Shown here: positions 1 to 64,000 of the stretch, piece by piece
Position numbering within the stretch: the stretch's first letter is position 1
How the letters are laid out: every line of letters begins with the position of its first letter
Assembly (NCBI GenBank): GCA_045546575.1
Contig: JAZQDC010000013.1
Coordinates: 50,256 to 114,255 of the forward strand
Source: Lachnospiraceae bacterium
Lineage (GTDB): Bacteria > Bacillota > Clostridia > Lachnospirales > Lachnospiraceae
DNA length: 64,000 nucleotides
Reading direction: 5' to 3'
The notes under the pieces: model-generated
Told to the model about the DNA's origin: nothing
Database searches by the model: none
Seen by the model: only the letters and a program-made list of their open reading frames with translations
Position numbers and translations under genes: made by a program

Positions 1-90
1 CGCTTACGCTTCCGAGGCTCCTCCAATCAGCGTCTCATTGACATGCCGAAGACCCTAGAGACCGGCAGTGTGGTGCTGTGGGACAAGTAG
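1..90 (+). CDS. 3' end of an upstream gene (C-terminal fragment, product unknown)
   Basis: Open frame runs from the window edge to a TAG at 88-90. It is followed by a terminator-like hairpin. Confidence 0.3.
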   Translation, partial: RLRFRGSSNQRLIDMPKTLETGSVVLWDK

Positions 91-101
91 AAGATTGAGA
101 T

Positions 102-163
102 ATAAGAAGATGACCGACTGTCGCAGGAAACTGCGGTAGCCGGTCATTTTTGCTTGGTCTTAT
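102..163 (+). repeat. About 62-bp direct repeat, copy 1: hairpin GACCGACTGTCGCAGG...CTGCGGTAGCCGGTC followed by a T-run (terminator-like)
   Basis: Near-identical copy at 1628-1697. The two copies bracket the DUF4143 ATPase gene. Confidence 0.8.
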
Positions 164-261
164 GGGATGCGAAAGAGCATCCACGAACAGATGATAGATG
201 ATATAAAATATGGAAAAGCAGATTTTTAAGTCCGAAAAAATCTGAAATTCATAGATTTTTC

Positions 262-291
262 TTGACTTAAAAATCAGAGAGATGCTATACT
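262..291 (+). promoter_or_regulatory. Sigma-70-like promoter (TTGACT, 18-bp spacer, TATACT) upstream of the AAA ATPase gene
   Basis: Hexamers read directly from the sequence. Followed by RBS AGGAGG and the ATG at 321. Confidence 0.55.
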
Positions 292-320
292 AACTTTAGA
301 AAGTCGATAGGAGGTGTGAT

Positions 321-1613
321 ATGAAACGAAGAGCAATGCAGTGGTTAATCCAATGGAAAGAAGAAACCGAAAGGAAACCGTTGATTCTTAACGGTGCGCG
401 ACAAGTGGGTAAGACGTATTTGCTCCGAGAATTCGGTAGAGAACATTTTGCCGATGTTTTATATGTGAATCTCGAGAGTAATCACGAGATAGCACGCTTA
501 TTTGATGATGATATTACTCCGACACGTCTGCTTCGATATCTAGAGGCTGCTACGGCGCAGAGAATTATTCCGGGGGAGACTCTGATTATATTGGATGAGG
601 TTCAGGCATGCGAGAGGGCAGTTACTTCCCTTAAGTATTTCTGCGAGGAGGCTTCGGAGTATCACGTAGTGGCGGCAGGAAGTCTGTTGGGCGTTGCACT
701 GCATCACGGTGGAGGCTCATTTCCTGTGGGAAAGGTTACGACATATACGTTGCACCCGTTGGATTTCGAAGAGTATCTATGGGCGGTTGGGGAGGAACTT
801 CTGTGGGAAGAGATTCGTGCACATGGTGAGACTTTGACACCGATGCACGAGACCTTGCACCGGAGAGCGTTGGAACGATATCGAGAGTACCTAATCGTAG
901 GCGGAATGCCGGAGGCAGTAAAGCGATATGTACAGAGTGGGTCATACATCGAAGCGTCTCTGGCGCAGTCGGAGATACTGGATAACTATGTGGCAGATAT
1001 GGCAAAGTATGCAACCAATTCGGAAGCGGTGAAGATTCGAGCATGTTACAATTCGATTCCCGCACAGCTTGCCAAGGACAATAAGAAATTTCAGTACAAG
1101 GTAGTTCAGAAGGGCGGTTCCGCCACAATCTTCGGAGCTTCTCTTGAATGGTTGAAGCAAGCGGGTGTAATCCTCGAATGCCAGCGTGTGGAGCAAGGAT
1201 TGCAACCCCTGCCTGCATATGCGGATCAGACCGCATTTAAGGTATATATGTCCGATGTGGGTCTGCTTGTGAACAAATCCGGTATGATGCCCGGCGCAGT
1301 GCTTATGGGAGAGAACAATTTGTACATGGGTGCCATCACGGAGAACTACGTGGCACAGCAGTTAGCGGCTAAGGGTGATGCGCTCTATTATTGGGCACCG
1401 GAGAATTCTCAGGCGGAGCTTGATTTTCTTGTACAGAGGCGGGAGGAAATGTTCTGCATAGAGGTGAAAGCAGGAGAACACGTACGTTCCCGGAGTCTCG
1501 GAATGTTTGTAAAGAAGTACGAACCGACAAGAGCAATACGTCTCTCCACGAAGAATTTCGGCAAGGCGGAGGAAGTGATTTCGGTGCCGTTGTACGCCAC
1601 ATTCTTGCTGTAA
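321..1613 (+). CDS. AAA+ family ATPase with C-terminal DUF4143 (archaeal-ATPase-like ATP-binding protein)
   Basis: Walker A NGARQVGKTYL and Walker B IILDEVQ. The overall architecture is typical of the DUF4143 ATPase family. A paralog lies at 10485-11816. Confidence 0.85.
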   Translation: MKRRAMQWLIQWKEETERKPLILNGARQVGKTYLLREFGREHFADVLYVNLESNHEIARLFDDDITPTRLLRYLEAATAQRIIPGETLIILDEVQACERAVTSLKYFCEEASEYHVVAAGSLLGVALHHGGGSFPVGKVTTYTLHPLDFEEYLWAVGEELLWEEIRAHGETLTPMHETLHRRALERYREYLIVGGMPEAVKRYVQSGSYIEASLAQSEILDNYVADMAKYATNSEAVKIRACYNSIPAQLAKDNKKFQYKVVQKGGSATIFGASLEWLKQAGVILECQRVEQGLQPLPAYADQTAFKVYMSDVGLLVNKSGMMPGAVLMGENNLYMGAITENYVAQQLAAKGDALYYWAPENSQAELDFLVQRREEMFCIEVKAGEHVRSRSLGMFVKKYEPTRAIRLSTKNFGKAEEVISVPLYATFLL

Positions 1614-1627
1614 GTATGAACATGCGG

Positions 1628-1697
1628 ATAGGAAGATGAATAAATGACCGACTGTCGCAGGAAACTGCGGTGGCCGGTCATTTTTGCTTGGTCTTAT
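1628..1697 (+). repeat. Direct repeat, copy 2 (terminator-like hairpin plus T-run)
   Basis: Same hairpin sequence as 102-163 with one substitution and a 5-bp insertion. Confidence 0.8.
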
Positions 1698-1716
1698 TAA
1701 TAAATAGTGCACATAT

Positions 1717-2268
1717 CTAAGGACAGATACTCTCCACATGGTACGTCTCGCCGCTCATAAGCTCCTTCCACGCAAAGGTCCCGTCCTCGTACACCATGTA
1801 GCTCTTCTTGCTACCCTCCTTGGGAATGGAGGTGGAGCCGGGATTGAAGATGCGCACGCCGTCCACCGTGTTCCAAGTGGGAATGTGGGTGTGCCCATGC
1901 AGAAGAATGGTGTCGGTGCCCTGTAGCAGTGGCAGCAGGGCATCATTATGATGTCCGTGGGTTGCATATACCGTGCAGGATTCCAGTGGCAGCAGGGCAT
2001 AGTCCGCAAGAATGGGGAAATGAAGCACCATCTGATCTACTTCGCAGTCGCAATTACCGCGGACGCAGAAAATCTTATCTTTCTTGGCGTTCAGAAGGGA
2101 AATGACCTCTTTCGGTGCGTACTCCCGGGGCAGGTCATTTCGCGGGCCGTGGTACAGAATGTCCCCGAGAAGCAGAAGCTTGTCAGCACGTTCCTCTTGG
2201 AAACGGGCCAGTAGCGCACGGCAAGCCGAGGCGGAGCCGTGGATATCGGATGCAATCAGTAGTTTCAT
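1717..2268 (-). CDS. yfcE: YfcE-family metallophosphoesterase / phosphodiesterase
   Basis: MKLLIASDIHGS...LLGDILYHGPRN...GNCD...GHTH motifs of the calcineurin-like phosphoesterase fold. Confidence 0.85.
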   Translation of the reverse strand: MKLLIASDIHGSASACRALLARFQEERADKLLLLGDILYHGPRNDLPREYAPKEVISLLNAKKDKIFCVRGNCDCEVDQMVLHFPILADYALLPLESCTVYATHGHHNDALLPLLQGTDTILLHGHTHIPTWNTVDGVRIFNPGSTSIPKEGSKKSYMVYEDGTFAWKELMSGETYHVESICP

Positions 2269-3170
2269 ACAATCGTACCTCCCGAGGATTCATTTTCAAC
2301 ATCGTGATTCAGTAGTTCTGCCATAGAGCGTTGCAGAAATTCGTAGAAATCGTTGACGTTCTTATTGTCGGCCTTATTTTCAAGCTTGGTAATAACAATA
2401 TCACGGCGACATACGGGGTTGGCGATAGGAAGCAGTACAACATCATCACTCTCTAACTTGCCCCAAGTATACTCCGGCCAGAAGCCAATGCCTAAGTTGG
2501 CGGCGATGAGGTTTCGAACCGAAGTGGGATTGTCACTTTCGAAAATGATCTTCGGAGCGAAGCCTGCCTGCTTGCAGAAGCGGTCGCAAATGGCACGGAA
2601 TTGCTTGGAGCCTCCAAGGCTGATGAACCCTTCCTCCGCCACGTCTTCCAAATTGATAAATTTCAGGCGACCGAACTGACTGTTTCGTGGCACGGCAAGA
2701 AAGATTTCTTCGTGAAATGAGCAGGCCGAGGGGGTGGCATCATTTTGGAAGAACAGTTTCGTGCTGACGCAGATATCATACATCTCCTCGTTCTCGCTCT
2801 GTAGCAGCTGGAAGTTTACCGAGGGGTGCGCCTGTTTGTACCGAATAATTGCGTCCGTAATGGCGGTGGAAGCGGCTAGCACGTTGATGTGAATGGTTTC
2901 ATTTTCCAGATGTGCCATGGCGCGTAAGCGCTCCGGTAGCCCTTCCAAAGTGTCCATAACCGGCAGGAGCTGTGCTTGCAGATACTTGCCGTATTCGGTG
3001 ATGGCGATGTTTCGGCCCCGTTGTACGAATAAGGGCACGCCCAGCTCCTTCTCCAAGCGATGGATGGATTGTGTCAGTGCCGGTTGGGCAATGTTTAATT
3101 TGCGGGCAGTTGCCGTCACCTTCTGACTCTCTGCTACCGCAAGAAAATAGCGAAGTTGTGTGAACTCCAT
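2265..3170 (-). CDS. LysR-family transcriptional regulator
   Basis: N-terminal HTH (QLRYFLAVAE...TATARKLNIAQPALTQSI) and a C-terminal substrate-binding domain. Confidence 0.9.
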   Translation of the reverse strand: MEFTQLRYFLAVAESQKVTATARKLNIAQPALTQSIHRLEKELGVPLFVQRGRNIAITEYGKYLQAQLLPVMDTLEGLPERLRAMAHLENETIHINVLAASTAITDAIIRYKQAHPSVNFQLLQSENEEMYDICVSTKLFFQNDATPSACSFHEEIFLAVPRNSQFGRLKFINLEDVAEEGFISLGGSKQFRAICDRFCKQAGFAPKIIFESDNPTSVRNLIAANLGIGFWPEYTWGKLESDDVVLLPIANPVCRRDIVITKLENKADNKNVNDFYEFLQRSMAELLNHDVENESSGGTIV

Positions 3171-3348
3171 ACGTTAACTCCTTTGTGAATATAGCAATAT
3201 ATAATATCGAAGTTATTGAAAATGATGGATATGTGTTATTGATTGGTTGTAACTTGTAAAAATCATATTGCACATATTATTAAAAACATAAATATTATAT
3301 ATTTGAAATTATGAAAAGTCAATGCTATTGTAAAGGTGCAAAGAGAAA

Positions 3349-3687
3349 ATGAGTGAACAAGGAGACAAGACTATGGAAGAAATTATGGAAACTTTGATGT
3401 TGGTGTGCTTCGGCATATCTTGGCCTATGAACGTGGCGAAGAATTATAAGGCAAGAACGGCCAAGGGTATGAGCCTATCCTTCACGCTACTGATTATCTC
3501 CGGCTATATTGCGGGAATCGGGGCGAAGCTACTCTCCGGAGCATTTAACTATGTATTGATTGTGTACCTTCTGAACTTGGCAATGGTATCGCTGAATATT
3601 GTGATTTACATCCGCAACCGTCGCTTGGATATGGCAAATGAGGCGGAAGTGGCAGTCGCACATCGGAGATTCGCGCATTTTACGTGA
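3349..3687 (+). CDS. Small 3-TM membrane protein (PQ-loop/SemiSWEET-like or LAB_N-like; uncertain)
   Basis: 112 aa with three hydrophobic helices and a conserved-looking WP...KNYK motif after TM1. Confidence 0.5.
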   Translation: MSEQGDKTMEEIMETLMLVCFGISWPMNVAKNYKARTAKGMSLSFTLLIISGYIAGIGAKLLSGAFNYVLIVYLLNLAMVSLNIVIYIRNRRLDMANEAEVAVAHRRFAHFT

Positions 3688-3918
3688 TGCGCTACTGTGT
3701 TTGAAGTACACCCTAGGACAACATAAGAAATTTTTCGGATAAAACTCCGTGCCACACGAAATCTACTTGACTCGTAGCAAGAAGTGTGATAATTTGGAAT
3801 TAGAGGAGGCTGTTGATTCGATGAAAGTTATGAGTAGAGCCCCTAGTGATGAAGGGTTAGACGCATAGCGTTTCATTTGCAGGTAATGTAAGGGATATAG
3901 TGTTCCGGGGGAAGACAA

Positions 3919-4986
3919 ATGAGAATGAATAACAAAGGAAAATATGTAGTGCTAATATTAGCAAGCCTGTTTCTGTTCGTCGCTTGCAGTGCCAGAGAAC
4001 AGAACCAGCCGACACCGGCCCCTTCGGCTACGCCAACAGTAATGATTCCGAATATAATGATAGAGACACCGACTCCAACGCCGACAATCGATCCGTATTG
4101 TGGAATACGGAAAAATTGGTTGGAGGAGCGATTGGAGGGGTACGAGATTATATATACTGTAACTGGCCGTAGTTCTGTAAAAGAAGACTGGTCCACTGAT
4201 CCACAAGCCACGGGTACACGTGGAGAACTGAATTCGGTGGAAGAACGTATACTAAGTGGAGAGTTGGTGCGTTTGGAGAGTGGCATTGAGCTTGACCTAG
4301 ACGGTAATGGGAGGAGAGAGCGAATTGTTTTTGACGAGAATCAAAAGACAGTGAATTCACCTTTGAAAATCGGGTTCATGGAGCACTTGACTACGGAATA
4401 CGATTGTCTTTTCACCGGAAATATATATGGAGTGTGTCTCGATGAGGGCAAGAGGATTACTCTTCTAATAGAGCAGACAAATACATTTGAGGGCTCTTAC
4501 TCTGATAGGTCTTTTTTATATACGGTTTTCCATTATTATCAGGTTGATGGTATCTACGGATACAAGGTTGAACGTCATTTCTGGTCGGAAGAAATGCCGA
4601 TTCAGCCGGAGACATGGGATACGATGTATGACGGGAAGGCGATAACTTGTGGCAAGGATATTTTCTTGATTGACACTTGGGAAGAAGACGGAGAACAGTA
4701 TCCGGTACTGTTTCATTTTCGTCAGGGCATGCACCCGGTAGGGCGATTTGCAACAGTTCAGACAGATGTATTTTCATACAATGAATATACAAAGGAATTG
4801 GATGCCTACATTCCGGCAGGGAACAAGGTCTATGTAATTGCGCAAAATGATGAATGGTTGTATGTTGCTGATTGCAAGTACACGGCAGAAGCATATGTAA
4901 AGATTAGTGACGACGGTGGCGAAACCATTGTCCACGCACCTCAGAAGGTGACATTAGAGGAAGCGTTGGTATACGAGGAAGAATAA
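3919..4986 (+). CDS. Lipoprotein with Pro/Thr-rich linker and C-terminal SH3b-like domain (paralog A)
   Basis: Signal peptide with lipobox LFVAC, PT-rich linker, and a C-terminal 95 aa identical to paralog B at 6328-7434. Confidence 0.8.
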   Translation: MRMNNKGKYVVLILASLFLFVACSAREQNQPTPAPSATPTVMIPNIMIETPTPTPTIDPYCGIRKNWLEERLEGYEIIYTVTGRSSVKEDWSTDPQATGTRGELNSVEERILSGELVRLESGIELDLDGNGRRERIVFDENQKTVNSPLKIGFMEHLTTEYDCLFTGNIYGVCLDEGKRITLLIEQTNTFEGSYSDRSFLYTVFHYYQVDGIYGYKVERHFWSEEMPIQPETWDTMYDGKAITCGKDIFLIDTWEEDGEQYPVLFHFRQGMHPVGRFATVQTDVFSYNEYTKELDAYIPAGNKVYVIAQNDEWLYVADCKYTAEAYVKISDDGGETIVHAPQKVTLEEALVYEEE

Positions 4987-4992
4987 TTAATA

Positions 4993-5030
4993 GAGGCTTG
5001 TCCCGTAATCGGTGACAAGCCTCTTTTTTT
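4993..5030 (+). terminator. Rho-independent terminator (GAGGCTTGTC...GACAAGCCTC followed by T8)
   Basis: Perfect 10-bp stem followed by a T-run. Duplicated at 7441-7480. Confidence 0.85.
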
Positions 5031-5337
5031 GCTCTGCTAATTGGCATAACTCGCCGTAGAAGATACGGTCGAAAAGCCGTTTCCTTCGGGAAAGAAAGCA
5101 GAATATTTGAACTACTTTGTTTTCGACATGAAAAATGCAATTAATTATTACACAAATATTATATTTTCAAACAAAACAGGGAGGATGATTGACTTGTGAC
5201 TGAAAATATGATAATCTGGATTTGTAAAAAGAAAGAAGTGATTCCGTTGAAGTAGGAAAGTAAGTCGTAAAAGTGTTGCTAATTATGTGAGGGTTTATTG
5301 TCCGAAGAGACAGAAGATAATGGGAGGAGGCAGAATT

Positions 5338-6294
5338 ATGGCTGTAACGAGTTGTACTGTACGTTTTTCTAATGTAGGTGGCGGAACGGGGTCTTTGCCG
5401 ACACACAAAGACTATGTCGATGTAAGTGGATTGAAAGAAAATTCGGTTGTATTTGTGAAAGTGAATGACCTAAGAGATTATCTGGGCTGCACATTGACCG
5501 GAGGCGGCAATGCAATTGTAATCCAGCGAAATGGGCAGATCGTTGAGTTGACGGTGGGGAGTACCGCAATGGAGACGAACATCGGTTATTTTGTGAAGAA
5601 TTACCAGACCGGCGCCATGGTATCATATAGTTTTCAGTAGCAGTCGGTACTTCCGGCCGCTCCCTTTGTACATACGGATGGGTACAAATATGTTCCCGCG
5701 GAGATGGTTGCCATGCAGTTAGGTGCGTTGATTGTAGGAACATATGATTCTAAGTATACTATATATGACTTTTGCGTAAATGGGAGCACTCCTTTGACCG
5801 ATACGAATACCTACATTGTTGGTGGTACGTGGATGACAAATTGGAATACGATAGCAAGCACGTATATTGCACCGCATTTTAAGATTAGCGAGGTGTACAG
5901 TAAGAATAGCAGTTATTCTGGATATCGGCAGTTGAAGATTGCAGTATCCTTGCTGGATTCTTTGGAGGCGGTAAGGCATTATTATAGAGCTGACGAGAGT
6001 TTGACAGTGTCTTGTGCGTTTCGCTCTTGGGGATATAACAAAGGGTTATCAGGAAGTTGGGATAGGAGCTTTCATATGAGAGGGCGTGCCTACGATATTG
6101 ATTCCGATCATCATGGAACAACACTATATTCTGCCGTATATGAGGAATTTTGTAATGGAGAAACTACTCCGGATCATTCCGGTGTGCGTTGCCATACGGG
6201 TTTTGGAGAACAAAAAGAAGTGTGGGCAATTCTAAGGGATATGAGATCGAAACGATGCCACGCAACGGGGTTACGTGGTTACATTTGCAGGTGA
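5338..6294 (+). pseudogene. Peptidase M15 (VanY/L-Ala-D-Glu peptidase-like) with two N-terminal copper-amine-oxidase-N-like cell-wall-binding repeats. Interrupted by a single in-frame TAG at 5638-5640.
   Basis: ORFs 5287-5640 and 5704-6294 are in the same frame, separated only by the TAG. The read-through sequence is continuous domain sequence (...VSYSFQ*QSVLPAAPFVHTDGYKYVP...). The C-terminal part has the M15 metal motif SWGYNKG...HMRGRAYDID...DHH. RBS GGAGGAGG precedes the ATG at 5338. Confidence 0.6.
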
Positions 6295-6327
6295 AGCCGG
6301 AATATAATTCATCTGAGGAGGAGGGAA

Positions 6328-7434
6328 ATGATTATGAAGAAAAGAGGACCTAAGCGAAGACTTGCCATACCGATATTGGTAGCACTACTTTGTCTGACCG
6401 CCTGCAGTGCCAGAGAACAGAACCAACCGACGCCCGAACCTTCTGCCACGCCTACGGTAATGATTCCGAATGTAGTGATAGAGACACCGACTCCAACGCC
6501 AACGCCGACAGCAGACCCGTATTGTGGAATTCGGCGGACCTGGCTGGAAGCGGTTGTGAAAAATGGGTTTACCATTTCCCCACCGGCAATAAGAAGAGGT
6601 GACGGTTCCACGGAAGAGTTGACAGACACTGTTGCGACAGGAGAACGAGAGAATCCAAATTCTATGGAAGAGCAAATTCTGAGTGGAGAGGCCGTGTTGC
6701 TCAAAAGTGGCGTAGAGATTGACCTTGATGGAAACGGGACAAGAGAAGAGATTCGCTTCGGATCTGAAAAGGACAGGGCCGAGTTCTGTGTCGGTCCATT
6801 TTCGTATACAACTAGGTATGGGCTGTGGTTTACGGGAAATGTGTATGGAGTATGTTTGCAAACCCATGACAATCAGTTTCTTGTGGTAGTGGAATACACA
6901 GATATGTATGATGAACAGTGGCCAAAGGGATATATATATTCGATGTACGTATACAGACAACAAGAGCAAGACACTTGCTGGGGTGGCTGGATGTCGGATT
7001 ATGAAACCAGTGAGCTTGTCGGACTCTCCTTCTCGCCGGAGGGATGGGAGGGGAATTGTGAGGGATGCAGTTTCTCTTCTAATGGACAGCAATATATGTA
7101 TATGACATGGCAAGAAGATGTGTCATGGCAAGAGAGCAAATGCTATTATGCACAGATATTTGCGGTTCCCGATGGCATGCAACCGGTAGGGCGATTTGCA
7201 ACAGTTCAGACAGATGTATTTTCATACAATGAATATACAAAGGAATTGGATGCCTACATTCCGGCAGGGAACAAGGTCTATGTAATTGCGCAAAATGATG
7301 AATGGTTGTATGTTGCCGATTGCAAGTACACGGCAGAAGCATATGTAAAGATTAGTGACGACGGTGGCGAAACCATTGTCCACGCACCTCAGAAGGTGAC
7401 ATTAGAGGAAGCGTTGGTATACGAGGAAGAATAA
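6328..7434 (+). CDS. Lipoprotein with PT-rich linker and C-terminal SH3b-like domain (paralog B)
   Basis: Lipobox LTAC. The N-terminal linker and C-terminal 95 aa are near-identical to paralog A; the central about 200 aa are divergent. Confidence 0.8.
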   Translation: MIMKKRGPKRRLAIPILVALLCLTACSAREQNQPTPEPSATPTVMIPNVVIETPTPTPTPTADPYCGIRRTWLEAVVKNGFTISPPAIRRGDGSTEELTDTVATGERENPNSMEEQILSGEAVLLKSGVEIDLDGNGTREEIRFGSEKDRAEFCVGPFSYTTRYGLWFTGNVYGVCLQTHDNQFLVVVEYTDMYDEQWPKGYIYSMYVYRQQEQDTCWGGWMSDYETSELVGLSFSPEGWEGNCEGCSFSSNGQQYMYMTWQEDVSWQESKCYYAQIFAVPDGMQPVGRFATVQTDVFSYNEYTKELDAYIPAGNKVYVIAQNDEWLYVADCKYTAEAYVKISDDGGETIVHAPQKVTLEEALVYEEE

Positions 7435-7440
7435 TTAACA

Positions 7441-7480
7441 GAGGCTTGTCCCGTAATCGGTGACAAGCCTCTTTGTTGTT
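7441..7480 (+). terminator. Rho-independent terminator (duplicate of 4993-5030). Bidirectional with the convergent glucosidase gene.
   Basis: Same stem sequence; it sits between the convergent stops at 7434 and 7482. Confidence 0.8.
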
Positions 7481-7481
7481 T

Positions 7482-9044
7482 CTACACCTGATAGATCAGC
7501 ACCGTCTGCCCTGCAATCTCACCGGTATAGGAACAGCCCTCAACCGTCTGTTCTATACCCTTCACCTGTTGCCAGATGAGCTTCGGCGTGGTTCCTTCCG
7601 GTAGCTCGAAGGTCATCTTCGCCGCATTTGCCGACGGGTTCACGCATACTAAGAGGCGCTCGCCTTCTGCCTCGCGTAAGTAGCATAGCGGGTAGCCCTG
7701 GGACTGAAGGAATTCGATGGTACCGCAGTTGCCCAGAGCCGGATGTGCCTTGCGTAGTGCGATGATGCGCTGAAGCTCGCTTCGAATGGACTGCGGGTCA
7801 TTTGTCTGGGACTCTGCATCCGGGCGGTCAGGGGTCGAATCAACGGGAAGATACAGTGCTTCGGGTTCTGCTGTAGAGAATCCCGCATTTGCACTATTGT
7901 CCCACTGCATGGGCGTGCGAGCACCGGTGCGACCGTAACCGCCTTCCTTAGAGGTCAGGCCTTCTACGTAGCGCATGCCGATTTCGTCCCCGTAGTACAA
8001 AAACGGCGCGCCGGGCATGGTATAGAGAAAGGCAAATGCCAGTTTGATTTCCTCGGGACTGAGGGTTCGCGCCAGGCGGTCCATATCGTGGTTGCCGGAG
8101 GGAATGCAGATAAGTCCTTCCCCGGCGGAAGCCTTCTTGTAGCTCTCCAAGTAACGCTTCACAAATGCACTGCAGTCTCCTCTTCCCCGGGAAGAGAAGT
8201 AAGGCTCCTCACAGCGGAACAGGTCGTTGTAATGAGAGGGACCGAAATGCAGAAGAAAGTCCATGTGGAAACCTGCGGCCAAGGATTTGTCCGGCTCGCC
8301 CCACTCGGATACCATCACCGCATTCGGAAATTCTTCTTCGAGAAATGCGCGAAAATCCTGCCATAACGCAATGGTTCCGGTGCTTGTTTCGTCGTCTCCC
8401 TTTACAAGAGAGCCGGCCATGTCTACGCGGAAACCGTCGCAGCCATTGCTGAGCCAGAAGCGCATGACGTCTTTAATGGCTTCTCTTGTGGCCATGGGAC
8501 CCGGTGCGTCCATAGGTTGCTGCCAGCTCTCCGTAGGATTCAGAAAGCCGTAATTCAGCGCAGGCTGTGTAGAGAAGAAATTCACCGCTGCACTGCCGTC
8601 ACGGTCGCTGATGCCGCGAATGCAGGGGAGATAGGGATCGGTGGAGGTCCAGATGGAATCCGACCAGATGTAGCGGTGGGAATACTCATTTTCCTCTGCT
8701 TTCATGGACTCACGGAACCAAGCATGTTCCACGGAGGTGTGGCCGGGAACCAAGTCCAGAAGCACGTGCATGCCCCGTTTGTGGGCCTCGTCAAACAAAC
8801 GCACCAGGTCTTCGTTGGTGCCGTAGCGGGGTGCCACCAGTTTGTAGTCCCGCACGTCATAGCCCGCATCGCCAAAGGGCGAATCAAAGCAGGGATTCAA
8901 CCAAATGGCGTTGCAACCCAAGTCCTTAATGTAGTCCAATTTCTCGATAATTCCGTTAAAATCCCCGATTCCGTCACCATTTGTGTCGCGAAAGGATTGG
9001 GGATAGATTTCATAAAACACAGCGTCTTTCAACCAAGCATTCAT
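7482..9044 (-). CDS. GH13 alpha-glucosidase / oligo-1,6-glucosidase family
   Basis: MNAWLKDAVFYEIYPQSFRDTNGDGIGDFNGIIEKLDYIKDLGCNAIWLNP is the classic GH13 subfamily N-terminus. RBS AAGGAGG precedes the ATG at 9044. Confidence 0.9.
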   Translation of the reverse strand: MNAWLKDAVFYEIYPQSFRDTNGDGIGDFNGIIEKLDYIKDLGCNAIWLNPCFDSPFGDAGYDVRDYKLVAPRYGTNEDLVRLFDEAHKRGMHVLLDLVPGHTSVEHAWFRESMKAEENEYSHRYIWSDSIWTSTDPYLPCIRGISDRDGSAAVNFFSTQPALNYGFLNPTESWQQPMDAPGPMATREAIKDVMRFWLSNGCDGFRVDMAGSLVKGDDETSTGTIALWQDFRAFLEEEFPNAVMVSEWGEPDKSLAAGFHMDFLLHFGPSHYNDLFRCEEPYFSSRGRGDCSAFVKRYLESYKKASAGEGLICIPSGNHDMDRLARTLSPEEIKLAFAFLYTMPGAPFLYYGDEIGMRYVEGLTSKEGGYGRTGARTPMQWDNSANAGFSTAEPEALYLPVDSTPDRPDAESQTNDPQSIRSELQRIIALRKAHPALGNCGTIEFLQSQGYPLCYLREAEGERLLVCVNPSANAAKMTFELPEGTTPKLIWQQVKGIEQTVEGCSYTGEIAGQTVLIYQV

Positions 9045-9210
9045 GGGAAAGTCCTCCTTACATAGGTTCTGCATTTACTATAAGATATTTTTGCAGAAGA
9101 TGCAAATAAAACGACAGGGCAATTGTTCCGCTCGGAGTTGTAGAAATTGGCATGGACAAAAAAATAAAAAACAATTGACAAATGAAACGAAATCCTTTAG
9201 AATGTACGCA

Positions 9211-9226
9211 GTTAGCACGAGCTAAC
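9211..9226. promoter_or_regulatory. Palindromic operator-like site GTTAGCACGAGCTAAC
   Basis: Inverted repeat TTAGC-N4-GCTAA in the divergent intergenic region. Second copy at 9304-9319. Confidence 0.4.
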
Positions 9227-9303
9227 CAACAAGAAGGCAGAGGAGATTGTCTTTCGGAATATACATAATTACATGCCGAAGGGCAATTCATTTTTACATG
9301 ATA

Positions 9304-9319
9304 GTTAGCATACGCTAAC
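9304..9319. promoter_or_regulatory. Palindromic operator-like site GTTAGCATACGCTAAC
   Basis: Same half-sites as 9211-9226, located directly upstream of the DUF2325 gene. Confidence 0.4.
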
Positions 9320-9348
9320 TATTGATGGTCGATAACGTAGGAGGATTT

Positions 9349-9630
9349 ATGAGTGTATTAATTATCGGGGGAAATGATTGCATGGTGCGTCAGTATAAGA
9401 ATCTCTGTGAGGAGTACAAATGTCGCGCCAAAGTATTTACGCAGATGAAGAGTGGACTTCGAAATCAGATCGGAAGTCCTGACTTGCTTGTGTTATTCAC
9501 AAGCACCATGTCTCATAAAATGGTGCGTTGTGCCTTGAGCGAAGTGAAAGGACAGGATACGGTAATTGTACGGTCCCATTCCAGTTCCATGGCGGCGTTG
9601 AAGAGCATTTTGGATGAGCACGTAGCATAA
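9349..9630 (+). CDS. DUF2325-family small protein
   Basis: RBS AGGAGGA then the ATG at 9349. Sequence VLIIGGNDCMVRQYKNLCEEYKC...LLVLFTSTMSHKMVRCA is characteristic of DUF2325. Confidence 0.6.
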   Translation: MSVLIIGGNDCMVRQYKNLCEEYKCRAKVFTQMKSGLRNQIGSPDLLVLFTSTMSHKMVRCALSEVKGQDTVIVRSHSSSMAALKSILDEHVA

Positions 9631-9839
9631 TCGCAGCTTGTGTCGGGGACACTAAGAATACCGCGCTAACGCTCGGAAAGAGAGGATAGTGTGACGAATC
9701 ACACTGATGTGCTGATTCGTCGCACCGCAATTTGCGCCGGAGCGTCGCAAATTTGCACTATTATCCGACAACCGAAATCGCCTGCGCGAATTTCGCTTGC
9801 GGTTCCTCGCTAACGCTCGGAAAGAGAGGATGGTGTATC

Positions 9840-10391
9840 ATGCCGGAGGAATTGGTTATCAGACATTGCTCGCCTACGTTGGCGGGCCTCAAGACAGCAA
9901 ATATGTTCACGTGCCGATTCGCGTCCGCACAGGAGATGAACCGGGAGATTCGTCTGTTGAACAAACGGCTGATTAGCAAGGGTTTGCGCGTGCTTCCGTT
10001 GCGATACCGTGAAGGCGTGGGGCTCATCTATATCTATCGTCCCAGTCGCTTGGAGCGTGATCTGCGGGACGATGGTGCAGAAGCGTTGCTGGCGCATTTC
10101 GGCTATCATGGTGCCAGTCCTATTCAGTGCGTGGCGGAGTTGATTCGGCGTCTGCAACAGAGCGGAGAATTCCCTCATGAAATCGGGTTGTTTCTCGGGT
10201 ATCCGCCGGAGGATGTGCGGGGATTTATCGAAAATCGTGCCGGCGGCAGCAAATGTGTGGGCAGTTGGAAGGTATACGGCGATGTGGAGAAGGCTAGAAA
10301 GACCTTCGCAAAGTACGAAAAATGCAGCCGCGTCTATTACGACCTGTGGTCTCAGGGCAGATCCATTGAACGACTGACGGTAGCGGTATAG
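9840..10391 (+). CDS. DUF3793-family protein
   Basis: MPEELVIRHCSPTLAGLKTANMF...FLGYPPEDVRGFIEN pattern; conserved Clostridial hypothetical family. Confidence 0.6.
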   Translation: MPEELVIRHCSPTLAGLKTANMFTCRFASAQEMNREIRLLNKRLISKGLRVLPLRYREGVGLIYIYRPSRLERDLRDDGAEALLAHFGYHGASPIQCVAELIRRLQQSGEFPHEIGLFLGYPPEDVRGFIENRAGGSKCVGSWKVYGDVEKARKTFAKYEKCSRVYYDLWSQGRSIERLTVAV

Positions 10392-10423
10392 GGGAGAGCA
10401 TCGTAAGTACCTGGGGGGTAATA

Positions 10424-10462
10424 AGAGGAGGCGTCATGCAACGTAGCACGGCGCCTCTTTGA
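10424..10462 (+). terminator. Terminator hairpin GAGGCG...CGCCTC followed by a T-run
   Basis: Stem-loop followed by TTTGATT after the DUF3793 gene. Confidence 0.5.
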
Positions 10463-10484
10463 TTATCTGCAGATGTTCAAGGTT

Positions 10485-11816
10485 TTATCCCTTCAGATAT
10501 CGTTTCAGTAGAAATGCACAGAAGTACGGAAATGTATAGACGTTGTCCGAAAAGCCAAGATTGCCGCCGGTTAATTTGATTCCATAGGAAATGTCGGGAT
10601 ATGCGGGGCTGTCAATGAGGGTGCGCAGAGATTTGGACCTTCCGTTGGTGGCCTTCACCTCCACGGGAATAAGGTGGGAAGCGGTGCGTAGGAAGAAATC
10701 TTCCTCCAGTGTGGAATCTTCGCGTTTGAAATAGTACAGGTGATAGCCACTTTTAACAAGTGCTTCGCCTACAATATTTTCATACAGTGCACCCTTGTAT
10801 ATTCCGAGATTCTTGCCGACCCGGAGATCGTCCTGTGCCTCCTCGTCCAGCATAGCCACCAAGAGACCGCTGTCTGCAAAGTAGAGCTTGTATTTGGACT
10901 CATCATAGTTTCCCTTCAGGGGAAGCTCGGGGTAGTTTAGGCAGTAGCAGATGTTGGTCATACCGGCATCGTTTAACCATTCGATGCATCCACGGTAATC
11001 CTTGAAGCGAGCACCGGGGGCAACTTTGGAAATCTGAAACTTCTTGTTGTCTTTGGCCAGCTGAGGCGGAATATGATTGAAGACGTTGAGAATTCGGGTT
11101 TGATCCATGCCTTCTGCGTACTTGCGAATGTCTTCCTTGTAATCCGCAAGGAGCTGACGTTGAGTTGCAAGTGAGCCTTCAAAGGTACCCTTGACGATAT
11201 ATTCACGCACTACGGCGGGCATGCCCCCCAGGATGCAATAGTCCATAAATAAGGAGGAGTACACCGACATCTCGGTTTCGCTGAAAGGAACTAACTGTTT
11301 CATATGTGCCAAAAGAGATTCGATGGCTTCCTCCGAATAGCCCTTGGCCCACAGGAATTCTTCAAAGTCCAGAGAGTACATGTCATAATCGGTCTTGTAA
11401 CCCACGCTGTTGCTTTCGATTCGCTGATAGCCCATTCCCAGCATGGAGCCACTGCAAATGACATCATATCGCCCGTCGATCTTGAAAAACTTAAGAGCAG
11501 TTGCAATCTCGGGAAACTCCTGCAACTCGTCGAAGAAGAACAACGTCTTCGACGGAACAAAATGCTTGGCGGGATCCAGAAGCGAAATGTTTCGCAAGAT
11601 TGCGTCCGGCGAAAACCCTTCCGAAGTAATTGTCTTGTACTTCGGTTCTTCCACAAAGTTGATATAGATAACATTGTCGTAGTTTTGTTCACCGAAACGG
11701 CGCAAGGATTCCGTCTTTCCGACTTGTCTGGGCCCTTTTACAATCAGGGGCTTGCGATCGGGGTCGGCCTTCCATTGAGACAAATACGTATCGATTTTTC
11801 GTTGCAGATATATCAT
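10485..11816 (-). CDS. AAA+ ATPase with DUF4143 (second paralog)
   Basis: Walker A KGPRQVGKTE. Same architecture as 321-1613. RBS GGAGGTG precedes the ATG at 11816. Confidence 0.85.
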   Translation of the reverse strand: MIYLQRKIDTYLSQWKADPDRKPLIVKGPRQVGKTESLRRFGEQNYDNVIYINFVEEPKYKTITSEGFSPDAILRNISLLDPAKHFVPSKTLFFFDELQEFPEIATALKFFKIDGRYDVICSGSMLGMGYQRIESNSVGYKTDYDMYSLDFEEFLWAKGYSEEAIESLLAHMKQLVPFSETEMSVYSSLFMDYCILGGMPAVVREYIVKGTFEGSLATQRQLLADYKEDIRKYAEGMDQTRILNVFNHIPPQLAKDNKKFQISKVAPGARFKDYRGCIEWLNDAGMTNICYCLNYPELPLKGNYDESKYKLYFADSGLLVAMLDEEAQDDLRVGKNLGIYKGALYENIVGEALVKSGYHLYYFKREDSTLEEDFFLRTASHLIPVEVKATNGRSKSLRTLIDSPAYPDISYGIKLTGGNLGFSDNVYTFPYFCAFLLKRYLKG

Positions 11817-11877
11817 ACAATCACCTCCGAGCATCTTCTGTATATAGTATATCTCCGAAATGCCCATAAATCAAGGG

Positions 11878-12005
11878 TTTTGCAAAAAAATGAGCGAGTT
11901 TTTCGCATGTGACTACAAAAAAATGAGCGAATTATGCGCCGTGTACTACAAAAAAATGAGCGAATTACCCGCCATATACTACAAAAAGATGAGCGAATCA
12001 ATCAC
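11878..12005. repeat. Four tandem copies of an about 33-bp unit (ACTACAAAAAAATGAGCGAATTA...)
   Basis: Unit starts at about 11882, 11915, 11948 and 11981. The 120-aa ORF called across it translates to a repeated YYKKMSE and is an artefact of the repeat. Confidence 0.8.
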
Positions 12006-12226
12006 TGCACCTGCTTATATTCTTCTACCCCCTTGTCTGATTTTATTCCTTTTGCATAGTTTTCCACAAAAAAGTTCCCGAAAAATTGGCGCCCTCCCAC
12101 CGAAAAGAGGATTGAAAATGCCCGTGCTTTATGCTAGTATTATTCTAGGTGTGTACGGTGTGATGAGCCGATGGCACAGAGTCCTCGTCCGGGACGAGAG
12201 ACTACATACTTTAGGAGGGTAATTTC

Positions 12227-14215
12227 ATGAGTAATTCGATTGACAACATGTCTGTAAATGCCATTCGTGTGTTGGCAGCAGACGCAATCCAGAAGGCTAA
12301 GTCCGGTCATCCGGGACTTCCCCTTGGTTCCGCAGCAGTTGCATATGAGCTGTGGGCAAAGCACATGAAGCACAATCCGGCCAATCCGGACTGGGCTGAC
12401 AGAGACCGTTTCATTTTGTCCGGTGGACATGGTTCTACCTTGCTTTATTCCTTGCTTCACTTGTTCGGCTACGGCTTGACCAAGGAGGATATGATGCAGT
12501 TCCGTCAGGATGGTTCTCTTACCCCGGGTCATCCGGAGTACCGTCATACCAAGGGCGTAGAGGCTACTACGGGACCTCTCGGCGCAGGTATGGGTATGGC
12601 TGTTGGTATGGCAATGGCTGAGGCTCATTTGGCTGCTAAGTTCAACAAGGAAGGCTATCCGGTAGTGGATCACTATACATACGTTCTCGGCGGCGACGGC
12701 TGTATGATGGAGGGTATCTCCTACGAGGCAATGTCCCTTGCGGGAACTTTGGGTCTGTCCAAGTTGATTGTTCTCTACGACAGCAATAAGATCAGTATCG
12801 AGGGTGATACCGATATTGCATTTACCGAGAATGTTCAGGCTCGTTTTGAGGCTATGGGCTTCCAGACTCTCGTAGTAGAGGATGGCAATGACCTTGACGA
12901 GATCGCTAAGGCGATCGAGGCTGCTAAGGCAGAGAAGACCAAGCCTTCCATGATTACCGTGAAGACGCAGATCGGCTACGGCTGCCCCGCTAAGCAGGGC
13001 AAGGCTTCCGCACATGGCGAACCGCTGGGTGAGGAAAATGTAGCTGCAATGAAGGAGAACCTTGGCTGGCCCAGTCAGGAGCCGTTCTTCGTACCTCAGG
13101 AAGTATACGATAACTATGCTGCAATCTCCGCTGCTAAGGCGAAGGATGAGGAAGCATGGAACGCAATGTTCGCTGAGTACTGCGCGAAGTATCCTGAGAT
13201 GAAGCAGGCTTGGGATGACGAGTTCAACATGGACATCGCAGTAGACCTTATTAACGACGAAGAGTACTGGGCATATGATGAGAAGGCAGACGCTACAAGA
13301 AACTTGAGCGGATGGGCTCTCAACAAGTTGAAGAACAAGGTTCCGAACTTGATCGGTGGTTCCGCTGACCTTGCTCCGTCCAACAAGTCCTACATGAAGG
13401 ATATGGGCGACTTCTCTAAGGCAGATTATACCGGACGTAACTTGCATTTCGGTGTACGTGAGTTCGCTATGGCAGCAATCAGCAACGGTATTACCCTTCA
13501 CGGACTCCGTGCATATTGCGCTACGTTCTTCGTATTCAGCGATTACGTAAAGCCTATGGCAAGACTTTCTGCATTGATGCAGATTCCTACCACTTTCGTA
13601 CTTACCCATGACAGTATCGGTGTTGGTGAGGATGGTCCTACCCACGAGCCTATTGAGCAGCTTGCAATGCTTCGTTCCCTTCCGAACTTCCATGTATTCC
13701 GTCCGGCAGACGCTACGGAGACTTTGGCAGCTTGGTACAGCGCAGTAACCAGCAAGACTACACCTACCGCTCTTGTACTTACCCGTCAGAACCTTCCTCA
13801 GTTGGCAGGTTCCTCTAAGGAGGCATTAAAGGGTGCTTACGTTATCGAGGATTCCGCTAAGGAGACTCCCGATGCAATCATTATTGCCAGTGGTTCCGAA
13901 GTATCCATTTCCTTGGATGCTAAGAAGACCTTGGCAGAGGAAGGCATTGACGTTCGCGTAGTCAGCGTACCTTGTATGGATCTCTTCGAGGAGCAGTCCG
14001 ATGAGTACAAGGAGAGCGTACTTCCCAAGAACGTTCGCGCACGTGTGGCTGTAGAAGCTCTCAGCGATTTCGGTTGGGCGAAGTATGTTGGTCTGGACGG
14101 CGGTTACGTTACCATGCACGGTTTCGGTGCCAGCGCTCCGGCTGCAACTCTCTTCAAGAAGTTCGGCATCACCGCAGAGAATGTAGTTGCTACGGTGAAG
14201 TCCGTACTCAAGTAA
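12227..14215 (+). CDS. tkt: Transketolase
   Basis: N-terminal ThDP motif AIRVLAADAIQKAKSGHPGLPLG...GGHGS; full-length 662 aa. Confidence 0.97.
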   Translation: MSNSIDNMSVNAIRVLAADAIQKAKSGHPGLPLGSAAVAYELWAKHMKHNPANPDWADRDRFILSGGHGSTLLYSLLHLFGYGLTKEDMMQFRQDGSLTPGHPEYRHTKGVEATTGPLGAGMGMAVGMAMAEAHLAAKFNKEGYPVVDHYTYVLGGDGCMMEGISYEAMSLAGTLGLSKLIVLYDSNKISIEGDTDIAFTENVQARFEAMGFQTLVVEDGNDLDEIAKAIEAAKAEKTKPSMITVKTQIGYGCPAKQGKASAHGEPLGEENVAAMKENLGWPSQEPFFVPQEVYDNYAAISAAKAKDEEAWNAMFAEYCAKYPEMKQAWDDEFNMDIAVDLINDEEYWAYDEKADATRNLSGWALNKLKNKVPNLIGGSADLAPSNKSYMKDMGDFSKADYTGRNLHFGVREFAMAAISNGITLHGLRAYCATFFVFSDYVKPMARLSALMQIPTTFVLTHDSIGVGEDGPTHEPIEQLAMLRSLPNFHVFRPADATETLAAWYSAVTSKTTPTALVLTRQNLPQLAGSSKEALKGAYVIEDSAKETPDAIIIASGSEVSISLDAKKTLAEEGIDVRVVSVPCMDLFEEQSDEYKESVLPKNVRARVAVEALSDFGWAKYVGLDGGYVTMHGFGASAPAATLFKKFGITAENVVATVKSVLK

Positions 14216-14267
14216 TTCACGAATATTTGACGGTGACCCGCAGATACTCTCTGTGGGAGCGCCTTAG

Positions 14268-14316
14268 GCGGCAGGGGGCTTCGGATGTTCCGGAGTCCCT
14301 GCGCTGTTTTATGGTA
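14268..14316 (+). terminator. Rho-independent terminator after tkt (GCAGGG...CCCTGC followed by a T-run)
   Basis: Stem-loop followed by GCTGTTTT. Confidence 0.55.
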
Positions 14317-14374
14317 TAGGCAGATGCGTCTTATACTAAGATTGTGATGCAGAGCATTTGGAGGAGAGGACGAG

Positions 14375-16069
14375 ATGAGAGATAAGTTTCGCAGAGGATT
14401 GATGGTGGCCATTGCCTGTGTGGCAATGACGGGACTTACGGGCTGTAGAGACGTGGTTTCGGAGCCAAATGAGGGAGATCTTGTGGCGCCTGTTCTGAAT
14501 ACTACGGCGCTTACGGAGGAGCAGAAGCTGTTGGAGACCGGCGTGTGTGTATCCGTATCTGCCACACTGCCTTCCCGCTGGGGATACCAGACCGGATTAG
14601 ACATTAACGGAATCGAGGTAGACGGATACTACCGTCAGGACGAGATTCATTTTGATAGCAATAAGTATACGGAGTTGGAGGGTATTATCACCTTCCGTGG
14701 CAACAATTATCGTACCGGCGCGTCTTACGGCGTGGCCACTATGAGCAAGTATGCTTTGTCTGAGGCGTGGAGCATTAAGACCGGTGAGCTGAAGAAGACC
14801 GTAAGCAAGGGTGAGTGGACCGGAAGCGGTTGGACGGGACAGCCCTTAATTGTACGTTGGGACGAGGACACGAAACAGGCCATGAACCTGTACGACTCCA
14901 AGAAGAACAAGAGCGACTTGGTGGAAGTCATCTACGCCACCATGGACGGCAATATATATTTTCTGGACTTGGAGGACGGTTCCGCAACTCGCGAGAAGAT
15001 CAGCCTGGGCTTCCCTATTAAGGGAACCGGCTCCTTGTATCCCGACGGAACGCCGCTGTATGTGGTGGGTGCCGGAGATGACATGGGGGATGACAGCGCC
15101 CGTCTCTTCTTCGTAGATCTCTTGCAGGGCAAGGTCATCTACGAATTTGGCTACGATGATGCATATGCACTTCGCGAAGACAACGGCAAGTTCTGTGCAT
15201 TTGACTCTTCTGCATTGTTCCATGCGGAGACAGACACCCTGATACAGCCCGGCGAAAACGGTATTCTCTACACTATGAGGCTGAATACCGAATACGACGG
15301 CAAGACACTGACCATTAACCCTTCTGAGGTTGTAAAGTGGCGCTATACAAATGACCGCGTCACCGACGGTGATCGTTGGCTCGGCGTGGAGTCCTCGGCG
15401 GTTATTTACGATCATTATTGGTACGCAAGTAACAACAGCGGTGAGTTGATGTGTATAGACCTTAACACCATGGAGCTGGTGTGGGTGCAGGATGTCAGCG
15501 ACGACAGCAACGGTTCTCCCGTACTGGATGTGGATACTTCCGACGGAACGGCGTACATTTATGTCAGTGCGTCTCTCCATTGGACCAAGGACAAGAAGGA
15601 CAAGGGCGAGGTGCCCATCTACAAGATTAACGCCGCAACCGGTGAGGTGGTGTGGAAGCGTACCTACGAGTGTAAGACTGTGGACGGCGTGTCCGGCGGT
15701 GTGCAGGCCACGGCGTGTCTGGGCGAGAACAATATCAGTGACCTTGTGTATTTTAATATTGCCAGAACCGGTGGTAAGAAGCACGGTAAGCTGGTGGCCA
15801 TCTATAAGGAGACCGGTGGCGAGGCTTGGAGCGTAGATCTGAAGTACTACAGCTGGTCCAGCCCCGTGGCGGTATACGATGCAGAGGGCGACGGATATAT
15901 TATCCTCTGTGATTCTGACGGCAATATGCACCTGCTGGACGGACGCACCGGTGTACTGAAGGACACCATTAATCTGGGCAAGAATGTGGAGGCTTCTCCG
16001 GCGGTATTTGAGAACACCATCGTGGTGGGAACCCGCGGCAAGAAGATCTTCGGAATTCATTTGGAATAA
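14375..16069 (+). CDS. Lipoprotein with PQQ-like beta-propeller repeats (BamB-like fold)
   Basis: Lipobox LTGC, then repeated beta-propeller blades (…YIYVSAS…, …GDGYIILCDSDGNMHLLDGRTG…). Confidence 0.75.
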   Translation: MRDKFRRGLMVAIACVAMTGLTGCRDVVSEPNEGDLVAPVLNTTALTEEQKLLETGVCVSVSATLPSRWGYQTGLDINGIEVDGYYRQDEIHFDSNKYTELEGIITFRGNNYRTGASYGVATMSKYALSEAWSIKTGELKKTVSKGEWTGSGWTGQPLIVRWDEDTKQAMNLYDSKKNKSDLVEVIYATMDGNIYFLDLEDGSATREKISLGFPIKGTGSLYPDGTPLYVVGAGDDMGDDSARLFFVDLLQGKVIYEFGYDDAYALREDNGKFCAFDSSALFHAETDTLIQPGENGILYTMRLNTEYDGKTLTINPSEVVKWRYTNDRVTDGDRWLGVESSAVIYDHYWYASNNSGELMCIDLNTMELVWVQDVSDDSNGSPVLDVDTSDGTAYIYVSASLHWTKDKKDKGEVPIYKINAATGEVVWKRTYECKTVDGVSGGVQATACLGENNISDLVYFNIARTGGKKHGKLVAIYKETGGEAWSVDLKYYSWSSPVAVYDAEGDGYIILCDSDGNMHLLDGRTGVLKDTINLGKNVEASPAVFENTIVVGTRGKKIFGIHLE

Positions 16070-16171
16070 TAATTTTCAAAAAATGCAAGCCATATTATTC
16101 GACTGTTTGGAGATATTATTAGTACGGTGTTCATGAGAACGGCGTGAATAATGATAAGGATGGTGAATGGT

Positions 16172-16324
16172 ATGGACAACAGCAACAACAAGGCTAAGAA
16201 CAATAACCAGAATAGTGCTAAGAATTGCGGCCGCAACAAGGCGCAGAACAGCAATCAGAACAAAGCACAGAACAACAATCAGAATAAGGCAGAGAATAAG
16301 AACCAGAACAACGGCATGTTCTAA
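16172..16324 (+). CDS. Possible small Asn/Gln/Lys-rich peptide (about 50 aa). Low-complexity; could be non-coding.
   Basis: Uninterrupted frame MDNSNNKAKNNNQNSAKNCGRNKAQNSNQNKAQNNNQNKAENKNQNNGMF. An in-frame ATG also occurs at 16151. Followed by a strong terminator. Confidence 0.25.
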   Translation: MDNSNNKAKNNNQNSAKNCGRNKAQNSNQNKAQNNNQNKAENKNQNNGMF

Positions 16325-16390
16325 TTAGTTTCGGTTCTGAAGCGAATGTTCGAGGATTCGCACCGATGCCGAGATAGGAAGTAAAATCAA

Positions 16391-16446
16391 TGTACCGCCA
16401 CAGAATCGTAACAACGTGTTGTGATTCTGTGGCGGTACATTTTCAC
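16391..16446. terminator. Strong bidirectional terminator (17-bp perfect stem TGTACCGCCACAGAATC / GATTCTGTGGCGGTACA)
   Basis: Sits between the small + ORF and the convergent Fe-ADH gene. T-run on the + side. Confidence 0.8.
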
Positions 16447-16479
16447 ACATAAAAGAGAGATGATTAAAAAGTGAATCTA

Positions 16480-17628
16480 CTAAATCAGGCTTTCGTACAG
16501 CGCGGTAATCTCTTCGACGCTGGTTTCTCTGGGGTTACCCGGACGGCAAGCGTCGTCGTACGCGGATTGTGCAAGGAACGGAATGTCCTCGCGTTTCACA
16601 ATGTCCTTCAAGTTGGCGGGAATACCGACATCAATGGACAGCTGCTGTACAGCGTCGATAGCGGCCTTGCGATATTCTTCCTGCGTCATGGAGTCTACTC
16701 CGGGCACGCCCATGGCACGGGCGATCTCGCGGTATTTGTCGCCGGTGGCAGGAGCGTTGTATTCCATAACCGTAGGAAGAATAATAGCATTGGCAACGCC
16801 GTGAGGAGTATCATAAAGTGCACCGAGGGGATGTGCCATGGAATGAACGATACCAAGTCCGACATTGGAGAAGCCCATGCCGGCCACGTACTGGCCAAGT
16901 GCCATATCCGCACGACCTTCCGGAGTGCCTTCTACGGCACCGCGCAGACTGCGTGCGATAATCTCAATTGCTTTCAAATGGAACATATCGGACAGCTCCC
17001 AAGCGCCGCCGGTAATGTAACCCTCAATGGCGTGTGTCAGAGCATCCATGCCGGTAGCGGCAGTCAAGCCCTTTGGCATGGTGGACATCATATCCGGGTC
17101 GATAAATGCAACCACAGGGATGTCATGAGGATCTACACATACCATCTTACGATTCTTCTCTACGTCGGTAATCACGTAGTTGATGGTAACCTCCGCAGCA
17201 GTACCTGCCGTTGTGGGTACGGCAAAGATCGGCACCGACTTATTCTTGGTGGGAGCAACACCTTCCAGACTGCGAACGTCCGCAAATTCCGGATTCGCCA
17301 CGATGATGCCGATAGCCTTAGCCGTATCCATGGAGGAACCACCGCCGATTGCGATTAAATAGTCCGCGCCGGCTGTCTTCCAAGCCTCTACGCCGGACTG
17401 CACATTTTCAATTGTGGGGTTGGGCTTGATATTGGAATAAATCTCATATGCAAGACCCGCTTCGTCCAACACATCCGTAACCTTCTTCGTTACTCCGAAA
17501 CGAATCAGATCCGGGTCAGAACAGATAAATGCTTTCGCAAATGCACGCCCCTTCGCCTCGGTAGCAATCTCCCGAATGGCACCGGCGCCGTGATAAGAAG
17601 TTTCATTTAACACAAAACGATTCGCCAT
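16480..17628 (-). CDS. Iron-containing alcohol dehydrogenase (lactaldehyde/1,3-propanediol reductase-like)
   Basis: MANRFVLNETSYHGAGA...GGGSSMDTAKA...; group III Fe-ADH motifs. Start assigned to MANRF. Confidence 0.9.
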   Translation of the reverse strand: MANRFVLNETSYHGAGAIREIATEAKGRAFAKAFICSDPDLIRFGVTKKVTDVLDEAGLAYEIYSNIKPNPTIENVQSGVEAWKTAGADYLIAIGGGSSMDTAKAIGIIVANPEFADVRSLEGVAPTKNKSVPIFAVPTTAGTAAEVTINYVITDVEKNRKMVCVDPHDIPVVAFIDPDMMSTMPKGLTAATGMDALTHAIEGYITGGAWELSDMFHLKAIEIIARSLRGAVEGTPEGRADMALGQYVAGMGFSNVGLGIVHSMAHPLGALYDTPHGVANAIILPTVMEYNAPATGDKYREIARAMGVPGVDSMTQEEYRKAAIDAVQQLSIDVGIPANLKDIVKREDIPFLAQSAYDDACRPGNPRETSVEEITALYESLI

Positions 17629-17917
17629 AATATATCCCCTTTCTATATACAAAAATATCTTCTAAATCTACTATAGCATCCCAAGGGCACTCATGCAAAT
17701 GTTTCTTCGCAATAAAAAATCGCACTTCCGCCAAAATGACGGAAAATGCGATAAAAGTGACGTAATTTATATGATTATTTGCTGATTTCGCAGTACAATA
17801 AAAAGACTGATGAATTTCGCGAACGATTAAAACACTTGCGCAAAACCCATTGACGGGGCATATAACATTGGTTATAATGTAGATGATAATACTTGTTATA
17901 TAGCAAGGAGGTGTGTT

Positions 17918-18781
17918 ATGCAGAAACTTGTGAAACATATAAGAGACTATCTGGGGCTGAGTCAAGCTGACTTTGCGGATAAGCTGGGTGTGACCTTTGC
18001 CACGGTGAATCGTTGGGAGAACGGTAGAGCCATTCCTACTAAGCTCGCGCAGGCGAAGCTGTACGACTATTGCACGGAACAGGGCGTTCCCGTCTATCAG
18101 TTCGTACTGGAGAAGATCGCAAATGAGGCTGCAAGTGTTAACCTAGAGGACGGACGGATTCTCCTGTACCACGGCTCCAAGTCCGGCCTCGTGGGGGACA
18201 TTGCCCCTAAGAGCCGGGAGATGTGCGACTTTGGCAAGGGTTTCTATATGGGTACCGAGCCGGGGCAGCCACTGACGCTAATCTGTGACTTTGAAAAGTC
18301 CAAGTTTTATATCGTGTCCATCAACATGAAGAGCCTCGACACCGTGGAGATTAAGGCCGATCTGGACTGGGCGATGCTGGTGGCCTTTCATAGAGGCAGA
18401 ATGGATAAGATCAAGGGCACTGCCTTCTACGAGAAGTACAGTCGTATCGATGCCGGTAAGGACCTGGTGATTGGAAGTATTGCCAACGACAGAATGTTCT
18501 ACGTGCTAGACAACTTCTTCATGGGGAATATTACGGATATGGCGCTTGTAAACAGCCTGTCTGCTCTGAAGCTAGGCAAGCAGTATGTGGCCACCACCGA
18601 GAAGGCTTGCGCCGCCGTTCGCATTGAACGGGAGATTCCTCTGTCCATGATGGAACGCCGGTTCCTACAGGACGAGAGCGACGCTAACCGTCAGAAGGGT
18701 ATTGCTCTTGCCAATGATATCTGCAAGAATTACCGCCGTGAAGGAAACTTCTTCGATGAGATTATGGATGAGGCGAGATGA
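17918..18781 (+). CDS. HTH_XRE domain fused to DUF3990
   Basis: N-terminal LSQADFADKLGVTFATVNRWENGRAIP (Cro/C1-type HTH). The remainder matches the DUF3990 pattern. Confidence 0.65.
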   Translation: MQKLVKHIRDYLGLSQADFADKLGVTFATVNRWENGRAIPTKLAQAKLYDYCTEQGVPVYQFVLEKIANEAASVNLEDGRILLYHGSKSGLVGDIAPKSREMCDFGKGFYMGTEPGQPLTLICDFEKSKFYIVSINMKSLDTVEIKADLDWAMLVAFHRGRMDKIKGTAFYEKYSRIDAGKDLVIGSIANDRMFYVLDNFFMGNITDMALVNSLSALKLGKQYVATTEKACAAVRIEREIPLSMMERRFLQDESDANRQKGIALANDICKNYRREGNFFDEIMDEAR

Positions 18782-19197
18782 GTATGGATGAACTGAAAAT
18801 GAAACTGTGTGATATACAGGGCAGACTGTTTGAACTGTCCGGCGCGAGGGGTTACGACAGCGTGACATTTATCAAAGCATTTATGACCTCTGAGGTGGCC
18901 AAGGGACTGGATTCCAAGTTTAATCGCATGCAATGGGCGGGGGAGGAATACTTGCTTGCCGAGCTTGCGGAAATCGTCGAGCTGACCGAAGGCGGTGAGG
19001 TGTACGACACAGAGGTGCTCTATTGGAGCGGCTACTTGTACCGCTTCTGGCACTTTACCACCGGCGAGAACAGCAAGGAGATCTACAAGCAAGCCCCTGC
19101 CGAAACCATGAGACGCAACTGGCTCATCTTCCACACCCTCGCCCCCGAAGTGGCGATCGAGGATCTGAAAGAGATCTATAGGCAGAGGAATGAATAA
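18778..19197 (+). CDS. DUF3791-family protein (usual partner of DUF3990)
   Basis: 4-bp overlap with the upstream gene. Small helical protein. Confidence 0.55.
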   Translation: MSMDELKMKLCDIQGRLFELSGARGYDSVTFIKAFMTSEVAKGLDSKFNRMQWAGEEYLLAELAEIVELTEGGEVYDTEVLYWSGYLYRFWHFTTGENSKEIYKQAPAETMRRNWLIFHTLAPEVAIEDLKEIYRQRNE

Positions 19198-19221
19198 GAA
19201 TCATCTCCACTATGAAACAAA

Positions 19222-19260
19222 GGCTCTCGTCTTGGCATAAGACGGGAGCCTTATATTGTT
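19222..19260. terminator. Terminator hairpin GGCTCTCGTCTT...AAGACGGGAGCC
   Basis: 12-bp stem. The same stem sequence is reused at 27191-27219 as the metG T-box terminator. Confidence 0.7.
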
Positions 19261-20024
19261 CTCTTATAAACAAACGCATTCCCTTGCTTGCCTACCCGTT
19301 CAATGCACTCGAGGTGCAACAGGATGTTAGTGGCAACCTGGGCTCTTGCCTTGGGAATCTTCCCGCAGGCGGCAAGATCGGCAGTGGTGAACTCCTCGGG
19401 GAGGGAGTCCGGAAGGAAATAGCCGTAGTCCTCCTTGGTGCACAGCGGCACTTCCGCCACCAAGGCCTTGGGCAGACCGTCATTTCTGGTGGCGCGCTTC
19501 TTCTTATCTGCGCCGTACCCGTCTAACATCTTGTATTCTTCAATATCCATCAGCGCCAGCCGAATGCTGAGCCTGGGGTGGCGCAGAAAATCCTTAATCC
19601 CGTACAGCTCGTCAAATACACGAAACCCGTAGTCCGTCTTGGGGCTGCGCCTGGGAGCGGTCACAGCACCGGTGTCCGGGTCCACCCAGCAGAGCCATTT
19701 GCGATACGTGACGGGGTATACAATGGTCACCGGGCATTCCGTGAGAAATGCATGGAGCTTCCGCTTCATCCGGAAGAAACCGCGGGTCTGAATCTCGATG
19801 ACGCCCTCGGGACGGCAAATGTCCGCCACAAATCCACAGGTGGGAACCTCCTCATACACGGCCTCCTCCGCATAGAACCGCTTCAGCACCGCATGGGTGC
19901 TCTTCTCCGCCAAAGTGCCGATGCCACCGGCAGCGGTGAGCTCATCTAGGGTGGCGTCGCAGACTTGCTCGAAGAGCTGCGCACGCTCAGGGGAAATGAT
20001 GTGTTGTAGGAGTTGGTTGTTCAT
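19251..20024 (-). CDS. Hypothetical protein; possible PD-(D/E)xK-like nuclease core (weak)
   Basis: No recognisable family. A D...EIQ pattern gives only a weak nuclease-fold hint. Confidence 0.3.
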   Translation of the reverse strand: MNNQLLQHIISPERAQLFEQVCDATLDELTAAGGIGTLAEKSTHAVLKRFYAEEAVYEEVPTCGFVADICRPEGVIEIQTRGFFRMKRKLHAFLTECPVTIVYPVTYRKWLCWVDPDTGAVTAPRRSPKTDYGFRVFDELYGIKDFLRHPRLSIRLALMDIEEYKMLDGYGADKKKRATRNDGLPKALVAEVPLCTKEDYGYFLPDSLPEEFTTADLAACGKIPKARAQVATNILLHLECIERVGKQGNAFVYKRTI

Positions 20025-20325
20025 GAGGACCTCCGGGGGGTGAGTGGGGTAATGGGGGATGAGCTGAGAGGGCAGGGCGATGGGTCATCCGGGAAATGAG
20101 TCCTGAGAGGGACGGGAGATGAGCCATCGGGATGGGGCTGTCTGCTCTTATTCTAACATGCGGAGAGGGGGAAGGCAACTGAAAATGCGGAGAATATAGA
20201 CTTATTGAGAAGTTTGTTGAGTTGTCAAAGAAGTTCTCGTCGGGCGAGAGTTTTACATTATTTATTCAAAACCTATTGATATTTTGTCGAAATTAGCGCA
20301 TAATATATCCGACGAGGTGATGATA

Positions 20326-20943
20326 TGAAGCGTAATATTTCTTTGAATCAAATTGAAAAACGAATCCGTAAATCACAAAAGGGAACGCTTTTTTGACTTC
20401 TGATTTTACGGATTTTGCATCATCGGATGCTACAAATAAGGCTCTTCTTCGTCTTGAGGATGCTGGACTTATTCGAAGGATTCTTTTCGGCATTTACGAA
20501 TACCCCGATTATAATGAATTTTGGGGCGAATATGTCGAGTCGTCGCCTGATATAGTAGCGTAACACTTTGGCAAGGAAGTTCGGTTGGACGAGTGTTCCC
20601 TGCGGAGATACGGCGCTCAATATGCTTGGACTTTCAGCGCAAGTTCCTACTGTTTGGCTTTACATCAGTGATGGGACAGGAGTATTCTTACGGAAACACC
20701 ATGATTAAATTCAAGCGCACAACGAATAGAGAGATTTCGAAGATCTCATATAAGACTGCGCTTGTTATTCGGGCTCTCAAAGCACTTGGTAAGGAAAATA
20801 TAACCGCCGAGATTATCGATAAAATTGTGTCAACGACTACCGACGAAGAAAAAGCTACGATGTTTGTTGAAGCGAAATACGCAACGTCGTGGATATACGA
20901 CATCATAATAGAACTTTGTGGAGGGGCAAGACGAGAAACATAG
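20326..20943 (+). pseudogene. AbiEi-like antitoxin (type IV TA / abortive infection), disrupted by at least 3 frameshifts
   Basis: Pieces in three frames: MKRNISLNQIEKRIRKSQKGTLF | LTSDFTDFASSDATNKALLRLEDAGLIRRILFGIYE | ...FGWTSVPCGDTALNMLGLSAQVPTVWLYISDG... | ...KFKRTTNREISKISYKTALVIRALKALGKENITAEIIDKIVS. Together these are typical of AbiEi. Confidence 0.6.
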
Positions 20944-21844
20944 CAACAATACCGGCGCGTGACCGCGAGGCGATTATAGGAAAAGATTTTTGGGTCTGCT
21001 ATATGCTCGACTATCTTTTCCACCGTTCTGCGAGGAAGGAGAATCTTGCGTTCAAAGGGGGTACAGGCCTTTCCAAAGCCTACGGACTTATCGAGCGTTT
21101 CTTTGAGGACATTGATTTGATTCTCGATTGGCGTGTTCTCGGCTACGGCATCAACGAGCCGTGGGAAGAACGCAGCAATATGAAACAGGATATATTCAAT
21201 AAAGAAGCGAATACGAGAGCCGAAGAGTTCCTTCGTGATACATTCTTGCCCGCTATTTCTGCCGACCTTGCTTCCGAGCTTGGCGGCGGAGTGAAATGTT
21301 TTATCGATCCCGACGATCCGCAGACTGTGAAGATCTCATATCCGAATAGTTTTGCGGATATGTCGATTCTCCAAGATATCAGGCTTGAAATCGGGCACTT
21401 CCGCGTGGACTTCTGTAAAGGTTGCTGTTATTACGCCATATTCCGTGCAAGTGTACGGCAGACTCTTCAAGCAACCCTCAACTGATATTTTAACCGTCCT
21501 ACCCGAGCGCATCCCTTGGGAGAAAAATTACAATTTTGTACGGAGAGGCGTTTCGCGCGGAAGATAGACCCTTCCCGACAAGATATTCCCGACATTATTA
21601 CGACTTGTATCAAATGATGCAAACTGAAGTGAAAGACAACACGCTTGCGAATAATGACATTTTAACTTGCGTTGTGGATTTCAAGGACAAGTTCTACTGT
21701 TGCCCATGGGCGAGATATGATCTCGCCAAGCGCGGCACAATGCGCTTGATGCCACCCGGATATAATCTTGATAAGCTCCGCGATGACTGTGAGCATATGC
21801 AGAATATGCGTTCGGAGATAAGCCGAGCTTCGAAGAGATTATGA
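20889..21844 (+). pseudogene. AbiEii-like nucleotidyltransferase toxin (DUF1814), frameshifted into 3 or more fragments
   Basis: KENLAFKGGTGLSKAYGLIERFFEDIDLILDW in one frame; ...RYSRHYYDLYQMM... in another. Confidence 0.6.
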
Positions 21845-21897
21845 AGGGAATTGAAAAACTCGAAAACGATATCAATGAATACAGAAAGGAGAATTAA

Positions 21898-23031
21898 ATG
21901 AAAGATCTGGAAAAACCCATGATGGATAATGCTGTAAACGAAAACGAAGAGGTAAATTTACAGTTAGCCGAGAATGAGAATGTGGACGAAGAAACACAAT
22001 CTTCAAGCGAAGACAAAAGAAAACTTTTGGAAAAAACAAAGATAGTTAAACAAACATGGTCTATTTTGGAAATATACCAAAAAGTTCAAGCGAAAAAGCT
22101 TGTATTAGATCCTGATTATCAAAGAAATCAGATTTGGAAATTAGATAAAAAGACCGCTTTTATTGAGTCGCTTTATATGGGAATTCTAATTCCACCAATT
22201 TACGTTGTTGAAATACCCGGAGAAAATATTCTTGATGGTGCAACTTATGAAGTTGTTGATGGTAAACAAAGATTAACTACAATATTAGATTTTATAGAAA
22301 ACAAATTTGCGTTAGCGAACAAATCGCTTGAGTATTATAAAGATTGGTTTGAAAACAAAAAGTTCGCTCAAATACAGTCAGAATATACCGAACTTACAAA
22401 TACAATGCTCTCATCAGTGCTCGATATATATGTGATCACATCGAATTCTCCTGAATTTACTAAATACGATATATTTTCTCGTTTGAATAAAGGATCGGAG
22501 CCCTTAAAAGTAAATGAGATAAGAAAGGCAATATATCAAAGCCATGTATTGAAACTAGTTTCTGAATATGTTGAGAGAAATTTGAAAAATCCAATATACG
22601 AGACCATCTTTACAAAAAATGATATTAAGCGTTACGAAGATTATGGACGCTTCTTTAGGAGCATTGCTTTTTATGTTAGATCCAATCCGGAACGGAATAT
22701 TATTGAGGCATACAATTCGAGACCGCGTGAAATGATAAATAATGTTCTTTCGGGGCTTCAAAATAAAACTATCATTATAAATGATATCAAACTTAAAGCA
22801 ATCCTTAATGCTACCATTCAACTTTGCTTAATGTATAAAGATCAAACAAATGGTTTACATTTGATAGATGCCTCGATATATTTTGCTACCGAAAAGTTAG
22901 AAAAGTATAAAGAGAAATATACTACAATTGTTAATGATGATATAATTAAGGAAACGCTAGAAAAATCCGCAACGACTACAAGCAATGTAAATGCAAGATT
23001 TAAACGGATTCATGAAATAATGGGTGAGTGA
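21898..23031 (+). CDS. DUF262 (ParB/Srx-like NTPase/nuclease domain) protein, GmrS-like, without a DUF1524/HNH partner domain
   Basis: DPDYQRNQIWKLDKKTAFIESLYMGILIPPIYVVE...YEVVDGKQRLTTILDF matches the DUF262 signature. Very AT-rich coding sequence. Confidence 0.75.
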   Translation: MKDLEKPMMDNAVNENEEVNLQLAENENVDEETQSSSEDKRKLLEKTKIVKQTWSILEIYQKVQAKKLVLDPDYQRNQIWKLDKKTAFIESLYMGILIPPIYVVEIPGENILDGATYEVVDGKQRLTTILDFIENKFALANKSLEYYKDWFENKKFAQIQSEYTELTNTMLSSVLDIYVITSNSPEFTKYDIFSRLNKGSEPLKVNEIRKAIYQSHVLKLVSEYVERNLKNPIYETIFTKNDIKRYEDYGRFFRSIAFYVRSNPERNIIEAYNSRPREMINNVLSGLQNKTIIINDIKLKAILNATIQLCLMYKDQTNGLHLIDASIYFATEKLEKYKEKYTTIVNDDIIKETLEKSATTTSNVNARFKRIHEIMGE

Positions 23032-23037
23032 TCTATT

Positions 23038-23667
23038 ATGGCAAGTGATAATAGAAAATTTATCGAAACACAAATAGAGGCATTGTTAATAAGGCGGTTT
23101 TTGGTTGCTTATGATGAATTGGAAGCGGAAATCCGAAACATTTTTACAGAAAACATATCATTAATATTGCCACAAAAGAAGGAATTACTGTTTTTTTATT
23201 TAGCAGGAATAAAAAGCAACGTTCATATTGAATACGGAAATCATTCTTTAAGTGCGGTGTCGGCTCAATATTGTTCAAATGAAAAGTTTTCGATGTTTAG
23301 TTCCAACCAAATTATTAAAATCCATCGGCAATGTCATTTGTTGGATGTGTTTGATTTTAACATACAGTCAATCAATAATAAAAAAACGGAATACGTATTT
23401 ACGGACTCTTACATTAAACTTCTGAATATGCGAAACAAACTTGCTCATGAATTGTCACACTTGGTATTTAAAGACAGTGATGTTATTGAACTGTTATCGA
23501 ATGATTATATTGAAGAAAACAGTTCTGAGTGGTTATCATATTTAGATGCCAAACTTATGACAGATGAAAGCAAAAGTATATTTAGCAATTTAATTATGAT
23601 GAATGCCATAATTAAAGAACTGAAAAGGAGAAAAGTTCAAAATGTTGAAGCAGTGGATAGTGAATAA
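23038..23667 (+). CDS. Small protein with HEPN-like Rx4-6H motif (MRNKLAHE); Abi-like/DUF4145-like candidate RNase
   Basis: 7-bp gap after the DUF262 gene. Motif R-N-K-L-A-H in a predicted helical context. Confidence 0.45.
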   Translation: MASDNRKFIETQIEALLIRRFLVAYDELEAEIRNIFTENISLILPQKKELLFFYLAGIKSNVHIEYGNHSLSAVSAQYCSNEKFSMFSSNQIIKIHRQCHLLDVFDFNIQSINNKKTEYVFTDSYIKLLNMRNKLAHELSHLVFKDSDVIELLSNDYIEENSSEWLSYLDAKLMTDESKSIFSNLIMMNAIIKELKRRKVQNVEAVDSE

Positions 23668-26089
23668 TATTAGTGACTTTAATAACAACATAAAAACCGA
23701 AGAAGATTTAAAAATAAAAGTATTGCTTCCTTACTTAAGAAGTTTAGGGTATATGGATTCTGAGTTTCGTTTTGAACATAGCATTGACGTGACAATCGGA
23801 ACAAAGAAAACTACGGTGTTTTCGGATTTGGAGATTATTGTTGACGGCAAAGCTGAGATAGTCATTGATACTAAGTCGCCATCAAAAAGTATATCTGAAA
23901 AAGATGTATTGCAATCAGCCAGTTATGCAAAGCTGATTAATACTCCTCCTGCGCTTTATGGTATTACTACAAACGGACTGGAGTGTATTGTTACAAACGT
24001 ATATACAGGAAAACGAATTAGCGAAATACCCACTAAAACTCAGCTCATTAGAGATATTGATAAATCAAAGAAGAAACCTCTTCGCGATGTTGAGTTGCGA
24101 GAAGTCGAAAGTATTCTCTTTACCCTTCATAATACAAAAGAATTATATAAGGTTATTCAAGATAGCAAGGATGTAATAGAAAAACGAGGCTTAATTCGTA
24201 GCGATCAATCCTTTAGAGAAATGACAAAAATTATATTGACCAAAATGAACGAAGAGCGACGAGTCAAAGCAAAAGAGGGGAATAATCGGTTTTCTAGTTC
24301 ATATCTTTCATCTGCGGCTAAGATTAATGAAACTATTGAACTTGTTATATTCAATCAGTTGTTTGATGAAGCAAAAGCAAAATATCCAAGTATTTATACA
24401 AATGAAAATGAAACGCTACAGATATCCGATAATAATTGTATTGTAGATATCGTAAGGAAACTGGAACCGTTCTCGTTTGTTGGAACTGGAGATGATATCA
24501 AGGGAACGGTATACGAAGTGTTTTTGAAATCTACACTTAGAGGAGAGTTTGATCAGTATTTTACTCCTCGAGAGCTGGTTGATTTTATGGTTAAATGCGC
24601 GGATCCGGATATTGGAGATGTTATTTTAGACCCGGCCTGCGGATCGGGTGGATTTCTTATTCAAGCGTTTAATTATGTAAATAAGAAGATCAATAATTCT
24701 AATACTTCTGAAATTGATAATAATAACAAATTCATGGCGCTCATAGACAAATGCTTATGGGGGCATGAGGCGGATTATGATCTGCATGTATTAGCAAAAA
24801 TCAATCTTATTATGCACGGAGATGGATGGAATAATATCTATCAAGGGGATACATTAAAGAGTGACAAGATTCCAAACAATCATTTTGATCTTGTTTTGGC
24901 AAATCCGCCATTTACCATAGCGTATACGTTTTCGGATGTTTTAAGTAAATACGAGTTGGGAGTTGGAAAGAGGTCCGAGGAATTAGACGTTCTTTTTGTT
25001 GAGAAAAGTTTGATGGCACTAAAACCAGGTAACGATATGTATATAGTTTTACCTGAGGGACTTTTAAACATAAAAAAATATTCTTATTTTAGAGAATGGT
25101 TATTACAAAAAACAGATATGCTAATGTCAATTTCTCTTCCTGAGGGGGCATTTATCCCTTTCGGTGGATCAGTTTCTAAAACGTGTATTCTGGGAGTTCG
25201 GAAGAAGGGCCGAGAAGAAGATAATTATGCGCCACCCAAATATGTATTCCTTGGCAAAGCTCTTGAAGTAGGGTATGAAACTGGCAAAAAGGCTTACATC
25301 CCCAATAATAAAAATGATCTGGAAGAGATGACGTTCTTCATAAATGAAATATTTAATGGAGTAAAGCAGACAACTAATGGTGGTGAATGCGGGTGGATTA
25401 AGCAAGAAGATATAACATCCTATAGAATTGATGCGAATTATCTTCTGAATCGAATTGATAGACATGCTTTAGAAGAACGATTTCCAATCTTGGTGCCTTT
25501 AAAAGAAGTATGTCAAATTCGAAACGAGTCTGTATCGGTGCGAAATGATAAGGACTATAATTATTTAGAGGTGCCTGACATATCTGAAGCAACCGGTGTA
25601 ATCACTAATGTTCGAAGGATTGCAGGTAAATTATTAAACCAGTCATCCTTCCACAAATTCTATCCAGGGGATATATTATTTACAAGAATTAACCCAAGGA
25701 AAAACAGAATTGCCATCGCGCCACCTATCGATGATTATGGAATTGTTTCAAAAGAAGTATTTAGATTGGAACTTAAGCCCAATGAATATATAGACTATCA
25801 AGATAGGTATGTTCTTTGCGCGATATTACAGTCGTCCCACGTACACAATCAAATTGTACGGTTGTCTACAGGATCTTCGTCTTCTCGCGCACGCGTTCAA
25901 GAAGATGATTTGTTAGCAGATGTTTACATTCCGATCCCAGGCAAAGATTTGCAAAAAAGGCTTAGTGGATCTCTTGCAAAAACAACGATGGAAATATGGA
26001 GTTGTTCACAAAAATTCTTGTCGACGTATGAAGAAAACCAACAATTGTTGGGCTCTCTCGTCAATAAGAACGATATGAGAAGCGTTTGA
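23642..26089 (+). CDS. Single-polypeptide Type IIG/IIL (MmeI-like) restriction-modification enzyme: N-terminal PD-(D/E)xK nuclease (HsdR_N-like), gamma-class N6-adenine MTase, and one HsdS-like TRD
   Basis: N-terminus ...VFSDLEIIVDGKAEIVIDTK (D...DxK); MTase motif I DPACGSGGFLIQ and motif IV LANPPF. The C-terminal region resembles an S-subunit TRD (GDILFTRINPRKNRIAIAPP...). Overlaps the upstream gene by 26 nt. Confidence 0.7.
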   Translation: MLKQWIVNNISDFNNNIKTEEDLKIKVLLPYLRSLGYMDSEFRFEHSIDVTIGTKKTTVFSDLEIIVDGKAEIVIDTKSPSKSISEKDVLQSASYAKLINTPPALYGITTNGLECIVTNVYTGKRISEIPTKTQLIRDIDKSKKKPLRDVELREVESILFTLHNTKELYKVIQDSKDVIEKRGLIRSDQSFREMTKIILTKMNEERRVKAKEGNNRFSSSYLSSAAKINETIELVIFNQLFDEAKAKYPSIYTNENETLQISDNNCIVDIVRKLEPFSFVGTGDDIKGTVYEVFLKSTLRGEFDQYFTPRELVDFMVKCADPDIGDVILDPACGSGGFLIQAFNYVNKKINNSNTSEIDNNNKFMALIDKCLWGHEADYDLHVLAKINLIMHGDGWNNIYQGDTLKSDKIPNNHFDLVLANPPFTIAYTFSDVLSKYELGVGKRSEELDVLFVEKSLMALKPGNDMYIVLPEGLLNIKKYSYFREWLLQKTDMLMSISLPEGAFIPFGGSVSKTCILGVRKKGREEDNYAPPKYVFLGKALEVGYETGKKAYIPNNKNDLEEMTFFINEIFNGVKQTTNGGECGWIKQEDITSYRIDANYLLNRIDRHALEERFPILVPLKEVCQIRNESVSVRNDKDYNYLEVPDISEATGVITNVRRIAGKLLNQSSFHKFYPGDILFTRINPRKNRIAIAPPIDDYGIVSKEVFRLELKPNEYIDYQDRYVLCAILQSSHVHNQIVRLSTGSSSSRARVQEDDLLADVYIPIPGKDLQKRLSGSLAKTTMEIWSCSQKFLSTYEENQQLLGSLVNKNDMRSV

Positions 26090-26099
26090 GAGAGTCGGA

Positions 26100-26351
26100 C
26101 TTGCAAACGAAAAGAAAAAGAAGGTCTACAAGTTATCCGGAGGAGAGCAGCAGCGTGTAGCACTGGCGCGTTTGATGATAAAGAGGTGTGAAGTGATTCT
26201 TGCGGATGAGCCTACGGGCTCTTTGGATGATAAGAATGGAGAACGAGTGCTGGAGATTCTTCGCGAACTGAATCGGGAAGGGAAGACAGTAGTGCTTGTT
26301 ACACACAGCAAAGCAATAATCGATGCGGGAGGACGGGTCATTGAATTGTAG
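26100..26351 (+). pseudogene. 3' remnant of an ABC-transporter ATP-binding gene (signature motif to C-terminus only)
   Basis: ...KLSGGEQQRVALARLMIKRCEVILADEPTGSLDDKNGERVLEILRELNREGKTVVLVTHSK...* with no Walker A or start codon. GC content returns to the host level here. Confidence 0.7.
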
Positions 26352-26375
26352 TGCGATGGAGGCAGCGAAGCGGAA

Positions 26376-26795
26376 ATGGAATCTGTAAAGAAGAAATGGT
26401 TAATCGGAGTTCTTGTGGCTCTTGTGTTTGTTGGTGTTGCGGCATACTTGATTGCAATTGCAGTATTAAACGAAAGGACATCGAAAAAAATTGCTTTCAA
26501 CCCGGAGATGAACTGTAGATGGGAGGCTGATGGGGACTTTTATTATACTGCGGATACCGCATCCGTGTTTCTTCCGAAGGTAGAGATATATGCCACCTAT
26601 AATGCTCCGGACGACATAGAAGTGGAGATACTCATTGAGAAAAGCTTGTTCGGAAAGAAGAAAATGTACTTGTCCATTTATGATGCAGAAGAGGACAAGT
26701 GGTCGGGTAGGGCGACGCTTAATTCGAATATGGAGTACACACATATGAATCCCAAGGACGAAGACGTATGTACGACGCAAACGAGGCTGCGGTAG
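26376..26795 (+). CDS. Membrane-anchored hypothetical protein
   Basis: N-terminal TM helix; 139 aa; no known domain. Confidence 0.45.
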   Translation: MESVKKKWLIGVLVALVFVGVAAYLIAIAVLNERTSKKIAFNPEMNCRWEADGDFYYTADTASVFLPKVEIYATYNAPDDIEVEILIEKSLFGKKKMYLSIYDAEEDKWSGRATLNSNMEYTHMNPKDEDVCTTQTRLR

Positions 26796-26924
26796 TAGCT
26801 TTGTTTGAAAAGGTGGATAAGTTATGGGGAACCGTTAAGTGATTGCAGGAGATAGAAATGTCTCGCAAAACTCCCCCTTGACAACCCGCTCCTCCTCGTA
26901 GTATGATTGCAACAAGTTCATATC

Positions 26925-27225
26925 ATTTGGCGATGAAGAGAAGAGTACCTGTTGTAATCCGATACAGAGAATCCGCGGTGGCTGAGAGCGGAACGGCAAT
27001 TGCAGGAGGGAACATGGTCTTGGAGCCGCGCAGGCGAGGATGCAGAGGTTTTGTTCCGGAGGCGGAACGAGCGGTGAGTGGCATCTTAGGTTGCGCCGGG
27101 AGCACCCGTTATCGTGTTAGGCTGTCGAGCAATCCGCAGCTGATAGAGGCACAGGAAACTGTGTGAAGTAAAGTGGTACCACGAAGCTACGGCTCTCGTC
27201 TTTATATAAGACGGGAGCCTTTTTC
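26925..27225 (+). promoter_or_regulatory. T-box riboswitch leader (probable Met specifier) controlling metG
   Basis: Stem I AGAGA/AGTA motifs. Conserved T-box sequence AAAGTGGTACCACGAAG at 27170-27186, overlapping the terminator hairpin 27191-27219 plus T-run. GGGAACATGG is a candidate AUG specifier. Confidence 0.75.
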
Positions 27226-27359
27226 AATATCTGGGAGCGTGTCGGCTCATGGATATTGGAACAGAGAAAAGGAACCTACCAAGGTTTTTGGAACCACCCC
27301 CACCGCCCATGATAGAAATGAACAAAACAGATATACTACTTTTACGGAGGTAAGAATTA

Positions 27360-29512
27360 TGTGCAATTGTTGTGACAAGACGAAGAAGCCTTACTACATT
27401 ACCACCGCCATTGCGTACACCTCGGGTAAGCCCCACATCGGCAACACCTACGAGGCGATTTTGGCGGATGCCATTGCGCGTTTCAAGCGTTACGAGGGCT
27501 ACGATGTATTTTTCCAGACCGGTACGGATGAGCATGGTCAGAAGATTGAGATTAAGGCAATGGAGTCCGAGACCACACCCAAGGCATTTGTCGATGAGGT
27601 GGCAGGGACCATTCGCGGTATCTGGGATCTCGTTGGCACGTCCTACGACAAGTTCATCCGCACCACCGACGCGGATCACGAGCGTCAGGTGCAGAAGATT
27701 TTTAAGAAGCTCTACGACAAGGGCGACATCTACAAGGGAAGCTACGAGGGCTTGTATTGTACTCCTTGTGAGTCCTTCTGGACCGAGTCGCAGCTCGTGG
27801 ATGGCAAATGCCCGGACTGTGGTCGTGACGTGCAGCCCGCCAAGGAGGAGGCGTATTTCTTCCGTATGAGCAAGTACGCGGATCGCTTGATCGAGCATAT
27901 CAACACCCATCCCGAGTTTATTCAGCCCGTGAGCCGCAAGAACGAGATGATGAACAACTTCCTGTTGCCGGGACTTCAGGATCTGTGCGTGTCCCGTACG
28001 TCATTTAAGTGGGGCGTGCCCGTGGATTTTGATGATCGCCACGTGGTATACGTGTGGCTGGACGCCCTCACCAACTATATCACCGGTATCGGCTACGATG
28101 CGGACGGTGACAGCACCGAGCAGTTTGGCAAATTGTGGCCCGCAGACTTGCATCTGATCGGCAAGGACATCATTCGTTTCCATACGATTTATTGGCCCAT
28201 CTTCCTCATGGCTCTGGATGTGCCTCTTCCGAAGCAGGTGTTCGGTCATCCTTGGCTGCTGCAGGGTGGCGAGAAGATGAGCAAGAGCCGCGGCAATGTG
28301 ATCTATGCCGACGACCTTGTGAAATTGTTCGGCGTAGACGCGGTGCGCTATTTCGTATTGCATGAGATGCCTTTCGAAAATGACGGCGTGATTACCTGGG
28401 AGCTCATGGTGGAGCGTACCAACTCCGACCTTGCCAACACCCTTGGTAACCTCGTAAATCGTACCATTTCCATGACCAACAAGTACTTTGGCGGCGTTGT
28501 GAAGAAGACCGGCGTAGAGGAAGAGGTGGACGCAGATCTGAAGGCCGTTGTCACCGGTACGAAGGCCAAGGTTGCTGCGAAGATGGACGGTCTGCGTGTG
28601 GCGGATGCCATTTCCGAGATCTTCACGCTGTTCAAGCGTTGCAATAAGTACATTGATGAGACCATGCCTTGGGCACTTGCCAAGGATGAGAGCAAGCAGG
28701 ACCGTCTTGCAGAGGTGCTCTACAACTTGACGGAGTCTATCGTAATCGGCGCAAGCCTCTTAGAGAGCTTCTTGCCGGAGACTGCACAGAAGATTGCGGC
28801 ACAGCTGGGTACGGAGCTTCGTGCATATGACGCTACCGAAGAGTTCGGTCTGTACGAGAGCGGTAATAAGGTAACGGATGCACCTCAGATTCTCTTCGCT
28901 CGTCTGGATTGGAAGGAGATCGCTCCCAAGGTGGAGGAGATTCAGGCGGCACAGAAGGCAGAGTACGAAGCAGAGCAGGCACGTATCGCCGCAGTGTATG
29001 CGAAGAACGGCAAAGGTGTAAATGCACCTGCCGAAGGTAGTGCTACGGGAGCGACCTGTGCAGGTGGTGTCGGAGTCGGTGTGGCCGGCGCAAGTGCATG
29101 TGGTTGCGGCACGGCAGCAGGTACCAAGTCCACGGAGGAGATTCTTGCCGAGGCAGAGACTCGCTTTATTGACCTTGAAGCCAAGGAAGAGATTGAGTAC
29201 GACGACTTCGCTCGTATGCAGTTCCAGGTGGGCGTAATCCTCAAGTGCGAGGAAGTGCCCAAGTCCAAGAAGCTCCTGTGCTCTCAGGTGAAGGTGGGTA
29301 GCAAGGTGCTCCAGATCGTATCCGGTATCAAGAAGGCGTACAGCCCTGAGCAAATGGTAGGCAAGCGTGTTATGGTTCTTGTGAATTTAAAGCCCGCCAA
29401 GCTGGCAGGACTCACCTCCGAAGGTATGCTTCTGTGTGCCGAGGACGAAAATGGCGAACTCTCCTTGATGGTACCTGAGAAGGATATGCCCGCAGGAGCG
29501 GAGATCTGCTAA
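27360..29512 (+). CDS. metG: Methionyl-tRNA synthetase with C-terminal EMAP/Trbp111-like tRNA-binding domain
   Basis: HIGN-type motif (KPHIGNTYEAI), KMSKS motif, Zn-knuckle cysteines, C-terminal OB-fold domain. The linker carries a Gly/Ala/Cys low-complexity insert. Confidence 0.97.
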
Positions 29513-29598
29513 TCTGACATGTGGCATCACGGGAGTACTGCGGGAGTGGTCTGTTGTGTGTCAGTGTCTGATGAAACAAGGGAATAGATAAGGAATAA

Positions 29599-29633
29599 GG
29601 GACAGAGTGCGTATGCTTCTGTCCCTTTTGGTT
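29599..29633 (+). terminator. Rho-independent terminator after metG
   Basis: GGGACAGAG...TCTGTCCC followed by TTTTGGTT. Confidence 0.7.
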
Positions 29634-29805
29634 CATTTGCCGGTGAGTGCATGATATAACGTCGAAAATATATTAACTTTGTGTTACATTTCGCCTCTTC
29701 CGTTGTTTTTTTTGTTGTTTTGTTATATAGTTAGTATGTGATGGTGGACATTGCGTGTGAGAATACAGAGAATCTACGAATGCAACGCTATATAAGGGAG
29801 GCAAT

Positions 29806-31702
29806 TATGGGGCGATTTATGAAAGAGTTGAGATATTCCATGAAGATGCGTAGGCATCTATTCTTTTTGATGCTTGTTTGGTTTGCGGTAACCACGGCAT
29901 TATGGCTATTCCAGGGAACGGTTTTGCAAGAGCTTAAGAGCTCATTTCCCGGGGATTACGGCGTGAAGACATCGGGAACTGCCAAGGAATATAAGGTGGC
30001 GGGGTATTACGATGAGATGGCCTCTGTGACCGACAGCGATCTAAAGGCGGAACTTCGTTTCAATCAGAAGTTGCACAGCGCGGATTGGATGGACTACCGC
30101 GAGATCGTGGTGGACAACCTCTATGTGCGCGCATATTCGGGAACCGATCTGGCGATTGTCGGTTACGAGCAGGGCGATTATGTGGACAATAAGGACGTGG
30201 ATGTGGAAGGTACGCTTCACAGTCTGATTAATACCATTTGGATGGATTATGCAGCGGTGGAAGAGGCTAAGCTCGGTCTCTATGCTGAGAAACTGTTTCA
30301 GTATCCCAATGACTACATAGATCGTATGTTTGTTGTGCTGGGTGCGGGCCTGGAAGGTGATTACCAAGTTGGCGATGTAATGGAAGTAAGAACGGACTAT
30401 GGTTCTATGGACGCTTATGTTAGAGGCTTTTTGAACAAAGGTGCCAAAGCGGAACTGAACGGTAAGAGTATCAATCTGGATTACTTTATTGTGTGCCCGC
30501 TGGATAATATGGACAATATTTACGGTGGCGATGACGAGGCGGCTGAGACGTACGTGTCGCCGATATTCTTACATCATACAGCATTGACAGAGGATATGTC
30601 TGTCTGTGATAATACTTTGAATAATGCCACTATGGTCACAGACGATAAGGAGTATCGTGCGGTGAAGAGTCTCTGGTTGTCCCGTGATGTACTGAAGAGT
30701 ACGGAGACGGATCCGGAGTGGATTCAGAAACTGGCCAAGAGTCAGAATGCAATGTATAACAGCATTGCGCTTGGTAGCAACTATGAAGTTACCGGACTTG
30801 GCAAGATCGGTAGTTCCATGGATGTGAAGGGTATCGATTCGATTCTTTCTTGTGTGTGTACGCAGGTGTTGCCGGCGGGAACTACCATAACGGTAGACGG
30901 CAAGGAGATTTGCTTGGATGATTATATTGTCTTCGTTCAGCCGGATTATGAAGTGATTTATTCTGAGGAAGGTGAGGCGCCCGGTGCACCGGTATCCCCC
31001 ACGCCTGCTCCCGATGCAGGGGCCGGTGAGGATGTGAATCAAGACGGGGAAGATGTGATTACGCCGGATGATTCGGATGTTTCTACAGAGATGATTGTGA
31101 ATACGTACAGTGTGGCAGAACGTTCGAAGTTATTCTATATTCTCTTCCTGAAGAACCGTGGTTACTTTGAGACCACTTATGCGCCAAATGAGGCACAGCG
31201 TAAGCTCACTGTCATGGTAGAGGACGCATGGAAGAACTTCTACTTGGAGAATGAGAATAAGGACGCGATAACCACCTATACCGTTCGCGAAGCAGATGCG
31301 GCAAATAGCATCTTGTATCGTCAGGACATTGCCACATTGCAAGGCAAGATGAAGACAATTGCTAAGGTGGGCCTGTGGCTTGGTTTGGCACTGTTGGTGT
31401 TGTATTATTTCCTGAAACTTCGCAGAGGTAAGGATTATTATACTGCCATTGTACTGACCGGAACCTCTTCGGTTGAGGTTATGGTATTGTTCCTGCTTGA
31501 GGGGGCACTCCTGTTCGTTCTTGCAAATGCGGTGGGTTATGTAGGTTGTTTCGTTATCTGTAAACTATTGCATCTGCAGATGATAGGTATCGGCGGTATT
31601 GTGAAGTGGAATCTGTTGGTGATCGGATTGCCTACGCTGGCCATTTCCGTATGGGTGCTGATTCGTGACTACGGAAGAATGTTCCGTAGAGTAAGGGGGT
31701 AA
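29806..31702 (+). CDS. FtsX/MacB-type ABC transporter permease with a large extracytoplasmic domain
   Basis: N-terminal TM, an extracellular domain of about 480 aa, and C-terminal 3-TM FtsX region. Confidence 0.7.
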
Positions 31703-31706
31703 CGAG

Positions 31707-32723
31707 ATGGCATTAGAGGTTAGAGGAATTACCAAAGCATTTGGTATCGGCAATCGACGCAGTACCGTTTTGAGTCGTTTCTCCATGACGGTTGAGGATG
31801 GAGAGATGGTTGCGGTTGTTGGCAAGAAACGTAGCGGCAAGAGTACGCTTATGAATATTCTCGGCGGAATGTCGCGTCCGGATTCGGGAATCTATCGAGT
31901 GGACGGCAAGCAAGTACATCCGTGGAACCCATTTGCTATGGCAATGTTGCGAAGCCGTAAGTTCGGAATTATTACAAGAGAACCATTGTTGGTTCAGGAC
32001 ATGACCGTATATGAGAACATTATGATGCCCCTGAGTCATCGCCTTATGACGCATAAGACGAAGATGAAGCGTGCGAAGGATCTGTTGCGTAGTTTGGGCA
32101 TGAAGGGAAAGGGGAAGTTCTATCCCCACGAGCTTACCGAGCTGGAGCAGCAGAAGGTATGTGCCGCAAGAGCTATGATTACCGAACCCAAGTATCTGTT
32201 AGCAGATGAACCAACGGCGTGTCTGGTGTCCAGCGATGTGGATCGTTTTCTGGACTTCTTGGAAGTGTTGAATAGTGCGGGCTATACCATCGTAATTGCT
32301 ACCCATAGCAAACGTGTGGCCAGTCGGTGTCACCGCATGATTCCCATTACCGGTCAGGAACCGGAATCCGCAGAAGTGCAGGTCATGGCAGCCGAAGAGA
32401 TGCCGGAGGTTCCGGGACATACGGTTGCCGGAACGGCACAGGGTCCTACTTCGGAAGAAGAGGCGTATCTGCGTGGTGTGGAGTCTGAGGATTCCGAGGA
32501 GGAGTTGGAGAATAGGATTCGTGAGAATCTCAGTGCCATGGGAATGGCAGGAGAGATTCCGGCCCAGCCAAAGGGTCCGACTCAGGGCAGTACTCCCGAG
32601 AGAGAAGCGGCAGAGGTAGAGATGATTGAAGTCATGGCCAACACCGGTAATCTGGCACTGTCCTCTATCATGGAGGAAGAATTGGAGAAGAGCTTGCAAC
32701 TGAACGTGGAGCATCTGATGTAG
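31707..32723 (+). CDS. ABC transporter ATP-binding protein with degenerate signature and Q-loop and a long acidic C-terminal tail
   Basis: Walker A GKKRSGKST and Walker B LLADEPT are present, but LSGGQ is replaced by LTELEQQ and there is no Q-loop glutamine. Glu-rich C-terminal extension of about 120 aa. Confidence 0.7.
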   Translation: MALEVRGITKAFGIGNRRSTVLSRFSMTVEDGEMVAVVGKKRSGKSTLMNILGGMSRPDSGIYRVDGKQVHPWNPFAMAMLRSRKFGIITREPLLVQDMTVYENIMMPLSHRLMTHKTKMKRAKDLLRSLGMKGKGKFYPHELTELEQQKVCAARAMITEPKYLLADEPTACLVSSDVDRFLDFLEVLNSAGYTIVIATHSKRVASRCHRMIPITGQEPESAEVQVMAAEEMPEVPGHTVAGTAQGPTSEEEAYLRGVESEDSEEELENRIRENLSAMGMAGEIPAQPKGPTQGSTPEREAAEVEMIEVMANTGNLALSSIMEEELEKSLQLNVEHLM

Positions 32724-32804
32724 TTACCGGAGAGGAAGTCCCGGTCGTCTGCATCGATGAGAGGTAGTGGAATAAGCGTTTAGGGGTTCACCGAGAAAGA
32801 TGTT

Positions 32805-32945
32805 TGTGTACGTGCAGAGAGTGTGAACACATATAGAGAGTATGTGTATATGCAGAGAGTGTGAACACACATAGAGAGTATGTGTATATGCAGAGAGTGT
32901 GAACACATATAAAGAGTATGTGTATATGCGGAGATTCTGTGTACG
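32805..32945. repeat. Tandem repeat: about 3.5 copies of a 39-bp unit (GCAGAGAGTGTGAACACATATAGAGAGTATGTGTATAT)
   Basis: Directly visible. No unique spacers, so not CRISPR. The ORFs called across it are artefacts. Confidence 0.8.
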
Positions 32946-33003
32946 CGAAGAGAAGTCTTTCTACAAAATAAAGAGGAACAAAGTTGTTAAGGAGTAGAGC
33001 GTA

Positions 33004-34512
33004 ATGAGTGTACAATCCGGAGCCAAATGGAAGAGAAGTGCCGGAGTGCTAATGCCTATATTCTCGTTACCGAGTCCCTACGGAATCGGTACTTTGGGTA
33101 AGGCGGCATATGAGTTTGTGGATTTTGTTAAGGAGATGGGACATCATTATTGGCAGGTACTGCCCGTAGGCCCCACCAGTTATGGTGATAGTCCGTATCA
33201 GTCGTATTCTGCGTTTGCCGGCAATCCATATTTTATTGATTTTGATATGTTGATTGAGGAAGGATTGCTGACAAGGGAAGAGGCTGACGCAGAGTATTAC
33301 GGTACGGAGCCGCGGTACGTGGACTATGGTGCTCAGTTCGGAAGTCGATATGTGGTGTTACGCAAGGCATTTGCCCGTAGTAAGCACGGGGAGACCGAAG
33401 AATATCTTGCATTTTTGAAGAAGAGTGCATACTGGCTGGATGATTATGCGTTGTTTATGGCCATTAAGGAGCGGGAAGGCTTCCGTAGCTGGCAAGAGTG
33501 GACGGACAAGGCTTTACGCCTTCATAAGCCGGCAGCGGTAAAGCGTGCAAAAGAGGAATTGGCAGAGGAGATGGAATTCCAGAAATTCATGCAGTTCCAA
33601 TTCTTCCGTCAGTGGAATGCATTGCACGAGTATGCCAAGGAGGCAGATATAGAGATCATCGGAGATATTCCGCTGTATGTCTCTATGGATAGTGCCGAGA
33701 CGTGGGCACATAGTGAGCTTTTCGAGCTGGATATTGACCGTAATGCGGTGAATATCGCCGGAGTTCCGCCGGATGCATTTAGCGCAGAAGGTCAGCGTTG
33801 GGGCAATCCATTGTATCGTTGGGATGTGATGGAAGCGAAGAATTTCCGCTGGTGGCGTGAACGTATGAAAGCCAATGCCGAGCTCTTCGATGTAATTCGT
33901 ATCGATCATTTCATTGGTATTGTGAACTATTGGTCTATCCCTGCCAGATGCAAGACCGCTAAGGGCGGCAAATGGCTGAAGGGACCCGGAGAGAAACTCA
34001 CCAATGTCATTGACAAGGCAGCCAAGGGCGCAAAGATTATCGCAGAGGACTTGGGTGTTCTGACAAAGCCGGTGAAGGATCTAATTGCCCAGTGCGGTTA
34101 TCCGGGTATGAAGGTAATCGAGTTTGGAGTATCCGGAGATCCTTCCAATGACTATCTTATGCACAACTATCAGTCTCCGAATTGTATTGCTTACATCGGA
34201 ACTCATGACAATGAGACCTTAGCAGGTTTCTTGCAGGGTTGTGAAGAGAAGGACATCTACTGGATGATGGGCTACTTCGGGATCTTGAAGAAGGAAGAAC
34301 TTCATGACCAGATGATTCGACGACTCTATGAGAGCATTGCCAACGTAGTCATTATTCAGATTCAAGATTTCTTGCATTTGGACAACTCCGCGAGAATCAA
34401 TCACCCGTCTACTCTGGGTAGCAACTGGCAGTGGCGTATGTTGCCCGGAGAGACTGAGAAGATTGACAAGGCATACTATCGTTGGGTATGTGAGATGTTC
34501 GGTCGCATTTAG
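33004..34512 (+). CDS. malQ: 4-alpha-glucanotransferase (amylomaltase, GH77)
   Basis: SAGVLMPIFSLPSPYGIGTLGKAAYEFVDF...GDSPYQSYSAFAGNPYFID is the typical MalQ N-terminus. Confidence 0.93.
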   Translation: MSVQSGAKWKRSAGVLMPIFSLPSPYGIGTLGKAAYEFVDFVKEMGHHYWQVLPVGPTSYGDSPYQSYSAFAGNPYFIDFDMLIEEGLLTREEADAEYYGTEPRYVDYGAQFGSRYVVLRKAFARSKHGETEEYLAFLKKSAYWLDDYALFMAIKEREGFRSWQEWTDKALRLHKPAAVKRAKEELAEEMEFQKFMQFQFFRQWNALHEYAKEADIEIIGDIPLYVSMDSAETWAHSELFELDIDRNAVNIAGVPPDAFSAEGQRWGNPLYRWDVMEAKNFRWWRERMKANAELFDVIRIDHFIGIVNYWSIPARCKTAKGGKWLKGPGEKLTNVIDKAAKGAKIIAEDLGVLTKPVKDLIAQCGYPGMKVIEFGVSGDPSNDYLMHNYQSPNCIAYIGTHDNETLAGFLQGCEEKDIYWMMGYFGILKKEELHDQMIRRLYESIANVVIIQIQDFLHLDNSARINHPSTLGSNWQWRMLPGETEKIDKAYYRWVCEMFGRI

Positions 34513-34775
34513 TTTGGGCGATATATCTTGCGTTCTACAATGACGCGAGTGGAAGTTTGAAATATTCTAATATCTGAAGATACAAATTGATATATTTAGA
34601 TACATGTTGATGCGTTATGATATATTGTTGATACATTATGCTGCATGTTGATATATTAAGATACGGCACCACTCCTTGTGAGTAGATTATGTGCGAGAAC
34701 CATTTGGTTTTCACGTTTCTACTTTCAAGCAGTGGTGCCGTATTGTGTTATACCTCGCTTCAAATGAGGGGGCGT

Positions 34776-35885
34776 TTATTTCTGAACGGACGTCCCCTTC
34801 ATCAGTGCGGTCAACTGGGTGAGCACGCCGTCATTGCCGTTCAGGCTTATGTTGCCGACGTTGCTACAGATCTTCTCCAAGAATTCCAGCTCCTTTAAGC
34901 GATACAGTGTCTGATTCTCGTCCATGAGCTTGGCAGTATTCAGCAAGGAACGAGTGGAGGCAACCTCCTCACGTCTTGTGATTACATTAGCCTGAGCTCT
35001 CTTCTCGGCAATCAGTACGGTGTTCATGATATCGCGTACGTCTCCGGGGAGAATGATATCTTTCACACCGGCATCGCAGATGTCTACATAGAGAACTTTC
35101 GATTTCTCCTGCAATTTTTCAAAGACATAGTTGCTCAGCAACTCTTTGTTCTCCAAGAGTTCGTCAATGCGGTAGCGACTCACGAATTCACGAAGAGCCA
35201 ACTGTGCGGCAACGTGCAGTTGTTCCTTGAAGTCATCCACCTCGTTGTAGACCTTCACAAAATCCACGATCTTATAGTTGCATACAAAGTTGATGCGCAA
35301 GGCAACTTTATCCTGAGTCAGGATCTCCTGACCGGTAATGTTGAGCTGCATCAGACGTGTATCCACCAAGTCGTAGGAAACGTGAGTGGTACCATTCCAG
35401 AAGTAGTGAGTACCGGGCTCCAACAGTTTCTCAAAGCGGTTATCGTAGAACAGGCGTGCTTTCTGGTATTCTGCAACCACAATCTTGGTGCGAATTGCAG
35501 GGCCTAATTTGGGCAAGATGTATGCAGGAACCACCGGGGAAATCTCCGGGGTAGAAGTGTCCGCCACAAGGAAGGTGTGCTCCCCTGTTGCATTCCAAAA
35601 AGCATAGTGTCCTGCGGACAGAGCCTCTTCAAATTTGCCGTCCACAAAATGAAGGGCAACCTCTTGGTCCCCTACCATAATTGCGGTAGTTGCTGCCGTG
35701 ACGGTATCGTTCTTTAGCAGAGTGGAAAGGTTGCAAAATGCAGATTCCACAGGGGTGTCTACGGGACATACTTCGATGTCGCGTCCCATAGAAGTGAAGT
35801 ATTTGCCGGGAACCAGCATCTTCACAAATCGGCCATTCTTGAATAACAGTCCTCGTTCATTTTCAGTAATTGTTGTTCTTAACAT
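34776..35885 (-). CDS. SPFH/band-7 (slipin/flotillin-like) protein lacking an N-terminal TM, with a duplicated N-terminal beta segment
   Basis: Core ...QDKVALRINFVCNYKIVDFVKVYNEVDDFKEQLHVAAQLALREFVSRYRIDELL... matches SPFH. No hydrophobic N-terminal helix. Confidence 0.75.
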   Translation of the reverse strand: MLRTTITENERGLLFKNGRFVKMLVPGKYFTSMGRDIEVCPVDTPVESAFCNLSTLLKNDTVTAATTAIMVGDQEVALHFVDGKFEEALSAGHYAFWNATGEHTFLVADTSTPEISPVVPAYILPKLGPAIRTKIVVAEYQKARLFYDNRFEKLLEPGTHYFWNGTTHVSYDLVDTRLMQLNITGQEILTQDKVALRINFVCNYKIVDFVKVYNEVDDFKEQLHVAAQLALREFVSRYRIDELLENKELLSNYVFEKLQEKSKVLYVDICDAGVKDIILPGDVRDIMNTVLIAEKRAQANVITRREEVASTRSLLNTAKLMDENQTLYRLKELEFLEKICSNVGNISLNGNDGVLTQLTALMKGTSVQK

Positions 35886-36395
35886 ATGTAAAATCCTCCG
35901 TGATTAAATTTTCGTTACAATCGTTCATGCGGAAGCAGCGGCAGCAGAATTCAGAAGTGCGTTGTGAGAGTGACAGTGTCGCTTCCCGTCCCGGGGTAAG
36001 CGAATCACTGTGACAGTCAGGCTGCAAATCGGTATCCTTCCGATGGCAGGGCTGTGTCTGCATTGCCGGAATGCACGAGGCTGACTCGTGACAAACGCGG
36101 CGGAACGATTGTGTTCATTTAATATCCTCTTATGAATAAATAAATTTTTGCGCCTTTGGCGCATTGTAGTAGGGTGGGGAGTCGAACCCCTTCACAGAAA
36201 GTGATGCCAAAAACCCAATGCAGTGAACTGCGTTACACAGAACACTCGCATCCTTGCGCAAACTTCCTTGGCATATGCGTTGGTACACCGAGCATACCGC
36301 GGTGATACATGAGACACCGGCATTAAGTATCGCTTGCAAGGACTACTATACGTCATAAGAGGAGAACAATCACGGAAAAAAAGTTGCGAACTTAT

Positions 36396-37397
36396 TTAGT
36401 TTTCAAGGTTCGAAGTCTTGTCTTGCAAGAGCAGTGCATATTGCTTCTGTAACTTAGCACGAATCAAATCAATGAAGGAGGCGGGTTCGATTACCTTTAG
36501 AAATGGTCCAAAGGAGAGTACGCGGATGAGTAATTCGCTTTCATCTTCACTGTTATAGTAAACAGTAATCCGGTAGCGGTCATTCTCCATGCGTTGTGCT
36601 TCCTTCTTAAAGTGAGCAAAATGTAATAGGGCGCGCTCCAGTGCATTTCGCTCATCCTTCAATTCCATGACAATATTGGTTTCATGGGAAGGAGAGAAGG
36701 AGGAAGAAAAAATGCAGTCTGTTTGCACGGAAACAGGGTTAGTTGTAACTAAAGAATGATTCTTCTGTGTGTCAAGTACATTACAGCTGATTATTGAGGC
36801 TAAGCGTAAAGTACGTATATGCTTGGCATTTTCAACAAGAACGCGAAAACAATCGTCCTTCTCAGAATATTCAAGTCCCGTGGGGCGACAAGTGAAGGAC
36901 ATAGAGAGCCCGTTCTTACGTCGATATGTAATATGAAGATTATTCTTCATAGCGATAGCATTTCGAATCGTTGTAAAATTACCGATGTATGCGGGGGCTG
37001 TGTAAGGATCGCCGTTGTTGTATTGGTCAAAATATACGATGTCTTCCGGCTGGTAAAGAGGGGCGATTTCGTCCCAATTCGGGAACTCTGTACAGAGTTT
37101 TTGCAGTTCGGGAAAGAGCAATGCCCGTGGATCTGCCAACAGTGCCTTGAGCCATCGAAGTTCCAAAGTTGTCAACGGACACACCGGCACATGTTTCAAA
37201 GGTGTTGTATAGTCGGGAGACAGTAAAGGCCAGTCCCCGTTTTCCAATGAAGGCACAATTGTAATCGCACTTTCCGAAAAGGTGTGTTTACCGGCAATCT
37301 GGCGGAGACGTTCCTTCGTTAAGGTACCTTCAATCGCAGACGATAGAATGTTTGCTACCGCTTGGTAATAGAGGTTATGTATCTCATGAAATAGCAT
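36396..37397 (-). CDS. WYL-domain transcriptional regulator (WYL plus WCX-like C-terminus)
   Basis: WYL core LHITYRRKNGLSMSFTCRPTGLEY...FRVLV. C-terminus RITVYYNSEDESELLIRVLSFGPFLKVIEP. The start overlaps the upstream stop as TAATG; RBS GGAG. Confidence 0.65.
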   Translation of the reverse strand: MLFHEIHNLYYQAVANILSSAIEGTLTKERLRQIAGKHTFSESAITIVPSLENGDWPLLSPDYTTPLKHVPVCPLTTLELRWLKALLADPRALLFPELQKLCTEFPNWDEIAPLYQPEDIVYFDQYNNGDPYTAPAYIGNFTTIRNAIAMKNNLHITYRRKNGLSMSFTCRPTGLEYSEKDDCFRVLVENAKHIRTLRLASIISCNVLDTQKNHSLVTTNPVSVQTDCIFSSSFSPSHETNIVMELKDERNALERALLHFAHFKKEAQRMENDRYRITVYYNSEDESELLIRVLSFGPFLKVIEPASFIDLIRAKLQKQYALLLQDKTSNLEN

Positions 37398-38635
37398 TAT
37401 TGATCTCCTATAATTCCATATTGGTGGCACATCTGTTTCAAATCTTCATAGAAGGTATGTTCCAAAGCTTTATTCGAAAAATGAATCGATGTAATACGAC
37501 ACAAAAACGTGCGAATCCAGGGAAGCAACTCCATAGAATCGTACACCTCGGCTCGAAAGCGACAGGTGTTCGCGTCAAGCAATTCTACTTCGCCACAACG
37601 TCGTTCTCGTAGTAGCCGTTGATATATATGCGGTTCATCATTATCAAAATGAATCGTAAATTCAACACTCTCCAGATGAGCTGCGGAATTGGTGGAAACG
37701 CCCCACATATGCTTCTGCATCTGCGCAAGTCGTTCTCTGTGTGTGAAAACAGAAGGGCAGACTTCTCCCAAACTAACCTTAGTAATATAGTCGATTCGCA
37801 TGGCGCGGATATGTCCGGAGCTTTGGTTCATAGCAAGAAGATATTGACGCCCGTTCTGCACACTTATGAATATCTTCAGAGGGAGAACAACCTGCGTAGT
37901 AGAGGGTTGTTTTCGCGGTTGAACACTGACGATTGTCGCATATTTTCCGGTACGAATTCCATCCAAAAGAGTGCAGACAATCTCACTCTCCATAGTGTGA
38001 GCGATGTAGTGATGTTTGAAGGAAAACATGCCATGTGTCTGCGGAATTCGATCCAATAGGTAACTTCCCAATACGCCACAAGGGGTAACCTCCGAAAAAT
38101 AGGATAGTGCATTGCCATAAGAATCAATGCAAGGAAGTGGTTTCAGAGAATAATACATGGTCTTGCCTTGCTTCGTGGCGTCTATAAGACCAAGTGAGGT
38201 ATATTCCTGCAACTTCTTTCGGACGGTGGATTCTTCGAAGAGTAGGGCGCAGCGAGAATCGGTCAAATATTCCTCGTCCATCTGATTCAAAATCTCTTTG
38301 AGGGTAAATGCGTAGGGGGGCTCCTGTAGAATATCCATTAAGATAAAATGCATCGTGATGTCGCCGTTGGTGAAACTCTTGGATTTCCAGGCCTTGTACA
38401 GAGGATTGTGCCCGGTGTTCCGACTGTCAATAGAAAGAAAGACATTTTTGCCGGACGGAGTCTGGCGAAAGCCCATATGCTCACCCAAATAACTCTCTAC
38501 GCGACGTCGTTCGTTATCATAAGATCTGGCGCTCTTCTCATGAAATTCTTCGCGACTCTTAAATCCATATACGTAGAACTCTCGCATGTAGCTGCGAATT
38601 CGATCGAAATTTTTAATCAGCTCGGTGTATGCCAT
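37397..38635 (-). CDS. WYL-domain transcriptional regulator (HTH-WYL-WCX; PafB/PafC-like partner)
   Basis: N-terminus MAYTELIKNFDRIRSYMREFYVYGFKSREEF is typical of the HTH-WYL regulator family. RBS GGAGAAAACC precedes the ATG. Confidence 0.65.
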   Translation of the reverse strand: MAYTELIKNFDRIRSYMREFYVYGFKSREEFHEKSARSYDNERRRVESYLGEHMGFRQTPSGKNVFLSIDSRNTGHNPLYKAWKSKSFTNGDITMHFILMDILQEPPYAFTLKEILNQMDEEYLTDSRCALLFEESTVRKKLQEYTSLGLIDATKQGKTMYYSLKPLPCIDSYGNALSYFSEVTPCGVLGSYLLDRIPQTHGMFSFKHHYIAHTMESEIVCTLLDGIRTGKYATIVSVQPRKQPSTTQVVLPLKIFISVQNGRQYLLAMNQSSGHIRAMRIDYITKVSLGEVCPSVFTHRERLAQMQKHMWGVSTNSAAHLESVEFTIHFDNDEPHIYQRLLRERRCGEVELLDANTCRFRAEVYDSMELLPWIRTFLCRITSIHFSNKALEHTFYEDLKQMCHQYGIIGDQ

Positions 38636-38935
38636 GGTTTTCTCCGGTGGAACAAGTTCATTTTTCGACATTGTAGCACACGGACAGAGGAAAATACAAC
38701 GGCAGAAGTGAAAAAAACGAAAAACCGGAAAAATGAACAAATTTCGAGGAGCCGTTTGGGCAGTTTTTTCGGGGAGCTTAAAATCTTTGTGCAACTTGTT
38801 TAAGACATTTTGAACAAACAAAAAATGGGCCTTCGTTAATGTTCACAAACTTGCATTTGAGGCACATTTTGTTGTTGACGGCGTGGGGTTTTGTGGCTTA
38901 ATATGGCGTCACCAACGAAACGGGAGGAAGAGACG

Positions 38936-39844
38936 ATGAAGGTAGTGACCTTGATTTTTCGTGAGAAACGATATCGAAATCGTATGGTCGAAGCGTTGCA
39001 GAAAGCGTTGCCCAGAGAATGGGTTGTAGCAGGTTTTGAGACTATAGAAAGTATGCTGAATTGGAGCGAGCGTAGGCGCGTCCGTGTAATTATTGTTGAG
39101 GATGCGTACCCGGATGGCGAAGAGTCGGAGCATTTGCGAAGATATGCGGAAGATACCGACACCTCATTGTTGTGGTTAAAAGAGGATCGTGAGGATCTGG
39201 AATACAATCAGATCTTTCGATATCAACCAATTGATCAGGTGGCGGAAGCGGTCTTGGATGCCGGAAAGCGCATGGACCGCAAAGAAAATATCCTCGGAAA
39301 ACGTCCACCAAATGGTTGTAATTTCTACGGCGTGTGGTCAGTTTCCGGAGGAAGCGGAGCTACGCAGACAGCTTATGGTTTGGCACGTCGTCTGGCAGTG
39401 AGAAATAAGACTTTGTTCTTGTGTTTGGACCCTACACCGGGATTGCCGGAGGAGATCACGGAGGGAGAAGGAGATGTATCGGAACTCATTTATCTGCTGC
39501 GGGAGTACGGGGAGAACTGGGTTGACAAGGAAGACCAGTGCACCAGAGGCGGCGGAGGTTTCTACTATATTAGCGGATTGGTTGGACTGTCGGATCTAAG
39601 TCTGTTCGGAGAGGCTGAGGTGGAAGCTTTGATACAAGGAATTCAATTGCTGGGCTATTGGAATGTAGTAATAGATTTCGGGAGTGTATGCGGAGCACAT
39701 GTGGAGTTACTGCGACGATGCGATATCATTTATGCAGTAGGTGATAGTAGAGGACGTAAGTGGATAAGTTTCAAAAGACAAGCGGAAGTCGAGGGGATTT
39801 TTAACCGTGTGAAGCGGTTCGAAGAGAGTGAGATGGTTGTATGA
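38936..39844 (+). CDS. tadZ: TadZ/CpaE-like pilus assembly protein (receiver-like N-terminal domain plus ParA/MinD-like ATPase with a degenerate P-loop)
   Basis: N-terminal REC-like fold (RVIIVEDAYPDGEE). P-loop region GVWSVSGGSGATQTAYGLA. First gene of the Tad cluster. Confidence 0.55.
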   Translation: MKVVTLIFREKRYRNRMVEALQKALPREWVVAGFETIESMLNWSERRRVRVIIVEDAYPDGEESEHLRRYAEDTDTSLLWLKEDREDLEYNQIFRYQPIDQVAEAVLDAGKRMDRKENILGKRPPNGCNFYGVWSVSGGSGATQTAYGLARRLAVRNKTLFLCLDPTPGLPEEITEGEGDVSELIYLLREYGENWVDKEDQCTRGGGGFYYISGLVGLSDLSLFGEAEVEALIQGIQLLGYWNVVIDFGSVCGAHVELLRRCDIIYAVGDSRGRKWISFKRQAEVEGIFNRVKRFEESEMVV

Positions 39845-41145
39845 GGGACAAAGAAGAACTCTTTCGTAGAGAAACTTTATGTCAAGTACTTTCCGATGAA
39901 GTATTGGCACGAATTGATGGCTCTCGTGAGATAAGTGATGAAGAACTATCGGAGATGATTGAAGACACCATACGTACGCATGGGAGGGGTACCGAGCTGA
40001 CGGTGTTCCAACGGTTACGAGCTAAGAAGGATGTGTTTAATGCCTTACGTCGTTGGGATATCCTCGAAGAACCTCTTGAAGATGAGTCGGTAACGGAGAT
40101 TATGGTCAACGGTCCGGATCAAATATTTCTTGAGAAAGACGGAAAAATCATTCGAAGCGAATATCGGTTTGCGGATGAGCGCAGATTGGAAACTGTAGTA
40201 CAACGAATTTCTTCATCGGCGAATCGTATTTTGAATGAGTCTCAGCCCATTGCCGACATTATGCTGGAAGGGGGCGCGCGAGCCAATATTGTACTACCTC
40301 CGGTATCTCTGGAAGGGATTGCACTAACAATACGTAAGTTCCCGAAGGAGCGCATTACGATGGAGCGTTTGGTGGAGATGAAGTCCATTTCGCGAGAGGC
40401 GGCGGATTATCTGCAGGTCTTGGTGCAATCCGGGTATAACATCTTTGTAAGTGGAGGAACAGGTGCCGGGAAGACAACATTTCTTAATGCTTTGTCGGAA
40501 TATATTGATCCGTCGGAACGCGTAATTACCATTGAGGATTCTGCGGAGCTACAACTACAAAACATTCCGAACTTGGTACGACTGGAAGTACGAAATGCTA
40601 ACATGGAAGGAAATCATGCAATCACCATTCGTGATTTGATTAAATGCTCCCTGCGTATGCGACCATCCAGAATTATTGTGGGCGAGGTGCGGGATGCGGC
40701 AAGTATAGATATGTTGCAATCATTGAATACAGGCCATAACGGAATGAGTACAGGTCATGCAAATTCTCCGGCGGACATGCTGTCAAGAATTGAAACGATG
40801 GTGTTATTGGGAGAAGAAATTCCTTTGCTTGCAGTTCGAAAGCAGATTGCATCCGCAATCGATATCATTGTGCAATTAGGACGTTTGCGAGATAAAAGCC
40901 GGAGGGTGTTGGAGATTACCGAAGTTGTGGAATGTATTGACGGAGAGATCCGATTGAATCCGTTGTTCTGTTTTCAGGAAGAAGCAGAGGAAGCGGACGG
41001 AAGTATTTGCGGCGGATTATACGCAACCGGATCATCGCTTCGGCGCAGGGGGAAGTTGTTGGCAGCCGGGCTTACACTGCCGAAAGGAATGGCGGATATT
41101 ACCAAGAAGGAAGGAATGGAGCCTATCGGAGGTGATGTTATTTGA
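39841..41145 (+). CDS. cpaF: CpaF/TadA-family type IV pilus/secretion ATPase
   Basis: Walker A VSGGTGAGKTTFLNAL; ...ITIEDSAELQL...; His box NTGHNGMSTGHANS. Confidence 0.93.
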   Translation: MRDKEELFRRETLCQVLSDEVLARIDGSREISDEELSEMIEDTIRTHGRGTELTVFQRLRAKKDVFNALRRWDILEEPLEDESVTEIMVNGPDQIFLEKDGKIIRSEYRFADERRLETVVQRISSSANRILNESQPIADIMLEGGARANIVLPPVSLEGIALTIRKFPKERITMERLVEMKSISREAADYLQVLVQSGYNIFVSGGTGAGKTTFLNALSEYIDPSERVITIEDSAELQLQNIPNLVRLEVRNANMEGNHAITIRDLIKCSLRMRPSRIIVGEVRDAASIDMLQSLNTGHNGMSTGHANSPADMLSRIETMVLLGEEIPLLAVRKQIASAIDIIVQLGRLRDKSRRVLEITEVVECIDGEIRLNPLFCFQEEAEEADGSICGGLYATGSSLRRRGKLLAAGLTLPKGMADITKKEGMEPIGGDVI

Positions 41146-41849
41146 TTGTCTTTCGTGCAATTGTTAAGAATATTGTTATCTGTGGTTTGACCGCATATTT
41201 ATTTTTTCAAAACGGGTGGAGTCTTGTTGTACTGATACCGTTCTATATTCATCGGATTCGTCGAGAAATAAAACATCAAGAGATTTTGCGTAAAAAGAGG
41301 ATAGAAGAACAATTCCGGGACGGGTTGCAATGCCTTTTGGCAGCGCTGGAGGCTGGTTATAGCATGGAGAACAGCATTGTCCATGCAACGAAGGATCTGA
41401 AGGGCATGTTTGGCGAGAAGGAACCGATTGTACAGGAATTTCAGTGGATGGAGCACAAACTCAGCACCGGAAGTATGGCAGAGGAGTTGTTAGAACAATT
41501 CGGGGAACGAAGCGCAATAGAAGATGTTCGTAATTTTGCCGGTGTATATACCATTGCAAAGAGAACCGGAGGGGATGTAACTAAGGTGATTCGTTCGGTG
41601 ACCGATATTTTGTATCAAAAACACGAGGTACAGAGAGAGATTCAGACGATTTTATTGGCGAAGCAGATGGAAGTGGCGATTATGAAGGTAATGCCCTATG
41701 GAATATTGCTCTACTTTCATATGTTTTCCGAAGGGTTTTTGGCACCACTATATGCAGGTGTTACAGGACATTTGTTGATGGCCGTGATCTTTGCAATCTA
41801 TCTGTTCTGTTGCAATGCGGCAGAGACGATTGCGACGGTAGATATTTAA
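41142..41849 (+). CDS. tadB: TadB-like pilus assembly membrane protein (T2SS-F domain)
   Basis: Polytopic membrane protein directly after cpaF with a 4-bp overlap. Confidence 0.7.
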   Translation: MIVFRAIVKNIVICGLTAYLFFQNGWSLVVLIPFYIHRIRREIKHQEILRKKRIEEQFRDGLQCLLAALEAGYSMENSIVHATKDLKGMFGEKEPIVQEFQWMEHKLSTGSMAEELLEQFGERSAIEDVRNFAGVYTIAKRTGGDVTKVIRSVTDILYQKHEVQREIQTILLAKQMEVAIMKVMPYGILLYFHMFSEGFLAPLYAGVTGHLLMAVIFAIYLFCCNAAETIATVDI

Positions 41850-41918
41850 AGGACAAGCCAGAAGAACCGACGAAGGAACGGACAAGTTTACATAGTATGA
41901 AGAAGGAGAGAACGTATT

Positions 41919-43376
41919 ATGGTGGGAATCATTATAGGAATAGGAATACTTCTCGTAACCATAGGATTGGCGACAGGGAGTGTTGTGTATAAAGCGAGGG
42001 CAGAACCTGAGATGTGGAAGCGGAGTACATTTTCGCAGAGATTTTTGTTCATGGGATATTGGTATTTCCGTGCGCGGAGGGCAGTTCTCGGAAAGTTGCA
42101 GCTAGAGGATCAGGAAGAACGTTACTTCCAAGGAATCTATATAAATGAGCAGCCGGAGATGAAAAGAACGGAAGATAGTTGTAGACAAGGCTTGGTTGTA
42201 TTGACGGTTTTATTTGCGTTAGCAATCGGATTGTTGGGAATGTCTTTGTCGGGAGCATTTCGCGACACGCGAATCATTGCACTGGAACGACCGGAAGAAG
42301 GAACGGGCGTGCGTTATCTGAAGGCAAAATATCAAGGAAAGGAGTATGAGATTTCCCTTTCGGTTACGGAGAAGCAGATGACAACAGCGGAAGTTCTGGA
42401 AGCTTGGGGAACTGCAAGGACGAAACTGACAACGTGGATACTCGGTGCAAATGAAAGTTTGGATCAAGTGACGGAGTCGTTAACGCTTATTGATCATATT
42501 CCCGGGACAGCCATTGGAATTCAGTGGTTCACCTCTGACTATAAAGTTGTGGACTATGAAGGGAATGTACATAACGAGTATGCCGGACCGGAAGGAAGTA
42601 AAGTTTTGCTCACTGCAGTGATGTCTTATGGGGACTGGGAGGAACGAACGGATATCGAAGTTACGGTGCTTCCATCAGAGGAAATCGGGATAGATAAGAT
42701 TCAAGAGCAATTGCACCAGTTACTTTTGGACTATTCGGAAGAGCAGAAGAACTCAGAGCAGATTGAACTTCCTAAAGAGTGGAACCGAGAGCCTGTTTGG
42801 TTCTACATGAAGAGCGAACGGTCTCCGTGGCTATTGGTAGCCCTGGCACTTTTGGCAGTGTTCGGCCTATCGTTAGCATGGGAAAGTGGGCGAAAACAGA
42901 GAAAAAAGGAACGTGAGCAACAACTGTTGGTGGACTATCCGGATGTGGTGAGCAAATTGACGCTGCTACTGGAAGCAGGAATGACACCGCGTTATGCGTG
43001 GGAGAGAATGGTGACGGATTATCAACGAAGGAAGGATAGAGACGGCCAACGACGATATGCATATGAGGAGATGCTTCGGTGCAGAAATCAGATGGCGGCC
43101 GGGGGACGAGAGGAGCAGATTTATGAAAGCTTTGGGAAGCGATGCGGGAACATACGGTATCTACGACTGTCTTCTGTGCTGGTACAAAATCTGAAGAAAG
43201 GTACGGCAAGCATCGTTCCTTTGTTACAAAAAGAGGCGGCGGAAGCGTTTTCCGACCGTAAAGAACGAGCAAAACAAGCGGGAGAGGAAGCAGGAACAAA
43301 ATTGCTTCTGCCCATGGGAGGAATCTTGGTTTTAATATTAGCCATTGTGATGATTCCTGCATTTATGGCCTTTTAG
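41919..43376 (+). CDS. tadC: TadC-like membrane protein with a long N-terminal extracytoplasmic extension (T2SS-F domain at the C-terminus)
   Basis: C-terminus ...LLEAGMTPRYAWERM... plus a terminal TM helix. N-terminal TM plus a periplasmic region of about 250 aa. Confidence 0.65.
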   Translation: MVGIIIGIGILLVTIGLATGSVVYKARAEPEMWKRSTFSQRFLFMGYWYFRARRAVLGKLQLEDQEERYFQGIYINEQPEMKRTEDSCRQGLVVLTVLFALAIGLLGMSLSGAFRDTRIIALERPEEGTGVRYLKAKYQGKEYEISLSVTEKQMTTAEVLEAWGTARTKLTTWILGANESLDQVTESLTLIDHIPGTAIGIQWFTSDYKVVDYEGNVHNEYAGPEGSKVLLTAVMSYGDWEERTDIEVTVLPSEEIGIDKIQEQLHQLLLDYSEEQKNSEQIELPKEWNREPVWFYMKSERSPWLLVALALLAVFGLSLAWESGRKQRKKEREQQLLVDYPDVVSKLTLLLEAGMTPRYAWERMVTDYQRRKDRDGQRRYAYEEMLRCRNQMAAGGREEQIYESFGKRCGNIRYLRLSSVLVQNLKKGTASIVPLLQKEAAEAFSDRKERAKQAGEEAGTKLLLPMGGILVLILAIVMIPAFMAF

Positions 43377-43393
43377 GCAGAAAGGGAGAAGAT

Positions 43394-43591
43394 ATGAAGA
43401 GATTATGGTATCGAGTAAAAGCAACATTTGAGGGGTTTCAACAGGATCAACGTGGAATCGGTGTCGTGGAGATAATTCTTATTTTGGTTATTCTCATCGG
43501 ACTTGTTCTTATATTCAAAAACGAAATTTCTACTATTATTTCTACGGCATTTGATTCGATCAAACTGAACTCTGAGGCAATTGTCAAATGA
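43394..43591 (+). CDS. flp: Flp-family type IVb pilin
   Basis: 65 aa; ...QRGIGVVEIILILVILIGLVLIF has the Flp G/xxxxEI processing motif and a hydrophobic helix. Confidence 0.85.
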   Translation: MKRLWYRVKATFEGFQQDQRGIGVVEIILILVILIGLVLIFKNEISTIISTAFDSIKLNSEAIVK

Positions 43592-45843
43592 GAAGACGAG
43601 GACTCGAAGGTGCAGTTACGGTGTTTCTAACCTTTGTGTTATTTTTGGTGCTGTCGCTTGTGTTGGTAAGTCTGGAATCGGCGCGGCAGCAGGCGACAGC
43701 AACCATGGTAAGAATGAATCTCGCTCAAGCTCTGGAGTCCACATTGGGGCACTATTATGCGCCATTGTACGACGAGTATGGAATTTACGGCTTGTATGAA
43801 GATACACCTGAGAATTTGGCGCGCGGGTATGCCGATGCTTCGGCCAATCCGACAGAGAATCTTCCTGTGGGATATATGGGGAACGAAGAGTCAGGGTATT
43901 CTTATGCATACGAGATAACGGAATTGGCCTTGACTTCTGCAACACGTTTGACAGATGGGGGAGGTACACTCTGTAAGCGTCAAATGACGGAAGTGGGAGT
44001 GTATTGCGGAGTAGAGGCTTTGGCACAAGAACTGCTGGCAGCAGTAAATCTCTTGGAAAGTACAGAGGCAACACTGGGCATTTTGGAGGAGAAGATGGCA
44101 GTGGAGGAAAAGTTATCGGAGATCGATGAATTGCTGCTGAAACTTATGCCGGTATTGGATGGAGTGTCCACAGAAGAGGATGGCGTTATCTTCGACAAAG
44201 GTGGAAAGATCGTGATTACGAATACCTATGTAAAACAATTGGTCCCCGGCGCGATTACACAAGATGCGGTGTTAATCAATAATATGGAGTTCTATCGGCA
44301 ATTACAGCCGCATTACGTGAACGGAAATAAGTATATAGAGGATATTTTGTATTTGGCAAATAGCATGAATGCCGAAAATGCAACAGAGATAACGGGAAGG
44401 ATGCTGGAATTGCAAGCGCAACTACAAGCGGTAACATTAGGAGCACTGATAAATCTTCAACCGGCCATTGAATACGTAACGAAGATACAAACAATTCAAC
44501 AGAAAGTACGACCGTTGGTGGAATCCTATGAAAAACTCCTTCTGGGAGTGGATGACCTTCTTGAGAATGATGTGAAGAACATGTTGTCAGACAGTCTTGC
44601 GGATATGAAGAACTATGTGGGCATGGAAAGTGATGCTGCAGGCTATGATTTTGGAGGAATGCTGCTGACGCTACAGAACAATCAGATTATCTTGCAGGAG
44701 ATGCAGGAGTTGTTTGTAATACCGTTGGCAAATGTGGGAGCAAGAGAGTGGTGTGAGGCATATCGGGATATGCAGGTACTGTTTGAGGACTATTCATTAG
44801 AGAATCTGTATATTGATTATGAATATGTTCGAAAAGCTACGACTGCGGAGGAATCACTGTGGGCTTTGATTCGCGGATTCATTCTGGATGAATTGAGTGA
44901 AGGATTGTTCCCGGAGAGTGTTATTTTCTCGTCGCGTGATGTTTGGAATGAAAGTTTACCGTCGGATATGATGTCCGGTGCAGAGAGAGATCTGTTCTTG
45001 ACTGCAAATTTGGAAGACACCGAGATGAGCTGGGATCTGATACGTCAATTTTTCGGAGAAGACGGACTGCAGAAACTGTTGGACTATTTGGCTGATGGCG
45101 TGGAGGCTATGGCAGAGAAATTGCTGTTGATTGTCTATATGGAGGAACATTTTTCGTGTTATACGGACAATGCGAACAAGGGAGCGTTGCGATATGAGCA
45201 GGAGTACCTGATATTCGGACACAAATTCGACAAGTCGAATGTAGAAGCGGCGGCACTTGGTATCCTGGGGCTTCGAGTGGCAATGAATGTGGTTCATACA
45301 TTCACCGATCCGGCAAAGAATGCGCAGGCAACGGAATGCGCGACGACACTTTTGGGAGCAGTGGGAATGCCGTTTTTGATATCGTTGTGTAAATACATTG
45401 TTTTATTTGTCTGGGGAGTTCAGAATGCGCAAGTGGAAACTGCTGCGATTTTGCAAGGGAAGGAAGTACCGTTTCTCGTGAGTACGAAATCTTGTCAAGT
45501 GGCATTTGGAGAGGTGTTTACCATGGGAAAGGACACGCGGCTTGAGAAGGCAAAGAATTATTCCGAAAGAGGAACGGGAGCATTAGATTATGAGCATTAT
45601 TTGTTGCTGTTTATGTTGCTTTGTAATGAGGATACCTTGACAGCCAGGGCGATGGATGTAATTCAATGCAACCTCCGGCTGTATTATGACCCGGAATTCG
45701 AGCTGAGAAAATGTTATTTTGGCTTCGGAGTTCTGCTTCGGGCAGAGGTACCGGCATTATATACTACAGTTTCTTTTGGCGGATATGCACCTCAGCGCAA
45801 TGTGAAATATGAGATTTCGATGGAAGATGCGGTCTCTTATTAG
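43588..45843 (+). CDS. Large (751 aa) TadE/TadG-like pseudopilin-family protein
   Basis: N-terminus RRRGLEGAVTVFLTFVLFLVLSLVLVSL is TadE-like. The remainder has no recognisable domain. Confidence 0.5.
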   Translation: MRRRGLEGAVTVFLTFVLFLVLSLVLVSLESARQQATATMVRMNLAQALESTLGHYYAPLYDEYGIYGLYEDTPENLARGYADASANPTENLPVGYMGNEESGYSYAYEITELALTSATRLTDGGGTLCKRQMTEVGVYCGVEALAQELLAAVNLLESTEATLGILEEKMAVEEKLSEIDELLLKLMPVLDGVSTEEDGVIFDKGGKIVITNTYVKQLVPGAITQDAVLINNMEFYRQLQPHYVNGNKYIEDILYLANSMNAENATEITGRMLELQAQLQAVTLGALINLQPAIEYVTKIQTIQQKVRPLVESYEKLLLGVDDLLENDVKNMLSDSLADMKNYVGMESDAAGYDFGGMLLTLQNNQIILQEMQELFVIPLANVGAREWCEAYRDMQVLFEDYSLENLYIDYEYVRKATTAEESLWALIRGFILDELSEGLFPESVIFSSRDVWNESLPSDMMSGAERDLFLTANLEDTEMSWDLIRQFFGEDGLQKLLDYLADGVEAMAEKLLLIVYMEEHFSCYTDNANKGALRYEQEYLIFGHKFDKSNVEAAALGILGLRVAMNVVHTFTDPAKNAQATECATTLLGAVGMPFLISLCKYIVLFVWGVQNAQVETAAILQGKEVPFLVSTKSCQVAFGEVFTMGKDTRLEKAKNYSERGTGALDYEHYLLLFMLLCNEDTLTARAMDVIQCNLRLYYDPEFELRKCYFGFGVLLRAEVPALYTTVSFGGYAPQRNVKYEISMEDAVSY

Positions 45844-45944
45844 AGGCCTCTCTTCCGGAAGCTGTTTTGTTACATCTCTTTCTACTATCTCTAGACTCTC
45901 TCCAGGCATATATAATGACAAAACAGCTTCCCGAGGAGGGGAGG

Positions 45945-46799
45945 ATAATGATGAAAAAGAAGGACACATGGGACGTGCAAGGCTCTCTTACGACAGAGGC
46001 GGCCTTTGCCGTGCCTATATTCTTTTTTGCCGTATATGCATTTCTGCAATTATTTCTGTTCTTTCATGTGCAAACCGAGGTGCAACGAAGTATGAGTGTA
46101 CTAGTGCGAGAAATAGCGGAGTACGGTAATTTGGTTGCTTCGGTTCACAATCTTTTGGCATCGGATGAGCAGGAGACAATACTACAAGAGTATGGATTTG
46201 ACGCACTGGTTGCAAGTGTTACGGAACAGACCTATCTGACATATCGTATGAAAAATGCGGTACAGGATGCGGAGTGGATACGATTTATTAGAAATGGTGC
46301 CTTGGGATTGGATCTGAGCGGTTCGGAATTTTATGAAGAAGACGGGGAGATCCGTCTTGTTGTATCATATCATTTTCGGATACCGGGTGTGTTATTCGTA
46401 CCAATCTCCATTCCGGTGATACAACGAATAGAAGCCAGAGGCTTCTATGGGTACGGGTGGGAGAGTATTGAATCTCAGGAAATACCGGAGGAAGTGTATG
46501 TCGCAGATAACAGTACGGTGTACCATCGGTATTCTACATGTACGTATCTCAAGGTCTCTGTACGCCAAGTACTGGCAAATAAGATTGACGGAGAGCGTAA
46601 TCAATCGGGTGGAATATATTATCTGTGCGGTGCATGCAAGAAGAAACCAATGGGAGACGTTGTGTATATTGCAACTTATGGGGATCGGTATCACACAACC
46701 ATGGAGTGTTCGAATATTCGAAGAAATATTCAGAGCATTTCTCTGGAGGAGGCAGAAAGTAGAGGTTTGGCCGAATGCAGTAAATGTGGTAAGAAATAA
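45945..46799 (+). CDS. TadE-like protein with a C-terminal 4-Cys zinc-ribbon-like motif
   Basis: N-terminus ...GSLTTEAAFAVPIFFFAVYAFLQLF. C-terminus YLCGACKKKP...AECSKCGKK. Confidence 0.55.
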   Translation: MMMKKKDTWDVQGSLTTEAAFAVPIFFFAVYAFLQLFLFFHVQTEVQRSMSVLVREIAEYGNLVASVHNLLASDEQETILQEYGFDALVASVTEQTYLTYRMKNAVQDAEWIRFIRNGALGLDLSGSEFYEEDGEIRLVVSYHFRIPGVLFVPISIPVIQRIEARGFYGYGWESIESQEIPEEVYVADNSTVYHRYSTCTYLKVSVRQVLANKIDGERNQSGGIYYLCGACKKKPMGDVVYIATYGDRYHTTMECSNIRRNIQSISLEEAESRGLAECSKCGKK

Positions 46800-46813
46800 A
46801 GGAGGCTACAAAG

Positions 46814-47248
46814 ATGGAAAACGGGATTTTGAGCATTCTGGGATTGGTTATGGGAGTTGGGAGTGTGTATGATATTAGATATCAGCGGATCCCCGTTTGG
46901 CTTCTAGGAGGTGGGGCTTTGGTGTTGTGCACATTCGTGCTAATAGAAGGCGATGTATTTTCGCCCATTCGTATTATGGGACTGGTACCGGGGGTTGTGA
47001 TCGGAATTGTAGGGCATCTGTGCAAAGCGGTTGGTAGTGGAGATGGTGTTCTGATTGTTTTGATTGGATATGTACTTGGGATATGGAATTTGTGCACGAT
47101 TTTGTGTGCTGCCTTTGCCTTGTTAATGGTGGTAGCGGGGTGTCTGGTGTGCATCAAGAAGATTGGGAGGAAGAGCAAATTGCCGTTTTACCCATTTGCT
47201 ACAGTAGGATATCTTCTAATGTTGTGTTCTATGTGGGGTGCATTATGA
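46814..47248 (+). CDS. tadV: Prepilin peptidase (A24 family, TadV/CpaA-like)
   Basis: 144-aa polytopic protein with conserved Asp residues (VYDIRYQRIP...GSGDGVLI). Confidence 0.8.
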   Translation: MENGILSILGLVMGVGSVYDIRYQRIPVWLLGGGALVLCTFVLIEGDVFSPIRIMGLVPGVVIGIVGHLCKAVGSGDGVLIVLIGYVLGIWNLCTILCAAFALLMVVAGCLVCIKKIGRKSKLPFYPFATVGYLLMLCSMWGAL

Positions 47249-47874
47249 TACTGAGATACGAACAAGGAGAAAGCGAAAATGTCAAAGCACAAAAAGTGCA
47301 AATGATTGAAGGGTCATACACTGTCGAAGCAGTGTTCTTAATGCCAATGATTACGGTTATTGTTTTTTTGCTAATCTTGGTTGCAATGTTCCTTCGAGAT
47401 GTATCTGTGGCACGGAGCATTGCCTACGAGGCTTTGTTGGAAGGACGGCAACTGGTGGAATGCGATGTGATTCCCGGCACCGATGATACTATGTATGAGC
47501 GAACGTTGCAGAATGGAATTTTTTCGAGGATATTAAGAGATACCTATGAGGAAGATGCGGGAGTTACAACAAGTTATTTTGGAAAAAATCTTGTAAACCG
47601 GCTGTGGATTGGTGAGTTCCGAAATGTAGACGTGGATGTAACGGAATCAAAAATACAAGTAACGGTTTCTGTAGTAGCATCGGGGCCATTTGCAGGGCTT
47701 TGGGAATGGATTCCGGGAGGATTCTTCAGTGAAGAGATTGTATTTGAAGAGGATTGGCATGACGTATCCGAAAAGACAAGAATATATACAGCTGTAGTAC
47801 GAACCGGTTTACGTATAAAGGGGGCGGACGCAGTAATCTCGGGCTTACGAAAGCTGCTGGGAGGTGAAGAGTAG
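47245..47874 (+). CDS. TadE-like pseudopilin protein
   Basis: N-terminus ...IEGSYTVEAVFLMPMITVIVFLLILVAMFL. Start codon overlaps the tadV stop. Confidence 0.55.
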   Translation: MILRYEQGESENVKAQKVQMIEGSYTVEAVFLMPMITVIVFLLILVAMFLRDVSVARSIAYEALLEGRQLVECDVIPGTDDTMYERTLQNGIFSRILRDTYEEDAGVTTSYFGKNLVNRLWIGEFRNVDVDVTESKIQVTVSVVASGPFAGLWEWIPGGFFSEEIVFEEDWHDVSEKTRIYTAVVRTGLRIKGADAVISGLRKLLGGEE

Positions 47875-47938
47875 TGTATGATTGGGAGCATGTAAAGGAT
47901 GATTTCTATGATGGTCCAAGGAAGAGGAGGAAGAAGAC

Positions 47939-48778
47939 ATGATGTGTGACAACAGTGGTGAAATAGTTCCTGATACTTTGGTTGAGGTACTGCAAGATGA
48001 GGAAGAAATCAAATGGAACATCGAAAGATCAATGGAGGATCGCTATCTTGTTGTGGAAGGCAAGAAGAGGAGAGATACCTTTGAAGAAGAGATGCTGTTG
48101 CAGAATCAAATCTCCGGATTGTTGCCTATGGAGACTCGATGGAAGGATGGGGCGAAGGAATATAGATATTGTATTACCGGTTGTCGTTGTCTTGAGGAAG
48201 AATTAAAGGGAAGAAAAATTTCGGGAGAGGAGTACCAGAGGTTATTTTCCGAGATATTTGAGTGTATGTCTCGAGGAAAAAAGTATTTACTACAAGAGGA
48301 TAGTTTTTTGTTATCAAAAGATAGCATTTTCATTCATGAGGGAACGGGCGTAGTGGAGATATGTTATGTTCCGGATTACGAAAAAGCGTTGGTCACACAG
48401 TTTCGAGAGTTGTCGGAATGGTTACTGGATTATGTAGATACAAATGATAAGCAAGCCGTATATTGTGGCTATGCATTTCATGTGGTTGCACATAGTGATG
48501 CATGTAGTTTTCGTGGCTTGGAAGAAGTCTTGCAAAACGAAATAGAAGAGGATGACGAGGTGCAGAGGACGTTACATGAGAAGAATTGCGTTCAAGTATC
48601 GGAATCGTGGGTAGATGCAGAACCGATAATTGACGAGACAACAGAATACGCCACCACTGAGGTGCAGAAGGCAGGAGAAAAAGCAAAAAGGGGGCAAAGA
48701 AGAGAGATATGGTCAATGCTAAAGGGGATTGCTCTTGTATTGATTCTTGTGGCAGTGGTGTTTTGGGCTATGAACTGA
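47939..48778 (+). CDS. Hypothetical protein with a C-terminal TM anchor (last gene of the Tad cluster)
   Basis: No known domain; C-terminus IWSMLKGIALVLILVAVVFWAM. Confidence 0.45.
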   Translation: MMCDNSGEIVPDTLVEVLQDEEEIKWNIERSMEDRYLVVEGKKRRDTFEEEMLLQNQISGLLPMETRWKDGAKEYRYCITGCRCLEEELKGRKISGEEYQRLFSEIFECMSRGKKYLLQEDSFLLSKDSIFIHEGTGVVEICYVPDYEKALVTQFRELSEWLLDYVDTNDKQAVYCGYAFHVVAHSDACSFRGLEEVLQNEIEEDDEVQRTLHEKNCVQVSESWVDAEPIIDETTEYATTEVQKAGEKAKRGQRREIWSMLKGIALVLILVAVVFWAMN

Positions 48779-48901
48779 TAATTTAGAAGGTCTTTTGAAA
48801 ACTTTCCGCATTAGATGCCGGTCCTCCGTTGGATATTCGATGAAAATGTGTTATAATGATTCTAACTTGTTGTGTGACTGAGAGGTCGGGAAGGAGCAGG
48901 T

Positions 48902-50392
48902 ATGAAGTATATAATGGCATTGGACCAGGGAACAACCAGTTCTCGATGCATTTTGTTTGATGAAAGTGGGGAGATTGTTAGTAGTGCGGCGAAGGAGTTT
49001 ACACAGATTTATCCACGCCCCGGTTATGTAGAGCATAATCCTATGGAGATATGGTCTTCGCAAATTGGTGTGGCGGCGGAAGCAATGGCAAAGATTAATG
49101 TGAAAGGTGAGGATATCGCCGCAGTAGGTATTACGAACCAAAGGGAGACGGTGGTGGTATGGAATCGACATACCGGACTGCCGGTATATAATGCCATTGT
49201 ATGGCAGTGCCGAAGAACCTCGGAGCGAATTGACGAGTTGAAAGCGCAGGGATATGGGGAGATGCTTACGGAGAAGACGGGGCTTATTCCGGATGCATAC
49301 TTTTCAGCATCGAAGTTGGAGTGGATTTTGGATCATGTGGAAGGTGCCAGAACAGATGCGGAAAATGGAGACTTGTTGTTCGGTACCGTGGATACGTGGT
49401 TGTTGTGGAATTTGACAAAGGGAAAGGTGCACTGTACGGACTATACGAATGCATCTCGCACTATGTTGTTCAATATTGAAACATTGGATTGGGATGAGGA
49501 GATTCTTGAGTTGTTTCGTGTTCCACGGAAGATGTTGCCGAAGGTTGTGTCCTCCAGTGAAGTATATGGTTATGCGGATAAGAGTTTGTTCGGCACGGAG
49601 ATTCCTATTGCGGGAATGGCAGGGGATCAGCAGGCTGCATTATTTGGACAATGTTGTTTCGAGCCGGGACAAGTAAAGAATACATATGGTACCGGGTGTT
49701 TTTTGTTGATGAATACCGGACATGCACGAAAGCGTTCATCACATGGACTGTTAACCAGTATTGCGGCGGGTGGTCCGGGAGATGTGGAATATGTTTTGGA
49801 AGGTAGTGTTTTTGTGGCCGGGGCGGCTATTCAGTGGTTGAGAGACGAGATGCATGTGATCCGAACTGCGGCAGAGTCAGAGGAATTGGCGAGAAGAGTG
49901 GAAGACACTGCAGGCGTATATATTGTGCCGGCATTTACCGGAATGGGTGCACCGTATTGGGACCAATATGCAAGAGGAACGGTAGTAGGAATAACAAGAG
50001 GGTGTAAGAAGGAGCATTTTGTCCGTGCAACCCTTGAGTCTATTGCCTATCAAGTAGAGACTGTGTTGAAAGCAATGGAGCAGGATGCGCAGACGCATTT
50101 GAAGGAGTTGAAGGTAGACGGCGGTGCCAGCGCGAATAATTTCTTGATGCAATTTCAGGCAGATATACTAGAGGCTACCGTAGTTAGTCCCAACTGTATT
50201 GAGACAACTGCGCTGGGAGCAGCGTACCTTGCCGGACTTGCGGTGGGATATTGGAAGGACAAGGAGTCTATACGAGCGAACTGGAAAGCAGATAGAGTAT
50301 TTCAACCTTCTATGAATGAGGAAAGACGGGCCAAATTGCTCCGAGGATTTTCAAGAGCAGTTGCCAGTGCAAGATTGTTCCGTGAAGAGTAA
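48902..50392 (+). CDS. glpK: Glycerol kinase
   Basis: [21 protein letters not shown]...[11 protein letters not shown] is the classic FGGY kinase N-terminus. Confidence 0.96.
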
Positions 50393-50407
50393 AGGAGAAC
50401 ATCGTAG

Positions 50408-51562
50408 ATGTGGAATAAGTTGCAGCAATATTTTGCGGGAAGACATTTTCACGAAGTGGACCTTCATATGGAGAACAGCAAGTTGTTCTATATTGCTGAG
50501 AGGACCGCAGCGAATATGGTATGGTTACTTCGCGAGGAGTTTATGCAAGAGCTTTCTGCGCAACAGTACAAGTATTACCGAGAGACGATACGTAACATTT
50601 TCGTGAAACAAGGGTATTCCATGGTTTCTATCTTGGCATTGTTTTTGACCTCGGACATTGCGGGAACAAAGGAGATTGCGGAAGAAAGTATGTTTTGGAT
50701 TGTGGACGAAGCGTATGGACGTTTGGTTGTATATGAAAATCAGCCGGAAGACTTTTTGGGCTTGCGTGGAATGATCGAAAATAACCTTCATTTTGGTGGA
50801 GAGAGCCGAAACAGTCAAGGAGCACAGCGAACCGCAGATCGAGATAATTTTCGGAATCAATGCAAGACGACAGATTTTACGGAAGCAAAGAAAAGTACCG
50901 GAGATAGGCATGCGACATATCGAGCTTATGCGAAACAGCAACGATATAAGGACATTCGATCATGGACTCGCCGATGGAGAGACTATAACTGGTGTGTCGG
51001 CGTTTTGATTATTGTAAATGTATTCATATTCCTATGCACAGATTTGTTTCAGCAGTGGCATTGGTTGGAACAGGGTGGATTGTCGTGGATGCTTGTGTTT
51101 GATGGAGAATGGTACCGCATGTTGACCAGTATGTTTTTGCATTTTGACATGGGGCATATCTCTAACAATATGTTGTCCTTGTTTGGGGTTGGCGGTTTGG
51201 TTGAGCAGAGACTGGGGCATTTACGATTTGTAATATTATATTTCTTGTCTGGAATCGGAGCAGGAGCAGCCTCTCTGTTCTATCACTGGAAACAGAACGA
51301 AAATGTATTGTCTGCCGGGGCTTCCGGAGCAATATACGGTGTGGCTGGGGCAGTTGTGATTTTGCTTTTAGTGGAGGCGAACAGTCGTAGTCAGGAAAAT
51401 GTATTTCGTGTGGTATTGTTTTTAGTGATACTGTTTTCTTCTGTTTTTACAGGGGAGAATGTCGATAATGCGGCACATATCGGAGGCTTTCTTGTTGGGG
51501 CAGCTTGTTATTTACTCATGACTTCCGTAGAAAGATCGCGATGGAAGAGAATATATCGATAG
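50408..51562 (+). CDS. Rhomboid-family intramembrane serine protease with an N-terminal cytoplasmic domain
   Basis: GASGAIYGV (catalytic Ser) and AHIGGFLVG (catalytic His) in a 6-TM core. Confidence 0.85.
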   Translation: MWNKLQQYFAGRHFHEVDLHMENSKLFYIAERTAANMVWLLREEFMQELSAQQYKYYRETIRNIFVKQGYSMVSILALFLTSDIAGTKEIAEESMFWIVDEAYGRLVVYENQPEDFLGLRGMIENNLHFGGESRNSQGAQRTADRDNFRNQCKTTDFTEAKKSTGDRHATYRAYAKQQRYKDIRSWTRRWRDYNWCVGVLIIVNVFIFLCTDLFQQWHWLEQGGLSWMLVFDGEWYRMLTSMFLHFDMGHISNNMLSLFGVGGLVEQRLGHLRFVILYFLSGIGAGAASLFYHWKQNENVLSAGASGAIYGVAGAVVILLLVEANSRSQENVFRVVLFLVILFSSVFTGENVDNAAHIGGFLVGAACYLLMTSVERSRWKRIYR

Positions 51563-51593
51563 CACCGAAAGAAGGGTGCGGAATGGAGCGCAG

Positions 51594-51860
51594 ATGTTTC
51601 GTTTATGGGCTAAGGAATGGCAGAATAATCATTTGGTACGTGACATGGTAGTGTGCAATGAAGAACCGGTGAATCGAACGAAGAAGGTGTTTGATGCACT
51701 GGATACAGTGTGCAGAGAATTTGATCTTGCAAAGCCTATGTGGCTTGATGTGAATGTGAAAGATTTTAAGAGACATGCCAAGACACGGTTTGGCAAGGAT
51801 AATTTCAATGAGGAGATATCCTTCGACTATCTGGAGATTCATGTGATAGAAGAGGATTAG
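51594..51860 (+). CDS. Small hypothetical protein upstream of dnaX
   Basis: 88-aa ORF with RBS GGAG; no known domain. Confidence 0.4.
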   Translation: MFRLWAKEWQNNHLVRDMVVCNEEPVNRTKKVFDALDTVCREFDLAKPMWLDVNVKDFKRHAKTRFGKDNFNEEISFDYLEIHVIEED

Positions 51861-51972
51861 TGTCTCGGCGATTCCGATATTGATAATTTTCGGCGGGTAT
51901 GGTATTATGATTCTGTTATGAATCTGTGGATACACCATAGATGATTGTAAGAGTAGAGAAAGGACGGGAGTT

Positions 51973-53538
51973 ATGGCATATACAGCGTTATATCGAAAGT
52001 TTCGACCGGATACCTTTGAAGAAGTCAAGGGTCAAGAGGCCATTGTGACTACTCTAAAAAATCAGATTCGTTCGGAGCGTGTTGGCCATGCATATTTGTT
52101 CTGCGGAACCAGAGGAACCGGTAAGACGACGGTAGCGAAGATTTTGGCTAGGGCAATCAATTGCGAACATCCCGTGGACGGTAACCCGTGTAATGAATGT
52201 GCGATATGTCGTGCAATCGGCACCGGAGCGTCTATGAATGTAGTGGAAATCGATGCGGCATCCAATAATGGTGTGGATAACATTCGAGAAATTGTAGAAG
52301 AAGTTCGGTATTCCCCTACGGAAGGTAAGTATCGAGTATATATTATCGATGAGGTTCACATGCTTTCGGCAGGAGCATTCAACGCATTGCTGAAGACATT
52401 GGAAGAACCCCCGTCATATGTAGTCTTCATCTTAGCAACAACAGAAGCACACAAGATTCCGATTACGATTTTATCGCGTTGCCAGCGATATGATTTTAAG
52501 AGAATCCGCATAGAGACAATTGCGGGCCGATTGTTGGATTTGTGTGAGAGAGAAGGCATTGTTACTGACGAAAAGGCCATGAATTATGTGGCCAAGGTTG
52601 CAGACGGTTCCATGCGAGATGCGCTGAGTTTATTGGAACGTTGCGTGGCATTTTACTATCAGCAAGAGCTAACGTATGATCGTGTCCTGGAGATTTTGGG
52701 CAGTGTGGACATGGAAGTGTTTGGACGAGCACTTCGATATATTCATAACGGCGAAGTGATTCGATGTATGGGTCTGCTTGAGGAGATGGTGACTTCGGGA
52801 AGAGAACTCTCGCGATTTGTGGTGGATTTCACATGGTACATGCGAAATCTTCTGTTGGCACAGAGCGGCGAAGACATTAGCGAGGTTCTAGAGGTGTCCA
52901 CAGAGCAGATGCAGATGTTGATTCATGAAGCACAGGTGTTTGGGGCTGATGAACTCATGCGATATATTCAAGTATGTTGTGAACTGACTAACCAGTTGCG
53001 ATATGCTACACAGAAGCGAGTACTGATAGAGATGGCCTTTGTGCGATTGTGCAGACCTCAGACGGAGAAGGACTCCGGTGCGATGTTGGAACGTATTCGA
53101 CAGCTGGAAGATGCTTTGGATGATTTGCGTAGAACGGGAGTTGCAGTTCCTATCGCTGAGGTACCGGTGGAGAAGCCCGCAGAAATGGTGGCGAAAATGC
53201 CGCAGGCACTTCCGGAAGATATTGCTCAAGTGGCACAGGAATGGAAGGGAATCGTTCGTCAGTTTCCCTTGCCAGGCAGGATGAGCTTGGATAATTGCAG
53301 ACCGAGCGTAACGGAAAACGGACATTTGCTTGTTGTATTTCGTAATGTGACGGATTACACGTTGATGAATACGGATGACAAGAAAGCATTGCTGCAGAAG
53401 ATTATCGGTAATGTTACCGGCAAGCAGGTGACGATTGATCTAAAATTGTTACAAGATGGTGAGTCTGTGAATCAATATGCGGATATTACGGTGCTTAATC
53501 AGCGCCTAAAGAATATTAAAATAGAAATAACCGATTAG
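51973..53538 (+). CDS. dnaX: DNA polymerase III subunit gamma/tau
   Basis: MAYTALYRKFRPDTFEEVKGQE...GTRGTGKTT...; Zn-module CxxC. Confidence 0.96.
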   Translation: MAYTALYRKFRPDTFEEVKGQEAIVTTLKNQIRSERVGHAYLFCGTRGTGKTTVAKILARAINCEHPVDGNPCNECAICRAIGTGASMNVVEIDAASNNGVDNIREIVEEVRYSPTEGKYRVYIIDEVHMLSAGAFNALLKTLEEPPSYVVFILATTEAHKIPITILSRCQRYDFKRIRIETIAGRLLDLCEREGIVTDEKAMNYVAKVADGSMRDALSLLERCVAFYYQQELTYDRVLEILGSVDMEVFGRALRYIHNGEVIRCMGLLEEMVTSGRELSRFVVDFTWYMRNLLLAQSGEDISEVLEVSTEQMQMLIHEAQVFGADELMRYIQVCCELTNQLRYATQKRVLIEMAFVRLCRPQTEKDSGAMLERIRQLEDALDDLRRTGVAVPIAEVPVEKPAEMVAKMPQALPEDIAQVAQEWKGIVRQFPLPGRMSLDNCRPSVTENGHLLVVFRNVTDYTLMNTDDKKALLQKIIGNVTGKQVTIDLKLLQDGESVNQYADITVLNQRLKNIKIEITD

Positions 53539-53552
53539 GGAGGTCAGATTTT

Positions 53553-53906
53553 ATGGCAAAGAGAGGCGGATTCCCGGGAGGTATGCCCGGAAACATGAAC
53601 CAGTTAATGAAGCAGGCGCAGAGAATGCAGCGTCAGATGGAAGAGAAGCAGAAGGAGTTGGAGTCCAAGGTTTGGGAAGCAACTGCCGGAGGTGGCGCAG
53701 TTAAGGTTCGTGTGTCCGGACAGAAAGAAGTTGTAGGCATTGATATTGCTAAGGAAGTTGTTGATCCGGATGATGTAGAGATGTTGCAGGATTTGATTAT
53801 GGCAGCAACCAATGAGGCTTTGCGCAACATGGAAGCGGAGAGTAGCGAGATGATGAGTGATATTGCAGGCGGATTGGGCGGAGGCCTTGGTGGCTTTGGC
53901 TTCTAA
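53553..53906 (+). CDS. ybaB: YbaB/EbfC nucleoid-associated protein
   Basis: Sits in the conserved dnaX-ybaB-recR position. N-terminus ...MNQLMKQAQRMQRQMEE... Confidence 0.92.
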   Translation: MAKRGGFPGGMPGNMNQLMKQAQRMQRQMEEKQKELESKVWEATAGGGAVKVRVSGQKEVVGIDIAKEVVDPDDVEMLQDLIMAATNEALRNMEAESSEMMSDIAGGLGGGLGGFGF

Positions 53907-53928
53907 TGCCGGAAAAGGGTGAAGCATT

Positions 53929-54525
53929 GTGGAGTATTATAGCGAACATATAAGTAGACTAATTGCTGAGTTAGGGCATTTGCCGGGAATAGGTACAAAG
54001 TCAGCGGGACGTCTGGCGTTCCATTTGATCAATCAACCGGTGGAACAAGTGGAGCATTTGGCCAATATTATATTGGATGCAAGACGGAACGTTCGCTATT
54101 GTAAAGAGTGCTTTACATTGACTGATCAAGAGGTGTGTCCGATTTGTGCCAGCGAAAAACGAGATCATTCCGTAATCATGGTCGTGGAGAATTCGCGAGA
54201 TTTGGCGGCGTATGAGAAGACAAAGCAATACAAGGGTGTGTACCATGTGTTGCAGGGGGCAATCTCTCCTATGCAGGGTATCGGACCTACAGATATTAAA
54301 CTCAAGGAGTTGTTGGTGCGTCTGCAGGGAGATGTGGAGGAGGTTATCATTGCAACCAATTCCAGCTTGGAAGGTGAAGCGACCGCCATGTATATCAGTC
54401 GTTTGATTAAACCTACCGGAATTAAAGTAAGTCGTATCGCAAGCGGAGTTCCGGTTGGTGGTGATTTGGAGTATATCGATGAAGTGACGTTACTACGCGC
54501 CTTGGAGGGACGTACTTCGTTATAG
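53929..54525 (+). CDS. recR: Recombination protein RecR
   Basis: HhH motif, C4 zinc finger (CKECFTLTDQEVCPIC) and Toprim domain. Confidence 0.96.
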   Translation: MEYYSEHISRLIAELGHLPGIGTKSAGRLAFHLINQPVEQVEHLANIILDARRNVRYCKECFTLTDQEVCPICASEKRDHSVIMVVENSRDLAAYEKTKQYKGVYHVLQGAISPMQGIGPTDIKLKELLVRLQGDVEEVIIATNSSLEGEATAMYISRLIKPTGIKVSRIASGVPVGGDLEYIDEVTLLRALEGRTSL

Positions 54526-54555
54526 AGGTGTGAATGCCGGAGTCTGCCATGAGGG

Positions 54556-55179
54556 TCAGACTTCGGGCAGATATCTTCGCGAGAGGGCAGAATTTTTCTT
54601 GAGGCGTGGGAATTTTGTTTGTGTTTTGAAAGGTAGCCCTTGACAGATGCCAAGAAAGATACTGTCTGCTAATGCCATGACCAGTTGTAGGCGTGTGGTT
54701 TGTAATTGCATTTGGCGTAGGTTGTCATTATGGTCTACGATTCCTGTAATACATAAGTGTCCTACCGGTGGAAGGGCTTTGTTGACTCCGGCGCCGGGAT
54801 GTAACGGGCCGGTTGACAAGGTGAAATACCCTACGTGGGTTGCGTCTCCTAAGGAGGCATCCACGGCAATGATGAACGGGTCGTGATAATCGTGACGGAT
54901 TTTCTCCAACGTATCCATTAGATTCTTGGCATGAACAGGGGAGTCTAAGTCTCCGTAGATTTGAAAGTTTCCGTGGATGGAGCGGAGCTTATACCCGAGG
55001 AGTGGGCCAAGGCAGTCGCCCGTAGCTCGGTCAGTTCCTATACACAACAAGATAAGAGGTTGATCCTTGCGGCGGTGATATTTGATGAGATTGCGCAAGG
55101 CAGTTGCAAAGGCAAATGGCGCGCAAGGGTCTTCTATGCTGAAATAGTGCACTTGTTTTTCTGAATTATGATGGTTCAT
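54556..55179 (-). CDS. yyaC: Spore protease YyaC (GPR-like)
   Basis: LLCIGTDRATGDCLGPLLG motif. RBS AAAGGA precedes the ATG at 55179. Confidence 0.75.
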   Translation of the reverse strand: MNHHNSEKQVHYFSIEDPCAPFAFATALRNLIKYHRRKDQPLILLCIGTDRATGDCLGPLLGYKLRSIHGNFQIYGDLDSPVHAKNLMDTLEKIRHDYHDPFIIAVDASLGDATHVGYFTLSTGPLHPGAGVNKALPPVGHLCITGIVDHNDNLRQMQLQTTRLQLVMALADSIFLGICQGLPFKTQTKFPRLKKNSALSRRYLPEV

Positions 55180-55381
55180 GAAAGTGTCCTTTCTATTGTT
55201 TCTGTTTGAATTGTTACCAATATTTATATTTTTAATCTGCGAAAATAGCATAAGTTTTTGAAGGAGGGGAAGGTGTCGTAATTTGCGAGCGAAATGCCTG
55301 CATTTGATTGCATTTCGACAAGTTTTTTATGCCGGACATGTTATCCTTGGGATATGAATGTACATGTATAGGAGGTTGAGC

Positions 55382-56329
55382 ATGGAACAACGGCAGACAC
55401 CGAAATGTTTTCGGCAGATTGGACAGGGCGCTGAGCGGGAACACGTATATATTGAGGATTATGTAAAGAGTTATTTGACGCAGGAATGCGAAGAAAGATT
55501 GGACGAAGGCTGTGTCCTTGCATTGTTTGGATCGAAACAGAAGCGAGGGAGTGTACGAGAATGGTACATAGAGGGGGCGGGACGGCTACCTATAGGTATG
55601 AATAATATTTATCCCGGAGTGGAGGAAGATGTTCGGCAAGGAATCTTAGAACTGCACGAACAGCATTTTTCGGAGATGCAATTTGTGGGATGGTTTTTTC
55701 GTATGCCGGCACTTCTTCCGGAGGAGGATAGTCTCTATGAAACTTTGAGCAGAGAATGGTTCCCTGAGCAAGAACTATGTTTTCTAACTTATCGATTGTT
55801 TGATGGAATGCTTCATGCATACATGGTGCAACAAGATGCTTTTTTCGAATTGTCTGGGTACTATATATATTATGAGAAGAACATGCCGATGCAGGACTAT
55901 ATGGTGGAGCAGCATGAGAATGCAGCGCAGAGAGAACGCCCAAAAGAAGCTGCAGTAGAAGCCATTCGGGCAAGGTTTCGAGAAGATAATCAGATTATTG
56001 AAGAGAATGCCTCCTACCGGATGCCCGTGTCAAGAAAGGCATTGGGGTGGGGGAGTAGGCGACAACAAGATGCCACGAAGAAGGCTATACAGCAGAACTC
56101 GTTGGTGCAAGGACAGCAAGAGCAGCAAGCGATCTGTGAAGATACATTTTCTCGGGGTGAGTCAGGGGAAATGGCGGGCAGACGCAGGTGGTCGAGCCTT
56201 TCGGTAGCGACGCTGATAACAACACTGACTTTTTTGATGTTGTTGGCTACTTTTCTATATTTGCAATATGATAACATCGACCAAGTGGTGGAAGCCGTAC
56301 AGACATTTGCAAAAAGTATTGGATCCTAA
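55382..56329 (+). CDS. Hypothetical protein with a C-terminal TM helix
   Basis: No known domain; conserved-looking Clostridial hypothetical. Confidence 0.45.
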   Translation: MEQRQTPKCFRQIGQGAEREHVYIEDYVKSYLTQECEERLDEGCVLALFGSKQKRGSVREWYIEGAGRLPIGMNNIYPGVEEDVRQGILELHEQHFSEMQFVGWFFRMPALLPEEDSLYETLSREWFPEQELCFLTYRLFDGMLHAYMVQQDAFFELSGYYIYYEKNMPMQDYMVEQHENAAQRERPKEAAVEAIRARFREDNQIIEENASYRMPVSRKALGWGSRRQQDATKKAIQQNSLVQGQQEQQAICEDTFSRGESGEMAGRRRWSSLSVATLITTLTFLMLLATFLYLQYDNIDQVVEAVQTFAKSIGS

Positions 56330-56426
56330 TTAAAAAGTAGTGCGAAATCAGAAAAACTATGCTATAATGACTCACACACATAAGAAAAGCTCATGGCGAA
56401 GGCGAGGAAAGTACGTTTTGGAAGTG

Positions 56427-57590
56427 ATGGTTAACAACATGAAGGACAAGGTGAAGAAAGTGAAGGTGCGCTACATGGTTATCGGTGTGGTTGTGCTTCT
56501 GTTAATTGTGGCCGTTGTTGTGGGAATCAATATGAATAAGAAGAAAAACCGTACGTATCTGAGCTATGATGTTGAGATGAGCAAAGAATTGTCCGGAACG
56601 CAGACAGACGGGATTTATTCCATGAACGAAGGTGTCTTCATGTACTCGCGGGACGGTGCCAAGGTAATCGGCTCTGATGGCAAGGTTGTGTGGGATGTTT
56701 CTTATAATATGTCGAATCCGATTGCGGCAGTGTGTGGGAGTAGTGCAGCAGTGGCAGATATGGATGCTAAGTTGCTGTATATATTTGACGGTACGGGCTC
56801 GGCGAATCCTGTGGAAACCGAATATCCGATTCAGAAGATTTCTGTGGCGAATCAAGGGGTAACTGCAGTGTGGATGGATGACGGGACTCGAGATTATATC
56901 ATCCTATATGATATAGAGGGGAAGCAACTAGTAGAGATGAACACGATTATATCTGCCAGTGGATTCCCGGTGGATATCGCACTTTCTAAGGATGGAAGTA
57001 AATTGCTGACATCGTACATTAATTTCGAAGAGGAAGAGTTGTATACGCAACTTACCTTCTATAATTTCGGTGATGTAGGTGCTAACTATGTGGACGGCCT
57101 TGTAGGTCTTGAGAAGTTTAAAGAACAACTGGTAGGAGACGTGGTCTTTGCAACCAACGACATTATAGTTGCTTTTTCTGATACCGGTTTTGTTCTATAC
57201 AGTATGAAGGAGATTCAGGAGAAGATTACGGAGGTTGTAATCAACGAGACAATCATAAGTGTGGCATACAATGAGTCGTATGTTGGTGTGGTGACGAATG
57301 GTACTGCTTCCGGTGGTAACTATACTGCATACATATACAATCTGAAGGGTGAATTGATTGACCAGAGAGGGTTTACAGAGAAATATGATCATTTTCAGAT
57401 TGACGGCGATGACGTTTTGTTATATGATGATTTGCAGATATACATTTTTCGGGTAGGAGGAAAGGATAAGTTTTCTGCCACTGTGGCGAAGAATGTGAAT
57501 CATATTTATTCCGTGGACGGACAGAATCAGTTTGTTTTGGTGGGAGACAATGTACTTGAGCGAATTCGTTTGATTGGCGAACAGGAGTAA
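56427..57590 (+). CDS. Membrane-anchored hypothetical protein (DUF5711-like)
   Basis: N-terminal TM (VIGVVVLLLIVAVVV) followed by beta-rich repeats. Confidence 0.5.
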   Translation: MVNNMKDKVKKVKVRYMVIGVVVLLLIVAVVVGINMNKKKNRTYLSYDVEMSKELSGTQTDGIYSMNEGVFMYSRDGAKVIGSDGKVVWDVSYNMSNPIAAVCGSSAAVADMDAKLLYIFDGTGSANPVETEYPIQKISVANQGVTAVWMDDGTRDYIILYDIEGKQLVEMNTIISASGFPVDIALSKDGSKLLTSYINFEEEELYTQLTFYNFGDVGANYVDGLVGLEKFKEQLVGDVVFATNDIIVAFSDTGFVLYSMKEIQEKITEVVINETIISVAYNESYVGVVTNGTASGGNYTAYIYNLKGELIDQRGFTEKYDHFQIDGDDVLLYDDLQIYIFRVGGKDKFSATVAKNVNHIYSVDGQNQFVLVGDNVLERIRLIGEQE

Positions 57591-57613
57591 CAAAGGGAGA
57601 AAGGAAGAGCGAT

Positions 57614-58309
57614 ATGAATTGGTTGTTGTGTGTATGTGCGTTGGTTGTTTTGTTTTTTGCCTTACTGGGTTGGCACGAGGGATTTGTCAAGACTGTGTTT
57701 CGGTTGTTATCGTTGGCGTTGGCACTTGCTTTGGCGGCAATGATTTCTCCGGTGATTGCGAATCATTTTCTGGAGAAAGAGGATTTCGTACAGACGGTGA
57801 CAGAAGGCTTGGTTGAGACGCTGAAGTTGGAGGCATGGGAGGAACGCACTGAGATTTCGGATTCGGCAATCGATGATATGAAGTTGCCGGATGCGATTAA
57901 AGAGCAACTTCGTGAATTCAATGACAGTGAAGGATTTGCGAAACTGGCGGCGGATACTGCGGCAGAATATGTTGGTAAAGTCGTAGCGAATATCGTAATT
58001 CGTGCGGTTTGTTTTGTAATCGTGTTTGCCCTTGCATTTATTATACTCTTCCTATTATCTAATATGTTGAACCTCGTTGTTCAGATTCCGGGACTGAGTT
58101 TTATTAACAAGGTTGGAGGAATGAGCATCGGCCTGATTCAAGCGCTCATTATTATTCTAGTAGCATTCGCACTGATTACTGCGGCATCCAACACCGGATG
58201 GGGGCAGTCTTGTATGGAGTGCATTACTGAGAGCAAGATTCTGACCACATTATATGATAATAATATTATCAATGGAGCTTTTGTGGACTTGAGTTCTAGA
58301 ATGCGCTAG
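57614..58309 (+). CDS. cvpA: CvpA-family membrane protein
   Basis: 4-TM pattern with a CvpA-like N-terminus. Confidence 0.6.
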   Translation: MNWLLCVCALVVLFFALLGWHEGFVKTVFRLLSLALALALAAMISPVIANHFLEKEDFVQTVTEGLVETLKLEAWEERTEISDSAIDDMKLPDAIKEQLREFNDSEGFAKLAADTAAEYVGKVVANIVIRAVCFVIVFALAFIILFLLSNMLNLVVQIPGLSFINKVGGMSIGLIQALIIILVAFALITAASNTGWGQSCMECITESKILTTLYDNNIINGAFVDLSSRMR

Positions 58310-58465
58310 TGTTCGGTCTCGGAGAGGAAGCAGAGCAAAGAGTAGTTCCGCAGAGGCAGAGGCGCCTCTGCGGATTTTTTAATTGTAGTGTATTGCTGGG
58401 GAAATTGCGTTGCAGATGAAGTGGACCAATGTACAAGAGTTGTGGCAAGGAGAGGAGCACAGAAG

Positions 58466-59155
58466 ATGTCGGAGAAGAAGATACTTATTGTAGACGATGA
58501 CAGCGATCTGTCATATATTATTGCGGAGATGTTTGCCGATTATGGGTATGTGGTGACTTGTGCGGAGAGTTGCGAGGTGGCTATGAATCATTTGTCGGAG
58601 AGCGCATATCATATGATACTATTGGACATCAACCTTCCGGATGGGGATGGGTTTTCACTTTGTAAGGAACTACGTCGTGTGACTACGGTGCCGATTTTAT
58701 TTGCAAGTGCCAGAACCAATGAGACGGATCGGATTACCGGATTTGATATTGGTGGGGATGATTATTTGCCCAAGCCTTATTCTATGAAAGAATTGCTTGT
58801 ACGAACAAATGCACTGATGCGGCGAACCTACGGTTTTGGGGAGAGTGATCGAATTGAAAGATTCGGGGACATCGTTGTCAATATCTCTGCCAGAACGGTG
58901 ATGCGTAAGGGGGGAGCAGTGAACCTCTCGCTGCGCGAATTTGACTTATTGGCATATCTGTGTGAACATAAAAATCAAGCGGTGGCCAAGGAGAAACTAC
59001 TGTCTGAGGTGTGGGGAGCATTTTCCCTAGTGGAACCGTCCACACTTACGGTGCATATACGATGGTTGCGCGAGAAGCTGGAGGACGAGCCGGCACAGCC
59101 ACAGTATATTAAGACGGTCTACAAAGTGGGTTATATGCTGGAGGTGGCAGAATGA
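58466..59155 (+). CDS. OmpR-family response regulator (BceR-like)
   Basis: Receiver KILIVDDD...D at the phosphorylation site, plus a winged-helix C-terminus. Confidence 0.9.
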   Translation: MSEKKILIVDDDSDLSYIIAEMFADYGYVVTCAESCEVAMNHLSESAYHMILLDINLPDGDGFSLCKELRRVTTVPILFASARTNETDRITGFDIGGDDYLPKPYSMKELLVRTNALMRRTYGFGESDRIERFGDIVVNISARTVMRKGGAVNLSLREFDLLAYLCEHKNQAVAKEKLLSEVWGAFSLVEPSTLTVHIRWLREKLEDEPAQPQYIKTVYKVGYMLEVAE

Positions 59156-60297
59156 ACAAACGATTATTTTCTGTGACCGCATTGTTCTGCGGAATTGCAA
59201 TCTTAGCATTGTTATTGCTTTGGAATAAAGAGACGAAGAAAGAGGAAACAGAAACTTACAACGAGGTGATTCTGGCGGTTAATGAGTTGGAGCAACTGGC
59301 GAAGGAAGGCCGGCTTGTGCAGATGACGGAGAAGTCTCAGACATTACAGGCAAGCCTCCGCGAGAAAGAGCCGGATGCGCGAAACAATCGGGGCTTAGTG
59401 TGGATGTGCATCATCTGCATTTCTTTCTTTGGGGCATTTTCGACCTATGTGTATTATGCAATCTTGCGTCCATTTGATAAGATGAAGGGTTTTGCAGAGC
59501 AGGTGGCAGGAGGGAATCTGAATGTTCCGTTGGACTATGAACGCTCCAATTATTTTGGGGCATTTACATGGGCATTTGACAGTATGCGACGTGAGATAAC
59601 CAAAGCTCGTGCCTGCGAGAAGGAAGCTATCGAGAACAATAAGACGGTAATTGCCACTCTTTCTCACGATATTAAGACGCCCATTGCTTCCATTCGGGCA
59701 TATGCTGAGGGGTTGGAGGCGAATATGGACAACACACCGGAGAAGCGGGAGCGGTATGTGGGAGTCATAATGCGAAAATGCGATGAGGTGTCTAAGCTTA
59801 CCAATGATTTGTTCTTGCACTCCTTGGCAGATTTAGAGAAGTTGAAAATTGCTGAGGAACCGGTGGAACTATGTTCTTTCGTTGGTGAGACGGTAGAAGA
59901 ATTGGCAGCGGAGCACGAGGATGTAACGTTTTCGGCAGAGATGGAGTCTGCATATGCTTCGGTGGACCGAAATCGGTTGAAGCAGGTGATAGAGAACCTT
60001 GTGAACAATGCAAGAAAATATGCAAAGAGTCCTGTAGAGGTGCGGCTCTGTGGAGGAGACGAGGGTGTCCGGCTTCATTTTCGTGATTACGGTGGAGGGA
60101 TACCGGATGAGGACATTCCGTTTATTTTCGATAAGTTCTATCGAGGGAAGAATTGCGGGGCGGAGCAAGGCTCAGGCCTGGGCTTATACATAGTAAAATA
60201 TCTTGTGATGCAGATGCGAGGAACGGTGCAACTGCGGAATCTTGCGGATGGGTTTGAAGTGATTTTGCATTTTCCGATGATTTCGCAAAAGGGTTAA
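59152..60297 (+). CDS. Sensor histidine kinase (intramembrane-sensing, BceS-like)
   Basis: Two TM helices with a short loop, H-box LSHDIKTP, and G1/G2 boxes. Confidence 0.88.
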   Translation: MNKRLFSVTALFCGIAILALLLLWNKETKKEETETYNEVILAVNELEQLAKEGRLVQMTEKSQTLQASLREKEPDARNNRGLVWMCIICISFFGAFSTYVYYAILRPFDKMKGFAEQVAGGNLNVPLDYERSNYFGAFTWAFDSMRREITKARACEKEAIENNKTVIATLSHDIKTPIASIRAYAEGLEANMDNTPEKRERYVGVIMRKCDEVSKLTNDLFLHSLADLEKLKIAEEPVELCSFVGETVEELAAEHEDVTFSAEMESAYASVDRNRLKQVIENLVNNARKYAKSPVEVRLCGGDEGVRLHFRDYGGGIPDEDIPFIFDKFYRGKNCGAEQGSGLGLYIVKYLVMQMRGTVQLRNLADGFEVILHFPMISQKG

Positions 60298-60357
60298 GGA
60301 CTTCTTAATAACTTTTCTGGTAGAGTCGAGATATCATCAGAGGAAAGGACAATACAA

Positions 60358-61119
60358 ATGAAACAAACGATTCTGTCGGCAAAGGGACTTTGCAAGAGTT
60401 TTGCACACAACGGAGGACAGTTGCACATATTATCACACGTGGATGTGGAACTGTACGAAGGGGATTTTACGGTAATTATGGGGGCTTCCGGTTCCGGAAA
60501 GTCTACGCTTCTGTACGCCCTCAGCGGGATGGACCGCGCTACGGCGGGGCAGGTGATATATAACGGGCGTGATTTGGTGGCGGCCAAGGAAAATGAATTG
60601 GCGAGGTTGCGCTATACCGATTTCGGGTTTATTTTTCAGCAGATGCATTTGGTGAGCAATCTGAGTTTATTTGAAAATGTTGCAGTCTCCGGGTATTTGA
60701 ATAAGGAGAAGACCGCTGCGCAGGTGAAGGAACGGGCGGAGAAACTGTTGGAGCAGATGGGCATCTCCCATGTGAAGACACATTTGCCGTCACAGGTATC
60801 CGGTGGGGAACAGCAGAGATGTGCCATTGCAAGAGCGGTGATAAATGAGCCAAAGCTTTTGTTTGCTGACGAGCCTACCGGTGCATTGAATCGAAAGAAT
60901 ACAACGGAAGTGTTGAATCTTCTGACCGAATTGAACATAGCGGGACAGAGCATTTTGATGGTAACTCACGATATGAAAGCGGCACTTCGCGCCACGCGCA
61001 TTTTGTATCTTGAGGACGGGAAGATTGTGGGAGAATTGACATTGCCTCCTTATGAGAAGAACGAAGAGAAGAGTCGCGAGGCCCAGATTAATGCATGGCT
61101 GTCTTCAATGGAATGGTGA
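60358..61119 (+). CDS. ABC transporter ATP-binding protein (BceA/MacB-type)
   Basis: Walker A GASGSGKST, signature VSGGEQQR, Walker B LLFADEPT. Confidence 0.92.
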   Translation: MKQTILSAKGLCKSFAHNGGQLHILSHVDVELYEGDFTVIMGASGSGKSTLLYALSGMDRATAGQVIYNGRDLVAAKENELARLRYTDFGFIFQQMHLVSNLSLFENVAVSGYLNKEKTAAQVKERAEKLLEQMGISHVKTHLPSQVSGGEQQRCAIARAVINEPKLLFADEPTGALNRKNTTEVLNLLTELNIAGQSILMVTHDMKAALRATRILYLEDGKIVGELTLPPYEKNEEKSREAQINAWLSSMEW

Positions 61120-61127
61120 GGTGCGGC

Positions 61128-63488
61128 ATGGAGATTTGGACATTATTTAAGGCAAATGCACGGAAGAAGAAGGGGACGTTATTGGGGATAGCGATTCTGA
61201 CGGCAATTGTAATGGCGGTAGTAGTATCGATTTTCTCAATAAGAGAAAATTATGAACGGGGATATTACGAGGCGTGGGAAGAATCAAAATGCGGAGAAGT
61301 TCTTTTGCTTATTGATTCTGAAAGAATGACGCAAGAGCTACGAGATGCGGTAGAGAACAATGCACTGGTTAGCGATGTTCAATACATTGATTGCATATGC
61401 GCCAATGGAATGCATTGCGGAGAGTATGACAGCGGGAATTCGCAGTTCTTGACACAGATGCGCGACGGGATTAAGGTGCTGAATGAGAAATTGGACGATA
61501 CCCAGGAGACACCCTCGGAGCTCCGACCGGGAGAGATTTATATTCCGCTTGGGCTCAAAGAGAAGATTTACTGTGAGGTGGGTGACACACTGGTTGTAGA
61601 TTTCATCTACGGCGTCAGTCGAGAGTTCGTAATTAAGGGTTTTGTAGAGGAACCGGCACAGGGTGCACTGACTATTGGGTGGAAACAACTCTTTGTATGC
61701 GAAGAAGACCTTCAGTCGATTTACGAAGAGTGTAAGCCGTTGGATACGGAAGAGATTACCTTGGAAGTTGTAATGCTTATGGTGAATCGTGTGGAAGGGT
61801 GCGAACTTTCTGTATCGAAGTTTCAGAGACAATTAAATATGGATACGAAAGTTGTGGATGTAGCTTTTGGAGCATTGAATAGCGAACAGAGTGCAAGGTA
61901 TTCTATGCTGCTGTTGGACATCATAACCGATGTTGTCCTCGTCTTTGCAGTCTTTCTGTTCGTTATCATAATGATAGTTATGAGCCATAGCATTGGAACG
62001 GAGATCGAAATTGATTATGTCACTCTGGGTGTGTTGAAGTCACAGGGATTCTCCAGATGGCAGCTACGCAAGGTGATTCTTCTTCAATATATGGTGGCAC
62101 AGCTGGTGGGTATCGGGATCGGAAGCCTGATTGCACTACCGATCATCGATGTGGTTGGTGATGAATCCAAGCTGATAACAGGAGTTCTGTCCAAGAGCGG
62201 ATTGAATATAGGACAGTGTGCCATCTGTTCCTTGGCTATTTTGCTCATTTCCACCATGCTTGTGTTCTGGAAGACAAGAAAGATTGCGGCGATTTCGCCG
62301 GTAAGAGCAATTTCGGGCGGCAAAGAGGAGATATATTTCGAACCGCATTTGAATGCTCCTATTAATAAGAAAGGTTTGTTGATAAGTCTTGCGTTTCGTG
62401 AGTTTTCTTCGGCAAAGAAACGATACATAGGAACAATATTGATTGTAGCGATATTGATGTTCTTTATGATAACCATGAATTTGGTAAGAGATATGTTGTC
62501 CTCGGAGGATGCTTTGCGAAAGATGGGTATTGCGGTTCCGGATATTGAGATGTTCTGTTTGGAGGAGACAGAAACGGATTACATGGCAGAGGTGGAGCGG
62601 ATTATAGAATCGTATTCACCCATTACAGAGAAAAATGCCATGTTCACGCAGTACATTTCCCTAAATGGAGAGAATCTTTTGTGTCAGATGTATGAGAAAC
62701 CTCAATATATCGGTGGTGTGTGGGAAGGACGAGAACCAATATATGATAATGAAGTTGTTGTTACTGAGATGGTGGCAGAACTGTTAGAGATAGAGATCGG
62801 CGACGAGGTGATAGTGTCTACGGGAAATGCAGAAGTAACGTGTCTTGTGTCGGGAATCTTTCAGTCAACCTGGGACAGTGGAACGACCTATGCCATGGGA
62901 TTTGGAGTCGTATATCGATTGGATCCTGAGTTTGATGCCACCTATGTGACGCGTTCCTATGTGCTGGAGGATACCTCGAAGCAAAAGGCACTTGTTGATG
63001 AGATTCTTGCTAAGTATGGAGACGTTATAGGTGTAAATGCGTATTATGATGAAGATAATTCTGCCCTTGCGGAATATGAGGGGGTTGTTGTGCTGCTTCA
63101 AAGTATCATTACGATCTTTTCGATGATATTTGCATTTGTGGCGGTACAGATGGTGTGTACAAAGGCATTCATTCAAGAGAGAATTGACATCGGAATATAC
63201 AAAGCAATCGGGTTCTCCACCGGAAAACTCCGAATGCAGTTTTCAATTCGATTTGCAATCATAGCGTTTTTGGGTACAGTGATCGGTATTCTGATGGGGT
63301 CAGGATTGTCTGAGAAGGTACTGGGCATGTTCTTCTCGGTACTTGGGTTGTCGAAGATTGAGGCAAGCTTTAGCATGACATCGGTTATCGTGCCGTTTGT
63401 ATTATTGATAATCGGTTTTTTTGTGTCCTCATTTCACGCATCTCGCAAGATAAAGGGCGTAGCAATCCGCGAGTTGGTTACGGAGTAG
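61128..63488 (+). CDS. FtsX-family 10-TM ABC permease with a large extracellular loop (BceB-like)
   Basis: About 790 aa with duplicated FtsX 4-TM bundles. Start assigned to MEIWTLF with RBS GGTGAGGTG. Confidence 0.85.
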   Translation: MEIWTLFKANARKKKGTLLGIAILTAIVMAVVVSIFSIRENYERGYYEAWEESKCGEVLLLIDSERMTQELRDAVENNALVSDVQYIDCICANGMHCGEYDSGNSQFLTQMRDGIKVLNEKLDDTQETPSELRPGEIYIPLGLKEKIYCEVGDTLVVDFIYGVSREFVIKGFVEEPAQGALTIGWKQLFVCEEDLQSIYEECKPLDTEEITLEVVMLMVNRVEGCELSVSKFQRQLNMDTKVVDVAFGALNSEQSARYSMLLLDIITDVVLVFAVFLFVIIMIVMSHSIGTEIEIDYVTLGVLKSQGFSRWQLRKVILLQYMVAQLVGIGIGSLIALPIIDVVGDESKLITGVLSKSGLNIGQCAICSLAILLISTMLVFWKTRKIAAISPVRAISGGKEEIYFEPHLNAPINKKGLLISLAFREFSSAKKRYIGTILIVAILMFFMITMNLVRDMLSSEDALRKMGIAVPDIEMFCLEETETDYMAEVERIIESYSPITEKNAMFTQYISLNGENLLCQMYEKPQYIGGVWEGREPIYDNEVVVTEMVAELLEIEIGDEVIVSTGNAEVTCLVSGIFQSTWDSGTTYAMGFGVVYRLDPEFDATYVTRSYVLEDTSKQKALVDEILAKYGDVIGVNAYYDEDNSALAEYEGVVVLLQSIITIFSMIFAFVAVQMVCTKAFIQERIDIGIYKAIGFSTGKLRMQFSIRFAIIAFLGTVIGILMGSGLSEKVLGMFFSVLGLSKIEASFSMTSVIVPFVLLIIGFFVSSFHASRKIKGVAIRELVTE

Positions 63489-63773
63489 ATCTGGATAATT
63501 TACTTGAAGAAGTATCGAAAAAACAATCTGTTGGCACATGAAAGCCTACAGAAGATACAGGCCGTTTCGTGCAGAGGTAACGCACGAAATGGTCTGTTTT
63601 CCATTACTGACACAGGAAAATGGCACAACAGATATTGCTGTGCGTATGAGGTTCTACCTATATATAGTGGAAATGGAGTGGTGTGTAAAAATGCATGGTC
63701 GATTGAGACAAACGAGGATAAAACAGGGGATTTTTAAGGCCTAAAAAAATTTCGAAAAAAATAAAAAAAGGTG

Positions 63774-63802
63774 TTGACAGAACGATTAAGGGGTGATATA
63801 AT
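63774..63802 (+). promoter_or_regulatory. Strong sigma-A promoter (TTGACA, 17-bp spacer, extended -10 TGaTATAAT) with an A-rich UP element; probably an rRNA operon promoter
   Basis: Hexamers read directly from the sequence. A 50-bp A/T-rich tract lies upstream. Downstream is a non-coding leader resembling Firmicutes rrn leaders (CTTGAAAACTGAACA...). Confidence 0.6.
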
Positions 63803-64000
63803 CAACTTCGCTGACCCGCTGAAGCGGCTAACAGACAGAGCTGAAAGCGAGTCACGAACCTTGAAAACTGAACAGTGAAACAACCTTGAAATTCGTTTGA
63901 ACATTGTAAAGTCGAAAGACTTTGCGAACCTTATAACAAGTAAAATTTCAGGATGAACAGGCTTTTTAAAAACAAGCTAGAGTTCAACTGAGAGGAACAA

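Follow-up and report, generated by a model that had tools for sequence, protein, structure and literature searches.

The locus lies in a 64-kb window, the term used here for the whole stretch of DNA that was analysed. It consists of two open reading frames (ORFs) on the forward strand, at 5287-5640 and 5704-6294, which share one frame and are separated, as the original prediction had stated and frame-1 translation confirmed, by a lone TAG at 5638-5640. This codon is the only internal stop in frame 1 of 5287-6294 and is flanked by ...AMVSYSFQ on one side and by QSVLPAAPFVHTDGYKYVPAEMVAMQLGAL... (QSVLPAAPF...) on the other. The source record appears to call two coding sequences (CDSs) here, of 100 aa (P0030, 5338-5640) and 193 aa (P0002, 5713-6294). 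Comparison with homologues, and in particular with protein P0001 and the contig that encodes it (L001), points to a single gene predicted to run on the forward strand from ATG 5338 to TAA 6353 and carrying two lesions. It is followed by a lipoprotein gene (lipo2), with an extra paralogue of that gene (lipo1) upstream. The features of the locus are the following.

3919..4986, forward strand: lipo1, extra upstream paralogue of lipo2 (53% aa identity)
4726..5025, forward strand: copy 1 of a direct repeat of 300 nt (99% identity with 7174-7473)
5322..5330, forward strand: Shine-Dalgarno-like GGGAGGAGG, 7 nt 5' of the predicted true start and the same in L001
5338..5637, forward strand: segment A of the putative pseudogene, codons 1-100 (MAVTSC...VSYSFQ), covering the first two thirds of a Cu_amine_oxidN1-like beta domain (from homologue starts and Pfam)
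5638..5640, forward strand: premature stop TAG, formerly TGG (Trp101), by G>A at 5639 (from the DNA alignment with L001 and the homologue column)
5641..6183, forward strand: segment B of the putative pseudogene, frame 1, with the remainder of the Cu_amine_oxidN1-like domain and the greater part of the M15 domain (from Pfam, the 1LBU match and invariant columns)
6184..6191, forward strand: frameshift site GTGCGTTG, net -1 nt, 8 nt against 9 in homologues (from the switch of homology between frames 1 and 3)
6192..6353, forward strand: segment C of the putative pseudogene, frame 3, with the conserved C-terminus PYGFWRTKRSVGNSKGYEIETMPRNGVTWLHLQVKPEYN...KRT and stop (from frame-3 translation against P0001)
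6292..6294, forward strand: out-of-frame TGA that ends the frame-1 reading after 37 non-homologous codons (from alignment)
6334..7434, forward strand: lipo2, intact downstream lipoprotein gene, start ATG 6328 or 6334 (from the ORF and the same gene in relatives)
7174..7473, forward strand: copy 2 of the direct repeat of 300 nt (99% identity with 4726-5025)

Across all six frames of the 64-kb window, there are 17 cases of a single stop with at least 100 open codons on either side, mostly in antisense shadow frames or between neighbouring genes; the bare pattern is thus not rare, and the case for a split gene rests on homology. With the joined sequence as query, 29 matches were found among 5.8 billion proteins, one of which (P0002, 193 aa, 100% identical) is the product of the window's own downstream ORF. 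The other 28 homologues comprise 27 single proteins of 303-370 aa and one fragment (P0024, a 187-aa match to 43% of the query, from a contig of 1.2 kb); NCBI names one homologue as a 'D-Ala-D-Ala carboxypeptidase family metallohydrolase'. The closest relative, P0001 (91% aa identity), is encoded on the 4.5-kb Logan contig L001, where a LysR regulator, a small PQ-loop-like membrane protein, the peptidase and the start of the lipoprotein gene follow one another in an order syntenic with the window, with 87.5% nucleotide identity over the locus. The membrane protein of the window (3349-3687, forward strand, 112 aa), which is conserved 5' of the L001 peptidase, matched the PQ-loop family weakly, short of the gathering score (E=8e-4).

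On the joined protein, Pfam gave one Cu_amine_oxidN1 match (PF07833; residues 27-132, profile positions 9-97 of 108, 24.1 bits) that runs across the stop, with Peptidase_M15_3 downstream; the upstream fragment alone gave a weak Cu_amine_oxidN1 match of 15.6 bits. These matches agree with the architecture proposed in the original prediction, a cell-wall-binding-like (Cu_amine_oxidN1-like) domain followed by an M15 zinc peptidase. The two consecutive cell-wall-binding repeats that had been placed on either side of the stop appear instead to be one interrupted Cu_amine_oxidN1-like domain. The proposal that both ORFs stem from one ancestral gene is likewise borne out, by the match that crosses the stop and by the single-protein organization of 27 of the 28 other homologues. 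Separate orthologous genes, considered in the original prediction as the contrary case, were not what we found: the orthologues are single, and no conserved N-terminus marks off their downstream part.

Residue 101, the position of the stop, lies inside a beta strand (93-104) in the AF2 model of the intact relative P0001. Of 12 full-length homologues in the alignment, 11 have tryptophan in the column of the stop, among them P0001 (SFQWQSVLP). The original prediction had suggested inspecting the orthologous codon, and in the pairwise DNA alignment L001 has TGG (Trp) opposite the TAG of the window, a difference of a single G>A transition at 5639.

Neither limit of the ORF pair as first drawn coincides with that of the predicted gene. 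At the 5' end, the GTG at 5287 gives way to ATG 5338, with which the N-termini of the close homologues P0001 and P0003-P0011 (MAxTxC or MAxxxC) coincide and which is preceded by GGGAGGAGG. At the 3' end, frame 1 is homologous to the relatives until HSG (...PDHSG), ending at 6183, and frame 3 is homologous to them from PYGFW, starting at 6192. The frame-1 tail VRCHTGFGEQKEVWAILRDMRSKRCHATGLRGYICR (...PDHSGVRCHTGFGEQKEVWAILRDMRSKRCHATGLRGYICR and stop) has no counterpart in any homologue aligned. Translation in frame 3 gives GFWRT...GYEIETMPRNGVTWLHLQV as in the family, and the reading that closes with ...ALPYGFWRTKRSVGNSKGYEIETMPRNGVTWLHLQVKPEYNSSEEEGNDYEEKRT at the native stop, TAA 6351-6353, is the family C-terminus, a nearly residue-for-residue match to P0001. 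The end at 6294 is thus not native, a net -1 frameshift within 6184-6191 having moved the C-terminus to frame 3. The size of the lesion was taken from homologues that share the PxH(S/T)G...PYGFW loop: P0006, with HTG-AAK-PYGFW, has 9 nt opposite the 8 nt of the window, and the loops of P0003 and P0005 are equally long. Around 6184-6197, the DNA alignment of the window with L001 contains indels that are not multiples of 3. The PxH(S/T)G motif is also common to more distant homologues, which suggests that the long loop is ancestral and that L001 lost it separately, in frame. This second lesion, missed in the original prediction, strengthens the reading of the locus as a pseudogene.

The catalytic part was assigned to Peptidase_M15_3 (PF08291), which Pfam detected in the downstream fragment with 33.6 bits (cutoff 23.2, E=4.5e-8) and in intact P0001 with 35.0 bits. 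The segment B motif SFHMRGRAYD (6067-6096, frame 1) aligns with SRHMYGHAAD of the Streptomyces albus G zinc D-Ala-D-Ala carboxypeptidase (1LBU; PDB sequence match, E=2e-4), and H246 (codon 6073-6075) and D253 (codon 6094-6096) of its H-x6-D motif (SxHMxGxAxD) are invariant in both homologue alignments (A1 and A3). Enzymes of the M15 and LAS groups have an established H-x6-D...H zinc-ligand architecture. His310 (WLHLQV), near-invariant across 26 homologues (alignment A3), falls in the last beta strand (309-312) of the AF2 model of P0001 (pLDDT 91.4), and its conservation and position, together with this architecture, make it the likely third zinc ligand. The codon of this histidine is found at 6282-6284, in segment C; a C-terminal His in frame with the domain is present in the intact relatives and missing from the frame-1 product of the window. 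The catalytic domain belongs to the LAS fold. The ancestral gene is accordingly classified, on sequence grounds, as a putative member of the Peptidase_M15_3/M15A family, of which the window copy would be a disabled member. Its product is a predicted zinc peptidoglycan peptidase of about 335 aa, with an N-terminal Cu_amine_oxidN1-like beta domain and a catalytic domain of the LAS fold (M15A, Peptidase_M15_3). The lack of a signal peptide, as originally noted, is valid for the Lachnospiraceae subclade of the window and not for the distant homologues P0014-P0029, which carry classical signal peptides.

We consider it highly probable that 5338-6353 is a recently inactivated, ordinary pseudogene of a chromosomal putative zinc cell-wall peptidase. 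The change of TGG (Trp101) to TAG at 5638-5640 would halt translation partway through a beta strand in the N-terminal domain, and the net 1-nt deletion within 6184-6191 would put the last ~54 codons, including that of the WLHLQV histidine, out of frame. No working enzyme would be expected from the 100-aa N-terminal fragment or from a 193-aa fragment initiated internally. The homology, the TGG codon of the orthologue, the second reading frame and the ordinary use of TAG as a terminator were observed directly. After in-silico repair of both lesions, dN/dS against L001 was 0.20 (dS 0.40), and the window copy keeps the residue of each column that is invariant in the family alignment, which suggests that most of the divergence took place under purifying selection and that inactivation was recent. 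Among the three options originally offered for the in-frame stop, a recent nonsense mutation that created a pseudogene fits best, given the TGG of the orthologue, the Trp column and the frameshift.

A second of those options, that the gene is intact in the organism and that both lesions are artefacts of assembly or consensus calling (possibly a MAG consensus), appears quite unlikely to us. It draws on the single observation of the truncated products: when five start variants were looked up in the clusters of a collection of 15 billion proteins, the 100-aa and 193-aa products were each found once, both on one 114,255-nt NCBI contig. Exact-product look-ups of P0002, P0030 and lipo2 returned no independent copy, and DNA patterns of 32-38 nt around the TAG had no match beyond the source contig in collections of genome and metagenome contigs. 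The otherwise perfect conservation of the sequence at invariant positions would also be compatible with an intact gene, and the 99%-identical 300-nt repeats that bracket it are of a kind with which assemblers can struggle; both lesions, however, lie more than 600 nt from these repeats. The lesions are moreover of two kinds, a substitution and an indel, within 1 kb, and the 44 remaining long ORFs in the 64-kb window look uninterrupted at the level of the ORF map, which is unlike the outcome of a uniformly error-prone assembly. The indel site GTGCGTTG contains no homopolymer longer than 2.

We regard as very improbable a gene fission in which a binding-domain protein and a separate catalytic protein starting at ATG 5713 would both be functional. 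The two CDSs of the source record and a GGAG 9 nt upstream of ATG 5713 are compatible with it, but this GGAG is part of conserved coding sequence (AEMVAMQ) and is also present in the intact relatives. No homologue is split in this way, the 27 full-length single proteins being accompanied only by the 187-aa match on its 1.2-kb contig; the break interrupts a beta strand within one domain, and the downstream fragment is deprived of the conserved C-terminal His strand by the frameshift.

Programmed recoding, in which a suppressor tRNA, Pyl or context-dependent read-through of the TAG would yield a full-length protein, is hardly credible. In its favour, no other stop separates the frame-1 ORFs, and the domain extends past the TAG. 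Against it, relatives have an ordinary Trp codon at the site, TAG is the genuine stop of 14 ORFs out of the 45 longest that do not overlap in the 64-kb window, ARAGORN found no tRNA gene (0 genes) in the window, no recoding signal was found, Rfam had no match at gathering score in the whole window (a chance-level match only, E=0.39, in 4950-5400), and the frameshift would still remove the conserved C-terminus from the product. Read-through of the TAG alone could not restore the enzyme, since the C-terminal His is lost to the frameshift; the original option of read-through or suppression is thus unsupported. Genome-wide reassignment of TAG was rejected on the same count of TAG-terminated ORFs.

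The context of the gene is chromosomal, with housekeeping neighbours. The neighbours in the window and related loci encode a LysR regulator, a PQ-loop protein, a signal peptidase, an alanine symporter, an NAD synthetase and an amylase-like product, and no phage or lysis-cassette context was seen in the window or in five related loci (including L001, L002, L003 and L014). A prophage or endolysin gene was rejected from these neighbourhoods. The 'phage-type endolysin' of the original prediction is not sustained by such neighbours or by a lipoprotein partner in place of a lysis cassette; only the catalytic domain is endolysin-like, PHROG 894 'endolysin' matching it with E=1e-9.

Other observations concern the surroundings of the gene. 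The leader of ~110 nt 5' of the peptidase start (5228-5337, forward strand) is 100% identical between the window and L001, against an average of 87.5% for the loci, and has no counterpart 5' of the L002, L003 and L014 orthologues. A riboswitch or leader RNA was rejected for this segment, for which no Rfam family was matched and the predicted fold was no better than those of shuffled sequences (z=-0.8). Two paralogous AAA_14/DUF4143 ATPase genes were also found, one in segment 288-1729 (ORF 321-1613, forward strand) and the other at 10485-11867 (reverse strand); the first copy lies in a ~1.4-kb segment that is missing from L001 and may be a mobile or variable insertion.

The native 3' end of the peptidase gene and the start of lipo2 overlap, and the lipo2 product contains, besides a PT-rich linker, the lipobox ...LCLTAC. 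In the Lachnospiraceae subclade of the window, the gene for the peptidase without signal peptide was in every case followed by a lipoprotein gene, overlapping or within about 30 nt (window, L001, L002, L003 and L014). The partner lipoprotein has 351-377 aa and is encoded at 9012-10067 in L002, 8997-10130 in L003, 7021-8076 in L014 and 4370-4498 in L001 (gene start only); it had no Pfam, NCBIfam or PHROG match. No lipoprotein neighbour was seen in the distant loci L004-L010, some of which are short. The upstream paralogue lipo1 lies within a block (3655-5074) that is missing from the syntenic L001. Each copy of the 300-nt repeat comprises the 3' end of a lipoprotein gene and 39 nt beyond, the two copies bracketing the pseudogene, and the 99% identity of the last 300 nt in otherwise divergent paralogues points to recent gene conversion or recombination. 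A tandem duplication of peptidase and lipoprotein genes together was rejected, since blastn of 3600-5100 against 5101-7600 found similarity between the lipoprotein genes only and no second peptidase remnant.

This conserved pairing of peptidase and lipoprotein is the only mildly novel aspect of the locus. It is conceivable, if rather unlikely, that the pair forms an undescribed two-component cell-wall module in which the lipoprotein would, for example, recruit, export or restrain the peptidase. Were this so, the loss of the peptidase here, with the lipoprotein duplicated and partly homogenised, would point to a lipoprotein function independent of the enzyme. The strain would have lost a conserved peptidase and kept and duplicated its lipoprotein partner, a hint that it can do without the peptidase but not without the partner. 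For annotation, two CDSs have apparently been called where one probable pseudogene spans 5338-6353, and surveys of stop-codon recoding should not count the TAG of the window.

The parent family resembles the 1LBU enzyme in the motif FRSW..N...S.HM.G.A.D and in the C-terminal His strand. It differs from M15A and 1LBU in an insertion of ~45 residues between the HxxxxxxD motif and the last His, because of which Pfam aligns only positions 2-85 of the 108 of the Peptidase_M15_3 profile. Its N-terminal partner is a Cu_amine_oxidN1-like domain, whereas that of 1LBU is PG_binding_1, and the window copy, unlike 1LBU, is broken. With the phage M15 endolysins (PHROG 894; L-alanyl-D-glutamate peptidases such as Ply500 and the T5 endolysin), the family shares the catalytic fold, the modular combination of binding and catalytic domains and, in the window subclade, the lack of a signal peptide. 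It is distinguished from them by the order of its domains, with the binding domain first and the catalytic domain second, and by the conserved lipoprotein gene, rather than a holin gene, with which it is paired. A literature search for the combination of Cu_amine_oxidN1 and M15 domains returned only surveys of phage endolysins and unrelated papers. As to the lesions, the locus has what is seen in ordinary bacterial pseudogenes arising by nonsense and frameshift mutation, namely a stop made by one transition, one small indel, intact orthologues and a split annotation; nothing notable sets it apart from these, the case in the window being a young one.

Follow-up and report, generated by a model that had tools for sequence, protein, structure and literature searches.

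The locus raises the question of how a block of defence genes came to lie directly against the 3' end of a truncated ABC ATPase gene. The original prediction, made on the window (the whole 64,000-nucleotide stretch of DNA analysed here, from a Lachnospiraceae bacterium of the gut), was that one AT-rich island had been acquired and inserted into a resident host gene. To answer the question, we compared the locus with those of relatives, determined its base composition, and traced each of its genes in other genomes.

The segment between the DUF8091 gene and metG

The conserved left flank is the DUF8091 gene (257 aa; 19251–20024, minus strand), whose homologues carry Pfam PF26351. Its product is 94% identical in L093 and 76% identical in L001 at the amino acid level, and L085 and L086 retain its synteny with PQQ-propeller and transketolase genes. 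The leader and promoter region of this gene (20025–20178, minus strand) contains a minus-strand promoter-like site (20178–20150) and, on the plus strand, two copies of a G-rich motif with a 39-nt period (20064–20092 and 20103–20131; repeat family D3). The leader had no match in Rfam and its fold was not unusual (z = −1.6). On the right lies the core gene metG (27356–29512, plus strand), encoding a methionyl-tRNA synthetase that is 94% identical in L001 (amino acid level) and 70–76% identical in 79 other Lachnospiraceae loci. The region ahead of metG (26878–27219, plus strand) is 95% identical to L001 and consists of a promoter (TTGACA-18-TATGAT at 26878–26907, matching at 11 of 12 positions), a T-box leader (26924–27206; 84.6 bits, E = 6.9e-19), and a terminator hairpin (27191–27219) at which a terminator-like site was detected.

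The nearest relatives compared, none of them of the same species, are ~91% and ~87% identical at the nucleotide level. L093 and L094, ~91–92% identical to the window, match the DUF8091 leader at ~91% identity and lose homology at 20178/20179, which is where the left boundary had been predicted, between the G-rich repeats and abiEi. At the same point, L093 carries a different island of at least 9.8 kb with a Type I RM system (hsdM-hsdS-hsdR); its contig stops before metG. L001 is homologous on both sides (7128–7766 corresponds to window 19408–20044, and 7994–8352 to window 26867–27224), with ~230 bp between the DUF8091 gene and the metG promoter as opposed to 6.8 kb in the window. The 95% identity to L001 resumes at 26867, placing the right edge of the variable region at ~26866. 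The strain-specific segment, which differs in L001 and L093, is therefore 20179–26866 (6.7 kb), and all of its ORFs are accounted for. In L085 the interval holds AraC and HTH genes, while the fillings of L086 and L087 include WYL, ATPase_2/DUF234, and TnpV genes, among others. By these sequence comparisons, the interval from the DUF8091 gene and its leader to the metG promoter and T-box leader is a variable hotspot within this clade of Lachnospiraceae.

The AbiE pair and the AT-rich cassette

Of the whole segment, 21898–26089 is the sole compositional anomaly, and it is far beyond chance. Its GC content is 0.339 compared with 0.47 for the remaining window; all of its 1-kb windows are at or below 0.37, while the minimum outside is 0.406 (n = 222; z = −3.9). 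In tetranucleotide usage it lies 0.498 from the backbone, a distance reached by none of the null windows (0.173 ± 0.033). The composition is thus not uniform, as a sliding-window check had been expected to reveal, and the predicted difference in codon usage was confirmed for the three cassette genes, since their GC3 is 0.27–0.31 compared with 0.48–0.71 for the neighbouring genes. The AT-rich region had been drawn from 20.2 to 26.09 kb, which holds for 21898–26089 but not for the AbiE remnants, as these are host-like. The AbiE stretch (20326–21885), with a GC content of 0.446, lies below the immediate left flank (0.55–0.58) but does not stand out in the window as a whole (z = −0.75; tetranucleotide p ~0.10).

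The first two genes of the segment are an AbiE pair, as predicted in decay, both of full length when compared with an intact pair and each carrying three frameshifts. The abiEi (DUF6088) pseudogene (20325–20943, plus strand) follows a promoter-like site at 20276–20304, matches Pfam DUF6088 on two pieces, and is called AbiEi by PADLOC; a tblastn search with AbiEi of Anaerococcus prevotii pAPRE01 traverses three frames, in agreement with the three-frame translation. The abiEii pseudogene (20889–21897, plus strand) matches PADLOC AbiEii on two pieces (5.9e-38 and 1.5e-21) and aligns with residues 27–327 of the pAPRE01 protein in frames 3, 1, 2, and 1; the last frame stops with TAA at 21895–21897, abutting the ATG of the DUF262 gene at 21898. 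The arrangement is that of AbiE type IV toxin-antitoxin (abortive infection) systems, with adjacent genes for AbiEi and the AbiEii nucleotidyltransferase, and piecewise identity to the intact pAPRE01 pair is 41–58% for AbiEi and 40–56% for AbiEii. Because of the three frameshifts per gene, the window pair is nonfunctional. The neighbouring genes are intact, unlike this pair with its six frameshifts.

The cassette that follows has three genes. The first (21898–23031, plus strand) encodes a DUF262/ParB-like NTPase of 377 aa (Pfam GmrSD_N, 9.2e-25) with the motifs QRNQIW, DGKQR, and FSRLN; it matches PADLOC NsnA (1.1e-49, positions 12–379 of 385) and PD-T4-2_A (1.8e-23, full length), and its identity is 77% to the corresponding proteins of L081 and L082 and 39% to that of Listeria. 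The second (23038–23667, plus strand) encodes a HEPN-type putative RNase of 209 aa with an R-N-x3-H motif; the window protein falls below every Pfam HEPN model, but seven members of its family match HEPN_MAE_28990 (best E = 8.3e-07). No PADLOC model, PD-T4-2_B included, matched the protein or any of 83 relatives. The third gene (23642–26089, plus strand) is intact and encodes a single chain of 815 aa (Pfam HSDR_N_2 and N6_Mtase) with a PD-(D/E)xK nuclease-like domain, a gamma-class N6-adenine methyltransferase, and a TRD-like region. More than 100 homologues of 812–817 aa cover 100% of its length, and D62, D76-x-K78, DPxCGSGGF, and NPPF are invariant. Invariant catalytic motifs are likewise present in the other two cassette proteins.

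The same three genes are found in L081, within an element carrying integrase, TnpV, and NikA-like genes, in L082, with flanks of up to ~60% GC, and in L084; Listeria monocytogenes (L089–L091) has them in permuted order. Each of the components has its homologue at every one of these loci, and the DNA homology is limited to the three genes (21965–26085 for L081 and 21961–26037 for L082). The AT-rich core is thus a conserved, mobile cassette whose three genes travel together among distant Firmicutes. Its aberrant composition, its absence at this locus in L001 and L093, and the presence of the same unit in unrelated genomes support the view that it is foreign DNA.

The truncated ABC gene and the origin of the segment

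The cassette ends against the 3' remnant of an Lcn972-type/FtsE-LolD-type ABC ATPase gene (26079–26351, plus strand). Its match to TIGR03608 covers the last 89 profile positions (118–206 of 206; 1.7e-36) and that to Pfam ABC_tran covers positions 88–136 of 137, which confirms the predicted truncation; Walker A is among the parts lost, as is the Q-loop. It had been described as the last ~75 codons of a gene lacking its 5' two-thirds; it comprises 90 codons and a stop, and ~57% of the gene is missing. Nor does the frame continue from the RM gene into the ABC gene, as had been thought. The remnant begins in another frame, 11 nt before the end of the RM stop codon (26087–26089), so the two overlap. 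At the junction, the window has AGC-GTT-TGA where relatives have AGT-GTx-TAA, and the C-terminus ...RSV* is native, being common to L081, L082, and L084. Read in the ABC frame, the same letters are GAA GCG TTT GAG (EAFE), compared with EALE in L083. The 96% identical RM gene copy in L084 aligns through the stop codon and is unrelated directly after. The right boundary is therefore sharp, within 12 nt, for the AT-rich part, while that of the variable region lies at ~26866 and not at 26089.

Downstream is a 139-aa ORF with an N-terminal membrane anchor (26376–26795, plus strand), which had no family match and no relative in the JGI metagenomes. Its position matches that of a small membrane-anchored ORF following the ABC gene in L083 and L015, and it probably belonged to the same module as the remnant. 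In L083, the order is membrane protein, ABC, small membrane ORF, as for a lactococcin 972-type bacteriocin export/immunity module; the window differs in keeping the last 43% of the ATPase, with no permease and no bacteriocin gene. The remnant (GC 0.48) and the ORF are both host-like in GC and tetranucleotide usage. Such a composition also fits a resident gene.

We consider it likely that the segment is a mosaic of three unrelated pieces brought together in the DUF8091–metG hotspot without site-specific machinery. The pieces are an AbiEi/AbiEii toxin-antitoxin pair of host-like composition, killed by its six frameshifts; the intact AT-rich cassette (34% GC) with its three defence genes; and the last 90 codons of the ABC ATPase with the small membrane-anchored ORF, again host-like. 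The cassette is packed in from ribosome-binding site to stop, with the abiEii stop abutting the DUF262 ATG and the RM stop overlapping the first ABC codons kept. Illegitimate recombination or deletion would have made the ABC junction, at the cost of the first (5') 57% of the gene and presumably of the permease that went with it. This agrees with the predicted insertion/deletion event joining the cassette to a truncated ABC gene, which is supported; the order of events, and whether the ABC module was ever native DNA at this site, are our inference.

The insertion of a single island, AbiE plus the RM/DUF262 operon, into a resident ABC gene that it partly replaced, leaving the remnant and the next ORF as native DNA, seems unlikely to us. 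It would fit the sharp cassette–ABC junction, the 90 open codons retained, the host-like GC and tetranucleotide usage of remnant and ORF, and the permease, ABC, and small membrane ORF upstream of metG in the Agathobacter relative L015. However, that ABC protein is 40% identical to the remnant, no closer than an unrelated window ABC gene at 60.4–61.0 kb (45%), and L001, which spans the interval with ~230 bp, lacks both the ABC gene and the 139-aa ORF. The 5' half of the gene is absent across the other side of the island and from the whole window. No near-identical intact gene was found among 5.8 billion proteins, the best homologue being 73% identical. Since L001 and L093 define the variable segment as 20179 to ~26866, the remnant lies inside it and is not established as host DNA. 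The sharp contrast in composition and decay between the AbiE pair and the cassette means that they did not arrive as one unit; with at least three such pieces, a single acquisition does not hold either.

Still less probable is that the window arrangement is ancestral and that L001 and L093 lost or replaced it. Two relatives cannot prove polarity, and deletions are common at such sites, but the cassette (GC 0.34, GC3 0.27–0.31) is far from the rest of the genome, occurs at 72–96% identity in unrelated contexts, including a ~60% GC host and Listeria, and sits in a hotspot whose content differs in every relative examined. An assembly artefact, with AT-rich DNA of foreign origin wrongly joined into a contig assembled from a metagenome, is the most improbable of these readings. 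The source is apparently a single 114-kb NCBI contig without close relatives, and the GC changes abruptly at the cassette edges; yet both flanks lie on the same syntenic backbone as L001 (DUF8091 gene to metG), so that a chimera needs two precise mis-joins, and the junctions fall within dense coding sequence where stop and start codons overlap, rather than at repeats.

Defence islands at chromosomal integration hotspots hold variable cargo between conserved core genes. The mosaic resembles them in its conserved flanks (DUF8091 gene, metG leader) and in cargo that varies by relative: DUF262-HEPN-methylase in the window, Type I RM in L093, WYL/ATPase_2-DUF234/TnpV in L086, and nothing in L001. 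It differs in that no integrase or tRNA was found in the segment and a search of the junctions for short direct repeats, suggested by the original prediction, found no flanking or att repeats; in that decayed genes and a gene remnant are part of the cargo; and in that the junctions lie at exact ends of functional ORFs. The cargo is defence-related, as predicted. The locus as a whole is a defence island of the ordinary kind, placed at a variable hotspot, and not a single insertion into a resident gene.

Known systems and the proposed function of the cassette

The cassette is a trio that had already been predicted. An operon type with a small HEPN protein (R-N-x3-H), a DUF262/ParB-like protein, and a DNA methylase was proposed in 2013, in one table line from comparative genomics without experiments (PMC3710099, Table 1). 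The window has the same three components; it differs in that its methylase is a fused nuclease-methyltransferase-TRD protein and its 209-aa protein is linked to HEPN models through family members. The DUF262 and HEPN pairing resembles PD-T4-2, a validated system combining these domains (Vassallo et al. 2022; PMC10952713), given the adjoining genes and the PD-T4-2_A match. The description of PD-T4-2 has no methylase, however, and PD-T4-2_A is outscored by NsnA, the best PADLOC match. Menshen loci (NsnA-NsnB-NsnC), ~28% of which adjoin RM, BREX, or methylase genes (PMC12065111), share an NsnA-like protein and the three DUF262 motifs with the window, which lacks NsnB (AAA_15/DUF3696 ATPase) and NsnC (inPIN plus nuclease) and has the HEPN protein in the effector position.

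The 815-aa protein has the one-chain layout of Type IIG (single-chain R-M-S) enzymes, with an HSDR_N_2 PD-(D/E)xK-type N-terminus, a gamma-class methyltransferase, and a TRD-like C-terminus. Its PDB matches are HsdM proteins, the methyltransferase core resembling StySJI and EcoKI HsdM and RM.BsaXI, while the TRD-like region (residues 619–778) is similar to Type I S subunits. In contrast to both types, this region is conserved across phyla as much as the catalytic core, which is unusual for specificity domains, and the gene usually has DUF262 and HEPN genes linked to it. In L092 and L095, the RM-type gene occurs without these partners, and the three genes may therefore be two adjacent systems rather than one.

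In the model that we propose, the methyltransferase would mark the cell's own DNA at N6-adenine, and the protein's own PD-(D/E)xK domain would attack invading DNA that lacks the mark. A further or alternative route would be for the DUF262 NTPase to sense unmarked DNA and switch on the HEPN RNase, giving a second, abortive arm of defence.

Variable DNA between the DUF8091 gene and metG

A scan with MetRS yielded 80 Lachnospiraceae loci, the best of which, L001, comes from a Lachnospiraceae MAG whose MetRS is 94% identical at the amino acid level (~87% nucleotide identity). L001 7128-7766 corresponds to window positions 19408-20044 (the DUF8091 gene), and L001 7994-8352 is 95% identical to 26867-27224, which holds the metG promoter and leader. 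These two syntenic blocks are separated by ~230 bp in L001 versus 6.8 kb in the window, and therefore the AbiE genes, a three-gene cassette, an ABC ATPase remnant, and a 139-residue ORF are all missing from L001. A closer relative, L093/L094, came from the DUF8091 protein cluster at 90% identity (94% amino acid identity in that protein, 91-92% nucleotide identity overall). Their homology spans window positions 13687-20178 and ends just after a pair of G-rich repeats; past 20178, L093 carries unrelated DNA with ORFs of 227, 131, and 429 residues followed by a Type I RM system (hsdM, hsdS, a 241-residue ORF, and hsdR), on a contig that does not extend to the ABC/metG side of the interval. Absence of the segment from a locus with conserved flanks, as is characteristic of genomic islands, is thus seen in L001, with a different island beyond 20178 in L093.

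The end of the L093/L094 homology at 20178 bears out the original prediction of a left boundary between the G-rich repeats and abiEi, while its right limit at 26089 has to be moved, as the variable region extends to ~26866 according to the L001 match from 26867. The relatives supplied the empty (L001) or differently filled (L093) site that was sought, but the intact ABC gene expected there is absent from the L001 locus. The more distant relatives have other fillings: AraC-type and HTH_3 genes between the DUF8091 gene and metG in L085, and DUF2262, DUF3791/YunG, and CN_hydrolase genes in L086 and L087, with additional WYL, ATPase_2/DUF234, and TnpV genes in L086. Judged from these alignments, the DUF8091-metG interval is a variable hotspot, of which the segment from 20179 to ~26866 is specific to the window. 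We regard it as an ordinary defence-island hotspot with a mosaic filling, of modest interest.

The G-rich motif (20064-20131) is a repeat with a period of 39 nt, its two copies being 79% identical; on the minus strand it gives the DUF8091 gene a C-rich leader, which L093/L094 conserve and L001 does not. Because the repeats lie within the L093/L094 homology, they are part of the conserved DUF8091 leader; this conservation, the lack of an Rfam match, and an unexceptional fold stability (z = -1.6) rule them out as an island feature or a known RNA.

On the metG side, a strong promoter (TTGACA-18-TATGAT, 26878-26907) precedes the T-box leader (26924-27206) and metG. The leader scores 84.6 bits (E 6.9e-19), below the Rfam gathering score of 93, and the whole-window gathering scan therefore returned no RNA family. 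A metagenome scan with the 26-nt metG promoter pattern was empty. The hairpin GGCTCTCGTCTT-N5-AAGACGGGAGCC occurs twice, at 19222-19250, just past the stop codon of the DUF8091 gene (minus strand), and at 27191-27219 as the terminator of the T-box leader. The 12-nt stems are identical (0 expected by chance), and the best alignment of the two copies is inverted (44 nt, 84%). Together they flank the DUF8091 gene, the variable segment, and the metG promoter; among the relatives, L001 has the T-box copy only and L093/L094 have the other.

A second variable segment (16470-19250) is present in L093 and replaced by 308 bp in L001. It holds a minus-strand Fe-alcohol dehydrogenase (16480-17652), an HTH+DUF3990 protein (17918-18781) matching the PADLOC candidate-defence models PDC-M13/PDC-M42A, and a 139-aa protein (18778-19197) matching PDC-M42B, also a candidate-defence model; the L093 version has an additional AAA_14/DUF4143 gene. 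Downstream of metG, 29738-32723 encodes a 654-aa membrane protein with no family match and a 338-aa ABC ATPase with a degenerate signature motif (LTELEQQK instead of LSGGQ), a pair kept after metG in L001 and L085.

The AT-rich cassette and the gene remnants beside it

With a 500-nt sliding window, GC falls to 0.30-0.38 at ~21.9-26.0 kb, compared with 0.55-0.58 in the left flank and, on the right, 0.44 at 26.0-26.75 kb and ~0.52 past 26.75 kb. The lowest two 2-kb bins of the 64-kb window are those at 22-26 kb (0.314 and 0.360; remaining bins 0.42-0.54). Over 21898-26089 GC is 0.339 (z = -3.9), all 1-kb windows inside it are at or below 0.37 against a minimum of 0.406 outside (n = 222 windows), and the tetranucleotide distance to the backbone is 0.498 versus 0.173 +/- 0.033 for length-matched null windows, none of which reached that value. 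GC3 is 0.27-0.31 in the three genes of this segment versus 0.48-0.71 in neighbouring genes. The AbiE stretch (20326-21885; GC 0.446, tetranucleotide p ~0.10) and the ABC remnant with the adjoining ORF (GC 0.459, p ~0.71) are not separable from the backbone, so the true AT-rich anomaly is 4.2 kb, not 5.9 kb. Of the AT-rich island with different codon usage that had been claimed for ~20.2-26.09 kb, the part at 21898-26089 stands and the AbiE stretch does not; the predicted low GC and shifted codon usage are found in the cassette, while the rest of the claimed island is unremarkable. Foreign composition is thus confined to the cassette, and a single acquisition gives way to a mosaic region.

AbiE remnants had been predicted correctly. 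With the intact pair on Anaerococcus prevotii pAPRE01 as reference, abiEi (DUF6088) and abiEii occur in pieces at 20325-21897: abiEi starts at 20325 and is then covered in frames 2, 3, and 1, and abiEii is covered from residue 27 to 327 (the last) in frames 3, 1, 2, and 1. Each gene spans its full length but carries three frameshifts, in place of the intact adjacent ORFs of an AbiE system. Since the long ORFs nearby (815 and 779 aa) are uninterrupted, the frameshifts reflect gene decay rather than general sequencing errors.

The ABC ATPase tail (26079-26351) reads EAFERVGLANEKKKKVYKLSGGEQQR...IEL* in its own frame and corresponds to positions 118-206 of 206 in TIGR03608 (lactococcin 972-type export ABC, E 1.7e-36) and 88-136 of 137 in Pfam ABC_tran; it lacks Walker A, the Q-loop, and ~57% of the protein. 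The truncation at a sharp right boundary, with its junction in 26079-26090, is therefore as originally described, but the tail does not continue the frame of the RM gene: it is read in another frame, with an 11-nt overlap at the RM stop codon. No donor paralogue lies within the window (best candidates 45% and 38% identical in amino acids), and the only N-terminal ABC halves found by tblastn with full-length homologues belong to complete, unrelated ABC genes (two, at 31.7 and 60.4 kb), with none near the island. Among 5.8 billion proteins, the best homologue is 73% identical; the matches listed are all 75-158 aa, below the size of a full-length ABC ATPase, and no near-identical intact ABC gene is among them. 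On the contig of this best homologue (L083), a membrane protein gene, the ABC gene (frameshifted there), and a small membrane-anchored ORF follow one another; in the window, the remnant is followed by a 139-aa ORF (26376-26795) with an N-terminal membrane anchor and no family match, which probably belonged to the same module as the ABC gene. A metagenome scan with this 139-aa protein was empty, and exact-protein look-ups gave no record for it, for the DUF8091 protein, or for a 100%-identical RM protein.

The ABC genes upstream of metG in other Lachnospiraceae proved not to be orthologues of the remnant. Those in L018, L019, and L028 are methionine-importer MetN-type genes, and the one in L015, at only 40% identity, resembles the remnant no more than does the unrelated ABC gene that the window has at 60.4-61.0 kb. 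A tblastn extension of the L083 ABC protein through the stop into 26028-26078 was rejected because that DNA is common to L084, a cassette-bearing locus that has no ABC neighbour. Insertion into a resident host ABC gene, as originally proposed, is not supported: the gene is absent from L001, no 5' part lies beyond the insert, and the best homologue is only 73% identical. From these comparisons the ABC remnant lies inside the variable region and need not be host DNA. The three-gene cassette is intact, whereas the AbiE genes and the truncated ABC gene are debris.

At the left junction, the last abiEii frame, after three frameshifts, ends in ...ENDINEYRKEN with TAA at 21895-21897; the DUF262 ATG at 21898 adjoins it, and the cassette's ribosome-binding site is located within the abiEii tail. 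On the right, the RM protein keeps its native C-terminus, DMRSV*, which corresponds to DIRSV* in L081 and SMRSV* in L082, and the L084 RM copy (96% identical in amino acids) aligns through the stop codon, with no relation to the window in the sequence that directly follows, as expected from the claim of a foreign segment sharply bounded on this side. The RM gene ends in AGC-GTT-TGA in the window versus AGT-GTx-TAA in all three relatives; read in the ABC frame, this end is GAA GCG TTT GAG (EAFE), versus EALE in L083. The native C-terminus, the L084 divergence, and the codon differences together place the crossover within 26079-26090, and on this comparison the junction is located only to that 12-nt interval. 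The crossover may have occurred in the short microhomology GAAG/GAAGCG. If it fell inside GAAG (26079-26082), the final two codons of the RM gene and its TGA stop would derive from the ABC gene; both substitutions (AGT to AGC and TAA to TGA) agree with such an origin, but simple point mutation explains them equally well. In L082 (10623-10690), the final 21 nt of the RM gene (GACAGTATGAGGAGTGTATAA) occur in three tandem repeats directly after the stop codon.

The 64-kb window contains no tRNA gene; there are no att-like direct repeats or terminal inverted repeats at 20179/26866 or at 21898/26089, and no integrase or transposase, every ORF in the variable segment being accounted for by other functions. 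The search of the junctions for short direct repeats, proposed as a check, thus gave none around the cassette or the whole segment. Since there are no flanking repeats, no tRNA gene, and no unaccounted ORF, we infer illegitimate recombination and deletion, by which the cassette would have been fitted in, probably in several steps, with functional ORF ends kept by selection.

Proteins and distribution of the cassette

The cassette encodes a DUF262/GmrSD_N protein (21898-23031), a 209-aa protein with no direct family match (23038-23667), and an 815-aa protein with HSDR_N_2 and N6_Mtase domains (23642-26089). The best PADLOC match of the DUF262 protein is NsnA (1.1e-49, positions 12-379 of 385), followed by PD-T4-2_A (1.8e-23). 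It carries QRNQIW, DGKQR, and FSRLN, corresponding to the three DUF262 motifs QRxxxW, DGxQR, and FxxxN as defined in PMC12065111; with these motifs and a full-length NsnA match, it has the DUF262 plus ParBDB domain make-up of NsnA. The 209-aa family comprises 116 clusters at 50% identity, all of ~200 aa, and R132, N133, and H137 are invariant in 83 members. The AlphaFold model, a confident one (pLDDT 95.9), has the four-helix bundle, and the sequence the conserved R-x4-6-H motif, of the HEPN superfamily; Pfam matches within the family are to HEPN_MAE_28990 (7 members, best 8.3e-07), HepT-like (7), RiboL-PSP (5), Swt1 (3), and Abi_2 (3). From motif, modelled fold, and family-level matches, we assign it as a putative RNase of the HEPN type.

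The 815-aa protein is intact, since more than 100 homologues of 812-817 aa cover all of it (100%). It has an HsdM-like core (PDB matches 2okc, 3ufb, 5ybb, and RM.BsaXI), and residues 619-778 are S-subunit-like. D62, D76-x-K78, DPxCGSGGF, and NPPF are invariant in 24 homologues (57-84% identity), so that nuclease, N6-adenine MTase, and target-recognition domains stand in one chain with intact catalytic motifs. Its domain make-up is that of a Type IIG-like single-chain nuclease-methyltransferase-specificity protein, predicted to methylate and cleave DNA in a sequence-specific manner. Its TRD-like C-terminal region (residues ~540-815; e.g., RINPR and GSSSSRARV) shows the same degree of conservation as the methyltransferase core across Clostridia, Listeria, Aliarcobacter, Ignavibacteria, and Saprospiraceae (homologues P0003-P0116), which is atypical for RM specificity domains and suggests one target common to the family.

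The same genes occur together in unrelated genomes, as is typical of islands: in L081, within an element with TnpV, NikA-like, ParB_N, and tyrosine integrase genes; in L082, between flanks of up to ~0.6 GC; in L084, with the 96% identical RM protein; and in Listeria monocytogenes (L089-L091), in the permuted order methylase, DUF262, 217-aa protein. The Listeria 217-aa protein carries IRNGLAHE and is matched by the HMM of the 209-aa family (E 1.5e-11). DNA homology to the window is limited to the three genes (21965-26085 for L081, 21961-26037 for L082), and cassette GC is 0.32-0.38 in each host. The DUF262 and HEPN partners are missing within the available sequence of L092 (Aliarcobacter, beside IS1595) and L095, the one RM-gene locus found in IMG/VR, and tblastn at E <= 1e-50 found no close copy of the RM protein in PLSDB plasmids or INPHARED phages. 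As judged by this distribution, the AT-rich core is a mobile three-gene cassette. A TnpV gene paired with an ATPase_2/DUF234 ATPase gene lies beside the cassette in L081 (5737-7667) and on the DUF8091 side of the L086 hotspot (2039-4494), which hints that a shared mobile-element type delivers cargo to such sites.

Known systems and a possible function of the trio

The DUF262-HEPN-methylase trio was predicted as a recurrent unit in 2013 (Anantharaman et al., PMC3710099), and we found no experimental study of it in the literature searched. Together with the parallels to PD-T4-2 and Menshen, this makes the cassette a member of an already predicted kind. PD-T4-2 is a validated E. coli system with DUF262 and HEPN domains (PMC10952713); its A model matches the cassette DUF262 protein at 1.8e-23, and the 209-aa protein is HEPN-like, yet neither this protein nor 82 relatives are matched by any PADLOC model, PD-T4-2_B included. 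Menshen shares an NsnA-like DUF262 protein with the cassette, but the NsnB ABC-type ATPase (AAA_15/DUF3696) and the NsnC effector are missing downstream, where the 209-aa and 815-aa proteins, with no NsnB/NsnC match, stand instead; the cassette is therefore not a Menshen system. Linkage to RM, BREX, or methylase genes is seen in ~28% of Menshen loci, and the authors of that study raised the possibility that unmodified DNA is what DUF262 targets (PMC12065111).

Conservation of the trio from Clostridia to Listeria despite permuted order argues for functional coupling, and the occurrence of the methylase gene alone argues that the methylase can act on its own as well. The methyltransferase would mark self DNA, and unmarked DNA would be cut by the PD-(D/E)xK domain of the 815-aa protein; alternatively or additionally, the DUF262 NTPase would sense unmarked DNA and activate the HEPN RNase. 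We tentatively consider, as a possibility we hold to be rather doubtful, that the three proteins form one integrated defence system in which the m6A mark is the self signal read by the ParB-like sensor, and unmarked DNA triggers both DNA cleavage and HEPN RNA cleavage (abortive infection).

For the genome annotation, live parts can now be told from debris and the island limits set at 20179 and ~26866. The DUF8091-metG interval is a small, clean defence hotspot in gut Lachnospiraceae, in which cargo differs between close relatives without a recognisable integrase. The cassette also exemplifies the DUF262-HEPN-methylase trio cleanly; this is the most useful by-product, and an experimental lead that the Listeria monocytogenes version would make tractable. 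If the trio does act as an integrated system, it would represent a relative of PD-T4-2 and Menshen that is gated by methylation and whose conservation reaches from Clostridia to Listeria, with the genes in permuted order.

Follow-up and report, generated by a model that had tools for sequence, protein, structure and literature searches.

The locus sits in a 64,000-nt stretch of DNA, referred to here as the window, and consists of three open reading frames of 377, 209, and 815 amino acids (aa), all on the + strand. Gene 1 (21898..23031) encodes a predicted DUF262/ParB-Srx-type NTPase, gene 2 (23038..23667) a HEPN-type predicted RNase, and gene 3 (23642..26089) a predicted single-chain enzyme with nuclease, methyltransferase, and target-recognition domains. 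The spacer between genes 1 and 2 is 6 nt long (23032-23037), not 7 bp as an initial sequence-only reading had counted, and the 26-nt overlap between genes 2 and 3 agrees with that reading. An AGGAG Shine-Dalgarno sequence precedes both gene 1 (as AAAGGAG, 21885..21891, + strand) and gene 3. The ATG of gene 1 abuts the TAA (21895-21897) of a decayed upstream AbiEii reading frame, and the 53-nt spacer upstream of gene 1 holds no strong sigma-70-like promoter. GC content is 30-38% exactly across 21.9-26.0 kb, compared with 42-53% in the flanks, and the three genes fill this trough exactly. Because of the 6-nt gap, the 26-nt overlap, and a GC trough that coincides with the block, we treat the co-directional genes as one operon-like unit, as had been proposed, and the block was acquired horizontally as a whole.

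The surroundings of the operon contain remnants of other genes. A decayed AbiE toxin-antitoxin module adjoins it, and its right boundary is marked by the C-terminal remnant of an ABC-transporter ATPase (26091..26351, + strand, 86 codons), which lies outside the system and begins 1 nt past the gene 3 stop (translation LSGGEQQRVALAR...ILADEPTGSLD). The N-terminal half of this ATPase is absent from the window.

The gene 1 product matches Pfam GmrSD_N/DUF262 over residues 58-213 (E = 9e-25) and carries a C-terminal NsnA-type (ParBDB-like) domain. In PADLOC it matches NsnA over its full length (1.1e-49, residues 16-375) and PD-T4-2_A (1.8e-23, residues 31-375 against profile positions 13-361 of 363), with the higher score for NsnA (167.7 versus 81.2 bits). 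Orthologs are 45-77% identical to it, and an alignment of 18 of them shows motif I, as defined in PMC12065111 (Q75-R76-x3-W80, 22120..22137, + strand), and motif II, the predicted nucleotide-binding/hydrolysis center (D121-G-K-Q-R125, 22258..22272, + strand), to be invariant, as are F193, R195, L196, and N197 of motif III (F193-S-R-L-N197, 22474..22488, + strand). The initial description of a DUF262 protein lacking DUF1524/HNH thus stands, except that the motif given as DGQQR reads DGKQR; Pfam finds no DUF1524/HNH in any of the three genes or their neighbors, and the alignment shows no conserved His cluster in the C-terminal half of gene 1. In the acidic N-terminal tail, which is otherwise variable, a Q-x-A-E-N peptide (residues 22-26, 21961..21975, + strand) stands out, with Q22 and A24 invariant and E25 and N26 at least 90% conserved across the 18 orthologs; it is possibly a docking motif. 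By these profile matches and motifs, gene 1 is predicted to encode an intact DUF262/ParB-type NTPase closest to NsnA of the Menshen system. Membership in MADS, whose definition makes mad6-8 mandatory besides the MAD2 equivalog, was considered and rejected, as the NCBIfam MAD2 score of 207.7 bits falls below the cutoff of 720 and the other mad genes are absent.

Gene 2 contains the MRNKLAHE stretch noted in the sequence-only reading, and with it the predicted HEPN catalytic motif R132-N-K-L-A-H137 (23431..23448, + strand), which fits the HEPN pattern Rx4-6H, the Arg being followed by a polar residue, and aligns with the corresponding Rx4H of HepS and SO_3166. Across 58 diverse family members only the R132 and H137 columns are invariant, and the motif is retained in 39 of 39 additional homologs. 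The family, a small one that evolves fastest of the three while gene 1 is highly conserved, is represented by no profile in Pfam, PADLOC, NCBIfam, or PHROGs. PADLOC returned no match whatever for gene 2, and its PD-T4-2_B profile matched neither gene 2 nor any of 58 relatives at E ≤ 1. Gene 2 itself matches neither PF18737 nor PF18735; four of the 58 relatives weakly match each of them (best E 0.0026 and 4.4e-5, respectively). Together, the motif and suggestive profile and structural evidence point to a probable HEPN-type protein, as first suggested, and not to a control or specificity protein.

Gene 3 begins with a PD-(D/E)xK nuclease domain (HSDR_N_2, residues 33-128, 23738..24025, + strand; 34.6 bits, cutoff 25), modeled with an alpha-beta-beta-beta-beta-alpha-beta topology at a pLDDT of 80-90. 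Its predicted catalytic residues D62 and D76-x-K78, plus Q91/Y95, are all invariant in 17 orthologs; across all 15 methyltransferase partners of differing families, K78 is invariant and Y95 nearly so. There follow a gamma-class N6-adenine methyltransferase domain (N6_Mtase, residues 284-537, 24491..25252, + strand; Pfam 3.1e-34), in which motif I (D330-P-A-C-G-S-G-G-F338, 24629-24655, + strand) and motif IV (N421-P-P-F424, 24902-24913, + strand) are invariant in the same 17 orthologs, and a single HsdS-like target-recognition domain (TRD; about residues 546-815, 25277..26086, + strand), which is unusually conserved among them. With an intact nuclease triad, a gamma N6A methyltransferase, and an HsdS-like TRD, the protein has the predicted make-up of a Type IIG-like, Type-I/IIB-derived fusion of the BcgI/BsaXI kind. 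The nuclease, DPACGSGG, NPPF, and single TRD had been read correctly; the MmeI-like label had not, since the MmeI-specific domains (N, helicase-like spacer, MTase, TRD, and C) do not rise above Pfam thresholds and the enzyme is Type-I-derived. As key motifs are invariant in the orthologs of all three proteins, their predicted catalytic sites are all under selection.

The pairing of a DUF262 gene with a small partner, proposed from this one stretch of DNA, is conserved elsewhere, and again together with a nuclease-methylase. Sampling seeded with gene 2 gave 29 loci from ~23 lineages of Clostridia, Bacilli (Listeria monocytogenes among them), and Bacteroidales, and in all 29 a gene 1 homolog lies directly upstream of gene 2. 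A gamma-N6A methyltransferase gene adjoins the pair or lies within ~1.5 kb of it in 27/27 untruncated loci, a pair-to-enzyme count of 27 from word-index searches that under-sample the fast-evolving gene 2 family. An N-terminal (D/E)xK nuclease core is present in all 15 methyltransferases aligned, which stand for 25 of these 27 loci. The linkage persists despite permuted gene order, a change of methyltransferase family (24-31% identity), and a fused or separate S subunit; at least four methyltransferase architectures, two gene orders, and three phyla-level groups are represented, and most junctions overlap or are shorter than 20 nt. Pair and methyltransferase histories are incongruent, the methyltransferase partner having been swapped repeatedly. 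No HsdR-type helicase gene was present in any gene-2-family locus examined. These loci are often on mobilizable elements with TnpV, Mob_Pre, integrase, or NikA genes.

In 39 further loci the three genes are co-directional, with median gaps of 7 nt from gene 1 to gene 2, -20 nt from gene 2 to gene 3, and 10 nt from gene 3 to gene 1. Because the same gene set recurs across dozens of independent contigs, the arrangement is far beyond chance. Viewed from the enzyme, the linkage is weaker. Gene-3-seeded sampling found the pair beside the enzyme in 3 of 3 informative lineages and in 40 of 50 informative metagenome loci; among gene-3-type lineages dereplicated at 80% identity, 14 of 18 carry the pair and 4 lack it, with no mixed lineage. 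Enzymes lacking the pair are solitary or are followed 1-7 nt downstream by a MamI-type restriction endonuclease (REase). Such one-sided linkage is what a dependent accessory predicts, which favors functional coupling over mere adjacency.

Given the conserved linkage, the earlier suggestion of a composite defense system is a fair one, and either mechanism first put forward, RM with an abortive backup or a Type-IV-like module next to an RM enzyme, could apply. The reading we prefer, with middling confidence, is that of a single mobile three-gene defense module with two functionally coupled arms, following a logic like that of PrrC, a HEPN RNase within the Type Ic restriction-modification (RM) locus EcoprrI that is activated upon RM inhibition (PMC12707154). 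Gene content, intact catalytic motifs, acquisition as a block, and the conserved one-sided linkage are observed for the module. In the first arm, gene 3, an enzyme complete in itself, would mark adenine by N6-methylation within a specific sequence of the host and cut DNA lacking the mark. In the second, the sensor or switch would be the gene 1 NTPase, which combines a DUF262/ParB fold with a DNA-binding C-terminal domain, and the gene 2 HEPN RNase would be the effector. The pair would stay silent while the RM enzyme works and self DNA carries the mark. Engagement of foreign DNA, or a block or evasion of the RM enzyme, would prompt the DUF262 protein to undergo an NTP-dependent change that frees the HEPN RNase, whose cleavage of RNA would arrest the infected cell. 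We infer the physical interaction, the trigger, the RNA target, and the abortive phenotype.

Some observations count against coupling. A two-gene clone of PD-T4-2 works without a methylase, so such a pair may do without an RM enzyme, and the repeated partner swaps argue against a tightly coevolved interface. It is possible, if somewhat unlikely, that the operon joins two independent, co-selected neighbors, gene 3 being a Type IIG RM enzyme and genes 1 and 2 a stand-alone PD-T4-2/GmrSD-like pair that senses modified phage DNA, with a HEPN RNase replacing the HNH DNase. DUF262 proteins detect modified DNA in GmrSD, BrxU, and SspE (PMC10952713, PMC12065111), GmrSD-like genes are often found inside Type I RM, BREX, and Hma loci (PMC4619093), BrxU embedded in BREX being a parallel, and PD-T4-2, which needs no methylase, was selected on T4, a phage with hypermodified DNA. 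The exchangeable methyltransferase partner would fit as well, as would the temperate phages in which NsnA-like DUF262 genes occur with other small partners, a module without the methyltransferase. Embedded cargo is normally facultative, however, whereas here the nuclease-methylase lies within ~1.5 kb and on the same strand in 27/27 untruncated loci. The breadth of that linkage over phyla-level groups, gene orders, and architectures, its mostly overlapping or very short junctions, and the single GC trough common to the three genes of the window also speak against independence.

Alternatively, genes 1 and 2 could be the true restriction arm, with gene 3 mainly providing specificity and modification and recruiting the ParB-fold NTPase (a substitute for the HsdR SF2 motor) and the HEPN nuclease at unmethylated sites. 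The MamI-family REase that fills the same downstream slot in sister clades, as if effectors were interchangeable, fits this account and coupling equally well; the lack of HsdR-type helicase genes, the conserved TRD of the gene 3 family, and the contrast between a conserved gene 1 and a gene 2 that evolves as fast as effectors often do lean toward it. We nevertheless regard it as quite improbable, in that HEPN domains are RNases and not DNases, gene-3-type enzymes are also found alone, and every methyltransferase partner examined has its own nuclease core (the Lys in 15/15, D/D-x-K invariant in the 17 gene 3 orthologs), so an external nuclease is not obviously needed. Very improbable, in our estimate, is a toxin-antitoxin-like addiction pair, HEPN toxin with DUF262 NTPase antidote, that stabilizes a mobile RM island without phage sensing. 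Pairs of a HEPN toxin and an antidote that uses NTP (MNT-HEPN) are common (PMC3710099), and the mobilizable elements and neighboring decayed AbiE module would suit such a role, but it leaves unexplained why the pair occurs only with nuclease-methylases, and PD-T4-2, the closest validated relative, is anti-phage. A further reading, which we consider unlikely, is that the sequence-specific nuclease-methylase reads DNA methylation and, through a ParB/Srx-fold NTPase in the SF2 motor's place, licenses the HEPN RNase. If true, this would be a separate class of RM-like immunity, in which unmethylated foreign DNA directly triggers RNA cleavage and abortive infection and the RNase is not a mere backup.

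The DUF262-HEPN pairing, at first taken to be unnamed, was already named PD-T4-2 by Vassallo 2022 in E. coli ECOR65; it protects E. coli against T4, also in the native strain, where its deletion restores T4 plaquing (PMC9519451). Like genes 1 and 2 it is a two-gene module, gene 1 matches PD-T4-2_A over its full length, and the published HHpred hits of PD-T4-2B (RiboL-PSP, MAE_28990, Swt1, MtlR, and Abi_2) include the same HEPN subfamilies weakly matched by gene-2-family members, which indirectly places gene 2 in that broad HEPN subclade. PD-T4-2 differs in being 1.5 kb long and independent of a methylase, whereas the present pair always accompanies a nuclease-methylase; PD-T4-2_B matches 0/58 gene-2-family members, and gene 1 is nearer NsnA than PD-T4-2_A. 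A HEPN/ParB/methylase operon was listed by Anantharaman et al. 2013, and PrrC-like coupling was proposed there for RM-linked HEPN genes (PMC3710099). That neighborhood, of the MAE_28990/RiboL-PSP type, is also found at gene-2-family loci, but the 2013 entry is one table line with the methylase type unanalyzed, and gene 2 falls outside PF18737/PF18735.

With Menshen (NsnABC), gene 1 shares the two-domain ParB-DUF262 plus ParBDB architecture of NsnA; the NsnB ATPase and the NsnC inPIN-nuclease effector were found neither in nor near the present operon, and NsnB is not among the best 25 of 78 PADLOC matches of gene 3. GmrSD, BrxU, and SspE have the DUF262 NTPase with DGxQR in common with gene 1 and frequently lie within RM or BREX loci, but they carry DUF1524, while the effector here is probably the separate HEPN protein. 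Gene 3 shares the general single-chain nuclease-methyltransferase-TRD logic of the MmeI family (Type IIL/IIG) and differs from Type IIB/IIG enzymes of the BcgI/BsaXI kind in its one fused TRD and its accompanying DUF262-HEPN pair. PrrC/EcoprrI, like the present gene set, embeds a HEPN RNase and an NTP-binding regulatory part in an RM locus, and PrrC depends on the RM system while the latter is independent of PrrC (PMC12707154); there, however, PrrC unites an ABC-type NTPase and HEPN in one protein, alongside a three-subunit Type Ic enzyme, in contrast to the separate DUF262 protein and nuclease-methyltransferase fusion seen here. The linkage of such an enzyme with a DUF262 NTPase and a HEPN protein recurs in many bacteria and is not known to have been investigated as one entity. 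In our judgment, the locus represents a new form of the PD-T4-2-like sensor-RNase pair, one serving Type IIG/IIB-like enzymes as an obligate accessory.

The three genes form a compact block on the plus strand, with the positions and common orientation that the sequence-only reading had assigned to them: gene 1 (21898-23031, 377 aa), a DUF262/ParB-type NTPase; gene 2 (23038-23667, 209 aa), a HEPN-type predicted RNase; and gene 3 (23642-26089, 815 aa), a single-chain, Type IIG-like nuclease and N6A methylase with one TRD. The 26-nt overlap between genes 2 and 3 stands as that reading described it, but the spacer between genes 1 and 2 is 6 nt, not 7. Ribosome-binding sites (AGGAG) precede genes 1 and 3. 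No promoter or terminator was assigned with confidence, the scan not being enriched over shuffles, and Rfam and tRNA scans of the window were empty. GC content is 30-38% over ~21.9-26.0 kb versus 42-53% on both flanks, and because this one trough spans all three genes, they were acquired together as a single foreign block.

The borders of the block are abrupt. On the left, the gene 1 ATG adjoins the stop of a decayed AbiEii frame, part of a decayed AbiE toxin-antitoxin module (20593-21897, plus strand) in which only a C-terminal fragment of the DUF6088/AbiEi-like antitoxin is left (20593-20943) and the AbiEii sequence is broken up among three or more frames (20889-21485 and 21536-21844, then a short stretch that stops at 21897), all on the plus strand. 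On the right, 1 nt past the gene 3 stop, comes what is left of an ABC-transporter ATPase gene: 86 C-terminal codons (26091-26351, plus strand), with the LSGGEQQ signature and Walker B. The N-terminal half of this ATPase is absent anywhere in the window, which suggests that the island displaced part of that gene.

Several features of the surroundings should also be recorded. A 44-nt terminator-like hairpin occurs twice on the plus strand (19209-19252 and 27178-27221, copies 82% identical), bracketing a patch of ~8 kb in which the AbiE and ABC remnants, the three-gene module, and an unknown gene all lie. The hairpin could be a terminator element that is repeated, or the sign of an insertion hotspot. 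A 257-aa open reading frame (19251-20024, minus strand) in a stretch of 56% GC is without Pfam or PHROG match. At 17918-19197 (plus strand), a gene for a 287-aa HTH_3 and DUF3990 protein overlaps one for a 139-aa protein that matches DUF3791 faintly; bordering the defence patch, these two genes look like a further small module.

Gene 1 was expected to be a DUF262 protein without an HNH partner, and this held: GmrSD_N/DUF262 (E 9e-25) is its only Pfam domain. Across 18 orthologs, polar and basic positions are conserved in its C-terminal half but there is no His cluster, so it conceals no HNH domain. Invariant in the same orthologs are the three DUF262 motifs, Q75-R76-x3-W80, F193-x-R-L-N197, and D121-G-K-Q-R125, the last of which had been misread as DGQQR. 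Among PADLOC models, NsnA, a component of Menshen, matches over the full length (1.1e-49) and PD-T4-2_A more poorly (1.8e-23). NsnA combines ParB-DUF262 with a DNA-binding ParBDB domain (PMC12065111), and the conservation pattern of gene 1 fits such an architecture. Within its otherwise variable, acidic N-terminal tail there is a Q-x-A-E-N peptide at residues 22-26 (21961-21975), with Q and A invariant and E and N at ≥90% in the 18 orthologs, a candidate docking motif.

Gene 2 has no match in Pfam, PADLOC, NCBIfam, or PHROGs. Its family is small, with 29 clusters in a search of 5.8 billion proteins and 150 representatives at 50% clustering, of which ~100 are full length (~200 aa) and the remainder fragments; it had no matches in plasmids, phages (INPHARED), or IMG/VR. 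The HEPN identity proposed for gene 2 gains support from several sides, among them a confident AlphaFold model (pLDDT 88, pTM 0.82). Across 58 diverse members, R132 and H137 are the sole invariant columns, with E29, N133, and A136 nearly so, and as judged from this alignment the motif is the canonical R-N-x3-H HEPN signature. When the family profile was compared with all PDB sequences, the three matches at E≤10 were all HEPN RNases, including HepS (0.11) and SO_3166 (~0.7), each aligned on the Rx4H motif. Single relatives gave mostly marginal matches to HepT-like, RiboL-PSP, MAE_28990, DUF4145, Swt1, Abi_2, Apea, and MtlR families. Counting against a HEPN identity, a Foldseek search of the PDB with that model returned nothing significant. 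In the 5.8-billion-protein database, the profile reached no Pfam-labelled HEPN protein. Assignment of gene 2 as a HEPN protein is well supported but not proven. A role as a control or specificity protein was rejected on the lack of an HTH or S-subunit signal, a lone Peptidase_M78 match (E 0.086) was taken as noise, and a lead to Gifsy-1 HepS and "ParB" was dropped, as the paper deals with ParA.

For gene 3, Pfam reports HSDR_N_2 (residues 33-128, above threshold), N6_Mtase (284-537), and Eco57I, and residues 619-778 match Type I S subunits. Among solved sequences, gene 3 comes nearest to Type I HsdM proteins and to RM.BsaXI, a Type IIB enzyme. Together with the residues invariant in 17 orthologs (D62, D76, K78, Q91, Y95, motif I DPxCGSGGF, and NPPF), these matches identify gene 3 as a predicted intact fusion of nuclease, gamma-N6A methylase, and single TRD, of Type I/IIB descent. 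The domain composition proposed earlier is therefore retained, but the MmeI-like label is not, since MmeI_Mtase scores 18.6 bits against a threshold of 27. The TRD (25277-26086) shows more conservation than is usual in RM specificity domains, many positions being invariant down to 58% overall identity, which hints at a fixed recognition sequence throughout the gene 3 family.

The gene neighbourhood picked out in the sequence-only reading is conserved elsewhere. We gathered 29 loci seeded on gene 2 (the window and 28 others, ~23 lineages) from Clostridia, Lachnospiraceae, Oscillospiraceae, Bacilli, Bacteroides pyogenes, and Muribaculaceae. A gene 1 homolog lies directly 5' of the gene 2 homolog in 29/29, and an N6A methylase is found on the same strand, adjacent or within ~1.5 kb, in all 27 not cut by a contig end. 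No locus in this set has an HsdR-type helicase. The RM gene follows the pair formed by genes 1 and 2, as in the window, or precedes it; elsewhere the pair follows a fusion of N-terminal domain, MTase, and Methylase_S, or a 605-644-aa MTase and a 341-354-aa S protein, a two-subunit RM and S layout as in BsaXI. In a single case, it follows an Eco57I-like MTase and an unknown 492-aa protein. Alignment of the N termini of 15 partner MTases, leaving out the enzymes of loci L025/L026 and L028, revealed a common hydrophobic-(D/E)-x-K core with Lys invariant and Tyr near-invariant, and all 15 are therefore nuclease-methylase fusions. Gene 1 is well conserved, its homologs being 45-77% identical. Gene 2 changes fastest, with identities that reach 61% at most and at the low end escape BLAST (E≤1e-5). 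Relationships among the MTases do not mirror those of the pair: the most divergent pairs sit beside gene-3-type enzymes, and closer pairs beside MTases of only 24-31% identity. On these comparisons, the pair is the constant core and its enzyme partner has been exchanged.

Some of the related loci lie in defence islands, beside a SauUSI-like PLD-helicase-DUF3427 gene, McrBC, AbiH, or a KAP NTPase depending on the locus (L001-L004, ~6465-9614 in L001; L025, 9295-12494; L020, 8648-9766; L015, 9600-12206). Several are borne by mobilisable elements with TnpV, Mob_Pre, NikA, or integrase genes.

Counted from gene 3, the association looks different. This family is much larger than that of gene 2 (1634 clusters at E≤1e-30) and is annotated at source solely as "N-6 DNA methylase" or "type I restriction enzyme M protein." Of four blind-picked homologs, those from Eubacterium sp. 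AF17-7, Listeria monocytogenes, and a gut lineage had the pair, and the fourth, from Aliarcobacter, was cut by a contig end. The two Listeria loci (L031/L032, 4687-9297) encode an HTH protein (72 aa), the RM enzyme (817 aa), DUF262 (394 aa), and a divergent HEPN protein (217 aa, RNGLAH). The strictly mutual association implied by these four picks was overturned by a larger metagenome scan seeded on gene 3 alone. Both pair genes were present at 39 of 80 loci and gene 2 only at one (contig cut); the pair was missing from 10 despite at least 2 kb on each side, and 30 were uninformative. Dereplication at 80% identity left 14 lineages with the pair, 4 without, and none mixed. All 39 pair-bearing loci are co-directional (median gaps 7 nt between genes 1 and 2, -20 nt between genes 2 and 3, and 10 nt from gene 3 to gene 1) and keep R-x4-H in gene 2. 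In pair-less clades, the enzyme is solitary or has a MamI-family Type II endonuclease 1-7 nt downstream, in the slot that the pair holds elsewhere (6946-8202 in L067; 6940-7644 in L074). The linkage is one-sided: such an enzyme always accompanies the pair, whereas the pair accompanies most of these enzymes but not all.

Taken together, the best-supported interpretation is a composite module, combining a Type IIG-like RM enzyme that is sufficient in itself with a dependent PD-T4-2-like pair. Mechanistically, we propose that the pair would act in the manner of PrrC, as a guard or a second line, with the DUF262 NTPase as sensor, the HEPN RNase as effector, and both depending on the RM enzyme. Three features fit such a guard better than chance co-location: a linkage that is obligate from one side, gene junctions that are tight or overlap (genes 2 and 3 of the window being a case), and an enzyme that can be exchanged. 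It is conceivable, if doubtful, that the pair is instead an independent module sensing modified DNA and co-selected with RM, as BrxU is with BREX; that PD-T4-2 works alone speaks for this. A true restriction arm is unlikely, although a MamI endonuclease takes the place of the pair in sister clades and the loci have no motor subunit anywhere. We give very little weight to an addiction pair resembling a toxin-antitoxin system. A PrrC-type guard remains our preferred reading.

The module bears on the role of HNH-less DUF262 proteins and on the mechanisms of PD-T4-2 and Menshen. It also offers a clean natural experiment, as the pair was never found without a sequence-specific nuclease-methylase and the enzyme occurs by itself too, or with a classical endonuclease in the slot of the pair. 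This asymmetry permits a direct test of the PrrC paradigm, put forward in 2013, in which RM-linked HEPN RNases serve as guards or as effectors of a second line, and would inform how RM systems are wired to HEPN abortive effectors. Hosts include tractable, medically relevant bacteria, such as Listeria monocytogenes and human-gut Clostridia and Bacteroides.

With respect to known systems, Menshen was ruled out by the absence of NsnB and NsnC, and MADS membership, raised by a MAD2 NCBIfam match, was rejected on a score far below cutoff and the lack of other mad genes. Two temperate phages, Klebsiella phage ST16-OXA48phi5.4 (L117, 2483-4386) and Peduovirus P24B2 (L118, 140-2015), carry an NsnA/PD-T4-2_A-like DUF262 gene and, after it, a gene for a small hypothetical protein (220 and 239 aa). 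These partners have no PADLOC match and an hhalign probability below 2% against the gene 2 family, and the modules lack an MTase. The partners are unrelated to gene 2, and the modules look like another uncharacterised class of DUF262 two-gene modules.

Type I RM domains were reported in 2015 to be generally enriched around DUF262 genes (PMC4619093), GmrSD-like genes embedded in RM, BREX, and Hma loci were reported in 2024, and Anantharaman et al., who in 2013 had listed an operon of HEPN, ParB, and methylase genes, proposed that RM-linked HEPN RNases behave like PrrC (PMC3710099). Our literature search found no paper describing the three-gene unit. PADLOC 2.0 does not call it either, because gene 2 misses the PD-T4-2_B model and the best PADLOC score of gene 3 is as an orphan Type I MTase. 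Given this and the generic annotation of gene 3, defence-system censuses probably miss the module. The pairing of DUF262 with HEPN had been thought unnamed but is already known: PD-T4-2, from ECOR65, is a validated system catalogued as "DUF262, HEPN," and T4 again forms plaques on the native strain once the system is deleted (PMC9519451). Published HHpred results for PD-T4-2B (RiboL-PSP, 97.8%; MAE_28990, 96.9%; Swt1; MtlR; Abi_2) name the same HEPN subfamilies that the gene 2 family matches weakly, but the PD-T4-2_B model misses gene 2 and its relatives. Set beside PD-T4-2, the module is not categorically new; what is new here is a gene 2 family absent from the catalogues, and an arrangement of three components that is conserved, widespread, and as yet untouched by experiment.
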